Source: Eledone cirrhosa
Taxonomy: Eukaryota
Direction: 5' to 3'
DNA: 64,000 bases
Assembly (NCBI GenBank): GCA_964016885.1
Contig: OZ024743.1
Coordinates: 103,540,001-103,604,000 of the forward strand
In this document: one piece after another, positions 1 through 64,000 of the stretch
Position numbering within the stretch: position 1 is the stretch's first letter
Layout: each line of letters opens with the position of its first letter
Program-made: the position numbers and the translations under genes
Notes under the pieces: generated by a model
What the model was told of the DNA's origin: nothing
The model's database searches: none
The model's input: the letters and a program-made list of their open reading frames with translations, nothing else

Positions 1-820
1 GCATTTTAACGGCTGAGTAGCCCAATTTGCATATCGAGTGGGTTAATCGGCCGGGTGCACCGAAAACGATAAACAGAAAAAATGAAACGAAATTTCATTT
101 CCCACTCTTAGTACGGCTGTTACTTAAATATAAGTATGTACACGTACATACATATATATATACATATATGTATGTACATGTACATACATATATGAACAAA
201 CGAGCAACGATGGTTGCTAGACACTACGGCTTAATACGGGATGTTTATTTGCAAACACACCGAGCATTATAATAAATGTTTGGTGAATCCATACGTACAT
301 GTATATATGTGTGCATGTATGTATACATATATACATACTACTTTACGTCTGTATACATATATGTATGTACGTGTACATACTTATATTTAAGTAACAGCCG
401 TATTAAGAGTGGGAAATGAAATTTCGTTTCATTTTTTCCGTTTATCGTTTTCGGTGCACCCGGTCGATTAACCCACTCGATATGCAAATTGGGCTACTCA
501 GCCGTTAATATGCATAAGGAAAGTATATGCTTTCAGACGTTCAAAATCTGGCAGGAATGTATACGTTGCTGACGATAGCTAATAAGCTTGAAACTAGTAC
601 AGCGTTCCTTTGTCAGTGTTGAACAAACGAGCAACGATGGTTGCTAGACACTACGGCTTAATACGGGATGTTTGTTTACAAACACACCGATCATTATAAT
701 ACGTGTTCGGTGAATCCATACGTACATGTATATATGTGTGCATGTATGTATATATATATATACACACTACTGTACGTCTGTATACATATATGTATGTACG
801 TGTACATACTTATATATATA
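1..820 (+). mobile_element. Retrozyme-like hammerhead repeat (about 427-bp unit, about 1.5 copies) with inverted left arm running off the window
   Basis: 194-390 is repeated at 621-810 (offset 427). 1-170 is the reverse complement of about 345-513. Contains a hammerhead at 549-614 and is homologous in motif order to the 466-bp unit at 51-53 kb. Confidence 0.75.
549..614 (+). ncRNA. Type I hammerhead ribozyme (minimal, palindromic stem III)
   Basis: Stem I CGTTG(564-568)/CAGCG(600-604), extended by AGGAA/TTCCT. Core CTGACGA (569-575), stem II AGCT-AATA-AGCT, then GAAA-CTAG-TA (cleavage after GUA, 599). Confidence 0.8.
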
Positions 821-833
821 TATATAGATATAT

Positions 834-1360
834 GATGATGATGGCTGCCCTCTCGTTATGGAGTATGGCCATTGCACGATATAGCATTATTAATAATTAT
901 TAATTAATTCTATCGTGCAATGCCTGTGCGTGAAGATATTTTTTAAAGTGAGGAAAGACTGTGCATTGAGCCAATCCCACTCTCTGAGCGACAGTAGTTA
1001 TAACCCGAAAAGAAGAAAGGATCAACATCATCGGTAACTACTGTGCCGCAGGTTATATATCGGAGTTATCCCAGTTTCCTGAGTTGCCTTCTCCTAGAAG
1101 AATTCCCTGACAAAGGCTAGGGGTCCGTCACTCCCAGTTGTTTAACAGCGCAGTACATGTGTATATACATATTTACACAATTTTGGATGGCCGTTGACTC
1201 TTATGAGTTCTTCCGCCGTTTGTCAGGTTTTGTTTTTTGTCCTCTAGGGTGTCCAAAATCCCCCTCCTCACCAAGCAAACTTGGTGGGGTTGCCGGTTTA
1301 GTCGCGGACGACCCCGCCATGCGACAAGTTGTACTGGGTTATATGTTACCAGTAGTGACC
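834..1360 (-). mobile_element. RTE-related non-autonomous retroelement (SINE-like)
   Basis: Reverse-complement homologue of 30705-31160 and 41222-41748. Its 3' tail (TGGCCATACTC..ATAACGAG.GGGCAGCCATCAT) is shared with the RTE LINE end at about 46760-46795. Confidence 0.65.
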
Positions 1361-1387
1361 CAATATACATACTATATATATATATAT

Positions 1388-1470
<83 letters not shown>

Positions 1471-1473
<3 letters not shown>

Positions 1474-2059
1474 AGAGAGAGACTGAGCATAAGAGGAATC
1501 AAATGCTGCGTGCAGGATAGGCGGTTACGCTGGTATGGACATGTGATGCGTATGAAGGATGACAGCTGCATAAAAAGGTGCAGAGCACTAGAAGTTGATG
1601 GCAACCGCGGAGTGGGGAGACCCAAGATGACTTGGGATGAGGTGATAAAAGCCGACCTTACCCAACTACACCTCTCAAAGACAATGACACACGACCGTGA
1701 CTTCTGGCGTCACGCAGTAATACAGGGTACCCGACCTCCCATGGGTACATGCTGAAGCATATAAACAATATGCCCCCACTCCCCCCACCGCAAGGTGGTC
1801 GTGGAGGTGCCACGGCAAAAAAGCACCCAGCCCACACTGTAAAGTGGACGTGTAGGCGCCATGAAAAAGCACCCAGCACTCACTGTAAATGAGGTTGGTG
1901 TTAGGAAGGGCATCCAGCTGTAGAAATCAAGCAGAATCAGTTCCTGTATGAGCAAGGCATGGTCAGCCGACCAGACACTGCCCACAACAGGACAACCCGT
2001 CTAACCCATGCTAGCGTGGAAGAACGGACGTAAAACGGTGATGATGACGATGATGATGA

Positions 2060-2061
<2 letters not shown>
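1471..2061 (+). mobile_element. RTE-clade LINE 3' fragment with 3' UTR and (GAT)n tail
   Basis: Translation RRLRWYGHVMRM...GRPKMTWDEVIKADL...DRDFWR is a typical RTE ORF C-terminus. The tail is homologous to 48830-49315. Confidence 0.8.
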
Positions 2062-2102
<41 letters not shown>

Positions 2103-2130
2103 TATGTATATATACATATATATATATGTA

Positions 2131-2184
<54 letters not shown>

Positions 2185-2187
<3 letters not shown>

Positions 2188-2606
2188 TATAAAGTATGTC
2201 CATAGAATCATTTGATAATATATATACACCATTTCCTCTCCTAATTAGCATAATCAACCACACAAAAAATCAATTAAATCAGGCTATAAGATTAAAAGCA
2301 CCTCTAATCTTATAGCCTGGTATGCGTATATGCATTTTTTCTTCTAACTTTAATTTTATACCTAATTGTGTATGGTTGACGGTATATTTAATCGATTTCC
2401 ACGTGCTATTGAAATGTTGGGTAAATATTCTATAGCGGTTGATCGCGAATAAATTGCTGTCGTTTATTTATCTACTATTTCTTCATAGGTGCCTTTTAAT
2501 CTTATAGCCTGGTTTAATTGATTTTTTGTGTGGTTGATTATGCTAATTGGGAGAGGAAATGGTGTATATATATTATCTAATGATTCTATGGACATACTTT
2601 ATAGTA
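2185..2606. repeat. Inverted repeat (about 120-bp arms), probable PLE pLTR remnant
   Basis: 2185-2303 is the reverse complement of about 2487-2606 and abuts (TA)n. Confidence 0.6.
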
Positions 2607-3162
2607 TATTGGTCTGATTATTTAATTTATTAATTCATCATTTAGCCACATCGTGAATGGTTGCCAAAACATATATATCTGTGACATTGTCTAGTTTGTG
2701 TATATGTACATCTTTATATATTTATATATATTTCTCTCTCTATATATATATATACATACATGGCGATTGCATTCAAACCACCGCCAATAGATTGAAATCA
2801 TAGAAAATGGTGCATCGGTCTGGATATCTCAAATTTCCTACCTACACGAAGTTGTCTTCCTCATTGATTAACGTATGTATACAATCTAATCAGTTGGGTT
2901 TGAATTTTAAAAATCGAACTTCATTAAATGATTGAGTGAGGTAATGACTGAAGCTGTCTTAATTCTATTCGATAAGCTTCATCCTATAATTTTATATATA
3001 TATATATATTATATATATATTTATAAATGTAATCTGAGTTTTTCGAATAGTAATAATAACATTCGATTCATTTGCAATTATGCAAACAAGCCGCAATTTT
3101 ATAGACATGTCAGTAGAATGAACCCTTCATTCTTGCCCTTGTAGAGCGAAAATTTTCTTTTT

Positions 3163-3205
<43 letters not shown>

Positions 3206-3793
3206 AAAACGAAGAATCAGTGATGCATCGAAACACAATTTATTAACGTATTACAATTGTTTCTCAGGTCAACAGCTCGAGGTACGATCTTTTTGTGGAT
3301 CGAACCAGACTCTGGATTCGCAAGATTCGCCAATTCCTCAGATACGTGTAGCGACTTCGAGGCAAATCTTCCGTCGATGCTATTCTGTCTCTTTGAGTTT
3401 TCCCCATCTGTCATCATCCTGCTTACGCGGCCCATCCATTGGTCAAGAATTTGAGTCGTCATCTGTATTTTTGACCAGTCAAAACTGCCCACTATCTATT
3501 TCCATTCAGACGTGAGTAGTCACTCAACTTAATTCTCCCGCCAGAATTATTGGCAGGAGGTTGTAGTCTGCCTTGCGTGCCCCTAGCTTGCCCGTACCTC
3601 GACATACACACCCCAACACATACGTGTGCTCACACATAGACACTCAGAACTCACGATCACATATGTATTTGTCCGGACGTGTACACACACCCACCCACCC
3701 GTACGTGTACACATGTGCCCACATACATACATATATTCACAACCTCATACATAGGAACATGTATACACAGATATACACACACATGTACACGTA

Positions 3794-3847
<54 letters not shown>

Positions 3848-3919
3848 GGTCCCGGGTTGAGTCGGGGATAACCACAGTAAGTAAGGTACTCAATACATGG
3901 CAGAGTAAAATTTTTTTAT

Positions 3920-4011
3920 TTTATAGAAGGAGCTTCTACAGGACTAGTACTTCCTGAAGATTTCATCTGAATGAAACAGTACTAGTCCTGTAGAAGCTCC
4001 TTCTATAAAAT
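3920..4011. repeat. Palindrome with truncated hammerhead-like core (PLE inverted junction)
   Basis: TTTATAGAAGGAGCTTCTACAGGACTAGTAC and its reverse complement enclose CTGAAGA-TTCA/TGAA-GAAAC-AGTACT-AGTC. Confidence 0.55.
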
Positions 4012-4236
4012 ATAAAATATATATATATATATATATAACCTGATTAGTGTTTTAGTTGTTTTTGGTATTGTGTTGGTAGATTTACCTGCCGCAATTTTCA
4101 ATTTGTCAAGCTGTCTAAACGTATGTTATTACTCTAAGGCCTGCAACCTTATTGGGTGCTTTGCTGCTCATTCCTAATTGTAGGTCGTTAGCTTGGCCAC
4201 AGCCAAAGCTTCGAGTTTACTAAGCTTCCCCTTGTA

Positions 4237-5410
<1,174 letters not shown>

Positions 5411-5570
5411 TTACTCCAAGATAAACTTACATAGGAATACAAGTCAAATCATAAACTCGTCATCTACGTAAATCTCTTGTTGAGTCAAGCAACGCCGTAC
5501 GCTAAAACTATCCATAATAAGAAGTATTCACAACCTTTAATTGGATTACCTATAACGATATTTTGTTATC

Positions 5571-5605
<35 letters not shown>

Positions 5606-6854
5606 ACACACACATACATATATGCACCCATATATATACATATACACAGGCTCAGAGACACCCACACATATAATTACAGACACTCACAACTGTACGCGTG
5701 TGTCTATATACGTACTTACGGCCACTCTTGCACAAGTTTAGGTGTACACACCTGCATACATCCGTGCATACACACAACCCAGAGACGCACACAGACAGAC
5801 ACATGTGCGCACACATACATACACACTCATATGCCCACAGGCGCCCACACAGGAATATATACGTGCATATACACACCCACTACATACATATATGTATGCA
5901 CATATATACATATGCACATGCATGTATACATGTGCATACATACACACACACACACACATACGTACATGCGTCCATTTCGTACCCTTCTACGTCGTGACTA
6001 TCCCTACGCACGCACACAAATACATACACACATGGCCGTGCACATCCATGCACATCCATGCCCGGGCCCACGTAGACACATACAAGCATATATACACACC
6101 CACATACGTTCGCATATACGCCCAAGCATAGACCTACACACGTACATATACACATATGTACAGGCCCACACACCTACATATACAAGCGTGCATACCCGCG
6201 CACGCCCACACATGCACGTGCTCATGCTTATACACACCTAGGCGTACTCACGCGTAGGTGGGTAAGCACGTGCGCGCGGGGCACATGCCCACGGGTGTGC
6301 ATAGGCAGACATATATACACGCACCCCACATGCAAGGTATACTCCCACTCAGATATATGCACATGCACACGCACACAAAATCTCACATGGCAGTATATAC
6401 GTATATACAGACACACAGTCATATACACCTTCAGTATGATGGCTTAGGGTATTAACGTGAAATACTCCACATAAAATAACCCATATAAACAAAATACATA
6501 TGAAAAGCTCATAAAAAAAGGTACAAAAGATACTTAGAAACTACGTAAAAAAATACATATAAAGATGTACATAAAAAAATACATAAAAAAGTACATAGAG
6601 TAATACATGAAAAAATACATAAAACAGTACCTAGAATGAATACATAAAAAATGCATGCAACGGAATAGGGTACTGTGGGTGAAACAGAGTGCATTAGTGA
6701 CGGGTAAGACAGGATTGAGTATGCCAATGGAAATTAAACTACCGTATCTGGGCTGTTGTGACGGCAGTTTTTAAAATAACATACAGAACCAATATGCAGC
6801 ATTGGATGTGCCGACATGCTCTATATGATGCACATAGTAATCAAAGGTACGACG

Positions 6855-7240
6855 TCACATCCCATGGACCTGTGCCGTCCCCCTGACTGGCGTTCGCACC
6901 CCCAGAGGGCTCAAGTTAGATCTATCCGGGAGTTCCCATGCGGAGAGTGTGCATTTTCGTTGATGTCTGCATGCCATGATGATCTCTGATTTCAGGTTGA
7001 CTGCGTCACCCTTTAATCTCACTATCTCCATGGCCTCGGACAAGCACAGCCTGCACTTACCCTCGCCAGCCGAGTAAGCATTTGCACGTTGAACGATACA
7101 CCATATCAGGTCTGCCAGTCTAGTGGAGTGTCTCTTGCTCCGGTCCTTGAATGATTTCGCGTGATTGTATGCCCTCGATTTAAAGGCGATGTATGTGTGC
7201 CTAGCGTTGTGCGTGCTAACCACACATTTATAGATAATGT
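6855..7240 (-). pseudogene. Penelope-like GIY-YIG endonuclease fragment
   Basis: IIYKCVV...[13 protein letters not shown]...CRLCLSE...[12 protein letters not shown] motifs. Confidence 0.8.
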
Positions 7241-7263
7241 ATATATATATGGGTGCATATATG

Positions 7264-7336
<73 letters not shown>

Positions 7337-7883
7337 GTATGTGTACATGTGTGTGTGTGTATCTGTGTATACATGTACCTATGTATGAGTATGTGAATAT
7401 ATGAAGAAGCATAGAGTGCTCAACCGGCATATCGCCTATGGACGCATCTAACCAACATTACAATAAATATATATAACTTCTTGATCATATGAACATACAA
7501 CTTCTATCCAAATTGGCATCATTATTCTATTCCAGGCCTTCACCATCGCACCCTAACGCAGCCCCCCCCCCCCCCCCGCATTAGGTATACCTGTGTGCAG
7601 TGTTTAACGACATTACCAACAGTCTATCATATTCCCACCTAAACCTGCATCATTTATACTGAGTTGACCAACCCCACATAAGTTAATTCCTTGTAAATAA
7701 AATGTTTTCCCCATAGCTGGTATTGGTCAAAAATAATGCAGTAACTTTCAAAGGGCACCGGTAATTACCTCCCTTAGCGAATTATATCCCTTTCACTGGT
7801 ATCCATACCTATACAATCTAGAATCGCAATGTGATGTTATTATACCATTTCAAGGTTTTGTAATTAAGGACTTTGCCATCTGA

Positions 7884-7932
7884 ATATCTGCCTCTGACGA
7901 GCCCGTCTAGGCGAAACACGTGTCAGAGATAT
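7884..7932 (+). ncRNA. Type I hammerhead ribozyme (PLE-type)
   Basis: CTGACGA (7894-7900), GCC-CGTCTA-GGC, GAAA, CACGTG, TC; stem I TATCT..CT/AG-AGATA; palindromic stem III ACACGTGT; GUC cleavage site. Confidence 0.8.
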
Positions 7933-7974
7933 ATTTTAACGGCTTGTAACTCTTTCATTCACTCATTCTTTTGC

Positions 7975-8046
<72 letters not shown>

Positions 8047-8077
8047 AAATGTTTGAAATCCTTGGTAGTGTCAGGTA

Positions 8078-8236
8078 TATTTGTAAAAACGAAAAGAATG
8101 ACTTCACTTGTAGATCTAAACAATTTGATTTAATTTTATAATATTATGATTTGGTAGATCTACCAACCATAATATAAAATTAAATCAAATTGTTTAGAAC
8201 TACAAGGGAAGTCTTTCTTTTCTTTTTTTGAAATAT
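8078..8236. repeat. Imperfect palindrome of about 160 bp
   Basis: Centred on TGGTAGATCTACCA (about 8158); arms CTTGTAGATCTAAACAATTTGATTTAATTTTATA / TATAAAATTAAATCAAATTGTTTAGAACTACAAG. Confidence 0.7.
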
Positions 8237-8859
8237 ATATATATATTATAATGAAATGACAGGAGGCTGGATTTGTGTAAATCCTTGAAAGGTTTATTAT
8301 ACTATGATCATTTCAATGACCGGTTTCCGTATGAATCCGGTGATATCATCAGGTATTCGAAATATAATAAGTGAATGTAATAGATCAAATCCATGGGGCT
8401 GAAAATCAATATATATATATATATAATCAAGGTTTAGCAAATAGAGAAAAAGTTTTAAAATAAATTTTAAAAAGTTTACTGTACTTAATATATTTACCCT
8501 TACCGCGCGGTTTCAATTCTCAAAATAAATAGATAATCCATGCGGAACACCATTGAGAAGGAGAATTTCGTGAGAGGGTTCTTCTCACTCGGAGAATATG
8601 AAATTCCCGAGTTCAAATCACGAACTATCGCCATACAGAACTGTTCCCGGATGAGAGTGTATGATAAGGAAACAATCTTGTCTAGTGCCATGTATATATG
8701 GATATATATATATGTGTATATATGTATATATGTATATATATGTGTATATATATATGTATAAAGGAACGATCGACTTTCGTCAAATCGGACCGAGGGAACA
8801 ATGTTTCCATTGGTCTTTCCAATTGCTAATACTATCTATCGGTCCCAACTCCAGGTAGA

Positions 8860-8980
8860 AGTAGCAACGTGAAATAAAGTGTCTTGCTCAAGGACATAAC
8901 GCATCGCCTGGTCCAGGAATCGAACTCACAACCTTACGATTGCGAATCCAATTCTCTAACCACTCAGCCACACGCCTTCA
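8860..8980 (-). mobile_element. tRNA-derived CORE-type SINE, 5' part
   Basis: Minus strand has A/B boxes (GTGGCTGAGTGG; GAGTTCGATTCC) and CORE-like TCCTTGAGCAAGACACTTTATTTCACG. Related copies at 33600-33900 and 36360-36555. Confidence 0.7.
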
Positions 8981-9041
8981 CTGTATATATGTATATATAT
9001 ACATATGGATATATGTATATATATACATATATATATATGTA

Positions 9042-9090
<49 letters not shown>

Positions 9091-9131
9091 ATATATATGT
9101 ATATATATATATATATGTATATATATATGTG

Positions 9132-10201
<1,070 letters not shown>

Positions 10202-11480
10202 ACACACAGGTATCCACTGTAAGTTGTTGTGGGGTCTATTCTGTATGAAGAACTCAATGTAATCCATATGTTAAAAATGTTGTAGGTTAAGATAAATCTC
10301 AGAAAACAATAAAACATTAAAAGGAAAACAGAGTCATGATATAAGTTAAAACAATGAAATAAAAAATCAAGTCATTAGAGATATACTTCACTGCTTTACG
10401 ATCGTTTCTAGATGGTGATAATACATTGTATCTATACTCAGTTATTGATCTATGTAAGTTTACAAACTATCAGATAGAGAGAATATTTACTTACATGCAT
10501 ATCACCAGCTGTTTTCAAAAGCAATACTAATTTTATTCAATAATAATTTTACTCAGAATTAGTATCATGTCCATATTTGGAGGTAGTTGAAGAACTAACG
10601 AATCAAATTGTTTTTTTCATATGGTGTTAAGATGAAAAGTAATACACTTTAGTTGAGGTCATGACCCTTTGAAAGGAATGGTTGAAAGGTGTTAGTAGAA
10701 ATGGCATAAAAATATATTAGGAAGGAAGGGGATTGTCAAACTGATAGTTGAATGTATCTTGTATAGTGAATTTAAAAGGAATGTCAAAATAAATGGTGAT
10801 TAGTGTTGTATTGAGTTTTAAGGTGAATATAAATTAATGTTATGGCTAGGAAAGATAATATATTAAAAGATGAAAATTATAATAAGATAATGAGATATAG
10901 TAATGCGATAATATACAACTTAACCAACAGCATATAGTACGGTGTGGTAAATTGCACTCAGTATAATATAACATATTATACGCTCTAAAATATTACTAAG
11001 TATGTTTATGCAAAAACAATCAAACTCAGATAAGTACATGCTGGCATAGTTAAAACACATAAATTTCATAGTCTACAAAGTGCACATATTCACACCACAT
11101 ATATAGAGAGGTCCAGTTATATTGATATCTAACCAAAATATACATACGTGGAAATAGATGCAAACCTAAATACAAATCCACACGCATGCATATAATCATA
11201 TATATACATATCCATATATATATCTATATCCACACATACACATCTATACCCCCATATATACATATACATATACAGATACATACACATATACCGACACACA
11301 CACATATATATATATATATATTATATATATATACACATACATACATACATATATACATGTACATACATATAGACACACACATACATACATACATACACAC
11401 ATACATACATACATACATACATACATACATACATACATACATACATACATACACATATACACGTATATACATATATATAC

Positions 11481-11531
<51 letters not shown>

Positions 11532-11571
11532 TATACACATACATAAACACACATATATATATACATATGCA

Positions 11572-11609
<38 letters not shown>

Positions 11610-11623
<14 letters not shown>

Positions 11624-11710
11624 TTATGTGTGTGTATATGTGAGTAAAGATGTATGAATGTTTATGAGTATGTGCACGTGTAAGAAGAGTGTACAAATGC
11701 TCACACAAGC

Positions 11711-11782
<72 letters not shown>

Positions 11783-11877
11783 TTGTGCGAGCATATGTAC
11801 ACTCTTCTTACACGTGCACATACTCATAAACATTCATACATCTTTACTCACATATACACACACATAAACACATGTAT

Positions 11878-11890
<13 letters not shown>
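11610..11890. repeat. Near-perfect inverted repeat around a (TA)n spacer
   Basis: GTGAGTAAAGATGTATGAATG...ACAAGCGTGTG (11640-11715) versus its reverse complement at 11776-11850. Confidence 0.8.
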
Positions 11891-11966
<76 letters not shown>

Positions 11967-12012
11967 CATACACAGACACATACATATATATATACACATA
12001 CATGTACACACC

Positions 12013-12056
<44 letters not shown>

Positions 12057-12109
12057 TATATATATATATATACATATATATACACACAGACATACACATA
12101 CATATACTA

Positions 12110-13850
12110 TAGTTAGGATTGTTATCTAAGAATCTTAGAAATTCCAATATAGAGAAGAACAAAAAGCAAATTAGAAAATTCCTCAAGGACTATTACAGCC
12201 TTAACATCACTTTTGAAAACACTTCAAAAGTAGCTAATTTCCTTGATGTTACCTTAGATCTCTCTACGAATACTTATCAACCATACCACAAACCTAACCA
12301 GAATCTACATTATGTACATTCACGATCTAACCACCCAGGCTCTATACTCAAGAACTTAGTATATAACATTTCTCTTAGACTTTCTAAATTATCTAAGATA
12401 TATTTTATAATAATGCACCCTTCTACAACGAGGCCTTAACTAGAAGTGGATATAAATAAAAAATCTCATATATCCGCAACACTTCTATGGACCAAAACAT
12501 AAAACCTAGCAAAAACTACAAACACCAAAAAATACCATTGAAACAAATACCTAAAGTGGTTATTCCTATTACACCAAACAACCGAAAAACCACAACAACT
12601 ATTACTACACGATCTATGACCAATGTTATCAACCCACATATGAATACCAAGCACTCAAAATCTCATAATCTACCAAAAAATAACACCAAATACAACCACG
12701 ATGATTTATCAAATTCCACAAATAAGGACACTAACCATAGGAACTCTTCTAGAAAAACAACACAATAATATAAGAGATAATAAAAACTTAACTAAAAACC
12801 GCAAAAGAAACATAACATGGTACAACGCACCCTTCAACCTGCAAACTATTGGACAAATCCCCAAAAAATTCTTTGAAATACTACATAAACATTTTCCACC
12901 AAACCACAGATACCACCAAATATTTAACAAATATACTGTTAAATTCTCATACTCTACATCAAACAATTTCAAACAAAAAATAAGCAACTACATTTATAAA
13001 CTTTAAAATAATATGACTACACCTTTTAAAGAGACAAATAATACAATCCTTCAACCTAGAAAACGCAACCACCCAAATCACCAACACAAAAACAACAGAA
13101 CATAAAATTACAATACAACTCTAGCACCAAACCACCCACAAAGCAACCTTCATTCTCCTGCTATCATTAATTACAATAGGAATAGCTCAAGAATAAATGA
13201 GAATAGTATAGGCACCCCCCCCCAAACCATCTTACGTATGGCTGTAATTGCAGAAATAGAAGCATTTGCCCCTTAAATGGAAACTGTTTGATAAATAATG
13301 TAGTATTTAAATGCACTGTGTCTACTACAGACTCCAACAAAACATATATAGGATCTACATCAAACACATTTAAGAAAAGATTTTACGCACACTCTAGTAG
13401 TTTCAACAATACTAAACTAGCAAACACCACATCTTTAGCTGAAGTGGTAAATAATTATAAAAAGAAAAAAATAGATTTTAAGTTATCGTGGAACACCATT
13501 CTACAAAAAACTCCATACCTTAGAAACAGGAGGGAATGCGGATTATGTTCAGGAGAGATCTTGGAAATTACTAAATCTAAGGACGATTTATTAAACAAAA
13601 GACAGGAATGGCTCATAGTCTGTAATCACCGTATACGAAAAACATTTAAATACTATAAACCTAATTAAATATTCTAAATAGCAACTCACTATAATTCCGT
13701 ATAGAATAACATTTATTAGTACCTCTTTCCCCTAATTATAGGCTTTCATGCTTATTTTTTCCTATTAATGTTTTAGCTTCCTTAGATTTATGCGTTAATG
13801 ACTAAAATACACAGCCACCCGTAATTGCATGAGTGAAAATAAACATCTAT
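12110..13850 (+). mobile_element. Penelope-like element (Naiad/Neptune-type), RT C-terminus + Cys linker + GIY-YIG, frameshifted
   Basis: NFLDVTLDL..TYQPYHKPN..YVHSRSNHP; RKRNITWYNAPF; CNCRNRSICPLNGNCL; VVFKC..TYIGST.NTFKKRFYAH..CGLCSGE..LNKRQE...CNHR. Confidence 0.9.
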
Positions 13851-13886
13851 GTATGATATGGAAATATATTTATGTGTGTATATATT

Positions 13887-13981
<95 letters not shown>

Positions 13982-14087
13982 GTATATATATAAAAATTTC
14001 AAGTTATCAATATTGTAGTGATAATATATCGTCACGTTAGAGATGAACAGCGTACGTGTAGCTTTGCTCAACGAGTATAAATGTTAT

Positions 14088-16846
<2,759 letters not shown>

Positions 16847-17766
16847 AATAATAAAGTATATCCCTACACGCAAAAAGCGTCTAGGGACACATGTATTGTC
16901 CAACCATATGCCAATGTGGTTCAATGGCAGGTTAATAAATTAACGAGCCAGAACATATATAATCAAGGTTTAGCAAATAAGAAAAAGTTTCAAAATAAAT
17001 TTTAAAAGATTCACTGTACTCACTATGGTTACCTTTACCGAATCGGTTTTGGGTCTCAAAAATAAATTGACAGTCCTTGCGGCCTTCCATTGAAAAGATA
17101 AACTCTCATCAGAATGGTTCTTTTCACTCGGAGAATATAAAATTCCCGAGTTCAAATTACGAACTGGCGCTATTCAAAATTGTTCCCGAGATGAGAATGA
17201 ATGATGTGGAAGCAATTCTGTCCAGTGCTGTGTGTAAAGATAGAAGCAGAGGCAGGGAGGTGAGTCTACTACCACTATAAATAGCAGCAGTCAGAACGAC
17301 CAAATTTTATCTCGGCCAAGAGGAGGATAATAATAATAAAGTATATATCCCTACACGCAAAAAGCGTCTAGGGACACATGTATACTTTATTTTTATTATT
17401 CTCCTCTTGGTCGAGATAAAATTTGGTCGTTGTGACTGCTGCTATTTATAGTGGTAGTAGACTCACCTCCCTGCCTCTGCTTCTATCTTTACACACAGCA
17501 CTGGACAGAATTGCTTCCACATCATTCATTCTCATCTCGGGAACAATTTTGAATAGCGCCAGCTCGTAATTTGAACTCGGGAATTTTATATTCTCCGAGT
17601 GAAAAGAACCTTCTGACGAGAGTTTATCTTTTCAATGGAAGGCCGCAAGGACTGTCCATTTATTTTTGAGACTCGAAGCCGATTCGGTAAAGGTAACCAT
17701 AGAGAGTACAGTGAATCTTTTAAAATTTATTTTGAAACTTTTTTTTATTTGCTAAACCTTGATTAT
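16847..17766. mobile_element. PLE-derived pLTR element with about 380-bp inverted arms
   Basis: 16957-17340 is the reverse complement of about 17385-17766; a 50-bp direct repeat sits at 16847 and 17331; a diverged copy lies at 8420-8690. Confidence 0.7.
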
Positions 17767-17819
17767 ATATATATGTATATATATATATATGTATATATAT
17801 ATGTATATATATATGTATA

Positions 17820-17856
<37 letters not shown>

Positions 17857-17882
17857 ATATGTATATATATAAGTTGTAATAG

Positions 17883-18066
17883 GATGAAAACGAAATTTCA
17901 TTTCTCACTCTTAGTACGGCACGTACTTAAAAAAAAGAAAAAAGGTGACGTGGTTGCCTTAACACCGTACGGCATAAATTAAGGCTGTCCGTTTGTTTAC
18001 AAATGGACAAAGCGGGCGTTATAATAAACGTCCGCTAAACTGATACGTACATATATGTATGTGTAC

Positions 18067-18105
<39 letters not shown>

Positions 18106-18160
18106 TGCTACTGTACGTCTGTATACATATATGTATGTACGTATACATACATACTTACAT
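17883..18160. mobile_element. Diverged fragment of the retrozyme-like family seen at 1-820
   Basis: TGAAAACGAAATTTCATTTCTCACTCTTAGTACGGC matches 83-118, and 17950-18150 matches about 210-380 (CTACTGTACGTCTGTATACATATATGTATGTACGT). No ribozyme retained. Confidence 0.6.
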
Positions 18161-18237
18161 TTATATATATATATGTATATATATATATGTATATATGTAT
18201 ATATATATATATAGGTATATATATATATGTATATATG

Positions 18238-18268
<31 letters not shown>

Positions 18269-18327
18269 TTATATATGTATATATATATGTATATATGTAT
18301 ATATATATGTATATATATATATGTGTG

Positions 18328-18376
<49 letters not shown>

Positions 18377-18405
18377 GTATATATATATATATATGTGTAT
18401 ATATG

Positions 18406-18436
<31 letters not shown>

Positions 18437-18583
18437 CAAGTAAGAATATTTTCGAAACAACGAGTGGATTTGAAATTATTAGAAATGTTAGCTATCGCCG
18501 TATTTTGACTAAAGAAATTAAAGAAATTATTTAGCCTGATAGTGGTGTTAAGAACCCTCGGAGAAATGGAAAAAGATGAGTAT

Positions 18584-18655
18584 TGACGTACATGGGAGTC
18601 GAACCCACATCTTTGGTTATCCGGACCACTGAGCTACCATTTACACCAACACATC
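18584..18655 (-). pseudogene. tRNA-like sequence (tRNA pseudogene / Pol III head)
   Basis: Acceptor GATGTGT/GTACGTC, A-box TGGTGTAAATGG, T-arm GTGGG-TTCGACT-CCCAT; anticodon loop atypical (CCGGATA). Confidence 0.55.
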
Positions 18656-18747
18656 ACCCGTTTTTCTCCATTCAAATTAGAAGCTATAAACTTAGCGACT
18701 CTAATGTCAAGTAAGAATATTTTCGAAACAGCGAGTGGATTTGAAAT

Positions 18748-18910
<163 letters not shown>

Positions 18911-19384
18911 ATATATATATATGTATTAGTAAAAGGAAAAGAAAATGCTGACAAATTTTTCCCAGTGAAAAATAGTTTAATTAGGAATAAGTAAAAATTA
19001 TTAATAAGTATTGGTTAGTATTCAGTTTTAGTTTCAAGTTGTTACCGGTTGCGCATTTCTAATGCTTTTCAAAAATAATTTTGAGATAGAGCGCCCGTGA
19101 TGTTTGCTCTAATCTGATCAGTTTTGGAAATTCTACCTGTTTTATGTGAAAAAGTGGCTCCAGAGGTACTAAGATTTGGTTGGTTGTTGAATGTCACGTG
19201 AATGAGTACTATAAGTTTCGCGCCAATTCATGTTGCAAAAATTCTTGTACTCTAAACAATTTTGATTGGTCGGTAGAGGTCACGTGAATGTTAAAAATCG
19301 ATTTTGCCCCAAATGTAGGTTTGTCGAAGAGTGTCCTTTTTCGCCTGATTGAGAAGTCACTGAAAAATAAGTCTTTTAAGAAAA

Positions 19385-19436
<52 letters not shown>

Positions 19437-19539
19437 TAAAGAGGTTCATTGTTCTGATACTTGTCAGTAGGGATGTGTGTGTGAATTGCAGTTATGTTGA
19501 AAGGTCAACAGTTCAGGCTTATAAAGGAAGGTGAACACA

Positions 19540-20200
19540 TGAACTTTTACTTGAACTTAACAAGGGGACCCGGGGGAGGGGCGGGAGTAAGCCCCTTCGA
19601 TCTATCTATTGAAGTTCACTGTATAACTTCACCTGATAACTTTTGAAGTTTACGTTCGATTTTAACTTTACAGGACACATTGGTTACCCATTGCCTAAAG
19701 ATGATGTTGAAGACACTGTCTATACCCGGAACAAGCAAGGGGACCCTCAAGGGGCAGTAATCCCCGGTGAGTCATTTATTGAATTTGGCTATTATAATGC
19801 AGCAAAGCGTCATAGCTTCGATAATTGGTAGTCCAATAAAATGAATTTCGACTTAGTTATTATTCATGTACTACAGATGAAGATACAGTGAGGCACATTT
19901 ACTTTCATTTCAATTCAGCAAGAGGACCCCCCTCGGGGACAATGAGCCCAATTCATTAACCTATAAAAGTTCAAACTGCCACAATAAAAAAACACCATAA
20001 CCTCGGGAGTTTATACTTGATTCTTAAAAAATCTAAACGAAATAGTTATTGCCTGCCATAAGATAAAACACCACACATTCACTATCACTTGAATTTTGCA
20101 AAGGAACCCCCTAGGGAGAGTCAGTGAGCCCCTTTGGACCACTTTTAAAGTTCATATTATGGTCGCAGCAAACCATTTCAACTTCTGGAAATAAAATTCA
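19540..20200. repeat. Diverged tandem repeat of about 180 bp (4 units)
   Basis: CAAG(G/A)GGA(C/A)CCC..GGG..GAGCCC motif at about 19561, 19737, 19918 and 20098. Confidence 0.55.
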
Positions 20201-22448
20201 ATATAAATGAAAGTTGACGCATCGGTTACTCATGTCCTACAAATGGAGTAGTGAATTTTTAAATCCCACTGGCTTACCTTTAGTTTGTTTCGTTAACTTT
20301 AGGATGATTGCATTTAATTTTTCACTCAGTTGTGTCCCCCGTGTAATTGCACCACAATTAAGTGTGGAATGGGGAGTTAATTTTTTTTTCCTTGAACTTT
20401 AGCGTCATTTCACATTCCTAACCAAGAAAGCGCGATTTAACCCAGGTGTAAATTTTAACGCCTACTGTTGTGCTATTTCACACTCATACCTAAACTGTGC
20501 GAATGATTGATTAGTTTTTGCACCCGGTTGTCTCCCCTGTTTAATTGCACCTCAATTAAGTGCGAAATGGTGACCTCTGGCCAACCACACATCAGTGAGT
20601 TGTGTTCAGTAGATTTCATCACACTTATTTGTATTATCTAACCAATCAGACAACTCGAGTGTTGTTCATTGGGCGAAATCATTCCTATTTATATCGGTCA
20701 AGTCCGACCTAGGATCACATTTCTTTTTTGGCTTTTGACAATAGGTAGGTTTTTTTACATGCATACTCTCATAAACCACCCCATGTTTCTGAAACGCATG
20801 CTTCTTCAACATTTGTCACCGTAATGGAGGTTTAGTTAATGTGTTTATGATCATAAGGTTCCAGTTTATCATGCTGTGATTTTTCGGCCATTTTTGTCTG
20901 TATCCTTTCAATGGTTAGTACTTAATTATTGCTATGTTCGAACTGAACAAACATACTGACACTTATGTACCTACCACTGTAGCCACACTATTTAATTTCC
21001 TTTATCACAGGTAGTCCGTACGTTGTGTTACCCCTAACTAAAAACCTGAAATTTGATTGGTACACAAAATCTTGCAAAACATACCCACTTTCTCAGACCA
21101 CATAGATTTATCACATTTTTTCACAACTTATATCCGTGTTTAGATTTGCTTACTTAAACGTTATTTGTCCATTATTTATCGTTCTCCCTGGTTAATTTTC
21201 TAAAAACAATGCCCTCAAGAAAAGAACATTCATTGGTCAATTATCTAATGATGCAAGTAGGTCTAAGCGAAGGCGTCTCACCAAAGATGTAAATGCGACT
21301 GCGATTAGGCTCTCACAGAATGCTGTGCAGACGGCAGCTGCAAGAGCGGAGGAGGATGACAGTCGGCGTGAACTTCGACGGAACAAAGATGCTGCCGCGA
21401 CTGCTGCTGCTCGCGCTCGAGAGGATGAAAGACGACGTGCCGTTCGACGAAGCAGGGACGCTGCTGCAACAGCCGCTGCTCGGACTCGAGAGGATGAAGG
21501 ACGACGCGCAGTTCGATGAAGCAGGGACGCCGCTGCCATTGCTGCTGCAGGAAATACTGAAACCATAGAGCAACGACGTGGCCGACTTCTGCAAAGTGAA
21601 CAGCGGCGATCATCGTTACGTGGCATTTCTAGGACTTGCAATTCACGATGGTTGTTGAAGGCCTTTAACTACGATCCCTCCTCAGACTACGCTGTGCTTG
21701 CCTGGAAATCTTGGCTATGGCTGATCCGGACGAAGTTGTTAATTACCCCCACAGAATTTCTTAACTCCCTAGACCCTACCGGATTGCCACCACACTTATT
21801 GCGACTTAAGAAAGGTGCCCTGTCATGATACTTCTCAGGAATTTGGAACCTCGAAAGCTTTCCAACAGCACGCGTCTGATCGTCCAAAAAGCGATGCCTC
21901 ATGTTATTGAGGCAACAATACTTACAGGATGTGATAAGGCGGGATACTGTCTTCATACCAAGGATACCTCTCATTCCATCCGGTAAAGACATTCCTTTAG
22001 CAGTATTAGTTGTAGATGTTATCGAGATGCAAGTGACATAATAACAGCAGAAATTAGAGATGAAATAGACGTTTATTTTTTGTTGTAGCACAAACAATGG
22101 TGTTGTACAGAGGCTGGTATCTGGCGTGTGATCCGTCGGCTTTCCAGTGGCTGTCTGTCTTTTCTTTCTGGCGTTCTCAACCGGCGTTGTTCTATCAAGG
22201 AGCGTGAGGCGTCTTACTACAGTACCTCGAGCCAGATTTTCAAACTATTGAAAATCGATGTCATTACTCACATGTGGAGTAAGATGGCGAACAATGCAAC
22301 AAGGGGGAGCTATCCGCTCTAGCAAAAATTGAATCCAGAATAAGGATTTGAAAAATGTTAAAAAAAAAACGACATGCATGCATAAAAAAAAACAAGGCAA
22401 AGGAAAAGCAGAAACACAGAGGCAAAGAAAAGGTGCAGCTAACATAGT

Positions 22449-25400
22449 CTAAATATAGACGGTGCTGCACAGTTTTTTGGGCCAGTGGACCCTACGACCT
22501 GAACGGGTCGTGGTCTTGTAACGTGGCGATGGTGGTGGTGTAGGGACAGGTGATGATGGTGGATCAGGAACAGTCGTTCGCTCAACAGGCAAATACGAAG
22601 GGGTTCGTGGATCAGGAACCACAGCGTCCGTATCAAGGTGCGCCTGCTTAAGCCTGTCTAATGTAACTGTCACCCTGGACCCCTTAATATCTAACGTGAA
22701 ATGCTTAGCCGAGCGCGCTAAGACACGGTAAGGTCCAGTGTAAGGCTGTGTGTGAGCGGGGGCTTCACCGTATCATTCCTTACAAAGACATGCGTCCACG
22801 AGGCAATATCCCTCGGGACAGCAGTCTTGACAGTTTGTTTCCTAGTGTCCATTGGCGGTAAATCCTGGAAATAGGAGCGCAAACGGGACACGTAGGAAGC
22901 GTGATCTTGGGCATCAAGATCGATAGGGGCAAGCATTTGCCCGGGCAACGTCAGAGGGGCACCGTACAGTACTTCGGCCGGTGAAAATCCAAAGTCGACC
23001 TTCACCGTTGACCGAATCCCTAGTAGCACAATAGGGAGGTACTCGCTCCAATGCGCCGAGTCCATTAAGGAGGCCTTCAGTTGGCGGTGAAAACGCTCCA
23101 CCATACCATTCGAAGCGGGATGGTATGCCGTAGTTCGAATGCGTTTAGCACCAATTATTTTTGACAGCTCGAGGAAAAGGCTCGACTCGAACTGTCGTCC
23201 ACGGTCGGTAGTTATTGTGGATGGAACTCCATAACGAGAGATCCATCCAGACACAAGAGCACGTGCTGTTGTCTCCGCGGTGATGTTTTTCAAGGGGATG
23301 ACCTCAGGCCATCTCGAAAAACGGTCAATGACGGTAAGCAGATAAGAAAAACCATCGCTGACAGGCCAAGGTCCCACTATGTCAATATCAATATGCGAAA
23401 AACGCGCATCTGGGTTAGCAAAGGTACCCAGGGGAGTTTTGACGTGTCGATGGACCTTTGATTTCTGGCAAGCGACGCAGGAACGGCACCAAGCAGCAAT
23501 TTCACGCCTCATATTTGGCCAGAAAAATCTAGCTGATATGAGCTTTGCTGTGGCAGAAGATCCTGGATGCGAGATACAATGTAATCCCAGAAACACAGTC
23601 CGAAAATGATTCTCTGGAACGAAGGGCCTAGGCACGTCCAAAGAGACGTCGCAGAGAATTTGGCCAACTGCAGTCGACAGAGGCAAGTATTTCATCTCGC
23701 AATTCGCAAACTCGGGCGATGTGACATCCATTGACTCAAGGGGAGGCTGATCCGCAGCCAAACGAGTCAGATCTATGTCAGAGGGTGACGAGATCGCTGT
23801 CACGGGTAAGCATCGGCCGCTGTATTTAGTGAACCCGGAATGTGCTGGATATCACTCGTATATTGCGAGATGAAATCAAGGTGTCTCGTCTCTCTGGGCG
23901 AGTATTTATCAGCCTTCGCTCTCAAAGCAAAAGTCAATGGTTTATGGTCAGTGAGGATAGTAAACTGTCTACCCTCTAGCACATGTGAAAAATGTTTCAC
24001 GGCCAAAAAGATGGCTAAAAGCTCTCTTCCAAAGGTGCTGTAGCGCGTCTCAGCAGGATTTAGCTTTTTGGAAAAAAAACTCCAGCGGTTGCTGGTAACC
24101 ATTGATGTTTTGCTGTAGTACTGCGCCCACAGCGATATCCGATGCATCAACACAAAGCGTTAGCCTTGCACCGGGTACCGGGTGAGTCAGTAACGAAGCA
24201 TTAGCCAAAGCAGTTTTGGCGTGCTGAAAATCAGCAAGTTGAGTGTCTGTCAAAGAAATATCTTTGTTCTTCCTCCGACAATTTTTCAAAATTTCTGTCA
24301 GGGAGAAAAGCAACTTGGCACAATTTGGCACGAAACGCCTATAAAAGTTAACCAGACCTAAGAACTGGCGTAACTGACGTAGTGAGGTCGGTGGAGGCAA
24401 ATCCTCTATGACCTTAACTCGCTCAGGCCGGGGTCGAATTCCGTCAGCATCGATGACGTGACCCAAGAAAGTCAGTGACTCAGCGCCAAAAACACATTTG
24501 GGTGCATTAAGCTGCACGTTATACGCCTTCAATCGGCGGAAAAGAAGATTCAAATGGTGCGTATGCTGCTCTGGAGAAGAACTAGCAATGAGCAGATCGT
24601 CAATATAGGTATAGACGAAATCGAGGCCGCGAGTAACCTCATCCATAAACCGCTGAAAAGTACTAGCGGCATTCCTTAATCCGAACGGCATAGTCAAAAA
24701 CTCGAAAGACCCAAATGGCGTAACTATAGCCGTTTTTGGAATGTCACTTTTATGGACAGGAATTTGATGGTACGCACGAATTAAATCCAGTTTGGAGAAT
24801 ATCTTGCATCCCTGCAACGAAGACGCAAAGTCTTGCAGATGAGGGATAGGATAACGGTCCGGTACCGTTATCGAATTCAGGCGTCGATAATCTCCAGTAG
24901 GTCTCCAATCGCCATTCGCTTTCGGTACCATGTGCAATGGGGACGCCCACGGGCTCGTGGACGGACGAATAATCCCCATTTGCAGCATAGGATCAAACTC
25001 TGATCGTGCTGCTTTGAGTTTGTCCGGAGGCAAGCGACGAGGGCGAGAGAAAACGGGAGCACCAGTTGTAGATATGAAGTGCTCCGTGGTATGAGTAGGT
25101 TCATCAAATCGAAAATTCCCCTGTGTCAGTTGCGGGAACGAGTTCAACAACGCATGGAAAGGATCACCGGTGTTAGCAAGAAAAAATATCGGGCTAACCG
25201 TTGGAACTCCTGCTGCCTTGCCAACAACAGCTAATCCCGTGATGCCATCAATTAGGCGTTTACCACGAAGGTCCACCGTCAATGAAAAATGGTGGAGAAA
25301 ATCCGCGCCTAGAATCGGATACGGCAAGGCAGCGACAGTAAATATCCATTTAAACTCGCGCCGCAGATTACGAAACTGCAAAGGTAACGAGATTTGTCCG

Positions 25401-25627
25401 AAAGTTCGAATCGGCGAACAATTTACTGCCTGCAACTCAATAGGCGTCTCAGGGGGAGTCTCCTTCATACAACACACAGGCCATACGGAACAAGCTGCAC
25501 CTGTGTCAACCAGAAAAGCTCTACCTGACAGCAGGTCCTCAATGAAAAAGTGGCGGTTAGATGTTGTTTCGCAGAGCGCACTATCCGCCGTTAGTGACTC
25601 TGGTCGTCTTTTCCCTCGTAAGCACAA
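22449..25627 (-). CDS. pol: Gypsy pol (protease, RT, RNase H, integrase), broken by frameshifts
   Basis: LVDTGA; [10 protein letters not shown]; DYRRLN; YIDDLL; DAS..VGA; RELLA; TDHKPL; HPG..C..CQ; IDRFSRW; TDRGRQFES; [11 protein letters not shown]. Confidence 0.93.
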
Positions 25628-26371
25628 GGAGGCCTACAACGGGCGGCTTTTTTACCATATCTTTCACGGTAATAACAATATGTTGTTCCTGGTGTGTTGG
25701 AAGGGCTACGGTGGCGAGAAGTTGAATAACGTCGTGAGCGGCTCCCCTGCCGTCCAAAGGACCTGAATTCCGTGCACAACTCCGCCACTTGACGAGTCAT
25801 GGCTTCCATAGTGGTGATTAATTTGTCATTAGACGCTGACGAGCGTGATTGAGGAAGAGAAGAGGAAGCAACGTACTTTGGCTTCGAAGTGTCTCTCTTC
25901 GTCACCTCTACAATTTTGTCAGCAGAGACAGCAATGTGATCCAGGGTATTCACCTCTAGCATATGGGCTAGGATCGCCTGTACCTCTTGAGGTAGGCGAG
26001 AGAAGAACAATTGCTTCAGGAAAGGGCTATCCTGATCTTGGGAATCGCTCAAATCCCGCAAATGCCGGAGAAAAGCGGTAGGGGTCCTGTCACCTAATCG
26101 TTCGTCCTCGATCAGTGACCGAAAACGACTCTCTACCGACTTACAATTCCTCCTCAAAATCTCGCCCTTCAAAAACTCATACGTCAAGTCAGAGGGGGGG
26201 GGGGTCTGTAATTAGGTCTTGGACCGAATCTGCTAGATTAGGGGGAAGGCCGCTAATCAGTACAGCGAGGCGCTGGTCAGATTCGGTCTTACAGACCGTA
26301 AAATACGCCTGTAACTGGGCAAACCACATCTTAGGTTTTCCAGTAAAGGCGGGCAAATGTGGTACATTCAT
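25591..26371 (-). CDS. gag: Gypsy gag (frameshift at a G homopolymer near 26190)
   Basis: P.F...PKMWFAQ; LGDRTPT.FLR.LR; LF..RLP..VQ.IL; CYYR.RYG.KA.RC.PPC knuckle. Confidence 0.85.
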
Positions 26372-28094
26372 GTCAACTTTTAAAATTAAAACAAATATAT
26401 ATACCTATATATCGAAAGAGCAATTAATGCACCCTTGTACAGTGAAAAGAGAACAGCCAATATTGAGAAAAAGTTAAAGGGCAAAAAGAAACAGACATTC
26501 AAAACATAAGGAAATATGCAAAATACATAAAATACAGATATATATCTTTAAAAAAAAATTTTTCCTTCAACGTCTGTCCCCTCGCGTTGCCTCAACGAAC
26601 CAGCCAAATCAAATAAGGTAAAAAAAAAAAGGAAGAAAAAAAATGTTTTTTTTTTTAAAAATATATCCGCGTTGGATATCAACAAAGGTAGCCAGTGGCT
26701 AAAAATCCCTTAGAAAAATGTAAGGCATGCATATCCCCATGCGGGGCAGTTATGTTCACAAAAAAAAGTTTAGTCTCTTCTCTCTTGATCAGTCATGGAA
26801 CACACACGCAATTCAAAATATGTGTCCGTTACAAAACTGGGAAGGAACGCAACGCCACCTTGGAAAAATACACTTTTTTTTTTTTTCTTCTGTAAGTTGC
26901 GAAAAAGTTGGCAACGGAAATGGAATATGCAAGTGAATAAAAAAAAAGTCGCTCTAAATTATCGACACGAATGAATCGTTTTGATATTTCCGATGTGTGG
27001 TGGTTTGCGTCGGTAAGGCTATGAAGCTGCCACTCACTATTCCCTGTTTTGGTCAGTGGTTAAACAATGTTGTCGCTGATGCTGCTGTCGTTGTTGTTCT
27101 CGAGTGTAGCAAAAAGTTTATGAAATACTACTAATTTTTCGATAATTTTAAAAGGATTATTTTTTATTTTCGCAAGATGCGAAAAAAAGGGCCGACAATG
27201 TGGCAATAAAAGGACAATTGATGAAAAAGAAGGGCTGCGTTAAATTCTTACGTCGGTCACCACTTTAGCAGTATTAGTTGTAGATGTTATCGAGATGCAA
27301 GTGACATAATAACAGCAGAAATTGGAGGTGAAATAGACGTTTATTTTTTGTTGTAGCACAAACAATGGTGTTGTACAGAGGCTGGTATCTGGCGTGTGAT
27401 CCGTCGGCTTTCCAGTGGCTGTCTGTCTTTTCTTTCTGGCGTTCTCAACCGGCGTTGTTCTATCAAGGAGCGTGAGGCGTCTTACTACATTCCTTTCACA
27501 TTCAGAAGGCTGAAATTCCCTCTCCGGCTCAGTTTCGCCATGTCGATTAACAAATCACAGGGTCAGACGCTGACGGTCGTAGGGCTTAATTTAGAATAAC
27601 CGTGCTTCTCCCATGGTCAACTATATGTTGGCTGCTCTCGAGTGGGGAGCCGACATAACCTATTTGCTTTTGCAACTCGCGAGAAAACCCAAAATATAGT
27701 CTATAAGGAAGTTTTGTAGGCACCCCATCCGCCAACAAGTAATCGCTGTTCTTTTCTTGTATAAGTGCTTACATTTGCTGTATCCGTGTGCTATTTTTGT
27801 CCTTTTGACAATACCACGTACGCCTCTGAGGTTGCTTTTGCTATACGTTATAAATGTTCAATCTCTCCATTTTCCGCATTTATATGTTGCTATTACGCTT
27901 TGCTATCGATGTTCCGTAGTTTTACCCTAATTAATCTACTTTTCCCTACATCTTATTTACACATTTTTTTTACATTCTAGCGTAATCTTTCCAAGGCCGT
28001 TTTTGTGGCCCCCGACTGTTACATGTTTTTCTAGATTACAATCTCAAATAACAAGCAAAGCAAATACGACACACCAAAGTGGTGTGAAGGACTT

Positions 28095-28492
28095 TTTAAG
28101 GGCCACCACCTCTAATCGGAGTCCTCTTTGCTGACAGCTCTGCCGCTGGGACTTTTAAGATTGAAGGATCCAAGGCCTTCTTCGGGGCTACCAAGTTTAA
28201 ATTGTTACCATCGGATTCATCTTTGCTGGCAGCACCGCCGCTGAGATATTTCAAAGTGAACGTTCAAAGGTCCTCTTCAGGGCCACCAACCATAAATTGT
28301 TATCGCTGGATTCGTCTTTGCTGGCAGCACCGCCGCTGAGACTTTTAAAAGTGAACGATCCAAGGCTCTCTTTAAGGCCACCAACTTTAAATTGTTACCA
28401 TCGGATTCGTCTTTGCTGGCAGCACCGCCGCAGAGATATGTCAAAGTGAACGTTCAAAGGCCCTCTTTAGGGCAAACCCCTATAAATTGTTA
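28095..28492. repeat. Tandem repeat of about 95 bp (4+ units, alternating) in the Helitron 3' region
   Basis: TCTTTGCTG at about 28125, 28221, 28315 and 28410. Confidence 0.8.
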
Positions 28493-28916
28493 CTTCTATA
28501 GTCGTGTTTAACGTAAGTCTTTCGGTTCATTTGAACGACTACTCCATTGAGAGTTATACCGGGCAACGCCGGGTACCTCTGCTAGTTTACTGATAATAGA
28601 TTCTACCGGATATATATATCCACTAGACATACTGTGGCCTTTCATTGATAATTGTTATTGTTGCGATGAAGTTTCCCACTTCACCAGTTAATTCCACTTA
28701 TCATTCAATTGCTTTTTGTTGTTGTTTTAACGTATTTTTTGTGTTAACTATGTGAAGAGGCAACTAAAGAGATAGAGGAGTTGTATGGGCACTGAGGTAA
28801 CATACAATGGTAGGTTGAAAGATTCGGAGGCTGGCTGATTATGAAGGAGTGGCGCAAGCGTTGTGAATTAATTAATTTCAAGTCTTCTTATTAATAACTA
28901 CATTGTTTCTTTCCAG

Positions 28917-29030
28917 GAACTATGTTGAAAAATAAACCTCATTTTGTCATTCCACGAGAGTATCATGATCAGCCTATGAACAGCTCAGCCGACATTCGTG
29001 CAGCGTTTCCTGGGCATTTTTTAAAACATG
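28917..29030 (+). CDS. Candidate host-gene exon (unidentified protein)
   Basis: Strong acceptor TTTCTTTCCAG; open phase-1/1 frame TMLKNKPHFVIPREYHDQPMNSSADIRAAFPGHFLKH; GT donor; non-repetitive. Confidence 0.4.
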
Positions 29031-29298
29031 GTCAAGTCTATCTACTCTGCAGGCCTGAACACAGATGATATCTTCCAGCTAAGGAGAGAAAAAATGTGAC
29101 AGGGAGGAAATGAAAAAAAGTAGAGAGGTGGGATATCGGCGCCAGTACTGCACTGGGATTTGAACTCAGATTTGAACGAATAGTGCAAAGGATTCTATTC
29201 AACATTCAAGCGATTCTTCCAATTCGATGGCTTCTACGAGAGTTAGAAACATGTTATTTACCTTACACTTGTAATAGTTCTTTGTATTATTGTATGTA

Positions 29299-30614
29299 CG
29301 GTGTTTGTCCCAAAAATGAAGGGACTAATTTTCCTATGTACGACATGGTAGCGTAGCACCTTGTTGATGTATATATGCGTGTTGGTTATGGCTGTTTTTG
29401 GTTGAACGTACATATTTCTTTCAACATAATCGATCGAGTCAGTCGCCAATTATTGTTTTTTTTATGTACAGATGTGTTTATAACTTCTGTTACGTTTGCG
29501 ATCCAGAAAAATATCGAACAACGGTATGCGATCAAATTTTATGCCTGCCACCGAAACATAGATCTTTTTAACAGAACCTTATGGAGATGCCATTTTATCG
29601 AGAAATATGTTTTTTTATGCGGCACAAACCTTTCAAAGAAGGCCTTAGAAAATGCTGAAGACGTACCTCGTTCTGGAGGGCCAATCTTATCAACAAATGA
29701 ACAAAATGTGGAAGTGGTTCGAAGGGTGATGGTGAAAGATTGCCGATTAAGTCTTCGGATGAGTGCAAAAGAAACGGGCTTCGATAAAAATGCAGTTCAC
29801 AGAATTTTATCCGACCATTTACACATGCAAAAAATTTGTACAAAACTAGTGCCCAAACATTTGTCTGTGGAGCGAAAAGCAAACCGGTTAGACATTTGTC
29901 TGGATTTGCTAGAAAGTTGCGAAATCGAGTCAAATTTCTTGGATAAAGTAATAACAGGTAATGAATCATGGGTGGTCAAGTGTGATCCAGAGACAAACCA
30001 ACAAAGTGAGGAGTGGCACACGGAAAAATACTCTTCGTTCGAAGAAAACATGCATTAACAAATCCAGGGTGAAATCTATGATTATCACTTTTTTCCGACA
30101 GTGGTTGTATTGTTCAGAAACAATTTTTACATCCAGCACAGGCAGTTAATCATCCCTTCTAGAAATATGTCTTGTAACGACTTCAAAAATGGGTCCAGCG
30201 AGTTTGAAAGGACATTGTATGAGATTGGGTACAGCACTGCGACAACATGCCTGTTCACACAACACTTTCAGTTAGAGAATTTCTGGCAAACAAAAAAACA
30301 TTCTCTTTCTTCCACACCCTCACTACAGCCCAGATATAGCTACGTGTAATTTCTACATCTTCTGTCAGTTGAAATCGAAGTTGAAGAGTCATCAATTTGA
30401 GGACTGCAGAAAAGATACAAGAAATTGTAACCGACTAGCTAAGGACACTCACAGAAAATGACTTCCGGTACTGTTATGATCAATGGAAAAAACGTTGGAG
30501 CTATTGTGAAAGTTCTCAATGGTCGTATTTTGATGCAGATATCTTGTAATTTCATGCACGTCTCATACAGATTTAAATAAAACATCAATATCCTTAGTTT
30601 TGGGATAAAACTCG
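29299..30614 (+). mobile_element. Mariner transposon (about 1.3 kb), degenerate transposase
   Basis: TA flanks, imperfect TIRs (CGGTGTTTGTCCCAAAAA / TTTTGGGATAAAACTCG), motifs EQRYAIKF, LVPK.L, ITGNESW, PH.YSPD. Confidence 0.9.
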
Positions 30615-30704
30615 TATGTATGTATTATATATGTGTACATGTATGTGAGTGTATGTATTATTGTATGCGTGTATGTATGTGAGTGTATGAATTATTGTAT
30701 GTTA

Positions 30705-31160
30705 TGTCAGGTCGCTTTTCAGCGCTACTGGTAACTTGTAACCAAATACAACCTGTGCATGGTCAGGTCGTCGGTGACTAAACCTGCAAACCCACCAAGC
30801 TTGCTTGGTGAGGAGGGTGGTTTGGACACCCTGCGGGATGAAAAACAATACCCGCCAGAGGGCAGAGGATCTCAGGAGTGTCAACGGCCATCCAATAAAG
30901 ATTTTTGTTTGTTTTTTTGTGGAGCGAAAGACTTCTAGTTTTCATTAAGACATCTCTCTAGGAGAAGGTCACTCTGATATAAAACCTGCGATTTCGTTTG
31001 CATGAATCATGTAGACCAGTTATGCTTTTTGAGGAAATGCATTCAATGTTTAGAGAGTGGGATTGGCCCTGTGCTAAGCCTTTCCTCACTTAAAAAAGCT
31101 TCAAGCATAGGCATCGCTTGATATGTAACATATTTTTGGTGATGCATGATATTGCTAGCC
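30705..31160 (+). mobile_element. RTE-related SINE-like element (older copy)
   Basis: Homologous to the reverse complement of 834-1360. Confidence 0.6.
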
Positions 31161-31253
31161 ATAGGCAAGTCCCTATCAGGACTAAAAAGCCACGTCCGTG
31201 ATGCCCAAGCTTAAGTATCTGGCGATGGCATTACTCGAAATCGAGTTGCAGAA

Positions 31254-31445
31254 GGGCGGTGGATTGGCAGTATCGGTAGAGGGTTGGACGCCATACTTTG
31301 ACACATAGAGTTACGGCCCTTTCCATTCTGAGTTCAAATCCCGCCGAGGTTAACTTTGCCTTTCATCCTTACGGGGTCGATAAAATAACGTACAAGTAAT
31401 ACACTGGGTAATTGCTGGCCTTGTACCAAAAGTAGAAACAATTAT
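31254..31445 (+). mobile_element. MetaSINE (tRNA head + Meta domain)
   Basis: GGCAGTATCGGTAG..GAGTTCAAATCC boxes; GCCTTTCATCCTTACGGGGTCGATAAAATAA.GTAC Meta-like core. Confidence 0.75.
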
Positions 31446-31997
31446 TATGTGTGTGCGTGTGTATGTATGTATGTATGCGTGTATGTATGTATTATACATA
31501 TGTTTTCTTTGAAATTCATTTTACTACGACGAATTTAATCCGGTCACTAACCTAATAACAAAGTTTTATTTGTTTAAATTGACAGTTCCGGAGATTTGTA
31601 AATAAATAAGTTAACGTAAGTACAAATGTAAATGTATACATACACTTATTATGAGTGGACATAAGATTATATACACGAATTGTTGTGCACGTGTGTGTGA
31701 GCGCGGTTATGTGTGTGTGAATGTATGATTGCTCTTTATGCATGTGTGTGTATACACGCATCTAATTGTGTGCATATGTTCATGTTAAAAACCTCAAATG
31801 GGAAACTTTTAGAATGTCTTTCAGATCAAATGTACCACAAATCAATTGGATTTGAAGGGGGCGTGCCAGTCGCCTTTCATTTTTCTTGCAAACTTGGAGC
31901 ATTTCCTGGCTAGTAACAAATCCGTGGTTACATAACCCAATGCACATCATTTTAACCGACGCTCTACCGATTCTGATAATCACCACTTTACTAAGAA

Positions 31998-32735
31998 TGA
32001 TTTCTGATTTAGGCACAAGGCCAACAATTTCAGGAGGAGAGGCAAGTCGATTATATCGACCCCGGTGCATTACTGGTTCTTTATTTTATCGACCCCCGTA
32101 AGGATGATTTCTAATTTAGGCACAAGGTCAGCAATTTGTGGGGAGAGGAAAGTAGCTGATACCTTCCGTAGGACTTGACTTGCACTCTATTTCATCAACC
32201 CTGGAAGGATGAAAGACAAGGTTTACCTCAGTTGAATTTGAACTCAGAATGTAAAGAGCCGGAATAAATACTGCCACACATTTATCCAGCGTTCAATCAA
32301 TTCTACCAATTCACCACGTTACTAATGATAATTGTTTCTAATATAGTACAAAACCAAATATGTTGGAGAAGGGGTAAGTCGATTATTTTTATTTTAATGA
32401 GCCCGGAAGGATGAGATGCAATGTTGACATCGGTGGGATTTGAACTAAATAAAGCAAAGTATTTTGCTCTACACTCTACCGATACCACCAATCCACCACC
32501 CTCCACCATACTATTAATTGTTTTAACATTTGGCACAAGGCCAGCAATTTGAAGGGAAGGGAAAAGTCGATTATATAGACTCCAGTGTGTTACTGTTACT
32601 TTATTTTATCGACCCTGAAAGGATGAAAAGCAAAGCTTACCTCGGTGGGATTTGAAATCAGAACATGAGGGGCCGTAACTATATACGCAAAGCATGTTAT
32701 CCGATACTTTACCGACACTGCAAATCCACCGCTCC
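31998..32735 (-). mobile_element. Cluster of about 4 head-to-tail MetaSINE copies
   Basis: Repeated GGCACAAGGCCA..ATTT and TTTATCGACCC..AAGGATGAAA..GATTTGAACTC segments. Further copies near 29.1, 34.4, 34.7, 41.5, 47.6 and 48.2 kb. Confidence 0.7.
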
Positions 32736-33149
32736 TCCACCCTACTAGTAATAAATGTAGAGAAAGAGAAACTTTCACCTCCTTAGTACAATGTAATTCG
32801 ATTTAGTTGTGGTAACAACTTTCTCCGCTGCCCAATCTATTACTGTATACATATAGACGTATACATACGTGCCGTACGTCGAGCCGATCAATACTGGTCT
32901 GGGGTTCTACAATAACAATAACAATGATTATAACAATAATAAATTAAAAAACTAAAACTCATTCTGCAGCACTGGGTCATTAAGATATCATAATAAAGGT
33001 GTATGGTGAACAAACTCTCTTACCAACGACCTATTACTTTAAAAAATGACTGTTATTTCGGTGATTTTAAAACTTAAATTCCAGATACATGAGAGAGAGA
33101 AAGACGGGGAAGGAGTGCAGAAAAGTAAAAAGAGAGAATCCTTTGTCAA

Positions 33150-33370
33150 ACACGTTTACATCAATAACCTTCGTTAACGGCAATATTTCTGGTTTTCGTT
33201 CGATTTGCGCTGCGCCTACTTTTCAAGCTTCTTCAGACATTCCAATCCGGTTCAAATATTCAGAAATTGTTCCAACGCTTACATCTATTTTTCTTGCAAG
33301 CATTCGAACCACTGTGCGAGAGTTGTCTTCCATCAAAGTCTTCAGTTCATCGTCGTAAATGGCCGTTATG
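33150..33370 (-). pseudogene. Mariner transposase fragment (HTH region)
   Basis: Minus-strand DDELKTLMEDNSRTVVRMLARKIDVSVGTISEYLNRIG. Confidence 0.6.
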
Positions 33371-33599
33371 AAAATTACACATAATTTTACAAATCTTGCA
33401 TGAGTTTTTATTTTTAATAAAATGTTGAAACAAATAAGAACTTGTAATAATTTCTGAATAGTCTAATACAATTTTGATTCAAGCTTACTTAGTAGAGATC
33501 GAGAAGAGAAAGAAATACATTAGTAACAGAAGTTCGTTCGTAGGATAAACTTAAATGAGTTTTGATGACATCAAACATAGGCCTAATGATTTTTGAAGC

Positions 33600-33900
33600 A
33601 CTCTGTCGATTACGACGATGAGTGTTCCAGTTGAACCGATCAACGGAACAGCCTGCTCATGGAATGAACGTGCAAGTGGCTGAGCATTCCACAGACACGC
33701 ATAACCTTAACGTAGTTCTCGGGTATATTCGGCGTGACACAGAATGTGACAGGTCTGGCCATTCGAATTACAGGTACAACTCATTTTTGACAGCTGAGTG
33801 GTTTGAACAACATGAAATAAAGTGTCTTGCTCAAGGATACAACGTGCCGCCGGGAATCGAACTCACAACCTTGCGATTGCAATCCGAATACCCTATCCAT
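33600..33900 (-). mobile_element. tRNA-derived CORE-type SINE
   Basis: B-box GAGTTCGATTCC and core TCCTTGAGCAAGACACTTTATTTCA on the minus strand; shares body with 36360-36555 and about 50400-50595. Confidence 0.7.
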
Positions 33901-35045
33901 ACTGGTATTACACTACAACAAACGTCACTTGCAATCAAGTATGACTTGGTATTATGTACCATGCTTTTGCTAAAGTTTTAGGTGCCTATGCAGTTACAAG
34001 CAGATACCCGCTCGGCCCTCTCTCCCTTGATTCGGTGGAACATTCAGGATTGAACAGCTGGAAGGAGAGAAAGCTACACTAGCAATAGGCTGGTACTTTC
34101 TGTCATCGCCCCGGAAGGCTGAAAGTATATCTCGGTTAGATTTGAACTCAGAACACAGAGAGCCGGAACAGATATGAAACGCTCTAATGACAGCTAAATT
34201 GACCAACATAAATACATAAGTTAACCTTCTTATGTCGACTACTGAATATGACAGGGCGTCATCATGAAATATGAGGTGTCTTGGGTATTTTAAACCTAGC
34301 GGAGACCCTGCGAGTCTGAGCATAGCCTATTTTTTTCCAGAGAAAGAAACAGAGAGAGTGGAAAATTAAAAAGAGATACAGAGGAAGAATTGATCACAGA
34401 ACTGTTAGTTTTTATCGAACTCAAAAAGATAAAAGGCAAAGGCTACCTCAGCAGGATTTTAACTCAGAGAGCCAGAACGAATACCGCAAAGCATTCCATC
34501 CGTCATTCTAACGACCCTGCCAATTCGCAGCCTGATTTTTTTTTTCTTTTTCTATAATATATTGATATTTTGTAGCAAAGAATAAAAACACTGGCTTGAG
34601 AGAAAACTATTGGTATTGAATAGTTGTATGGCAGAATAATATAGGGAAGATAAAATTTGGATCACTGAAGGAAAATTTTGAAGATTAAATGCTATCATGG
34701 AGTAGTGGATTGGCAGAATTGGTAGAGCGCCAGATAAAATGTAATTGTGGTATTGTGCAGTGACTTTTTACATTCTGAAATTTTAAATATCTCGCCGGGG
34801 TCAACTTTACATTTTATCCTTACGAGGTCGATAAGATAAGTAGCAGTCAAGTACTGGAGGTGATTTAATCCCTCTTTGTTGGCCTTTTGTCTAAATTAGA
34901 AATCAATTTATAATTTTATTACCAAGAAAGATGTTACTAGAAACAGCAGTAATATTAAATACAAGCAAATGTTTTCACGCATTACTTATGAACTATTCAT
35001 GAAGTATTCAGTACCTTGAAAATAATTTAGTTTTTAATAATACAG

Positions 35046-35106
35046 TCTGTTCCGATGATCAAACAACTGGAACATTTACCATCGAAACTGACAGGGGTCC
35101 ATTCCA
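35046..35106 (+). CDS. Candidate host-gene exon
   Basis: AG acceptor; frame CSDDQTTGTFTIETDRGPF(Q) is phase-compatible with 28917-29030; donor GTTGGT (or GTAAAA after 35110). Confidence 0.35.
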
Positions 35107-35657
35107 GTTGGTAAAAAATATTATTCAGTTCACAAAGTTTCCCGTCATGCAGGTGTGCACTGTTTCCCTTATTTAAATCATATCACAGTCGTAGAAAGAA
35201 TATCGTAATTTAAACTTTTGCAAAAACCGCATTCTAACTTCATCTCATACATTTTTTTTTAAAGGGTTGAGCATGATATTCGCAAAAGAGACTACTCGTC
35301 TAATTTGGCAATCATGATTCAAATGACTTTTGATTTAAAGATTACAGATGATCAGAGCGGTACCCGATTCTTTAGAACCCTACACTAGCTCTAAAATCTT
35401 ATGCATCTCAATGAAATAATTTGAACTTACAGTTTGATAAACTGTCGAACGTTGTAATTTTTTACTCTTCTTACTCTGACAACACTAAAATTACTAAGGC
35501 TATGTTACTACATTACACAGTCCACATTTATTCACGCCAAATCATGTGGCAGGTAATAATGGCATACGACCATTTTGGATATAATTAATCAAGCAATAGA
35601 TATTTTTTTATAATAGATTTTCAATTAGAAGACTACTTATACATGTTTTATTTCAAA

Positions 35658-35794
35658 CTAGTAGAATGGCTCGGCGTTGCTCGGGATTTGCTCTATATAT
35701 TTGATATATATTTTTCCTTATCGAGCCTCGGGAAATAAATACGTTTGTTTCTATTTTGTTATTGTGTATGCAAAAATATCTGTACACGAATATA

Positions 35795-35882
<88 letters not shown>

Positions 35883-36358
35883 TATATATATATATTAAAA
35901 TAACAGATTAAAGTTTAAGCAAAGAATCGCTGCTTTCACCCTGAACGGGATCTTCTGAAACTAAAAAAATCAATCTGTGAACGCAGAAGTAAATATTTCG
36001 AAAAACGTTGCACACTTTATACACACACTATATATATATATATATATATACTATATATACATATATACACACACACACACAGCGTCATAATGTCGTAATG
36101 CAGACATACAGACAGATATTATAAGGGTGCAACGTTATATCTATGTATCTATCTAAAAGGCAAGACTAAGAATTATAGAGAGAGATCGCTAAATCACCTA
36201 ATGCGGTCCCTCGGGCATTGAAAATTTGAAATATCTTTGATCAAAATACTCCCATGACCATAAGTATGACATGTGTAAAGTTTGAAAACAATCGGTTGGG
36301 TGGTTCTCGAGTTTTAGGGAGTCAGACAGACAGACATTCTCTGTTTTAGATAAATAGA
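35658..36358 (-). mobile_element. Non-autonomous Helitron
   Basis: Minus strand starts A|TCTATTTATCTAAAA..ATGTCTGTCTGTC and ends with hairpin CCGAGCAACGCCGAG + CTAG|T. Confidence 0.8.
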
Positions 36359-36806
36359 TTAATGTGCAATTTTCTGAGCCTTTTACAGACACGTGTACCG
36401 TTAGCGTTTTTCTCAGTGAGTGACAAAGTTGGCCCTTTGAATTGCGTATTACATACAACATGAAATAAGGTGCCTTGTTCAAGGAAACAAAGCACCTTAA
36501 GGAAACAAAATCACACCTTACAAATGTGAGAAAAACACCACAACCACTCACCAGATACCTTCACATTTCGCAGTTCATTGGGTATTTAAAAGCAACTTTG
36601 GGGTGCATTGAACATTCAGATTGAAATTCTATGAAATATGAATGATAAAGTGTTCATTAGTTGTTCAGGTGGCTAAACATTCCACTTATGTTAGACGTCC
36701 ATATTTTGAGAGGAATTATTATTGGAATACTATTGTTCTCAAACTTTATTTTTGGTATATATGTTGACACCCCCATATATATATATGTGTGTGTGTATAT
36801 AAATAA

Positions 36807-36890
<84 letters not shown>

Positions 36891-37049
36891 GTGTGTGTGG
36901 GGGGGGGGGGGGTGATATAAGAATAGGCTAAAATAAAACTATAATATTATTTGTAATGTGACGTTTAAATAGCTCAAATAATATTTAGGCTAAAAACTAA
37001 AATTTGTAGAGCTGCATTTATGCAAAATAATAGGATAGGCGTAGTCAGG

Positions 37050-37944
37050 CTGGAAGTGGTGTCACGATTGACAAGAATCAGATGGTTAGAATTTGCAGAC
37101 GACATGGTGTTACCTAACTCGACAGAGGGTGATCTCCAACTTGCATTTGCTAGGTTTGATGCCGAATGCTGCATGGCTGGAATGAAAATCAATGCTGCGA
37201 AAATTGAGACACTCATTCTCTCACGGAAGCCTGTGCAGAGCACTGAACACGTGAAACAGGTTGAGAAGTTCAAGTATCTCGGAGCCGTGTTGAAGAGTGA
37301 TGAAAGGCTGGAGGCTGAATTAAGTGCAAGAATTGCAAGAGCGGGTGCAGCAACGCACCAGCTTCGACATTCGGTAATCAGAAAGAGGAAGGTAAGTGTC
37401 AAGGCTATCTTCAATTCGGTATTCGTGACAGCCTTTATGGTTATGAATCTTGGGTAAAGACGAAAGAATACAATCGTGATTACAAGTGGCCGAAATGAGT
37501 TTCCTATAAAGGGTCTTTGGAGTAACGCTACTCGATAGAGTGTGTAGCCTGTAAATCAGAGAGTCACTCCAGGTAGAGCCGCTACTTCTCCGAAGTGAGA
37601 TATCATAGCTCCGATATTATGGGCATGTGGTTAGAATGGCTTGGGAAAGAATCTATAGACAAATTTTACAGGCAAAACCAGCCGGCGGGTGACCCAGGGG
37701 TAGACTCCGAGCAGGATGGTTGAATAACATCCAAGTGCTCGGCTGGTCATGCTTGGGGATCTACCCAGATCAGTTGGAGACGGTTGCTTCTGACAGGACC
37801 CGTTGGAAGAAGTGTTTGAAGACTCTGCTTCCACGACCCTCTCAAGAAGAAGAAGAAGAAGAAGAAGAAGAAGAAGAAGAAGAAGAAGAAGAAGAAGAAG
37901 AAGAAGAAGAAGAAGAAGAAGAAGAAGAAGAAGAAGAAGAAGAA
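37050..37944 (+). mobile_element. RTE-type LINE 3' fragment with (GAA)n tail
   Basis: FADDMVL, GMKIN..K, FKYLG, LRYYGHVVRM, DR.RW motifs. Confidence 0.85.
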
Positions 37945-38329
37945 TTTCGTAACTCCAAGAAAAATGTGATTTATAATTTGGGTTCCTTCCAGCTACAACT
38001 GAAGAAATTCTCGTTGTTGTTTTTCTTCGTATGTAAGTATCTATGTATGTATCATATGTATGTGTGTATGTGTGTTCTTCTGGTTTTATAATTTCAAATA
38101 TTTTTTTTTTTTTTACCAATATAGAGAGAGTCGGTTTCTAACATAGATACAAGACTCTCTCATTGGAATTTACACAACATCAACTAGATAGATATGTATG
38201 CATGCCTGCATGCATGCATGTGTGTGCAGGTATGGATGTTATTGAATGTGTAGAGGTGTATGTTTTGAGTTATATGTGTGCATGTGTATATGCTCTCTAT
38301 CTGTACATGTGTATATGGAGTTATTAGAT

Positions 38330-41160
38330 GCAACATTTTGGAATGTTTTACATATTTTTACTGTTCCATTAATGGATTGTAGTCGTGTTCTTTCTGTTTC
38401 TGTGAAGTCCAGCTTCTCAAGATATGTACTGAGTCAATTACTAACATATCCCAGTGCCCCAATAATCACAGGTATAAATCTGAAGGTATAATCAGGGTGC
38501 TATGCCTGCATTTTATTGGGGTTTTTACTGGAACATTCCACCAGTACTCTTTCATATTATGTATATGAAAGTCTTCCACATTTCTGTAGCTTTTAATGTG
38601 TTTATTATCAGGGCTATCTTTTCTACGGATTGCATTGTACAGTGTTTTGGCCGCTATAGCATGCCTTATAGGTAGACAGTACCGTCATGACATCGTTGGA
38701 CAGCTGCTTATGACATAGGTGACATCTTTGATGTTAATTCTGCAGAGTCTGCACTTGTCACATCTAGGTGATTTGCCTGAATCCCTATCTCCCTTGTGAA
38801 TCAGGTATTTTGTGTTGATTTCCTGTTCTTGGATTGCAAAAGCATATCCTTCAAAGTGGGAGCCAATATAGCGGTTGTTAGTCCAAGATAGACTACTTTG
38901 CTTATCTATATTACTCTCACTCTGGAGCTTCCTGGCAACATAGCCATGCATGATTTTTTGCTGGTGAGCATGCAGTTTTTCATCCATGGATTCGCTACGG
39001 TATTGCTGGGCAATTTCCCTGGGTGTGAATTTTTTATTATCATACAGGGAGTATCTTTCAAGGAGCTCCTTCCCAACTCTCATAATCTTATCTGTCTCAT
39101 GCAGATAGACTTGCTCGAGAGACGGGCTCCTTCGCTTGGAGGTTTGTAAATGTTGTCGGAGGGATATGATGCGACACTCAAATGCTTCCTGGACCGATGT
39201 TAGGTATCTGCCTCCCTGCTTATGTTTCAAGTAGTCTATGTAACTGTTGATGTGGAAGTTTCCGGTGTTGTTTAGAATTTTTCGAGTTTTAACATCAATT
39301 GTTCGGATTTCAGCTATCGTCCTCTCGAGTATACCAAAGGTTGGTGCCAGGACAGGCACAGCAAACACATTGTGAGCCACTATTTTACTGTGCGCAGAGT
39401 GCCGATGACCATATTTTTCTTAATCGGGTGTACTCGTTCCTTATTACCAATACCATTATAGGATATATTCTCATCTCTGTCCAGGTATCTGTAGCAATCC
39501 TCGTCAGATATCGGTAGAACAGTTAGGCCATTGATATAAATGTTGCTAGATTGGGTTGTAGCTTTTCCTTGCTTTACAATCATATATGAACATTTACCTT
39601 GGCCAACCCCATTCCTATATATTTTGAGAACCTTGTAACCAGGTCAAGATTTTTCTTCATCCCATTTATGTTCTTGGCATAGAGTTTCTAGTCATCCACA
39701 AAGAAATTATGGGCTAAATTCGTACTTTTGTCCTCCAGTGAACCAATGATGTATCCTTCACATTTCTTGAGCAAAAAGGACAAGGGGTTTAATGACAGGA
39801 TAAATTGCAGCACACAGAGAATGTCTCCTCGAAATATACCCCTGTGATATTCTATTTTATCAGTGGAAATAGAGGGCTCCTCTGTTTTTTAATTTAGGAT
39901 ATTAGCCCAAGAAGAAGACAGCTTTTCTATGGCTCTGATAATAATGCCTGGGACTTTAGTAAGTCAGACGGCCTCTATCATCCAAGAGTGGGGAACAGAA
40001 TCAAATGCTTTCCTGTAGTCCAGCCAGTCTGTAGCCATATTTCTCCTAAGTTATCGCACCTCTGACATCGCAATTTTGTTAATTAGGAGTTGTTCAGAAC
40101 ACCCCAAATACCGTTCTTTTCAGCTGCTTGTTCATCTGTGATGATGTTATTATGGCTGCAGTGATCTTGGAGAAATAGATTCAGACAGGCTGTATACATC
40201 TTATACATCAGGTTCTGGCATGCAATGGGTCGGTAGTTTTTTGCCAAGTGGGTGCCTTTGTTCTTAGGGACCTGTATTGTTTGTGCTAATGTCAACCATT
40301 CGGGTATATGTGTATCTCCCTTGCGAGCTTGCTGGTAGAGGTCGATAAGATACCTCCGATAGAATATTAGTTTTTTGTACCAGTAGCCGACAATCATGTC
40401 TCTTCTTGGTGTTTTCTTATTTTGGAGTTTTCCTATCACAGTCTCAAGGGTATCCTCATTTCTTTCATATGTTTCTGTTGTAGTGTAGGAGTAATAGCAC
40501 TTTTGGATTTCTTTTAGCCACACTGCATCTTGGTTGAATTTCTTTCTTTTCACCCCATATTTTTCTCCAGGAGGTATCTGTGTCTTTCTGGGATGAGGCC
40601 TCAGTGACATTTATTTCTTTGCCCTTCATTTCTCTATAGACTAATGTTTGGTTTCGTCTGAATCTTTTATTAATTACTTTTCTTTCATCTACCCTCTTCA
40701 GGTACTGACGTTGCACGCTAACAGCTGTCAATTCTTGTTTGAGGGTGATCATCTGATATAGAAGAGTTCTGGTTCTACTGTTACCAAACATCGTCTCTAT
40801 TTTATTTTTCACTCTTTGTTGGTGAGGAGTGAATTTTTTGTTTTTGTTTGCAAGTAAGGAGCATTGTCACATATCCTATAGCTTTTTGTAGGTCAACAAT
40901 CATTTTTCCTCTTTTTGTTATATATGATTGTATTTTTTGTGGTGTTTTGTTCTTGTTAATATCTCTGCTATCTTGTTAATATCTCTGCTATCACTAAGAT
41001 AATGCTTCACTGTCGTTGCTAGGGCATATAAACAGGTATTGATTTGCCAAACTGTTGAGGTTTTAATTCGTCGTAAATATGCATCCCCTATTTCGTCAAT
41101 AGCACGTCAGATTTCATTATTTGGTTTTATTTTGTTTAATATTGTTGTTTTATTACGTCG
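38330..41160 (-). mobile_element. R4/Dong-like RLE non-LTR retrotransposon, old degenerate copy
   Basis: NYRPIACQN.MYK, AFDSVPH.W, YRYL..DE, FEGYAFAIQEQEI.TK, CRLC; many frameshifts; homologous to 41782-45810. Confidence 0.88.
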
Positions 41161-41221
41161 AAGAGAAATGTTTATGCATGAATTAATTTAATATGTATGT
41201 ATGTTTGTATGTATGTATGTA

Positions 41222-41748
41222 TGGGAGTGAAGGACCCCTAGCCTTTGTCGGGGCATTCTTCTTGGAGAAGGCAACTCAGGAAACTGGCATAACTCCGACA
41301 TAAAACCTGCGGCTCAGTAGTTACCGATGATGTTGATCTTTTCTTCTTTTTGGTTTATAGCTACTGTCACTCATATATTGAGATTGGCCCAGTGCACAGT
41401 CTTTCCTCACTTTAAAAAATAATTTTCACGCACAGGTATTGCACGATAACATTAATTGATAATTATTAATAATTGTTTCTACTTTAGGCACAAGGCCAGC
41501 AATTACCCAGTGCATTACTGGTACTTTATTTTATCGACCTCGTAAGGATGAAAGGCAAAGTCAACCTCGGCGGGATTTGAACTCAGATCGTAAAGGGACG
41601 TAACTATGCTGGAAAGCATGGCGTCCGACCCTCTACCGATACTGCCAATCCACCGCCCTGATAATTGATAAATCCACCCCATTGATAATTATTAATAATG
41701 GTATATCATGCAATGGCCATATTCGATAACGAAGGAGCAGCCATCATG
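41222..41748 (+). mobile_element. RTE-related SINE (5' truncated) with a nested MetaSINE (about 41472-41660, minus strand)
   Basis: Homology to 834-1136; interrupted by a MetaSINE; flanked by (TATG)n. Confidence 0.7.
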
Positions 41749-41781
41749 TAAGTATGTATGTATGTATCATATGTATGTATG

Positions 41782-44700
41782 TTTTCTCTTTCTCTTAATT
41801 TTGAGTATATTTTTTGACCGGCCACCTTCCTGGTGGCAAGGTTGTAAAAGAAAAGAAATTGTCATCCCTTGAATCGCAAGAATGTTTTGCAAATTTTGAA
41901 GGTGCCAGCTATCGCAGCCATTTGTAGACTATGAATTAGGGAGCTGCGCTTTTTGTCCGCAAATCCAAGTTCAGTCATACTTTGGTCCAAGCGGGTTGGT
42001 ATATAACCCGTAGCACCAATAATGATGGGTATGAAGCTAAAGGTGTATCTTGGATACTGGATTTGTAAACTCCTCATCAATGGTCCGTAGATGTCCTCCT
42101 TCTCCTGTATTTTTCTGACAACGTTTACATCAAGTGGGCAGCTGATCTCCACAACAGAACACGTTTTCAATGTGTGGTCCCAAACTACAATATCAGGCCG
42201 GTTGTGCTTTAATTTGGTGGCAGTTTTTATTTTCAGGTTCCACCAGTATTCCTTAGTGCCATCTGTCTCAATATATTCTTCCTCGTTTGTTGTTGATTTT
42301 GTTTTCCGAAGTGCGTTCCAGATGGTTCTAGCTATCCCATCGTGTCTCATGGGGAGGTAGTAGCGAGATGACATTCTTTCGCAGCTGGCAACATTGTGGC
42401 TTACATCCTCGATCTTTGTTTTACATAGCCTACATTTATTGTCAGCTGCTGGCCCTCCTCTTTTGTGCAGCAGATATTTGGTAGGGAGTTCTTGTTCCTG
42501 TATTGCATAGAGATATCCCTCAAGGTGTGATGTCATAAACTTGTCGGAACTCCATGCCAGGCTTTTTGAGTGGTTTATCCCCTCTATGGTCTGTGTTTTA
42601 CGCCTCAAGTATCCATGCACAACTTTTTCTGTAAATTGGTCAATTTTTTTTTCTTGTTTGAACATTGAATAGGATCTTCCGATTTCTCTGGGTGAGAGAT
42701 TTATATCGGGCTTTATTCCATATCTCTCCTCCAGATCAGTCGCTATTCTAATGATATTTCTTTTTTCATGGTCATAAACCTGGGCAAGATGGTTGCCAAC
42801 CTTTTTTCCTCTGTTGAAGGTGTTGCTTCAGTGTCACTATCCGGGTCTCATATGTTGTTAATATTGATTTTAGACCCCGGCCACCTTCCTTGCGTGAGAA
42901 GTATAGCCTATCCACATCACCATTGATGTTAAAGTTCCCAGTAACACTGAGAAGTTTTCGAGTTCTAACATCCATCTCACTTAGTTCTTGCAATGACCAG
43001 TTCAGTAGGCCAAATGTTGGCGTTAGAATTGGCACAGCATAAGTATTGTGGGCAATGTATTTGTTGTATGCTGACAGTTCTGATGACCATATTTTCTTTA
43101 CTCTTCTGAGGTATTCAGTTCTGGTTCTCTCCTTATTTATGGGTCCATCATATCTGACATTCTCATCCTGTCCAAGATATCTGTAGTTGTCACCTGACTG
43201 CAGAGGTTGTATTGTCAGGCCGTTCATCTCTAGATTTCTAGAGGAGGGCACAGCTCTTCCACGTTTTACTGCCAAATATGCACACTTGGACTCACCAAAT
43301 TTCATTTTGATGTCGGTTGAAAATTGTGTAATGAGGTCCAATTGTTTCTTGATGTCATTGATATTTGGCCCATACAACTTCAGGTCATCAACAAAGAAAA
43401 GATGGGAGATACTTCTGGTCCCACTTCTTTGTCGACCTTGTTTCCTGAGTAGGTAAGATAGTGGATTCAGTGAGAGAACGAAGAGTAGCACTGACAAGCT
43501 ATCACCCTGAAAGATGCCCTTCTGGTAATGTATCTTATCAGTCTTAACCTGCTCCTTCTCACCTCTAAGGATCAAACTGGTGTACCAGTTCTTGGTCAGG
43601 CGTTCAACAGCAGCTACCAATGGTTGTGGGACTTTAGCTAACTGTAAAGCCTTAACAATCCACCCATGAGGTACACTATCAAATGCTTTTTGATAGTCCA
43701 GCCACACGACAGTCATGTTTCTGCGATTCTTTGTTGTTTTTTCCTGAATCATTTTGTTAGTTAGTAGGTGATCTATGCAACCCCACACCTCCCTCTTTCC
43801 ACCAGCTTGCTCAGGTGTTATGATGTTGTTGGTAGCACAGTGATCCTGTAAGAACAGGTTAAGGCACCCAGTATATAATTTATACATGATGTTTTGGCAG
43901 GCAATTGGGCGGTAATTTTTAGCAAGGGTGGTTTGGCTATTTTTGGGAATGAGGAGAGTAGAGGCAGTTGATAACCATCTGGGCAGTTCTTGTGTGCCCT
44001 TAATGGTTTCTGTAAACAGCCGTATGAGATCTTGCCGATAGAAAGTGAAATTCTTCAACCAGTATCCTGTAATGAGGTCTGGGCCTGGCGATTTCCTATT
44101 CGACATTTTCTGTAGAGCTGTTTCCAGTATTGACCCATCTATGTCATATTGTTTTGTCTGGACATGTTGGCAGTAGTCCTGTTCCAGTTCTTTTAGCCAA
44201 TTAGCTTGTCTGTTGAATCCGTCATCCGTTTCCCATACAGATCTCCAGTAGCTCTCAACCTGTTCTTTTGAAGGGGTGTCATTTACAGGGATTGAGCTTT
44301 TGCCACCGAAGCTGCGATAAACTGATTTAGGATCTCTGGCAAACAATCTATTTAGCACTTGTCGTTTATGTGCTGTTGACTTATATTTTAGTCTTTCTGT
44401 TGTAGCTGTGAGTTGTTGTTTCAACTGGTGTAATTTGGAGTTCAAAGTTTTAAATTTTGTATCTCCAAATCTTCTCTCTAACTTTTTCTTTAGGTCTTCC
44501 TGGTGTTGTGTGAAGTTGCTCTCTATGTTGCATTTCATAACGACTGCGATGTGTGAGATACTTCGTCTCAGGGACAAAATTTTGGTTTTTAAATTTCGCA
44601 TCCACGCTGGTTCAGGCTTTCTGTTTGTATCTTGATTGCGTGGTTTTAGATGTGTGTTATATGCTAGCAATGTGACAGCTGAAACATATAACAAAACATT

Positions 44701-45810
44701 AAGCGTTTCAAATGTCGTTTCTACACCTTTAGATCGTATAGCCTTCAGATAATTGCCAGCTATTTCGTTCACCGCTTCCAATTCCAATTTAGTGGGTTCT
44801 TTACTGACTCTAGTGTTGTATGGTCTGTCACTCACATTAAGGCTGTGTATCTCTTGAAACATATCATTCCATATCACTTGTAGGGAGCCCACAAGTTTTT
44901 GGTGCTCTGTTTGTTCAGTAGAGTCATGAATTTCAGCCTCGTTGTTGATGTGGTGACAATTACTACTAGAGTCAGCTGACCTTTCTCGCTGTTCTTCAGT
45001 GGAAGTGGGATGAATTTCAGCAAAATTGTTGGTGAGCTGTTCACTGTTAGATTTAGCTGGCCATTCCCTTTGTCTGTCAGTGGAGGTGGGGTGGTTGTCT
45101 ACAAGGGCTGTATTTGTAGTATCACTCGATTCCGTTAGATGTATCAATTTACATCTAATGATACGTTTTGCCTGTTCATTTAAATGCTTTGGAGAAAAGT
45201 CTAATTCTGGGTGTTTGGAGTTCCATAAAGTTTTTAGCCTTTGCATAAAACCGAACTTTTGGGGTTCAGATTGTTTGTATGCTTCATATAATACTTTGTT
45301 AAGCTCGTAGGTCCACTGTATACAACGGTTGTAATTGCGATTTGGTCGAAGGAGACTTGTACTTTTTGCCATGATGAGTTCGTCTATTCACTAATATTTC
45401 GTATTTATTTTTCAAAATAGTCGATGATCTTCTTTAAAAGTTACGACAAAGTTCTGTCAGAATCAAATTTAAAGTTATTCACAGCTTGAGTAATATTTCT
45501 TTTCAGTTAGTTTTTAATTCTACAGCTGTGTTTTATATAAATGTAATATTTCTTTATAAAGGTAATATAACAACGTTGCATTTATATGTTAAAGTGTATG
45601 TATCGTTCATATATCATAAGTGTATGTATCGTTCATATAAATAGGTGTTTTACAACACACTTACAGTTCAAACACTTATGTAGAATTATTGTATGTAATC
45701 TTACCGCGTAATGTAGCTCAACTTTTTCCAATATATGGTATGTTGCCTTCATGTAAGCCGTAATTACACACGTCCGATTATCGGACACTGACCACAACGG
45801 TCGCCATTTT
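41782..45810 (-). mobile_element. Near full-length R4/Dong-like non-LTR retrotransposon in (TATG)n
   Basis: Single RT-RLE ORF region with 5' and 3' UTRs; both ends abut (TATG)n; 3' UTR hairpin at 41820-41838. Confidence 0.9.
41862..45372 (-). CDS. RT + CCHC zinc knuckle + restriction-like endonuclease (one frameshift near 42800)
   Basis: N-terminal WT.ELN..LY..Y..W domain; NYRPIAC; LDYQKAFDSVPH; GIFQGDSLS; HLFFVDD; CRLC..EDVSH.VASC; RHD; RPDIVV; EISCP; KEDIY. Confidence 0.92.
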
Positions 45811-45853
45811 ATGTATGTATGTATGTATGTATGTATGTATGTATGTATGTATG

Positions 45854-45882
<29 letters not shown>

Positions 45883-45886
<4 letters not shown>

Positions 45887-46711
45887 TGCCAAAACAACTC
45901 TTTTATGGAGAGTTGGTTAAAGGAAAACGACCGCCACGTAAACCAAAAAAGAGGTATAAGGATTCCTTGAAAGCCTCTCTGAAAGACGCTAACATCTCTG
46001 CTGATACATGGGAAAATGTTGCTGCTGACCGTAATAAATGGAGAAAGACTGTATATGAGGGAAAAGTTGCCTTTGAGGCATCTCGAATCGCATACGAGAA
46101 AGTAAAGCGGAATGTGAGGAAGGGCATTGCTGTTGCACTTCCAGACGGTGAGGGTCCTCCTATGGTGCTGACATGCAGCGTATGTGCGAGACTCTGCCTA
46201 AGCAAAGCTGGACTCGAAAGTCATCTTCGCAGTCATAGAGTAAGACCAGTGGTTGACTACCAGGCTGCTGTTGGAGATGCTACTCATCATGCTTGCCAAA
46301 CATGTGGTAGAGAATGTAAATCAACAGAAGGGCTCAAGCGACATGCAAAAGTACACGAACTCCAACCACAGCCGACTATTCCCAGTGAATGTTTTGGTTG
46401 CCGACTCTGTGCAAGACATTTTAGATCATTGGCTGGGCTAAAAAGCCACATTCGATCGCAGCGCTGTTAGTTGCTATCGTGTGTGTGTGTGTAGATATGC
46501 TTATGTGTGTGCGTGTGTGTGTATATATATATATGTATATGTATATTATTATTGTTGTTGTCGTTATTATTATTGTTGTTATTATTATTATTATTATTAT
46601 TATTGTTATTAATGTGTGTGTGTATATGTGTGTGAGTATGTGTGTGTGTATGTGTGTGTGTGTATATATGTATGTATATGTATATATATATATATATATA
46701 TTTCTTTTTTT

Positions 46712-46742
<31 letters not shown>

Positions 46743-46795
46743 TTCTTTCTTCTGGTGCAATGGCCATACTCGATAACGAGGGGGCAGCCATCATG
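45883..46795 (+). mobile_element. RTE-clade LINE 3' fragment ending in three C2H2 zinc fingers
   Basis: LPKQLFYGEL..G.R...KRYKDSLK..WE..A.DR.KWR followed by CSVC..HLRSH, CQTC..HAKVH, CRLC..HIRS. Confidence 0.85.
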
Positions 46796-46883
46796 TATGT
46801 ATGTATGTATGTATTGCATTGTATTGTATTTTGAGTTACATTTTGTTCAAAGTGTTTTTCAATCAACACTTACTATATAGATA

Positions 46884-47447
46884 TCTTTCTTTATTTGCCA
46901 CAGGGGCGCACAAAAATGGGGCATTACAAGACGTGAGGGCGGGGGTTTTACATAGAATCTTTAACAATGATAAATAACAATAAACTATATAAAAATAAAA
47001 CAATTGAAATCTCTATTAGTGGGGTAACGCTATTGCGGGGTTGTTTTACACCCCGTGGATAGAACAACCCTCAACATCAGGAACACGTTTTGTAGGTGTT
47101 CCTGTCTTCCCTCTGTTTATCTTCCTCAACCTACAGGTTTATATACAGATATGGCCCATTCACTCGGGTCGGGCCATTTTCGCCACATTCACCCACCTTT
47201 CATCGAATTTACTGGGGTGTAGCACCTCTCTCTCCACTCTAACCTTCCTTCTGAAGTGGTACTTAAAGAAGGGGATGAGTTGTTGTCCGGAGAGAAAGGT
47301 GTTTGCCCTCAGTCCTTTTAACCTCGTCCACCATATTACCTCTTTCGCCATAGCCACTAGACAGAGGAAAACCGCCTCTCCTTCATTCTTAAATGAAGGC
47401 GGCGGGGTGATCCTCACGATGGACTCGGCTGACAACTGGATGCGTCC
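46884..47447 (-). mobile_element. 5'-truncated L1/Tx1-type LINE 3' end
   Basis: AMAKEVIWWTR..F..RW C-terminus; AATAAA-containing tail; 15-bp TSD CTTACTATATAGATA (46869-46883, 47448-47462). Confidence 0.75.
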
Positions 47448-48395
47448 CTTACTATATAGATAGCAATGCAAATATTAATATTCTTGAAGTATTCTCTTAG
47501 TAAGGGATATTGTTGTATTTGTTTGTTTTTGTTTGTTTGTTTTTTGTTTGTTTGTTTTAGATGTATATGTTAAGTGTAAATTAAAAGGAGAGGATGTCAA
47601 TCTGAGTGGTGTGCGGTATTTGTACCAGCTCTCTGAACTCCGAGTTCAAATCACGCCGAGGTCAGATTTGCTTTTCATTCTTTCTAAATCGATAAAAGAA
47701 TAACCAGTTCAGTACAAGGGTCGATTATTCCTCTATATCTTATAAATTACGGGTTCATATATGCACACATTTTCAGTAAAAACAAATAAAATAATAAACC
47801 CCAAGCTTCCATGTCAGTAAAAACTATCTGAGTGAGTTTATAAGCACAACAAAAGAAGACATGGCAAACGAAAACAGTGAAACGAAGGTAAAATCTGACA
47901 AGAAAATGTATGTTAAATATAATTATGCAGCAAGTAAAATTAGTGGAAAGTGTGAGTATGGTCACTGAATATAAGGTAAAGTAAAGGGCACGTAACTCCT
48001 GATGGAGTCATGGGATCGACGTTCCAACACTCGGATTGTCTTAAGCATTTTAAACCTGGAAAAGCCCATCCCTCTCTAAATCGGTACGCAACCGATTTCT
48101 TCCAGAGAAAGAAAGAGATAGGTTGAGAGGGAGAGGCGGAACAGAGAGAGAGAAAGAGACAGACAGACAGAGAAGGAGGGTAATATAGAAGACTCGACAC
48201 TTGTACTAGTCTGGTGCTTTATTTATCGACCTCAAAAAAACGAAAGGCAAAGTTGACCCCGATGAGATTTGCTGGAAGCCGGATCAAACACCGAGGTATT
48301 TCTTAATCCGAGGCCATAATGTCTCTACCAATTCGGCGTTTCCGCCGAATGTAAATTAATACTTAAAAGATGTAATTTATAATATTTGTTTCCAG

Positions 48396-48414
48396 GGTTC
48401 GATGGCATAAGTAA
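48396..48414 (+). CDS. Candidate terminal coding exon
   Basis: Acceptor TTTGTTTCCAG; in phase with 35046-35106 it gives (Q)VRWHK*. Confidence 0.25.
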
Positions 48415-48829
48415 CGGTAGGATTCTGGAATTTGGTCAATCTACTTAAATAAATCACTTTTAAAATCAGATTTTAGAGGAGGGTATAGCTTTAATCAAGT
48501 ATGTACATGATATTTATAGTTATTAAGATATGTTGTTTATCAAATATCTATTCTTTTCGCGAAGAAAAGTTATTCATAGATTTCTTAAATATATATCTGT
48601 TATTACATCAATAAACATATAATTGGAAATATGATGGAATCTCAACAACAATATAATAAATATAGTCAATCTTGTAAATTTTGTGAATGAGCATGTTTAA
48701 TGAAGAATGATAACCCATACATGCATGGAAAGCTGGGCACACTGCACAATATACTGCCAAGTGCAACTCACTCACTTCAAGGCCACCGCTATGAGACGTC
48801 CCCTGCTCTTCCACAGGGCTGAGTCCACG

Positions 48830-49261
48830 ACAAAAAGCATCAAGTCCTCCCAGTAAGGTGGTACTGATGATGTTTCAACAAAAAGCATTCAATCCGCCAT
48901 GCACAACAAAAAGTACCCAGTCCACATTGTAAGGTGGTGGTGCTGGTGCCATGACAAAAAGCATCAGTCTACCGTGTAAGGTAGTTGAGATGATACCACG
49001 GCAAACCGTTGTCAGACTATCTTGTAAAATAGTAGTGTTAGTGCCACGAAAAAGGCTCCTAGTACACCCTATAATGTGGTTGGCGTTTGGAAGGGCATCC
49101 AGCTTTTGAAAACCTAGCCCCCAAAACGGATCGTATGAGCTAGACGTGGTCACCTGACCTGCCAAGCCTCATGACGTGACAGCCTGTCTAACCCATGCTA
49201 GCATAGAAAATAGACGTTGAACGGGAGTGATGATGATGATGTAGATGATGATGATGATGTA

Positions 49262-49315
<54 letters not shown>
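48830..49315 (+). mobile_element. RTE-tail SINE/LINE 3' UTR with internal repeats and (GAT)n
   Basis: GGAAGGGCATCCAGC and GTCTAACCCATGCTAGC shared with 1900-2040. Confidence 0.65.
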
Positions 49316-49537
49316 ATACAGAACGAAAACAAAAGCATATATTTAGGGGCAGAAGGATAAGAAAAGCGAGAAAAAGGGTTATAGAATTAGTATTAAAAAA
49401 CCTCACGAATTTTTGCTTTTAAATGAACAAAGCTGAACAATGTTCTGAATTATTGGGTCGTCAAGTCAAGTATGAAATTTGTAGAAATTTGTAGAAGAAA
49501 AACAAATTTCTATAAATTTCATACTTGCGGTCCAATA

Positions 49538-50022
49538 TCTAAACTATAATAAAGTAAGAAGCGCGGGACTGCGTACGGTTTATAATTTTTTATCCGATTA
49601 GTAAAATAAGTTGGATTACTTTGAAATAAATAATGAATGAATATTACATAATTTATCTACTAAATTTCGTGGCTGTTCATTAAATATATTTTATTATTTA
49701 TTTAAAGATTCACGTCTTTAAAATTTTCAAATGTCAACACTTCCGGTGGCGATCGCTTAAATAAACATATTAATTTTCTGTCACTAATTTTCTCCTAATG
49801 CAGTTTATATATAATATCGTCTTTTTTTTAGTGTATCATGGATTACGTTACTGATTACATAAGACAGTGTAACACAGTCTCTCTTCAATTTCTGTGTATA
49901 TTGTCAATTACGATTTTATTTGACGTATCATATCTACATGTATATATACTTGCATATAATATCAATATACACACCACACATGCTAGCAGAAAACCACCCT
50001 TCGAGTGGGGTTTCTGTTAGTA
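49538..50022 (+). mobile_element. Non-autonomous Helitron-like element (copy 1)
   Basis: Starts A|TCTAAACTATAATAAA and ends in hairpin CAGAAAACCACCC-TTCG-AGTGGGGTTTCTG + TTAG; inverted diverged copy at 57607-58149. Confidence 0.6.
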
Positions 50023-50610
50023 TTAGTAATGACTTGAATATTTATCACAGGGTCCCAAGTTTGACGACCTCATCACAGGGGACCTTGGAAATTGATTATC
50101 ACTCATCTCTGATCTCGGTCAGGCGAACGATAACAACCTGAAACCAACTCATAGAAGAAGAAGAAGAAGAAGAAGAAGAAGAAGAAGAAGAAGAAGAAGA
50201 AGAAGAAGAAGAAGAAGAAGAAGAAGAAGAAGAAGAAGAAGAAGAAGAAGAAGAAGAAGAAGAAGAAGAAGAAGAAGAAGAAGAAGAAGAAGAAGAAGAA
50301 GAAGAAGAAGAAGATCTCTTACTGATCAATTTGAATGTGTAGATGAAATGCCTTGTGGTATTTATATCTCCTCTTTTACATTCGTGGACGCAACGTCACG
50401 AATTTTTTGTGCTAGTGTCAAGCCTTGGCTTGATGGAAATTGTTAAGACGTCCGTCGGAGGGACTGTACCTGCATTTCAAAGCAGCAGCTTTGTGACACA
50501 CGTTCAGTGTGTAGATGTCTGTGTAATGCTCGGCCAGTTACACGTTCATTTCTTAAGCAGGCTGTCCGAAAAAGTGGGATACTCATCGTCGTAACCGACG
50601 GAAATTCAGT

Positions 50611-50652
<42 letters not shown>

Positions 50653-50683
50653 TTAATGGAAACTATCTTTATAAAACCATATT

Positions 50684-50744
50684 TATTTTATTATATATAC
50701 TTCAAGGGTACCAACATTTTGGTACGCTCTCATCAGATAAAATA
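50684..50744 (-). ncRNA. PLE hammerhead-like motif (GAAG core variant); mirror copy at 56276-56336 (+)
   Basis: TATTTTAT-CTGATGA-GAGCGTACCA..TGGTACCCTT-GAAG-TATATA-TA-ATAAAATA. Confidence 0.6.
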
Positions 50745-51552
50745 CAAAAGTTGTTTTATAGATAGTGACATATCCAAAAACAAGAACTTGTCGTTTTAAG
50801 TTCTGTTTCAATAGTGAAAGAAATTCAAATCTTAGGATGAATATGTTAATGGGGATAACGTGAAGTTGAAAAAGATCGTTATATTTAGACGCTAGGTAAA
50901 TTTACATAATTATTAAGATTATTTGTTAAGGGAAGAAGAGAGAGAGGTTAATATTAATATTAGGGTGTAAGAAAATGTAAGGAATTAATATAAGAAAAAA
51001 GTATATTATAATTAGGAATAGACTATTATTAATATATAATTGTATGGATCGTATTAGTGATGGTGTAAAGAGAGTGAAATAATTATATTTATTTATTTAA
51101 TTATATAACTATATAATTTTGATAGTATCTTTAATATAACATGAGAATTATAAATGTGTTGAAGTGGTAGAATATCAATTTTAAAAAGTGAGAGATACTA
51201 ATTATTGGGTCTATTCTAATCGTGAGTTTTAATATTATATAGATAATTTTTATAAGTATAAAAACAAATAACGAAACGAAATTAAATTTCGTTTCGTTTG
51301 TAACTCACTTTTGTATGACTGACGCTTAAACAATTAAGTTAAAAATGTACATCCACATATGTATACTGAAATACTAGTATGCATATGAATACACACACGT
51401 ATACATATGTAGATGTACCAAGTCTTTCACTGGTCACTTTACTGTGAGTGGCCAGCTATTCTGTATGTAAACATACAGACAAACCGGTTTTTAGAGTCAT
51501 ACTGGTTTTTGAGGAAACACCTTTCCTCTATTCTCCAGAAAGCCAGACAAGG

Positions 51553-51597
51553 AATATTGAACTAGTTTCGTTGTTGTTACAACTCATCAGCAATATT
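51553..51597 (-). ncRNA. Type I hammerhead ribozyme, copy 1
   Basis: Reverse complement reads AATATTG-CTGATGA-GTTGT-AACA-ACAAC-GAAA-CTAG-TT-CAATATT. Confidence 0.92.
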
Positions 51598-52018
51598 TAC
51601 CTATCTACCGGCCTTTCTGGAGAATCGTAAAAGCACATATCGTTATATGCTTTTTCTATGAAAATTAGTAGTGGGCAGACTAATTTGCATAGAGTGTGAG
51701 TACGTACCGGTTCAACGGAGACGATAAAAACAAATAACGAAACGAAATTAAATTTCGTTTCGTTTGTAACTCACTTTTGTATGACTGACGCTTAAACAAT
51801 TAAGTTAAAAATGTACATCCACATATGTATACTGAAATACTAGTATGCATATGAATACACACACGTATACATATGTAGATGTACCAAGTCTTTCACTGGT
51901 CACTTTACTGTGAGTGGCCAGCTATTCTGTATGTAAACACACAGACAAACCGGTTTTTAGAGTCATACTGGTTTTTGAGGAAACACCTTTCCTCTATTCT
52001 CCAGAAAGCCAGACAAGG

Positions 52019-52063
52019 AATATTGAACTAGTTTCGTTGTTGTTACAACTCATCAGCAATATT
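52019..52063 (-). ncRNA. Type I hammerhead ribozyme, copy 2
   Basis: Identical to 51553-51597. Confidence 0.92.
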
Positions 52064-52484
52064 TACCTATCTACCGGCCTTTCTGGAGAATCGTAAAAGC
52101 ACATATCGTTATATGCTTTTTCTATGAAAATTAGTAGTGGGCAGACTAATTTGCATAGAGTGTGAGTACGTACCGGTTCAACGGAGACGATAAAAACAAA
52201 TAACGAAACGAAATTAAATTTCGTTTCGTTTGTAACTCACTTTTGTATGACTGACGCTTAAACAATTAAGTTAAAAATGTACATCCACATATGTATACTG
52301 GAATACTAGTATGCATATGAATACACACACGTATACATATGTAGATGTACCAAGTCTTTCACTGGTCACTTTACTGTGAGTGGCCAGCTATTCTGTATGT
52401 AAACACACAGACAAACCGGATTTTAGAGTCATACTGGTTTTTGAGGAAACACCTTTCCTCTATTCTCCAGAAAGCCAGACAAGG

Positions 52485-52529
52485 AATATTGAACTAGTTT
52501 CGTTGTTGTTACAACTCATCAGCAATATT
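52485..52529 (-). ncRNA. Type I hammerhead ribozyme, copy 3
   Basis: Identical to 51553-51597. Confidence 0.92.
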
Positions 52530-53271
52530 TACCTATCTACCGGCCTTTCTGGAGAATCGTAAAAGCACATATCGTTATATGCTTTTTCTATGAAAATTAG
52601 TAGTGGGCAGACTAATTTGCATAGAGTGTGAGTACGTACCGGTTCAACGGAGACGATAAAAACAAATAACGAAACGAAATTAAATTTCGTTTCGTTTGTA
52701 ACTCACTTTTGTATGACTTGACGCTTAAACAATTAAGTTAAAAATGTACATCCACATATGGTATACTGAAAGTACTAGTATGCATATGAGAGTACACACA
52801 CGTATACATATGTAGATGTACCAAGTCTTTCACTGGTCAGCTTTACTGGTGAGTGGCCAGCTATTCTGTATGTAAACACACAGACAAACCGGTTTTTAGA
52901 GTCATACTCTAAAAACCGGTTTGTCTGTGTGTTTACATACAGAATAGCTGGCCACTCACAGTAAAGTGACCAGTGAAAGACTTGGTACATCTACATATGT
53001 ATACGTGTGTGTATTCATATGCATACTAGTATTTCAGTATACATATGTGGATGTACATTTTTAACTTAATTGTTTAAGCGTCAGTCATACAAAAGTGAGT
53101 TACAAACGAAACGAAATTTAATTTCGTTTCGTTATTTGTTTTTATCGTCTCCGTTGAACCGGTACGTACTCACACTCTATGCAAATTAGTCTGCCCACTA
53201 CTAATTTTCATAGAAAAAGCATATAACGATATGTGCTTTTACGATTCTCCAGAAAGGCCGGTAGATAGGTA

Positions 53272-53316
53272 AATATTGCTGATGAGTTGTAACAACAACG
53301 AAACTAGTTCAATATT
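53272..53316 (+). ncRNA. Type I hammerhead ribozyme, copy 4 (inverted block)
   Basis: AATATTG CTGATGA GTTGT AACA ACAAC GAAA CTAG TT CAATATT; predicted cleavage after 53309 (GUU). Confidence 0.92.
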
Positions 53317-56300
53317 CCTTGTCTGGCTTTCTGGAGAATAGAGGAAAGGTGTTTCCTCAAAAACCAGTATGACTCTAAAAACCGGTTTGTCTGTGTGTTT
53401 ACATACAGAATAGCTGGCCACTCACAGTAAAGTGACCAGTGAAAGACTTGGTACATCTACATATGTATACGTGTGTGTATTCATATGCATACTAGTATTT
53501 CAGTATACATATGTGGATGTACATTTTTAACTTAATTGTTTTATAAGTATATTTATGAAGAATTAGGGTTGTAAGTATATATTATTTTATTATATTACAA
53601 CAGTTTATTTATATAAATAATTTTGGTGAGTATATATGTTGTTTTTATTAATAGATAGATAATTTAAATATTTTTTATATATGTTAAGGGTTTCGATGAA
53701 TTTCTTGTTTACATTTTCAAGTTCTAATTTTATTATAGAAGATTATTTTGTATATTCAATAGTTGTATCAAGATAGGAATACATTTACAAACTTTACGAA
53801 GTTAACGAAATTATACAAAAAAAATTAATATTTATCTAAAGTTTAGTTGTTACTTAGAAGAAATGTTTAAGCGCGTTACATTATAAAGGAGAAGATAACT
53901 CCAATATTTCTTAGTTAAAATAGTTAAGTTATATTTATTCTAGAATTTACTTTAAAAAAGAAAATATTCAATTAAGATATATGTAAAATATATGTCGAAA
54001 AATGTTATATATTATTTTATATAAGATTTTATAGTATCATATATTACATATTTTCTAAGATAAAAACGCTTTTATATGTGTATTTAGATAGGATTCATTA
54101 TATCTATGCATATGTTAATGTCTATATAGTCTATTAGGAATAAATATTAGACATCAAAATTATATTCAGAGACATCATTAAAACCATCACAAAAAAGATA
54201 TATTTCAAAATATCATTTAAAAAGAATATCATTTTTTAAAAATATCATTTAAAAAGAAAAATATCATTTTTTTTTAAATCACAAAACATCAACAAAACAT
54301 AGTGAAGACATATAAAATGTAAACAAGTGAGATATAGATAATATTTTCTATAGATTGTAGATACTTCTGAACGTCTTAGTTTCGCAATGTTTGCAAGAGT
54401 TGAATAATTCTTTCTTTTTATTAATAGAGTTTTGATTGGTAAGTATATGAAATATCTCCTCAATACATAAATGACAAATTCTTGAGAGAGCCATATTTCG
54501 GTATGCGGGCGCTTTCGAAATCGTTCCCCAAGAGATTGAATAGTCAATGTTATTGTCTTTTAAGTACCAAATTAGATGTGAAAGTGATGTTGAAAATATA
54601 TAACTATATAGGATAATATATATAAGATAAAATATATAACTATATAGGAGCCACTTTTACAAAATTTAAGGAACGCTGGTATAATCACAAATATACATTT
54701 GATAGATCAGACATCACTTTCACATCTAATTTGGTACTTAAAAAACAATAATATTAACTATTCAATCTCTTGGGGAATGATTTCAGAAGCACCAGCATAC
54801 CGAAATATGGCTCTCTCAAGGATTTGTCATTTATGTATTGAGGAAATATTTCATATACTTACCAATCAAAACTCTATTAATAAAAAGAAATAATTATTCA
54901 ACCCTTGCAAACATCGCCAAACTAAGGCGTTCAGAAGTATCTACAATCTATAAAAAATATTATCTATATCTCACTTGTTTACATTTTATATGTCCTCACT
55001 ATGTTTTGATGATGTTTTGTGAGGGGTTTTTTAAATGATATTTTTTTTAAATGATATTCTTTTAAAATGATATTTTGAAATATATCTCTTTTGTGATTGT
55101 TTTAATGATGTTTCTGAATATACTTTTGATATCTGTAATATTTATTCCTAATACACTATATAGACATTAACATATGCATAGATATAAGGAATTCTATCTA
55201 AATACACATATAAAAGCGTTTTTATCTTAGAAAATATGTAATATATGATACTATAAAATCTTATATAAAATAATATATAAAGTTTTTCGACATATATTTT
55301 ACATATATCTTAATTGAATATTTTTTTTTTAAAGTAAATTCTAGAATAAGTATAACTTAACTATTTTAACTAAAAAATATTGGAGTTATCTTCTCCTTTA
55401 TAATGTAACGTGCTTAAACATTTCTTCTAAGTAACAACTAAACTTTAGATAAATATTAATTTTTTTTGTATAATTTCGTTAACTTCGTAAATTTTGTAAA
55501 TGTATTACTATCTTGATGCAACTATTGAATATACAAAACAATCTTCTATAATAAAATTAGAACTACTTCCTTTTTCTTAAATATATATTGAAAATGTAAA
55601 CAAGAAATTCATCGAAACCCTTAACATATATAAAAAATATTTAAATTATCTATCTATTAATAAAAACAACATATATACTCACCAAAATTATTTATATAAA
55701 TAACCTGTTGTAATATAATAAAATAAAATATACGTACAACCCTAATTCTTCATAAATATACTTATAAAAATTATCTATATAATACTAAAACTCACGATTA
55801 GAATAGACCCAATAATTAGTATCTCTCACCTTTTAAAATTGATATTCTACCACTTCAACACATTTATAATTCTCATATTATATTAAAGATACTACCAAAT
55901 TATATAATTATATAATTAAATAAATAAATATAATTATTTCACTCTCTTTACTAATCTCATTACTAATACGATCCATACAATTATATATTAATAATAGTCT
56001 ATTGCTAACTATAATATACTTTTTTCTTATATTCATTCCTTAAATTTTCTAACACCCTAATATTAATATTAACCTCTCTCTCTTCTCCCCTTAAAAAATA
56101 ATCTTAATAATTATTTAAATTTACCTAGCATCTAAATATAACGATCTTTTTCAACTTCACGTTATCCTCATTAACATATTCATCCTAAGATTTGAATTTC
56201 TTTCACTATTTAAACAGAACTTAAAACGACAAGTTCTTGTTTTTGGATATGTCACTATCTATAAAACAACTTTTGTATTTTATCTGATGAGAGCGTACCA

Positions 56301-56467
56301 AAATGTTGGTACCCTTGAAGTATATATAATAAAATAAATATGGTTTTATAAAGATAGTTTCCATTTATCAATATTATTGATATTATACTCCAGAAGAATC
56401 CTGTAGAGTGCTTCGAATCTGTTATAAATAAATTTGTTGAATAAACAACAAATTAAATAACTCTTTG

Positions 56468-56522
<55 letters not shown>

Positions 56523-56585
56523 AGAGAGAGGAAGGGGGATATGTGTAAATGAGGATCGCTATAGAAGAAAAATGAAAATTTTATT

Positions 56586-56682
<97 letters not shown>

Positions 56683-56904
56683 AGAAAGTGAGGTTTTTTA
56701 CAAAATGAAAAATAACCGAGGTGTCCTACACGAGTGAAAGTATACAGAAAAAAGATGAAATCGAAAATGCAACTGGAGTCTTATGTTTAAAAAAATATAT
56801 ATATTTATTTGGTTCCTTTACCGGTTTCGCAGTTCTTCTGCTTTTCAAAGGTAGAGTTGAGATGGAGGGTCTGTGGTTTTTCTCACATATATATATCGAG
56901 AGAG

Positions 56905-56962
<58 letters not shown>

Positions 56963-57606
56963 GGGGTAGTAAATGAGGATCGCTATAGAAGAAAAATTAT
57001 TTTCCTCTATGAAAGTTATTTTCCTCTATGAATATATTAGAGTTGTCAGCAAGTTTTGATAATGCCAGGCACTGCTATTTCAAGATTTGCTACTCTTTCA
57101 TGAGTGGCACTCACTCAACCCGTACTGTCGTGGAAAATATACGAGAGTCTATAAAGAATTTTGTGAGATGATCATTTGCTGGATATGCTCATTTGCATAT
57201 ACTAAATAGAAATTAACGGCCGGAAATGCTAATTTGCATTTAGTGCAAACTTGGATGTTTATATTTAATTGTCAGTAGCAATAAACTGGGTTCCAGCATG
57301 ATAGAGATGTGTATGAAGACATTTTAAAATATATTATACGTTTATATACAAAAAAGAACATATGGGCAACGTCGCTATCGAAGAAAAATGTTTTTTCTTA
57401 ACGTAACGAAAAAAAAATTATTATACTCTATTTTCCTTTGTGAATGTATCACAGAGTTGCCAATAAATTTTGCGAATGTCTGGCAGCACTGTTTCAAGAT
57501 TTGCTCTTTCATCAGTGACACTTACTTAACCCATACTGACGTGGTAATAGACTAGGGTCTGTATAGAAGTTTGCCTGATGATCATTTCCAGCCGATGTAT
57601 TCCATA

Positions 57607-58149
57607 CTAGCAGAAAAACCCCCCTTCGGGTGGTTTTCTGGTAGTATGTGTAGTGTGCATATTGATATTATACACAAATAAGTGTACATAGAATACGTCA
57701 AATAAAATCGTAATTGACATTATGCACAGAAATTGAAGAGAGACTGTGTTACACTGTCTTCTGTAATCAGTAAAGTAATCCATGATATATTTTAAAAAGA
57801 CGATATCATATATAAACTATATTAAATGTAATGAAAACGAAAAGGAGAAAATTAGCGACGGAAATATAAACATTATGATATAACGATGCAAATATATAAG
57901 CGATAAGTGATATAGCGTACGTTATATCATATCCGGAAGTGTTGACATTTGGAAATTTTAAAAGAATTGAATCTTAAAATAAATGATCATTATATATCAT
58001 AATATTTATGTTTAATCAACAGCTACTGAATTTAGTACATAAATTATGTAATATTCATTCATTATTTATTCAAAGTAATCCAACTTACTTTACTAACGGG
58101 ATAAAAAAAATATATTCAGGACGCAATCTCGCACTCTTCCTTTTATTAT
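57607..58149 (-). mobile_element. Non-autonomous Helitron-like element (copy 2), 5' tip split off by the RTE insertion
   Basis: Reverse-complement homologue of 49538-50022; ends with hairpin + CTAG|T on the minus strand. Confidence 0.6.
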
Positions 58150-61100
58150 CACCTTGACCGACCAGTCTGCCGGGCGCCCGTTCGGCGCTGCTGGGTACAG
58201 CACGCTGTCCATTCCTCTCTGGTTCGTGCTTTCCTCATCTATGTAGACCCAATCATATTCCTAAAATCATAACTCCACCTTCGTGGAGGCCTTCCTGGGT
58301 GGTTGTTTCCGCTCGCGCGGGTACCACTCGGCATATGCGTGGGTTCACCGATTATCGGTGAACCGGGTGACGTGTCCAACCCATCTGAACTTGCTGCACA
58401 TATATTCTGTGATGACGTCCCTCACGCCGGACTTCTGTCCGATGACTTCGCTCTTGGTGTGCTCTCTCAACGAGATTCCTAGCATTGATCTCTCCATGGC
58501 TCTTTGAGCCGTTACCAGCCTCTTCTCTTCTCTGTTCGTTGTAGCCCAAGTTCCACTGCCATATAACATTGCAGGTAAAACTGTGCTGTTGAAGAGGTTG
58601 GCGCGAGTGGTCTTGTCCAACCTCACCTTGAGCACATCCCTTATGCCGTTGAACACCTTCCATCCGGCCCTTACTCTCCGCGAGATCTCCCTCTCAATGT
58701 CTCGGCGCATGTTCACTTCTTGTCCTAGGTAGATGTATTCGTCCACCTCCTCTATTTCATTACCGCCAACCACCATTCGACCTGTTGGTACGTTGTCGGA
58801 CCGCATGAACTTCGTTTTCATGCGGTTCATCTTGATGCCTACTGCAGAGCTTTTGCTGTCGAGCTCCGTCGGCATGGTCTGAAGCTGATCTGTGGTTTCA
58901 GCGATGAGTACGATGTCATCAGCGAAACGGAGGTGGGTAAGTAGCTCGGCGTTGATGTTGACACCGCCTTGCCAGTCAATGCCTCTGATGATCTGCTCGA
59001 GACACGGGGTGAAAAGTTTTGGAGAGATCGTATCTCCTTGCTTCACTCCCTTCTCGACCGGCACTCGTACGGGTGATGACAGCAGAGCTATGTCGGTGGT
59101 GCATCCGGAATTTACCTTCTTGAGCAATTGAACGTATTGCGCCTCGACTCCTTGCCTCTGCAACGAGCTCAGCACTGCGTTGTTTTCGACGCTGTCGAAG
59201 GCCTTCTCGTAGTCTACGAACGCGACACAAAGGCATCTTGTACTCTTTCGCTCGCTCAAGCAGTTGTGTCAGAGTAAATATGTGGTCCATCGTGCTGTAG
59301 TTCTTCCGGAAGCCGGCTTGCTTTCTCGGTTGCTGACGTGATAACCTGTTCAGGATTATCTTCGTGAACAGCTTGTACACGTGAGACAGCAGGCATATGG
59401 GTCGGTAGTTCTTCAGGTCTTCTTTATCGCCTTCTTGTATAGCAGGATGGTATTCGACTCTTTCCACTGCGAGAGTATTCTTCCCTCGTCCAGATAGTGT
59501 GTGAATCGCTCGGCGAGGATTTTCCAGAGCTACTCTCCGCCTGACTTCAACACCTCCGATGTTATGCCGTCTTTCCCTGGCGCCTTTCCGCTTTTCATCA
59601 AGCCGACGGCTCTTTCGACCTCACCGACAAGGATGAGTGGCACATTTTCTTCCTGTTGGAGTGACGGCAACGACTGCACATTCCCGGCAGACTTGAAGAG
59701 CTTGGTGTAGAAGTCTTCGCAAACCTTTTTCCACCTCACCCTTGTCGCTGGCCGGTACTCCAACTGTGTTCTTTAGGGTCGTCACCTCCGATCTGTACAT
59801 TGCCATGTCCCTCTCGCATTTCTTGAGGCTCTTCATTTCCTCTGCGGCCTTCAGGAGCTTCTCCATCCAGTATGCCTCGAGGTCTCTCTTCAGTTGTTGA
59901 TGTATCACTCTGCTGAGAAGGGAATATTCGAGGTGATCTTCAGCTGTCCTCTTCATATTCTTCCTCTTCTCAAGCAACTTCATAGTTTCCCCCCGAGAAT
60001 CTTCCCTTCCGCTCCCTCGGGCACACACCCTTAGCCTTCCTCAAGCACTCGTTCAGTTTCCTTATCAGTGAGTCGTAGTCAGCGCCTATGCCGTCTCCTT
60101 GACGCCAATTTTCCTGCAAGATGGCTTCTTGCAGCTGCGCCTCCTTGAAAACCCGGACGCGTTCTCCCTTCGACGCCAAATGCAGCGCCTTCTTCTCCCT
60201 CGTCCGGTCGATGACGACCTTCGCCCTCACCAGACGATGATCACTGCCAGTGTTGAATGGTGTTATAACGGAGACGTCCTGCAATATGCGTCGCTTGTCG
60301 ACCAGGATGTAGTCGATCTCGTTTTGGTGCTCAGAATTTGGCGATACCCAGGTCCATCTCTTCTCCTCCTTCTTCCTGAGTAGGCTGTTTCCGATGTAAA
60401 ACCGTCTCGCCTCCGCCATGGTGACCAGACGCTCTCCTCTCTCACTTCGCTCTCCTATGCCGAATCCTCCGACATACTCTTCCCCTTGCCGTCCCTGTCC
60501 GACCTTTGCGTTGAAGTCTCCCATCATGGCGGTGTAAGTGGACTTCACAGCTAGCACTTTGTCTAGCTGGCGATAGAATTCTTCCACCTCATCGTCGTCG
60601 CTGACACTTGTGGGAGCGTAGGTCTGGACGATCTTGGGGGTGGCCTTCCCTGAGAGGTTCTCGTTCACACCAATCCGCGACGATATGAACTGGCAAGAAG
60701 CGACCTTCGAAGCCCATTCCTTGCTTACGATGAACCCTATATATCCGACCGATCTAGCACCCTCTGCGTATCCATCTTGCCATCGCGAACTCACCTCCTT
60801 CTTCTGGCGGATCTCACACAACCCTAATACGTCGCACCTGATCTTCTTCTTCTCCTCCATTAGGTGATTCAGTTATTGCCCCCCTGCCAAAGACCTGCAG
60901 TTGTAGGTGCATATGCCAAGGTTAGTCCTGTTCCATGGCGGCCTTCGGGAACCTGTGATTCTTAGCAGCCTCTCGTCGCTCGGGTTGCACTCCGCCGTCG
61001 TGGAGTGGTCCGATTGACACGCAGGGTACTGAGGCCCTTTTCTTCGTGCTGTTTTAGCCATAAGATGACCCCATCCCACTGGCTGGGCGGACAGGCCGGT

Positions 61101-61273
61101 ACCTCTTCAGTTTAGCTAGCTTTTGAACTCTAGATGATGAATCATCTCTAGGACCAATAGTCTGATACCTGTGTAGCATGGTAAAACCTGCCAGGACATT
61201 GAGTCCCACTTCCATAGTTAGGGTCACCGCTGCGCCATTTTTGAGGCACTGAAGTAGGATTTTGCAGAGGTCC
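58150..61273 (-). mobile_element. Near full-length RTE-1-like LINE (APE endonuclease + RT), frameshifted
   Basis: ICTYNCRSL; DVLGLCE; YAPTS; MGDFNAKVG; NEIDYIL; SDHRLV; NYRPICLLS; QAGFR; [10 protein letters not shown]; GVKQGD..SP; LRFADD; WVGHV. Probable TSD TTTATTAT (58142-58149, 61274-61281). Confidence 0.92.
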
Positions 61274-61280
61274 TTTATTA

Positions 61281-61329
<49 letters not shown>

Positions 61330-61335
<6 letters not shown>

Positions 61336-61580
61336 TAAAAGGAAAAGAAAATGCTGACAAATTGTTCCCAGTGAAAAATAGTTTAATTAGGAATAGCAAA
61401 CATCACGGGCGTTCTATCTCAAAATTATTTTTGAAAAGCATTAGAAATGCGCAACCGGTAAAAACTTAAAACCAAAACTGAATACTAACCAATACTATTA
61501 CTAATTTTTGCTTATTCCTAATTAAACTATTTTTCACTGGGAACAATTTGTCAGCATTTTCTTTTCCTTTTACCAATATA
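61330..61580. mobile_element. PLE-type end fragment with inverted arms; same family as 18925-19110
   Basis: GTAAAAGGAAAAGAAAATGCTGACAAATT..TTAGGAAT and its reverse complement at 61514-61578. Confidence 0.6.
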
Positions 61581-62149
61581 TCATAACTCGTGTGTTACAC
61601 GTCTATTCTTTTATATATATATATATATATTGTTATACTTGGGGAGGATCATATTTGTGTAATATTGCCAGAATTAATAACAGAACACACTCACTGTTTG
61701 GTTGGTTTTCGCTTTCCGCTTCTGTGTCTTTTATATCGGTAACCTAATTTACTCGGTCCTCAATGTTGCCATTGACTGACCGACGGTCAAAAATAATACA
61801 GATACAATATAGACACAAACACATATATATAGTTTATCATAAATCTTTCGTTGCACATCTGCAACATCGTCAGTGGTGCTATTGTTTCCTCCTGTTGTAT
61901 TGTATGTCTACGCCATTTTTATTCAGTCTGTCTATATATTTATTTATTTATTTGCTTGTTTGTTTATTTTATTTTGTCTTCTTTGCGCATGCGTTTGCGT
62001 GTGTGTATAGTGTTTTGTTTGATGTGTGATGTGTGTTCATGATTGGGTGACTAGTGTGTGTTTATGTGCTTGTGTATGTATTTATTTATTTATTTATTTA
62101 TTTTATTTTATTCTTTTTACTTATTTATACTTCTCTTAGGTCAGTGTTG

Positions 62150-62976
<827 letters not shown>

Positions 62977-63378
62977 AGTATAGACTAAAATAAAACTAAT
63001 ACACCATAAATGTGGTGTATTATGACGAAAATCAGTGGGTCTGTTGATGTGCAGATCTGACTGATCAGCCAGTCTGCTAATATGCAAATCAGGCCAATCA
63101 GTCACTGTATATTCCAGAAAATATCATATATTTTCACTAGCCCTGACAGTTGGCAAGTAGGCAGTATACGGCACTGATGAAGGGCAATCACCAAGAAACA
63201 TTAGTATCTTCCGTTCTGTTTATATGCCAACACAAGAGCAAGAATGACGGGCCATTCTACTCAAATAGTTTAAAGAGGCTGCTTTCATAATTGCAAACGA
63301 ATTTAATATTATTATTAATATTAAAAAAACTCCGATTTACACACACACACACACACACATGTGTGTGTGTGTGTGTGT

Positions 63379-63414
<36 letters not shown>

Positions 63415-64000
63415 TATAGAAATGTGAAATGGTCTAAAATTGTCTGAGTCGTGTCTGGATACAGACAAAAGGGTAGTACCAATGCTATGATTGTCATGAA
63501 AATTTACACATTAATGTAAAAGGTGCCGTGGAAGTGACAGGTCTACTTGGGGTTCTCTAAATTGAAAATGTGGTCTCTAGGGCTAAAAAAACGGTCTTTT
63601 TCTATCGATTTTACCTCCCTATAGTTTCTTAGCTTTACTCTCTCCATCGCTCTAAAATAGATCATTCCCCCACTCTATAATTGAACCGCTTTATTCTCTC
63701 TGTCGCTCTTCACTCCCTATATGACAACACTGCAGAGAGAGATAGGCCGTTAGAATAGCAGAAAGAGATAGGCCGTTAGACAGAGAGAGATACAATTAAA
63801 GTGTTAGATATTCAGAGAGAGAGACAGAGAGGGACCAGCAAACTTTAGTTAACGTTCAGTCACGTGTTATATATCTTTGATCTGTCGTCGCTCGCATAGC
63901 ACACACACATACACATACACACGATAATGATATAAAGCTGGGCGTCGTCTGTATGTATGTATGTATCCTACACACCTCCCTATACTATTTAATCTAAAAT

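Follow-up and report, generated by a model that had tools for sequence, protein, structure and literature searches.

A young non-LTR retrozyme array in Eledone cirrhosa with a PLE-type insertion footprint

A tandem array of a 466-bp non-coding repeat at positions 51248-53551 of a 64,000-nt stretch of Eledone cirrhosa DNA (hereafter, the window; contig OZ024743.1, positions 103,540,001 to 103,604,000) is a young insertion of a non-LTR retrozyme, composed of two back-to-back arms with fixed ends and flanked by a 13-bp target duplication. We consider it likely, with a probability of about three in four, that the array was written by the RT/GIY-YIG enzyme of a Penelope-like element (PLE) that primed both nicked target strands at two internal sites of the RNA, probably a circular monomer. 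Such arrays bear on two questions at once: the identity of the enzyme that mobilises animal retrozymes, and the way in which the inverted arm and the one-sided tail of PLEs arise.

The array and its landing site

The duplicated sequence, TTTTATAAGTATA, occurs as direct copies at 51248-51260 and 53539-53551 (plus strand), in agreement with the duplication of about 13 bp described in the sequence-only reading, and overlaps the array by 3 nt at each end, the last 3 nt of the left copy and the first 3 nt of the right copy being common to both. Among random junction pairs in the host arm, a 13-mer repeat appeared in 2 of 20,000 trials. One reverse-complement copy lies at 55757-55769 (minus strand) in the opposite arm of the surrounding PLE, and the left and right flanks of the array, when joined, match that arm, confirming the single unoccupied, paralogous site that had been claimed there; 37 insert-free alignments run through the site to other copies of the host family.

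The long arm (51258-52908, minus strand in the RNA sense) holds 3.54 units, its outer limit being the fixed long end at unit base 302, whereas the short arm (52906-53541, plus strand) holds 1.36 units and ends at unit base 232, the short end. Unit bases are numbered from the predicted hammerhead cut site, so that, as previously noted, the array ends lie away from the position of ribozyme cleavage. A 70-nt 'tail' (51258-51327, minus strand, unit 233-302) is present at the long end only and contains a 13-bp hairpin 12 nt short of the end. The arms meet head-to-head at 52903-52908, where the sequence-only reading had placed the meeting of the two blocks, in a mirror junction with a 3-nt loop (52903-52905) and a 3-nt overlap of the arms (52906-52908; unit 57 and 63). 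Seven single-base insertions in the innermost copy (52718-52848), without a mirror in the other arm, are unexplained and possibly represent assembly errors.

The hammerhead core is present in every unit. The first type I motif of the long arm is at 51553-51597 on the minus strand (predicted cut between 51560 and 51559), with copies 2 and 3 located 466 and 932 nt rightward; the plus-strand motif at 53272-53316 (predicted cut between 53309 and 53310) has a 2-bp palindromic stem III. An Rfam search of the array at the gathering threshold found no hammerhead; in E-value mode, HH9 matched 53261-53332 with 38.6 bits, under the 52-bit cut-off. Stems I and II show compensatory changes between subfamilies. 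The array lacks any open frame of 100 aa and has no LTR, the whole unit being repeated and its ends abutting the target, and the unit RNA, which is low in GC, is predicted to be strongly folded (z = -11). Tandem hammerhead units, non-coding sequence, dispersal (5,458 exact unit marks in the genome) and duplications of more than 4 bp together give the repeat the sequence hallmarks of a non-LTR retrozyme, for which self-cleavage and circular RNA are predicted.

The surrounding Hydra-type PLE extends, after correction, from 50632 to about 56473. Its inverted, 5'-truncated arm (50632-54593, minus strand), with the short end at about 50632 and a hammerhead core at 50736, is interrupted by the array; the main arm (54625-56473, plus strand) carries a broken GIY-YIG remnant (54626-54941, plus strand), the 3' region, a hammerhead core at 56284 and, at about 56473, the long end, which borders on (TA)n. 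Copies of this family are 86-95% identical and their frames are mostly broken, the best matches to an intact relative being at 95%. The ends are spaced by about 90 nt; automatic calling of host-type ends classed 17 of 24 pairs as long/short, with evident errors in either direction. Being old, broken and spaced unlike the retrozyme, the host PLE is unlikely to have been the helper and is probably a landing site only. The proposal that PLE RT/GIY-YIG mobilised the array thus stands with respect to the footprint, from which we infer the enzyme, and not with respect to any role of the surrounding element beyond that of a target.

Ends, arms and targets across the family

The family consists of about 2,700 insertions. 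Genome-wide, there are 2,724 long ends as opposed to three loci at the ribozyme cut, and at least 600 short ends against (TA)n on the forward strand. In a first sample of 40 arrays, chosen by similarity and biased to arrays holding a full unit, one end fell at unit 296-302 in 38, and an inverted arm ended at about unit 227-235 in 30. The same inverted-arm end was found in 30 of the 37 arrays of a second sample, which is biased to arrays with a long end (40 regions minus L132, which contains no array, L118 and L131, which run off the region, and L149, which duplicates L148; L127 contributes a second array). Inverted arrays accounted for 33 of 40 and 31 of 37, respectively, and no tail-to-tail arrangement was found among the 40 and 37 arrays; 7 of the 60 long/short head-to-head pairs are micro-inversions of 8-17 nt that start at the short site. 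L035 and L036 were taken as one array and excluded from the counts of ends, junctions, haplotypes and cut crossings. The two ends are 67-75 nt apart, and those of a sister family, 61-65% identical, fall at homologous points.

Given the 2,724 long ends and the mere three loci at the cut, the permuted endpoints anticipated from the window are rejected; the ends are fixed. Fixed ends had also been expected to count against a PLE. However, fixed ends with a tail on one side only are a PLE trait in the accounts of Frangieh 2024 (PMC11167929) and Craig 2021 (PMC8557442), and that expectation therefore points the wrong way.

A survey for an AT-rich target consensus, proposed along with the sequence-only reading, identified (TA)n targets, and the PLE insertions of this genome likewise target (TA)n. 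Because of these targets, the duplication size is unreadable in most retrozyme and PLE inserts, and repeats of 17-45 bp at (TA)n sites were set aside as microsatellite effects. Clean target duplications, at 8 loci, measure 12-14 bp. The window locus had been called unusually clear; this holds for its duplication, which is readable because the target is not a microsatellite, but the locus is otherwise typical of its family. A LINE-like tail was also looked for. No added tail was found at the retrozyme insertions, and, where the target is unique, unit and duplication adjoin directly.

Priming of the arms and the template

We envisage that transcripts of the arrays undergo hammerhead cleavage and that the products are ligated into 466-nt circles. 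The strands of a TA-rich target would be nicked about 13 nt apart, a distance suggested by the duplications of 12-14 bp, leaving 3' overhangs. One overhang would pair over about 3 nt at unit 300-302, the observed end position, and be extended; the other would pair over 1-6 nt at unit 227-235, where the short ends are seen, and be extended in the same RNA direction. Most arms pass through the cut site (113 of 138, excluding L023, L043 and L149), and 38 cross it twice. The two cDNA ends would then join with little or no overlap, with repair finishing the insert; where the second cDNA was tiny or lost, the array would appear uninverted.

A single retrotransposition event with target duplication, as inferred at first sight, is supported, but the evidence speaks for two cDNAs, primed separately and joined at their distal ends, rather than for the one multimeric cDNA then imagined. 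If a single cDNA primed at unit 302 had folded back on a small hairpin and copied itself, a mechanism proposed for junction palindromes of rotifer Penelope (as reported in PMC3846280), mirror junctions would be produced, and the window junction, near-perfect and with a 3-nt loop, looks like one. The inner ends of the two arms are 10 nt or less apart in only 8 of 55 junctions (a set that includes L118 and L149); these are commoner than chance (P=0.003), which leaves room for some fold-back, whereas the 47 non-mirror junctions already contradict self-priming as the general route. Furthermore, the inverted arm is frequently the longer one and ends at a fixed site matching the target, the arms belong to different subfamilies at 4 of 53 loci, and the inner-copy variants of the window array are unmirrored; thus, we regard self-priming as very improbable for the inversion. 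An artefact of assembly or amplification, with a fold-back chimera mimicking an inversion, is scarcely credible. The seven single-base insertions beside the junction could be taken to suggest this, and 4 of the 24 public runs, with contigs too short to span the junction, yielded no spanning record; nevertheless, those contigs have loose (TA)n ends at the two fixed points (51257 and 51327), duplications flank both sides, and 60 of 77 loci repeat the long/short geometry while differing in their inner junctions.

The arms look separately primed, mostly on one haplotype (divergence is 0.62% within arms, 0.61% between arms and 1.28% between loci, and 10 locus-private variants, at 7 loci, are fixed in both arms), a pattern that fits two-sided priming on circular RNA. 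A homogeneous source-array transcript would yield the same haplotype pattern, which therefore does not single out the circle, and the same PLE two-sided priming on a linear multimer, transcribed from a resident array and left uncleaved, is a possibility, albeit a doubtful one. The minimal hammerhead, with its 2-bp stem III, probably needs to dimerise and may cut poorly, and cleavage was dispensable for a PLE in vitro in the experiments described in PMC11167929. Two arrays, L025 and L036, contain period-2 or period-4 variant patterns that are impossible from a monomer circle. In post hoc bins, cDNA ends are enriched just inside the cut (unit 1-30, 14 against 8.1 expected) and depleted just past it (unit 415-466, 4 against 13.2). 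On the other side, related retrozymes accumulate as circles according to PMC7229834, locus-private variants are fixed in every copy of both arms, and the arms reach 6-25 units whereas most source arrays have 1-3. On balance, we lean towards a circular template. Twin priming by LINEs yields head-to-head inversions and duplications of comparable size, reverse transcriptases of LINEs are present within the window, and LINEs were named as candidates in PMC7229834. Mobilisation of the RNA by an RTE or L1-like element, both found in the window, with L1-type twin priming as the source of the inversion, is nonetheless highly improbable. Neither the 3' poly(A) or simple-repeat tail nor the priming at the RNA 3' end that mark LINE-mobilised SINEs was found at unique targets; the first priming is internal to the unit, the second is at a fixed site, and the arm sequences overlap, unlike in L1 twin priming.

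Candidate helpers and known systems

The PLEs of the genome share the two-ended build, in support of the similarity in geometry noted earlier. Three young Hydra-type families, in a survey of PLE ends that covered Hydra-type families and one Neptune-type family, have long/short pairs in 5 of 7, 6 of 6 and 2 of 2 inverted copies. One of these, with 714-aa frames, has an end spacing of 69-72 nt; its frames are 96.0-99.5% identical to one copy (11 of the 16 reach at least 99%), and its duplications are 11-13 bp at 3 of 10 loci checked, with 6 lacking a measurable duplication and 1 having none. DKT, the CxCX5C linker, C-terminal GIY-YIG, a hammerhead and (TA)n targets were found in L153, L171, L182 and L191, the last having a variant core and a changed first residue in DKT. 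By these motifs, read against PMC8557442, the host and the candidate helpers appear to match the description of the Hydra clade. None of the PLE proteins compared with Pfam was matched there. Two ends, spaced by 45-58 nt, and (TA)n targets are also features of a very young Neptune-type family. Remnants resembling Poseidon and Naiad were seen as well.

No sequence similarity was detected between the retrozyme and the ends of the host, 714-, 719- and 713-aa families (the alignment scores were matched by 233-341 of 500 shuffles), and a shared terminal repeat is accordingly rejected for these families. As the retrozyme resembles none of the sampled PLE ends, homology does not identify the helper. 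A young, intact Hydra-type family, with a spacing of about 70 nt and about 99% identity, fits best, and the young Neptune-type family is possible too; the end spacing need not be common to parasite and helper. The 714-aa family is the most likely single choice, although at less than even odds, other Hydra-type families come next as a tentative second, and other PLE clades, in third place, seem unlikely.

The repeat resembles the metazoan non-LTR retrozymes (Cervera and de la Pena 2020, PMC7229834; review PMC7761336; Li, Clavereau, Pollet 2026, bioRxiv 10.64898/2026.07.22.740005) as characterised in PMC7229834, in its non-coding tandem units with a type I hammerhead, its low GC content, the strong folding of its RNA, its duplications of more than 4 bp and its co-occurrence with PLEs, which were already proposed there to mobilise retrozymes. 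At 466 bp, it is slightly longer than the 170-400 nt given in that work. The two-armed inversions, fixed ends and tail set it apart from metazoan retrozymes as described in these three sources, and, unlike the Xenopus families in the account of Li 2026 (bioRxiv 10.64898/2026.07.22.740005), it has no similarity to any sampled PLE terminal repeat. A literature search, carried out without subscription journals or preprint supplements, brought up no account of retrozyme inserts with two arms and fixed ends.

With Hydra-clade PLEs, as presented by Craig et al. 2021 (PMC8557442), the system shares (TA)n targets, the hammerhead, an inverted 5'-truncated arm and a one-ended tail, as well as DKT (variant in one) and CxCX5C in the host and the young candidate helpers; the retrozyme differs in being non-coding and repeating its entire unit, and tails here measure 70-90 nt compared to the 30-40 bp stated there for PLEs generally. 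The Poseidon PLE of Anolis, in the in vitro work reported by Frangieh et al. 2024 (PMC11167929), cuts an AT-rich target on both strands and extends each of them, and its tail is delimited by two internal start sites, as we propose here. In that report, however, the strands showed no difference in start site, and neither primer-template homology nor homology to the cut DNA was seen, whereas here each arm almost always has a site of its own, with matches of 1-6 nt. Non-autonomous Chlamys PLEs such as MRC1 (PMC8557442) and the trans-mobilised inserts of Adineta Penelope, with duplications of 8-10 bp (PMC3846280), have in common with the retrozyme their lack of autonomy and their multicopy inserts, head-to-tail or inverted, which for the retrozyme, too, would be made in trans. 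As portrayed in these two sources, they share terminal sequence with their helper; the retrozyme shares none with the PLE ends sampled, and each of its units has a hammerhead.

The junctions yield base-level predictions, namely, a separate start on each strand, nicks separated by about 13 nt and a short RNA template, and the genome contains intact young candidate enzymes, so that a direct in vitro test is possible. If PLE mobilisation is true, the parasite would be recognised by the shape and spacing of its RNA, without shared sequence. A more specific and decidedly speculative version holds that a PLE RT dimer docks on a 466-nt circle of unrelated sequence, primes one target strand at one RNA site and the other at a second site 70 nt away and rolls both around, that priming of the second strand on the RNA is obligatory in PLE integration, and that the young 714-aa Hydra-type protein is the helper. 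If so, second-strand priming at a dedicated site would account for the one-sided tail as well as the inverted arm in PLEs at large, and no helper of an animal retrozyme would have been identified before this protein.

A retrozyme array within a Penelope-like element

The retrozyme array of the window, a non-coding repeat with a period of 466 bp, consists of two oppositely oriented arms, the left at 51258-52908 with its predicted hammerhead on the minus strand and the right at 52906-53541 with the hammerhead on the plus strand. One copy of the 13-mer TTTTATAAGTATA borders the array on each side (51248 and 53539). The array's host, a Penelope-like element (PLE), has a single further copy in its opposite arm, at 55757-55769. 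The array flanks, once joined, reproduce this empty site, which is crossed uninterrupted in 37 alignments to other copies of the host family; the chance of a 13-bp flanking repeat is 2 in 20,000. Where the arms meet, the sequence is mirrored about a loop of 3 nt (52903-52905). With unit bases numbered from the predicted cut, the outer ends are at 302 and 232. Thus, the duplication of about 13 bp, the single unoccupied site, the head-to-head junction at about 52903 and the ends away from the cleavage site, all described in the sequence-only reading, are borne out. Seven single-base insertions within 52718-52848 are possibly assembly errors.

Each unit contains a minimal type I hammerhead motif with a 2-bp palindrome as stem III. 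Rfam searches at gathering level found no hammerhead in the window, and the match of the unit to HH9 scores under the cut-off of that model. Between retrozyme subfamilies, base changes in stems I and II compensate one another, and the predicted fold of the monomer is far better than those of shuffled sequences (z -11.3).

The host is a palindromic, 5'-truncated PLE with a broken GIY-YIG remnant, and its family is old. This family has DKT, CxCX5C and a hammerhead, which PMC8557442 gives as features of the Hydra clade, and by these motifs it appears to be Hydra-type. The geometry that the array was said to have in common with this PLE extends, at family level, to two-endedness and (TA)n targets but not to the spacing of the long and short ends, which is about 90 nt in the host family and 67-75 nt in the retrozyme.

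The window also contains broken, partly inverted PLE remnants (12119-15445 and 6945-7226; tblastn), LTR-retrotransposon frames encompassing reverse transcriptase (RT), RNase H and integrase (22718-25633), a LINE RT with zf-RVT (41862-45387), a frameshifted LINE carrying both endonuclease and RT (58345-60872), four copies of a 95-bp repeat (28115-28493), a weak tRNA match, possibly a SINE head (18584-18655, minus strand; 35.6 bits), and, outside the host, an inverted repeat pair with 74% identity (49546-50023 and 57604-58149). In another sampled region (L107, 2923-4197, plus strand), an uninterrupted 425-aa frame resembles a ligand-gated ion channel subunit by its motifs; the nearby PLE match in that region is repeated.

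Fixed ends across the family

A 22-mer from the unit occurs 5,458 times in the genome (control, 0). We examined 40 arrays with the best match to the full unit, including that of the window and not picked by their ends (sample A). Sample B comes from contig 1, where 40 of the first 45 matches to the long end were taken with their surroundings and gave 37 independent arrays. An end at unit 296-302, the long end, was found in 38 of the 40 sample A arrays. Head-to-head pairs of a long end and a short end (unit 227-235) were present in 30/40 and 30/37 arrays, respectively, counting one with an internal deletion; the remainder comprised other inversions (3 and 1) and uninverted arrays (7 and 6), with no tail-to-tail arrangement in either sample. 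In 7 of the 60 pairs, only 8-17 nt are inverted, beginning from the short site, so that many seemingly uninverted arrays bear the trace of a second priming.

The whole genome contains 2,724 long ends and, on the forward strand, at least 600 short ends abutting (TA)n; the reverse-strand count of 1,721 is inflated through multiple counting. Only three loci end near the ribozyme cut site. Targets are mostly (TA)n, and the 8 loci with readable targets show duplications of 12-14 bp and no added tail, with about 3 nt common to target and unit at the long end and 1-6 at the short end. Contigs from public runs contain loose ends of (TA)n-array joints at both fixed points, resolved at the level of the family rather than the window locus. 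By these positions, the retrozyme ends are fixed, and the permuted endpoints that had been proposed for survey are ruled out, whereas the expected target duplications, AT-rich targets and inversions were all encountered. The window locus, first supposed to be unusually clear evidence, is genuine and representative of a large family; it stands out only in that its target is not a microsatellite, which makes the duplication readable.

A sister family, 61-65% identical to the unit, ends at two homologous points; in the window it is represented by an inverted array (1-834) and a fragment (17875-18156), again with a palindromic stem III. Three near-identical locus pairs, flanks included (L148/L149, L151/L152 and L155/L156), are segmental duplications or uncollapsed haplotypes.

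Priming and template of the two arms

Fold-back, that is, self-copying of one cDNA, could produce an inversion with near-mirror inner ends, and such ends, no more than 10 nt apart, occur in 8/55 junctions, above chance (P=0.003) yet in a minority. Even in the window, this origin is unlikely because variants of the inner copies have no mirror counterpart in the other arm and the short arm has its outer end at the canonical short site. Overlaps of at least 2 nt characterize 19 of 33 gapless junctions, against 18% expected. The arms belong to different subfamilies at 4/53 loci and differ at two scattered sites at seven more. At 41 young loci, copies within an arm diverge by 0.62% and the two arms by 0.61%, compared with 1.28% for different loci. 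Ten variants private to a locus, at 7 loci, are fixed in both arms, against 11 that are partly shared and 126 singletons. Taken together, these comparisons suggest two primings, usually on one template.

The cut site is crossed by 113 of 138 arms, and twice by 38. Of the original proposal of one multimeric cDNA copied from a circular or multimeric RNA, the copying of more than one unit stands, but the data favor two separately primed cDNAs over a single one. The haplotypes and cut-site crossing fit a monomer circle. A transcript of a homogeneous array also fits, and is supported by period-2 and period-4 variant patterns in two sampled regions (L025 and L036) and by a mild enrichment of cDNA ends just inside the cut site, with depletion just beyond it (post hoc bins). 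The array at L035/L036 is about 25 units long and has a higher-order pattern of four units, and that at L025 has one of two units; either a multimeric template or later DNA-level amplification could underlie both.

A proposed route and candidate helper

We infer that TA-rich DNA would be nicked on its two strands at staggered points some 13 nt from each other, leaving two 3' overhangs, of which one would prime at unit 302 and the second around 230. The two cDNAs would travel round the RNA, probably a circle, and their ends would then join, with a PLE protein as the putative enzyme. In PMC11167929, a PLE protein is shown in vitro to nick and extend both strands, with two internal start sites that define the tail; that protein shows no strand difference in start and no primer homology, whereas retrozyme ends differ by arm, with 1-6 nt matches. 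Mobilization of retrozymes by PLEs through circles had indeed been proposed, in PMC7229834 and PMC7761336. A 2026 preprint (Li, Clavereau, Pollet, bioRxiv 10.64898/2026.07.22.740005) adds that retrozymes co-occur with PLEs and show homology to terminal repeats; the portions of its main text consulted contain no analysis of junctions. PLE inverted arms and tails are described, and their origin called unresolved, in passages of PMC8557442 and PMC3846280; our literature search found no description of a two-armed fixed-end footprint in retrozymes.

Starting from a distant relative in the database, we found three young PLE families with intact frames of 713-719 aa, whose inverted copies are long/short pairs in 5/7, 2/2 and 6/6 cases. 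The end spacing is 69-72 nt (714 aa), 75-80 nt (719 aa) and 88 nt (713 aa). The 714-aa family has readable duplications of 11-13 bp at 3/10 loci; in addition to the terminal hammerhead, its copies (L171-L180, L203-L209) carry a second hammerhead-like stretch, about 83% identical, about 400 nt past the stop codon. Another family, with frames of up to 1,218 aa, which we take to be Neptune-type by its linker motif, likewise inserts at (TA)n, with 45-58 nt between its two ends; it is very young and abundant (L221-L244, e.g. G000:C4:250693138), with about 100 copies of equal score among those listed. Among the PLE ends aligned, none had sequence in common with the retrozyme. In age and spacing, the 714-aa family fits best, as a candidate rather than a proven helper. 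Long and short ends and (TA)n targets recur in several PLE families, and the two-ended footprint thus marks PLEs generally.

What the first reader, a model, noticed from the sequence alone, without database searches (positions are those of the whole stretch)
51261..53538. Candidate new retrozyme: 466-nt tandem hammerhead repeat predicted to yield viroid-like circular RNAs
Seen: near-identical 466-bp monomers, each with a perfect type-I hammerhead (7-bp stem I, CUGAUGA, 5-bp stem II, GAAA, palindromic ACUAGU stem III, GUU site) and no credible ORF. Established: tandem hammerhead repeats in animals (non-LTR retrozymes, newt satellite 2, schistosome Sm-alpha) are transcribed as multimers, self-cleave and accumulate as circRNAs, typically up to about 400 nt. 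Inference: a young, larger-than-usual family that may be undescribed in this lineage; I cannot verify novelty without a database search.
Basis: partly seen in the sequence, partly recalled or inferred. Interest (0 to 1): 0.9.

Follow-up and report, generated by a model that had tools for sequence, protein, structure and literature searches.

The report
Hammerhead retrozyme with Penelope-type twin insertion
A 466-base non-coding repeat with a hammerhead self-cutting RNA motif lies at over 2,000 places in this animal genome, mostly as back-to-back arms in TA microsatellites that end at two fixed points; it is a new member of a known kind of genomic parasite, likely copied by a Penelope-type retrotransposon enzyme, and its cutting and circular RNA are predicted, not tested.

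Summary
The 466-bp unit and its type I hammerhead are real. The array is not purely tandem: 3.54 units (51258-52908) sit back-to-back with an inverted 1.36-unit arm (52906-53541), between 13-bp duplications, inside an older Penelope-like element (PLE). It is one insertion of a young dispersed family: 6,083 exact hammerhead cores genome-wide. Arms end at two fixed sites about 70 nt apart, next to (TA)n (2,269 and about 1,500 junctions), and at the ribozyme cut at only one locus. In 42 of 45 back-to-back pairs the arms use different sites. That is the PLE footprint (tail, inverted arm, AT-rich target). Hammerhead stems covary across three families. A circular template is likely but unproven: one insertion has 20 near-identical units over both arms, others are mixed. 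No RNA data were available and no partner PLE was identified. 466 nt is within the published 51-972 bp range. The scan has reported this pattern before (21 notes, at least 3 genomes). Verdict: new member of a known kind.

The parts
51258..52908 (-). Long arm: 3.54 head-to-tail 466-bp units, hammerhead-sense on the minus strand; its RNA 3' end is site A (unit position 466) at 51258
52906..53541 (+). Inverted short arm: 1.36 units, hammerhead-sense on the plus strand; its RNA 3' end is site B (unit position 392-397) at about 53537-53541
51553..51597 (-). Type I hammerhead 1; predicted cut between 51560 and 51559
52019..52063 (-). Type I hammerhead 2
52485..52529 (-). Type I hammerhead 3
53272..53316 (+). 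Type I hammerhead 4, in the inverted arm; predicted cut after 53309
51258..51331 (-). [quoted passage not shown]
52900..52908 (.). Arm junction AGT-CAT-ACT: 3-nt microhomology, centre of the fold-back
   Evidence: sequence
51248..51260 (+). Left copy of the 13-bp target-site duplication (overlaps the element end by microhomology)
53539..53551 (+). Right copy of the target-site duplication
55757..55769 (-). Empty site: the same 13 bases occur once in the twin arm of the host element
50632..56470 (.). Host: older fold-back PLE copy (arms 89-95% alike) with endonuclease C-terminal remnants at 54348-54656 (-) and 54648-54893 (+) and its own hammerheads near 50744 (-) and 56276 (+)

Best explanation
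This is one insertion of a young, protein-free repeat family (an animal non-LTR retrozyme) whose arms end at two fixed sites next to TA-rich DNA, and which is likely pasted in by the reverse transcriptase/GIY-YIG enzyme of a Penelope-like retrotransposon acting in trans. Steps: (1, inferred) tandem copies are transcribed on the hammerhead strand. (2, predicted) the hammerheads cut, probably as dimers given the 2-bp palindromic helix III, and a host ligase closes 466-nt monomers. (3, inferred from the footprint) the PLE enzyme nicks both strands of AT-rich DNA 7-13 nt apart and primes cDNA on both: one strand at U-rich site A, the other at U-rich site B, each just 3' of a strong hairpin. (4, shown as anatomy, inferred as process) each cDNA runs on through hammerheads for 0.1 to about 30 units, stops at scattered positions, and the two cDNAs join by microhomology, giving back-to-back arms with a tail at one end. 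The read-through and the sameness of units within an insertion favour a circular monomer as template (about 60%) over an uncut multimer (about 40%).
For: 6,083 exact hammerhead cores, control 0. Site A + (TA)4: 2,269; site B + (TA)4: 774 on the forward strand, the reverse count of 1,513 being inflated by overlapping matches; cut site + (TA)4: one locus. In 53 insertions picked by similarity, 86 of 94 closed 3' ends fall at 464-466 or 387-399 and 80 of 94 have a TA tract within 20 nt. In the first hammerhead-bearing loci along C1, 38 of 40 ends fall at A or B and 13 of 15 two-armed insertions pair A with B. On C1 0-117.5 Mb, 42 of 45 back-to-back pairs are A+B (p 4e-10 against 0.5). 3 of 13 two-armed insertions cannot be made by copying one arm from the other, so two primings are needed. 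These match PLE hallmarks: inverted 5'-truncated copy, tail at one end, (TA)n target (PMC8557442); both strands cut and extended, two internal RT start sites bounding the tail, AT-rich target (PMC11167929). Autonomous-type PLEs here also end at two sites in (TA)n, and intact PLE frames exist: 796 aa with Pfam RVT_1 and GIY-YIG, and 813 aa with Hydra-clade motifs. Ribozyme conserved: core nearly invariant in about 138 units, U-A to A-U swap in stem II in 14 units; 10 of 16 pairs change on both sides across 7 sequences of 3 families, 0-1 in slid controls. Units differ 0.7-0.9% within insertions against 1.4-2.4% between; 13 locus-private variants are in every covering unit; 20 units over both arms at C1:30.83 Mb show 1 singleton and 12 fixed differences from the window unit.
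Against: No RNA evidence and no cleavage test. No partner PLE shares sequence with the unit, so PLE dependence rests on the footprint. Fixed ends do not by themselves show a circle: in PMC11167929 the uncut RNA was the main template and ribozyme mutants inserted normally. Some arrays are mixed: 13 shared variable sites among 32 units at C1:5.74 Mb, a 3-4-unit higher-order repeat in L099, and the two arms carry different haplotypes in L021, L027, L105 and L113, so not every insertion comes from one RNA; 160 locus-private variants are in only some units. Assembly polishing could inflate sameness within arrays. 54 A ends and 23 B ends had no partner (exact patterns miss diverged ends; some insertions are one-armed). 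The tail (70-74 nt) is longer than the 30-40 nt in print. One search is a 7-sequence alignment with a structure taken from one member.
Confidence: 0.85

Rival explanations
1. Same PLE-driven insertion, but the template is an uncut linear multimer transcript; the hammerhead cuts rarely or late and circles, if any, are by-products.
For: [quoted passage not shown] Only 1 of 9 Xenopus dimers cleaved. Helix III has probability 0.0 in the monomer fold. Mixed arrays and higher-order repeats exist. Only one locus ends at the cut.
Against: Arrays of 7+13 units with one singleton and their own haplotype and unit length need a monomer bottleneck somewhere. The ribozyme is conserved with compensatory changes. 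Coral, mussel and axolotl retrozymes give abundant circles (PMC7229834).
Confidence: 0.35
2. The unit is the solo pseudo-LTR of an autonomous PLE, and these loci are 5'-truncated copies of that element.
For: bioRxiv 10.64898/2026.07.22.740005 found 24 of 57 Xenopus retrozyme families homologous to annotated TEs, nearly all PLE termini. PLEs here leave the same two-end footprint. Fewer than 80 of over 2,000 loci were read.
Against: None of 53 + 25 insertions read runs into a PLE ORF at its 5' side; arms continue into further units. No similarity to 21 loci fetched around long PLE frames other than separate insertions and microsatellite-like matches. A colinear 430-nt sister family shares the whole unit plan, also as tandem units.
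Confidence: 0.08
3. A satellite amplified at DNA level (unequal exchange, fold-back) that happens to carry a hammerhead; or a fold-back assembly artefact.
For: Long arrays with shared variants suggest some local amplification. The window's junction is a near-perfect fold-back, with indels in the unit beside it.
Against: Dispersed copies on many contigs, two fixed ends, A+B pairing, target duplication with an empty twin site. The unit also lies in four other sequencing runs of four studies. Most junctions join unrelated positions.
Confidence: 0.04

Closest known systems
Animal non-LTR retrozymes (Cervera and de la Pena 2020, PMC7229834; Li, Clavereau and Pollet 2026, bioRxiv 10.64898/2026.07.22.740005)
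   Same: Short non-coding tandem units, one type I hammerhead each, GC under 50%, highly self-paired, duplication larger than 4 bp, thousands of copies, coexisting with PLEs; size within 51-972 bp.
   Different: New sequence family. In the parts I read, these papers propose PLE mobilisation from co-occurrence and terminal-repeat homology and do not describe fixed ends, an inverted arm or A+B pairing. Their RNAs were shown; this one was not.
Penelope-like elements: Poseidon PAc (Frangieh et al. 2024, PMC11167929); Hydra, Neptune and Naiad clades (Craig et al. 2021, PMC8557442)
   Same: Two internal start sites bounding a tail, tail at one end, inverted 5'-truncated copy, partial tandems, AT-rich or (TA)n target, type I hammerhead.
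   Different: No ORF; tail 70-74 nt rather than 30-40; canonical hammerhead with short loop II and a stem I bulge; arms are pure repeats of one unit; the two strands almost always use different start sites (PAc showed no strand difference in vitro).
Non-autonomous Chlamys PLEs such as MRC1 (PMC8557442, passage)
   Same: Protein-free, multicopy head-to-tail insertions attributed to PLEs.
   Different: Those generally share 3' ends with autonomous families and Chlamys mostly lack a canonical hammerhead; here a hammerhead is present and no shared end was found.
Axolotl/newt satellite 2 repeats (PMC7229834)
   Same: Weak palindromic helix III, expected to cleave better as a dimer.
   Different: Unrelated sequence, 330-350 bp; insertion anatomy not described in the parts read.

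Membership tests
Animal non-LTR retrozyme | [quoted passage not shown] | tested here: met
Animal non-LTR retrozyme | No protein-coding ORF | tested here: met
   longest frame 60 aa
Animal non-LTR retrozyme | Dispersed multicopy family, duplication longer than 4 bp where visible | tested here: met
Animal non-LTR retrozyme | Highly self-paired monomer with the hammerhead free to fold | tested here: met
   z about -11; stems I and II formed, helix III not
Animal non-LTR retrozyme | Self-cleavage of the transcript | not testable with these tools
   indirect only: covariation; one locus ends 1 nt short of the cut
Animal non-LTR retrozyme | Linear and circular monomer RNA in cells | not testable with these tools
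   no run on record as RNA was listed
Non-autonomous Penelope-like element | Inverted 5'-truncated copy next to the main copy | tested here: met
   36 of 53 purely back-to-back, 4 more with small extra pieces; 15 of 25
Non-autonomous Penelope-like element | Two fixed 3' ends with a tail at one end only | tested here: met
   tail longer than published
Non-autonomous Penelope-like element | AT-rich or (TA)n target | tested here: met
   80 of 94 ends
Non-autonomous Penelope-like element | Sequence shared with an autonomous partner's terminal repeat or 3' end | tested here: inconclusive
   none in the PLE families sampled; the genome has 40,000-62,000 candidate PLE fragments per query, few were read
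Autonomous Penelope-like element | RT plus GIY-YIG ORF | tested here: not met
Viroid-like replicating RNA | RNA-to-RNA replication, often ribozymes on both strands | tested here: inconclusive
   the motif scan found a hammerhead on one polarity of the unit only; replication not testable

The most novel reading that the evidence does not exclude
A Penelope-type enzyme, perhaps as a dimer, binds one 466-nt ribozyme-made RNA circle and starts two rolling-circle cDNAs at once, one from each nicked DNA strand and always from different sites 70 nt apart, so that the whole two-armed array (up to 20 identical units) is written in a single event. The family would then be a minimal natural substrate that explains the PLE tail and inverted arm and links retrozyme circles directly to their transposition.
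Probability: 0.35. Interest if true: 0.65.

Novelty: new member of a known kind. Interest (0 to 1): 0.33.

Why it matters
The class is known, and that PLEs move it has been proposed twice in print. What this family adds is insertion anatomy in large numbers: two fixed start sites, near-obligate A+B pairing between the strands, and arrays that read through many hammerheads. Young intact PLE frames lie in the same genome, so two open questions become testable in a tube: whether retrozyme circles are the templates, and how PLEs make their tail and inverted arm. The scan has already noted the same footprint for other families, so this locus is a further example rather than the discovery.

Tried and rejected
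No RNA holder listed: no evidence either way. Contigs of runs X1, X4, X5, X6 cover the unit and show the head-to-tail joint, but run kind is unknown and tandem DNA gives the same joint; summed depth (2-6 x 10^5 in X1) was not used as copy number. A read-laying on the sister family gave no result. Partner searches that led nowhere: the flank of L015 is a local inverted piece of an older, different repeat; L115 joins an arm to a diverged PLE terminal piece, one case, not taken as a partner; Neptune-like family with 796-aa frames, 1.5-kb terminal repeat and about 37-nt tail, no shared sequence; Hydra-like family with 813-aa frames, no shared sequence; hammerheads with the same helix III and a longer stem II, 89 matches, by eye nearly all insertion variants of this family or its sister. 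Pile-up of 5' ends at the cut site: 12 of 96 starts fall at 166-198 against about 7 expected, none exactly at 165, and the sample is biased; not claimed. miRNA-family Rfam hits at the junction are the fold-back hairpin, all below gathering score. No look-alike of this unit in earlier scan notes by sequence. Host lineage was not determined; 'octopus' and 'cephalopod' were a recalled guess from composition. Literature searches listed no paper on this family or on paired fixed ends in retrozymes; subscription journals, Dfam and Repbase were not searchable, and no supplements were read, where retrozyme family lists could hold it.
Full report
Observation. The window lies at G000:C4:103540001-103604000 of a 3.0-Gb, microsatellite-rich animal genome. 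Tandem Repeats Finder gives period 466, 3.5 copies, at 51258-52908. BLAST of one unit shows three full units and a 253-bp part in one orientation, then 240 + 396 bp in the other, ending at 53541. No frame exceeds 60 aa. The cut-to-cut monomer folds at -163.6 kcal/mol (z -10.8) as a line and -159.3 (z -11.3) as a circle; stems I and II form, the 2-bp helix III does not. I number the unit 1-466 on the hammerhead strand (1 = window 51723); the cut falls at 164/165.

The locus is a single insertion. TTTTATAAGTATA flanks it on both sides (51248-51260, 53539-53551). The host is an older fold-back element whose twin arm carries the same 13 bases once. The host has PLE endonuclease remnants, 36% identical over 77 aa to an intact PLE protein from this genome, and its own hammerheads. 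The left arm ends at position 466 (site A), the right at 396 (site B), and they meet at a 3-nt microhomology.

The family. An exact 33-nt hammerhead pattern matches 6,083 times, control 0; the unit search returned 144 matches from 40 of 781 candidates, full-length ones 97-100% identical. I read 53 distinct insertions chosen by similarity (12 overlapping duplicate loci dropped). Of 94 closed 3' ends, 49 lie at 464-466 and 37 at 387-399; the other 8 include four short spurious or sister-family pieces. 80 of 94 have a TA tract within 20 nt; 36 of 53 are purely back-to-back and 4 more have small extra pieces; 5' starts are scattered. To remove the similarity bias I read the first hammerhead-bearing loci along C1 (26 stretches, 25 insertions, 2 loci already read left out): 38 of 40 ends at A or B, 13 of 15 two-armed insertions A+B. 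Genome-wide, A + (TA)4 occurs 2,269 times and B + (TA)4 774 times on the forward strand (reverse count inflated by overlaps), but cut site + (TA)4 at one locus only. From the listed places on C1 0-117.5 Mb (98 A, 69 B), 45 back-to-back pairs form within 20 kb: 42 A+B, 1 A+A, 2 B+B (p 4e-10), median span 1,035 bp; 77 ends stay unpaired. In 3 of 13 two-armed insertions neither arm is contained in the other, so simple fold-back copying cannot make them all, although it could make the window's copy.

What leaves such a footprint. Craig et al. 2021 (PMC8557442; passages and the Hydra section read) describe PLE insertions as partial tandems with an inverted 5'-truncated copy, a 30-40-bp tail often at one end only, and (TA)n targeting in Hydra, Naiad and Neptune. 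Frangieh et al. 2024 (PMC11167929; parts 1-2 of 4 read) showed that a purified PLE protein cuts and extends both strands at AT-rich DNA and starts cDNA at two internal RNA sites that bound the tail. Every feature is met here, with a longer tail (70-74 nt). PLE terminal repeats in the fetched loci also end at two sites, about 43-55 and 132-150 nt after their own cut, in (TA)n. Both sites in the unit are U-rich stretches 3' of strong hairpins; site A is mostly unpaired, site B partly. Intact frames exist: 796 aa with Pfam RVT_1 and GIY-YIG ('Neptune-like' is my recalled label), and 813 aa, best copies 97-98.6% alike, with RWR, DKT, CxCX5C, CxxC and CxH motifs as listed for Hydra (no Pfam hit). 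Neither shares sequence with the unit, so the partner is not identified.

Is the ribozyme kept for function? In about 138 units the core is nearly invariant and 14 units swap U142-A153 for A-U. A colinear 430-nt sister family (window 1-820, L010, L142) and a 310-nt family keep the core while changing the stems: 92% of cells paired, 10 of 16 pairs changed on both sides, 0-1 in slid controls, 7 sequences. This argues for selection on the fold; it does not show cutting.

Circle or multimer? Many arms exceed one unit and pass hammerheads, so a cut linear monomer (at most 302 nt from site A) is not their template. For a circle: units within insertions differ by 0.7-0.9% against 1.4-2.4% between; 13 locus-private variants are in all covering units, 8 of them in both arms; one insertion has 7 + 13 units with a single singleton and 12 fixed differences from the window unit. 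Against: 160 private variants are in only some units, a 32-unit array has 13 shared variable sites, L099 has a higher-order repeat, four loci have arms of different haplotype, and PAc prefers uncut RNA. I put the circle at about 60%. No RNA data were available.

Comparison. Cervera and de la Pena 2020 (PMC7229834; parts 2-4 of 6 read) defined animal non-LTR retrozymes, showed 170-400-nt circles in coral, mussel and axolotl, and named PLEs as strong candidates for mobilising them. Li et al. 2026 (bioRxiv 10.64898/2026.07.22.740005; parts 1-3 of 5 read) report units of 51-972 bp, homology to PLE terminal repeats, and cleavage in 1 of 9 dimers. This family meets the sequence-level definition; cleavage and circles are untested. 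Six searches listed no paper on this family or on paired fixed ends in retrozymes, within an open-access library and without supplements. Earlier scan notes, read after my analysis, report the same footprint for other units in this and other genomes (21 notes, at least 3 genomes); they are unchecked and not independent evidence, but they show the pattern is not unique to this locus.

Verdict. Real, young, abundant; a new member of the non-LTR retrozyme kind that works like a non-autonomous PLE (0.85). Interest 0.33. The boldest reading left open, coordinated twin rolling-circle priming on one RNA circle, has probability 0.35 and interest 0.65.

Noticed in passing
window 1-820; L010:1-1120; L142:700-1225: Sister retrozyme-like family, about 430-nt unit, colinear with the 466-bp unit (same helix III, covarying stems), also back-to-back and ending at two sites in (TA)n with a tail of about 55 nt.
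   Followed up: partly
L089:670-1300 (- strand); L135:2632: Third hammerhead repeat, about 310-nt spacing, loop II AACA, helix III ACGCGU; L135 holds a further related hammerhead.
   Followed up: partly
window 9181-10178, 50632-56470, 13207-13668, 15032-15493, 6855-7457, 62479-63123: Many PLE fragments with endonuclease C-termini and type I hammerheads, several as fold-backs; Hydra-like terminal repeats have tails of about 90 nt, longer than the 30-40 nt in print.
   Followed up: partly
L177:2267-4705 and L176, L178-L183, L185, L186: Young Hydra-like PLE family with intact 813-aa frames and long microsatellite-rich untranslated ends; my hammerhead scan found no canonical motif belonging to it.
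   Followed up: partly
L124, L157-L161: Young Neptune-like PLE with recurrent 796-aa stop-to-stop frames, an upstream ATG in another frame (possible frameshift), a 1.5-kb terminal repeat and an atypical hammerhead-like stretch near L157:1320-1355.
   Followed up: partly
L107:1211-1300 (G000:C4:325768719-325768796): The only insertion found whose arm ends at the ribozyme cut (1 nt short) and runs into (TA)n; could record a self-cleaved RNA used as template, or be chance.
   Followed up: yes
L115:1305-2095: An arm of this family sits back-to-back with a hammerhead-bearing terminal piece of a different PLE family; a possible two-family insertion.
   Followed up: partly
window 21995-27489: Gypsy-like LTR retrotransposon (gag-like, protease, RT, integrase frames on the minus strand) with 227-bp direct repeats 99% identical; family label recalled, not tested.
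   Followed up: no
window 28115-28493: 95-bp tandem repeat of 4 copies with a CTGAAGA...GAAA hammerhead-like core on the minus strand near 28288.
   Followed up: no
window 41862-45387; 18584-18655: A long non-LTR retrotransposon RT frame (871 aa) with a second 321-aa frame; a tRNA-like Rfam match (35.6 bits), probably a SINE head.
   Followed up: no
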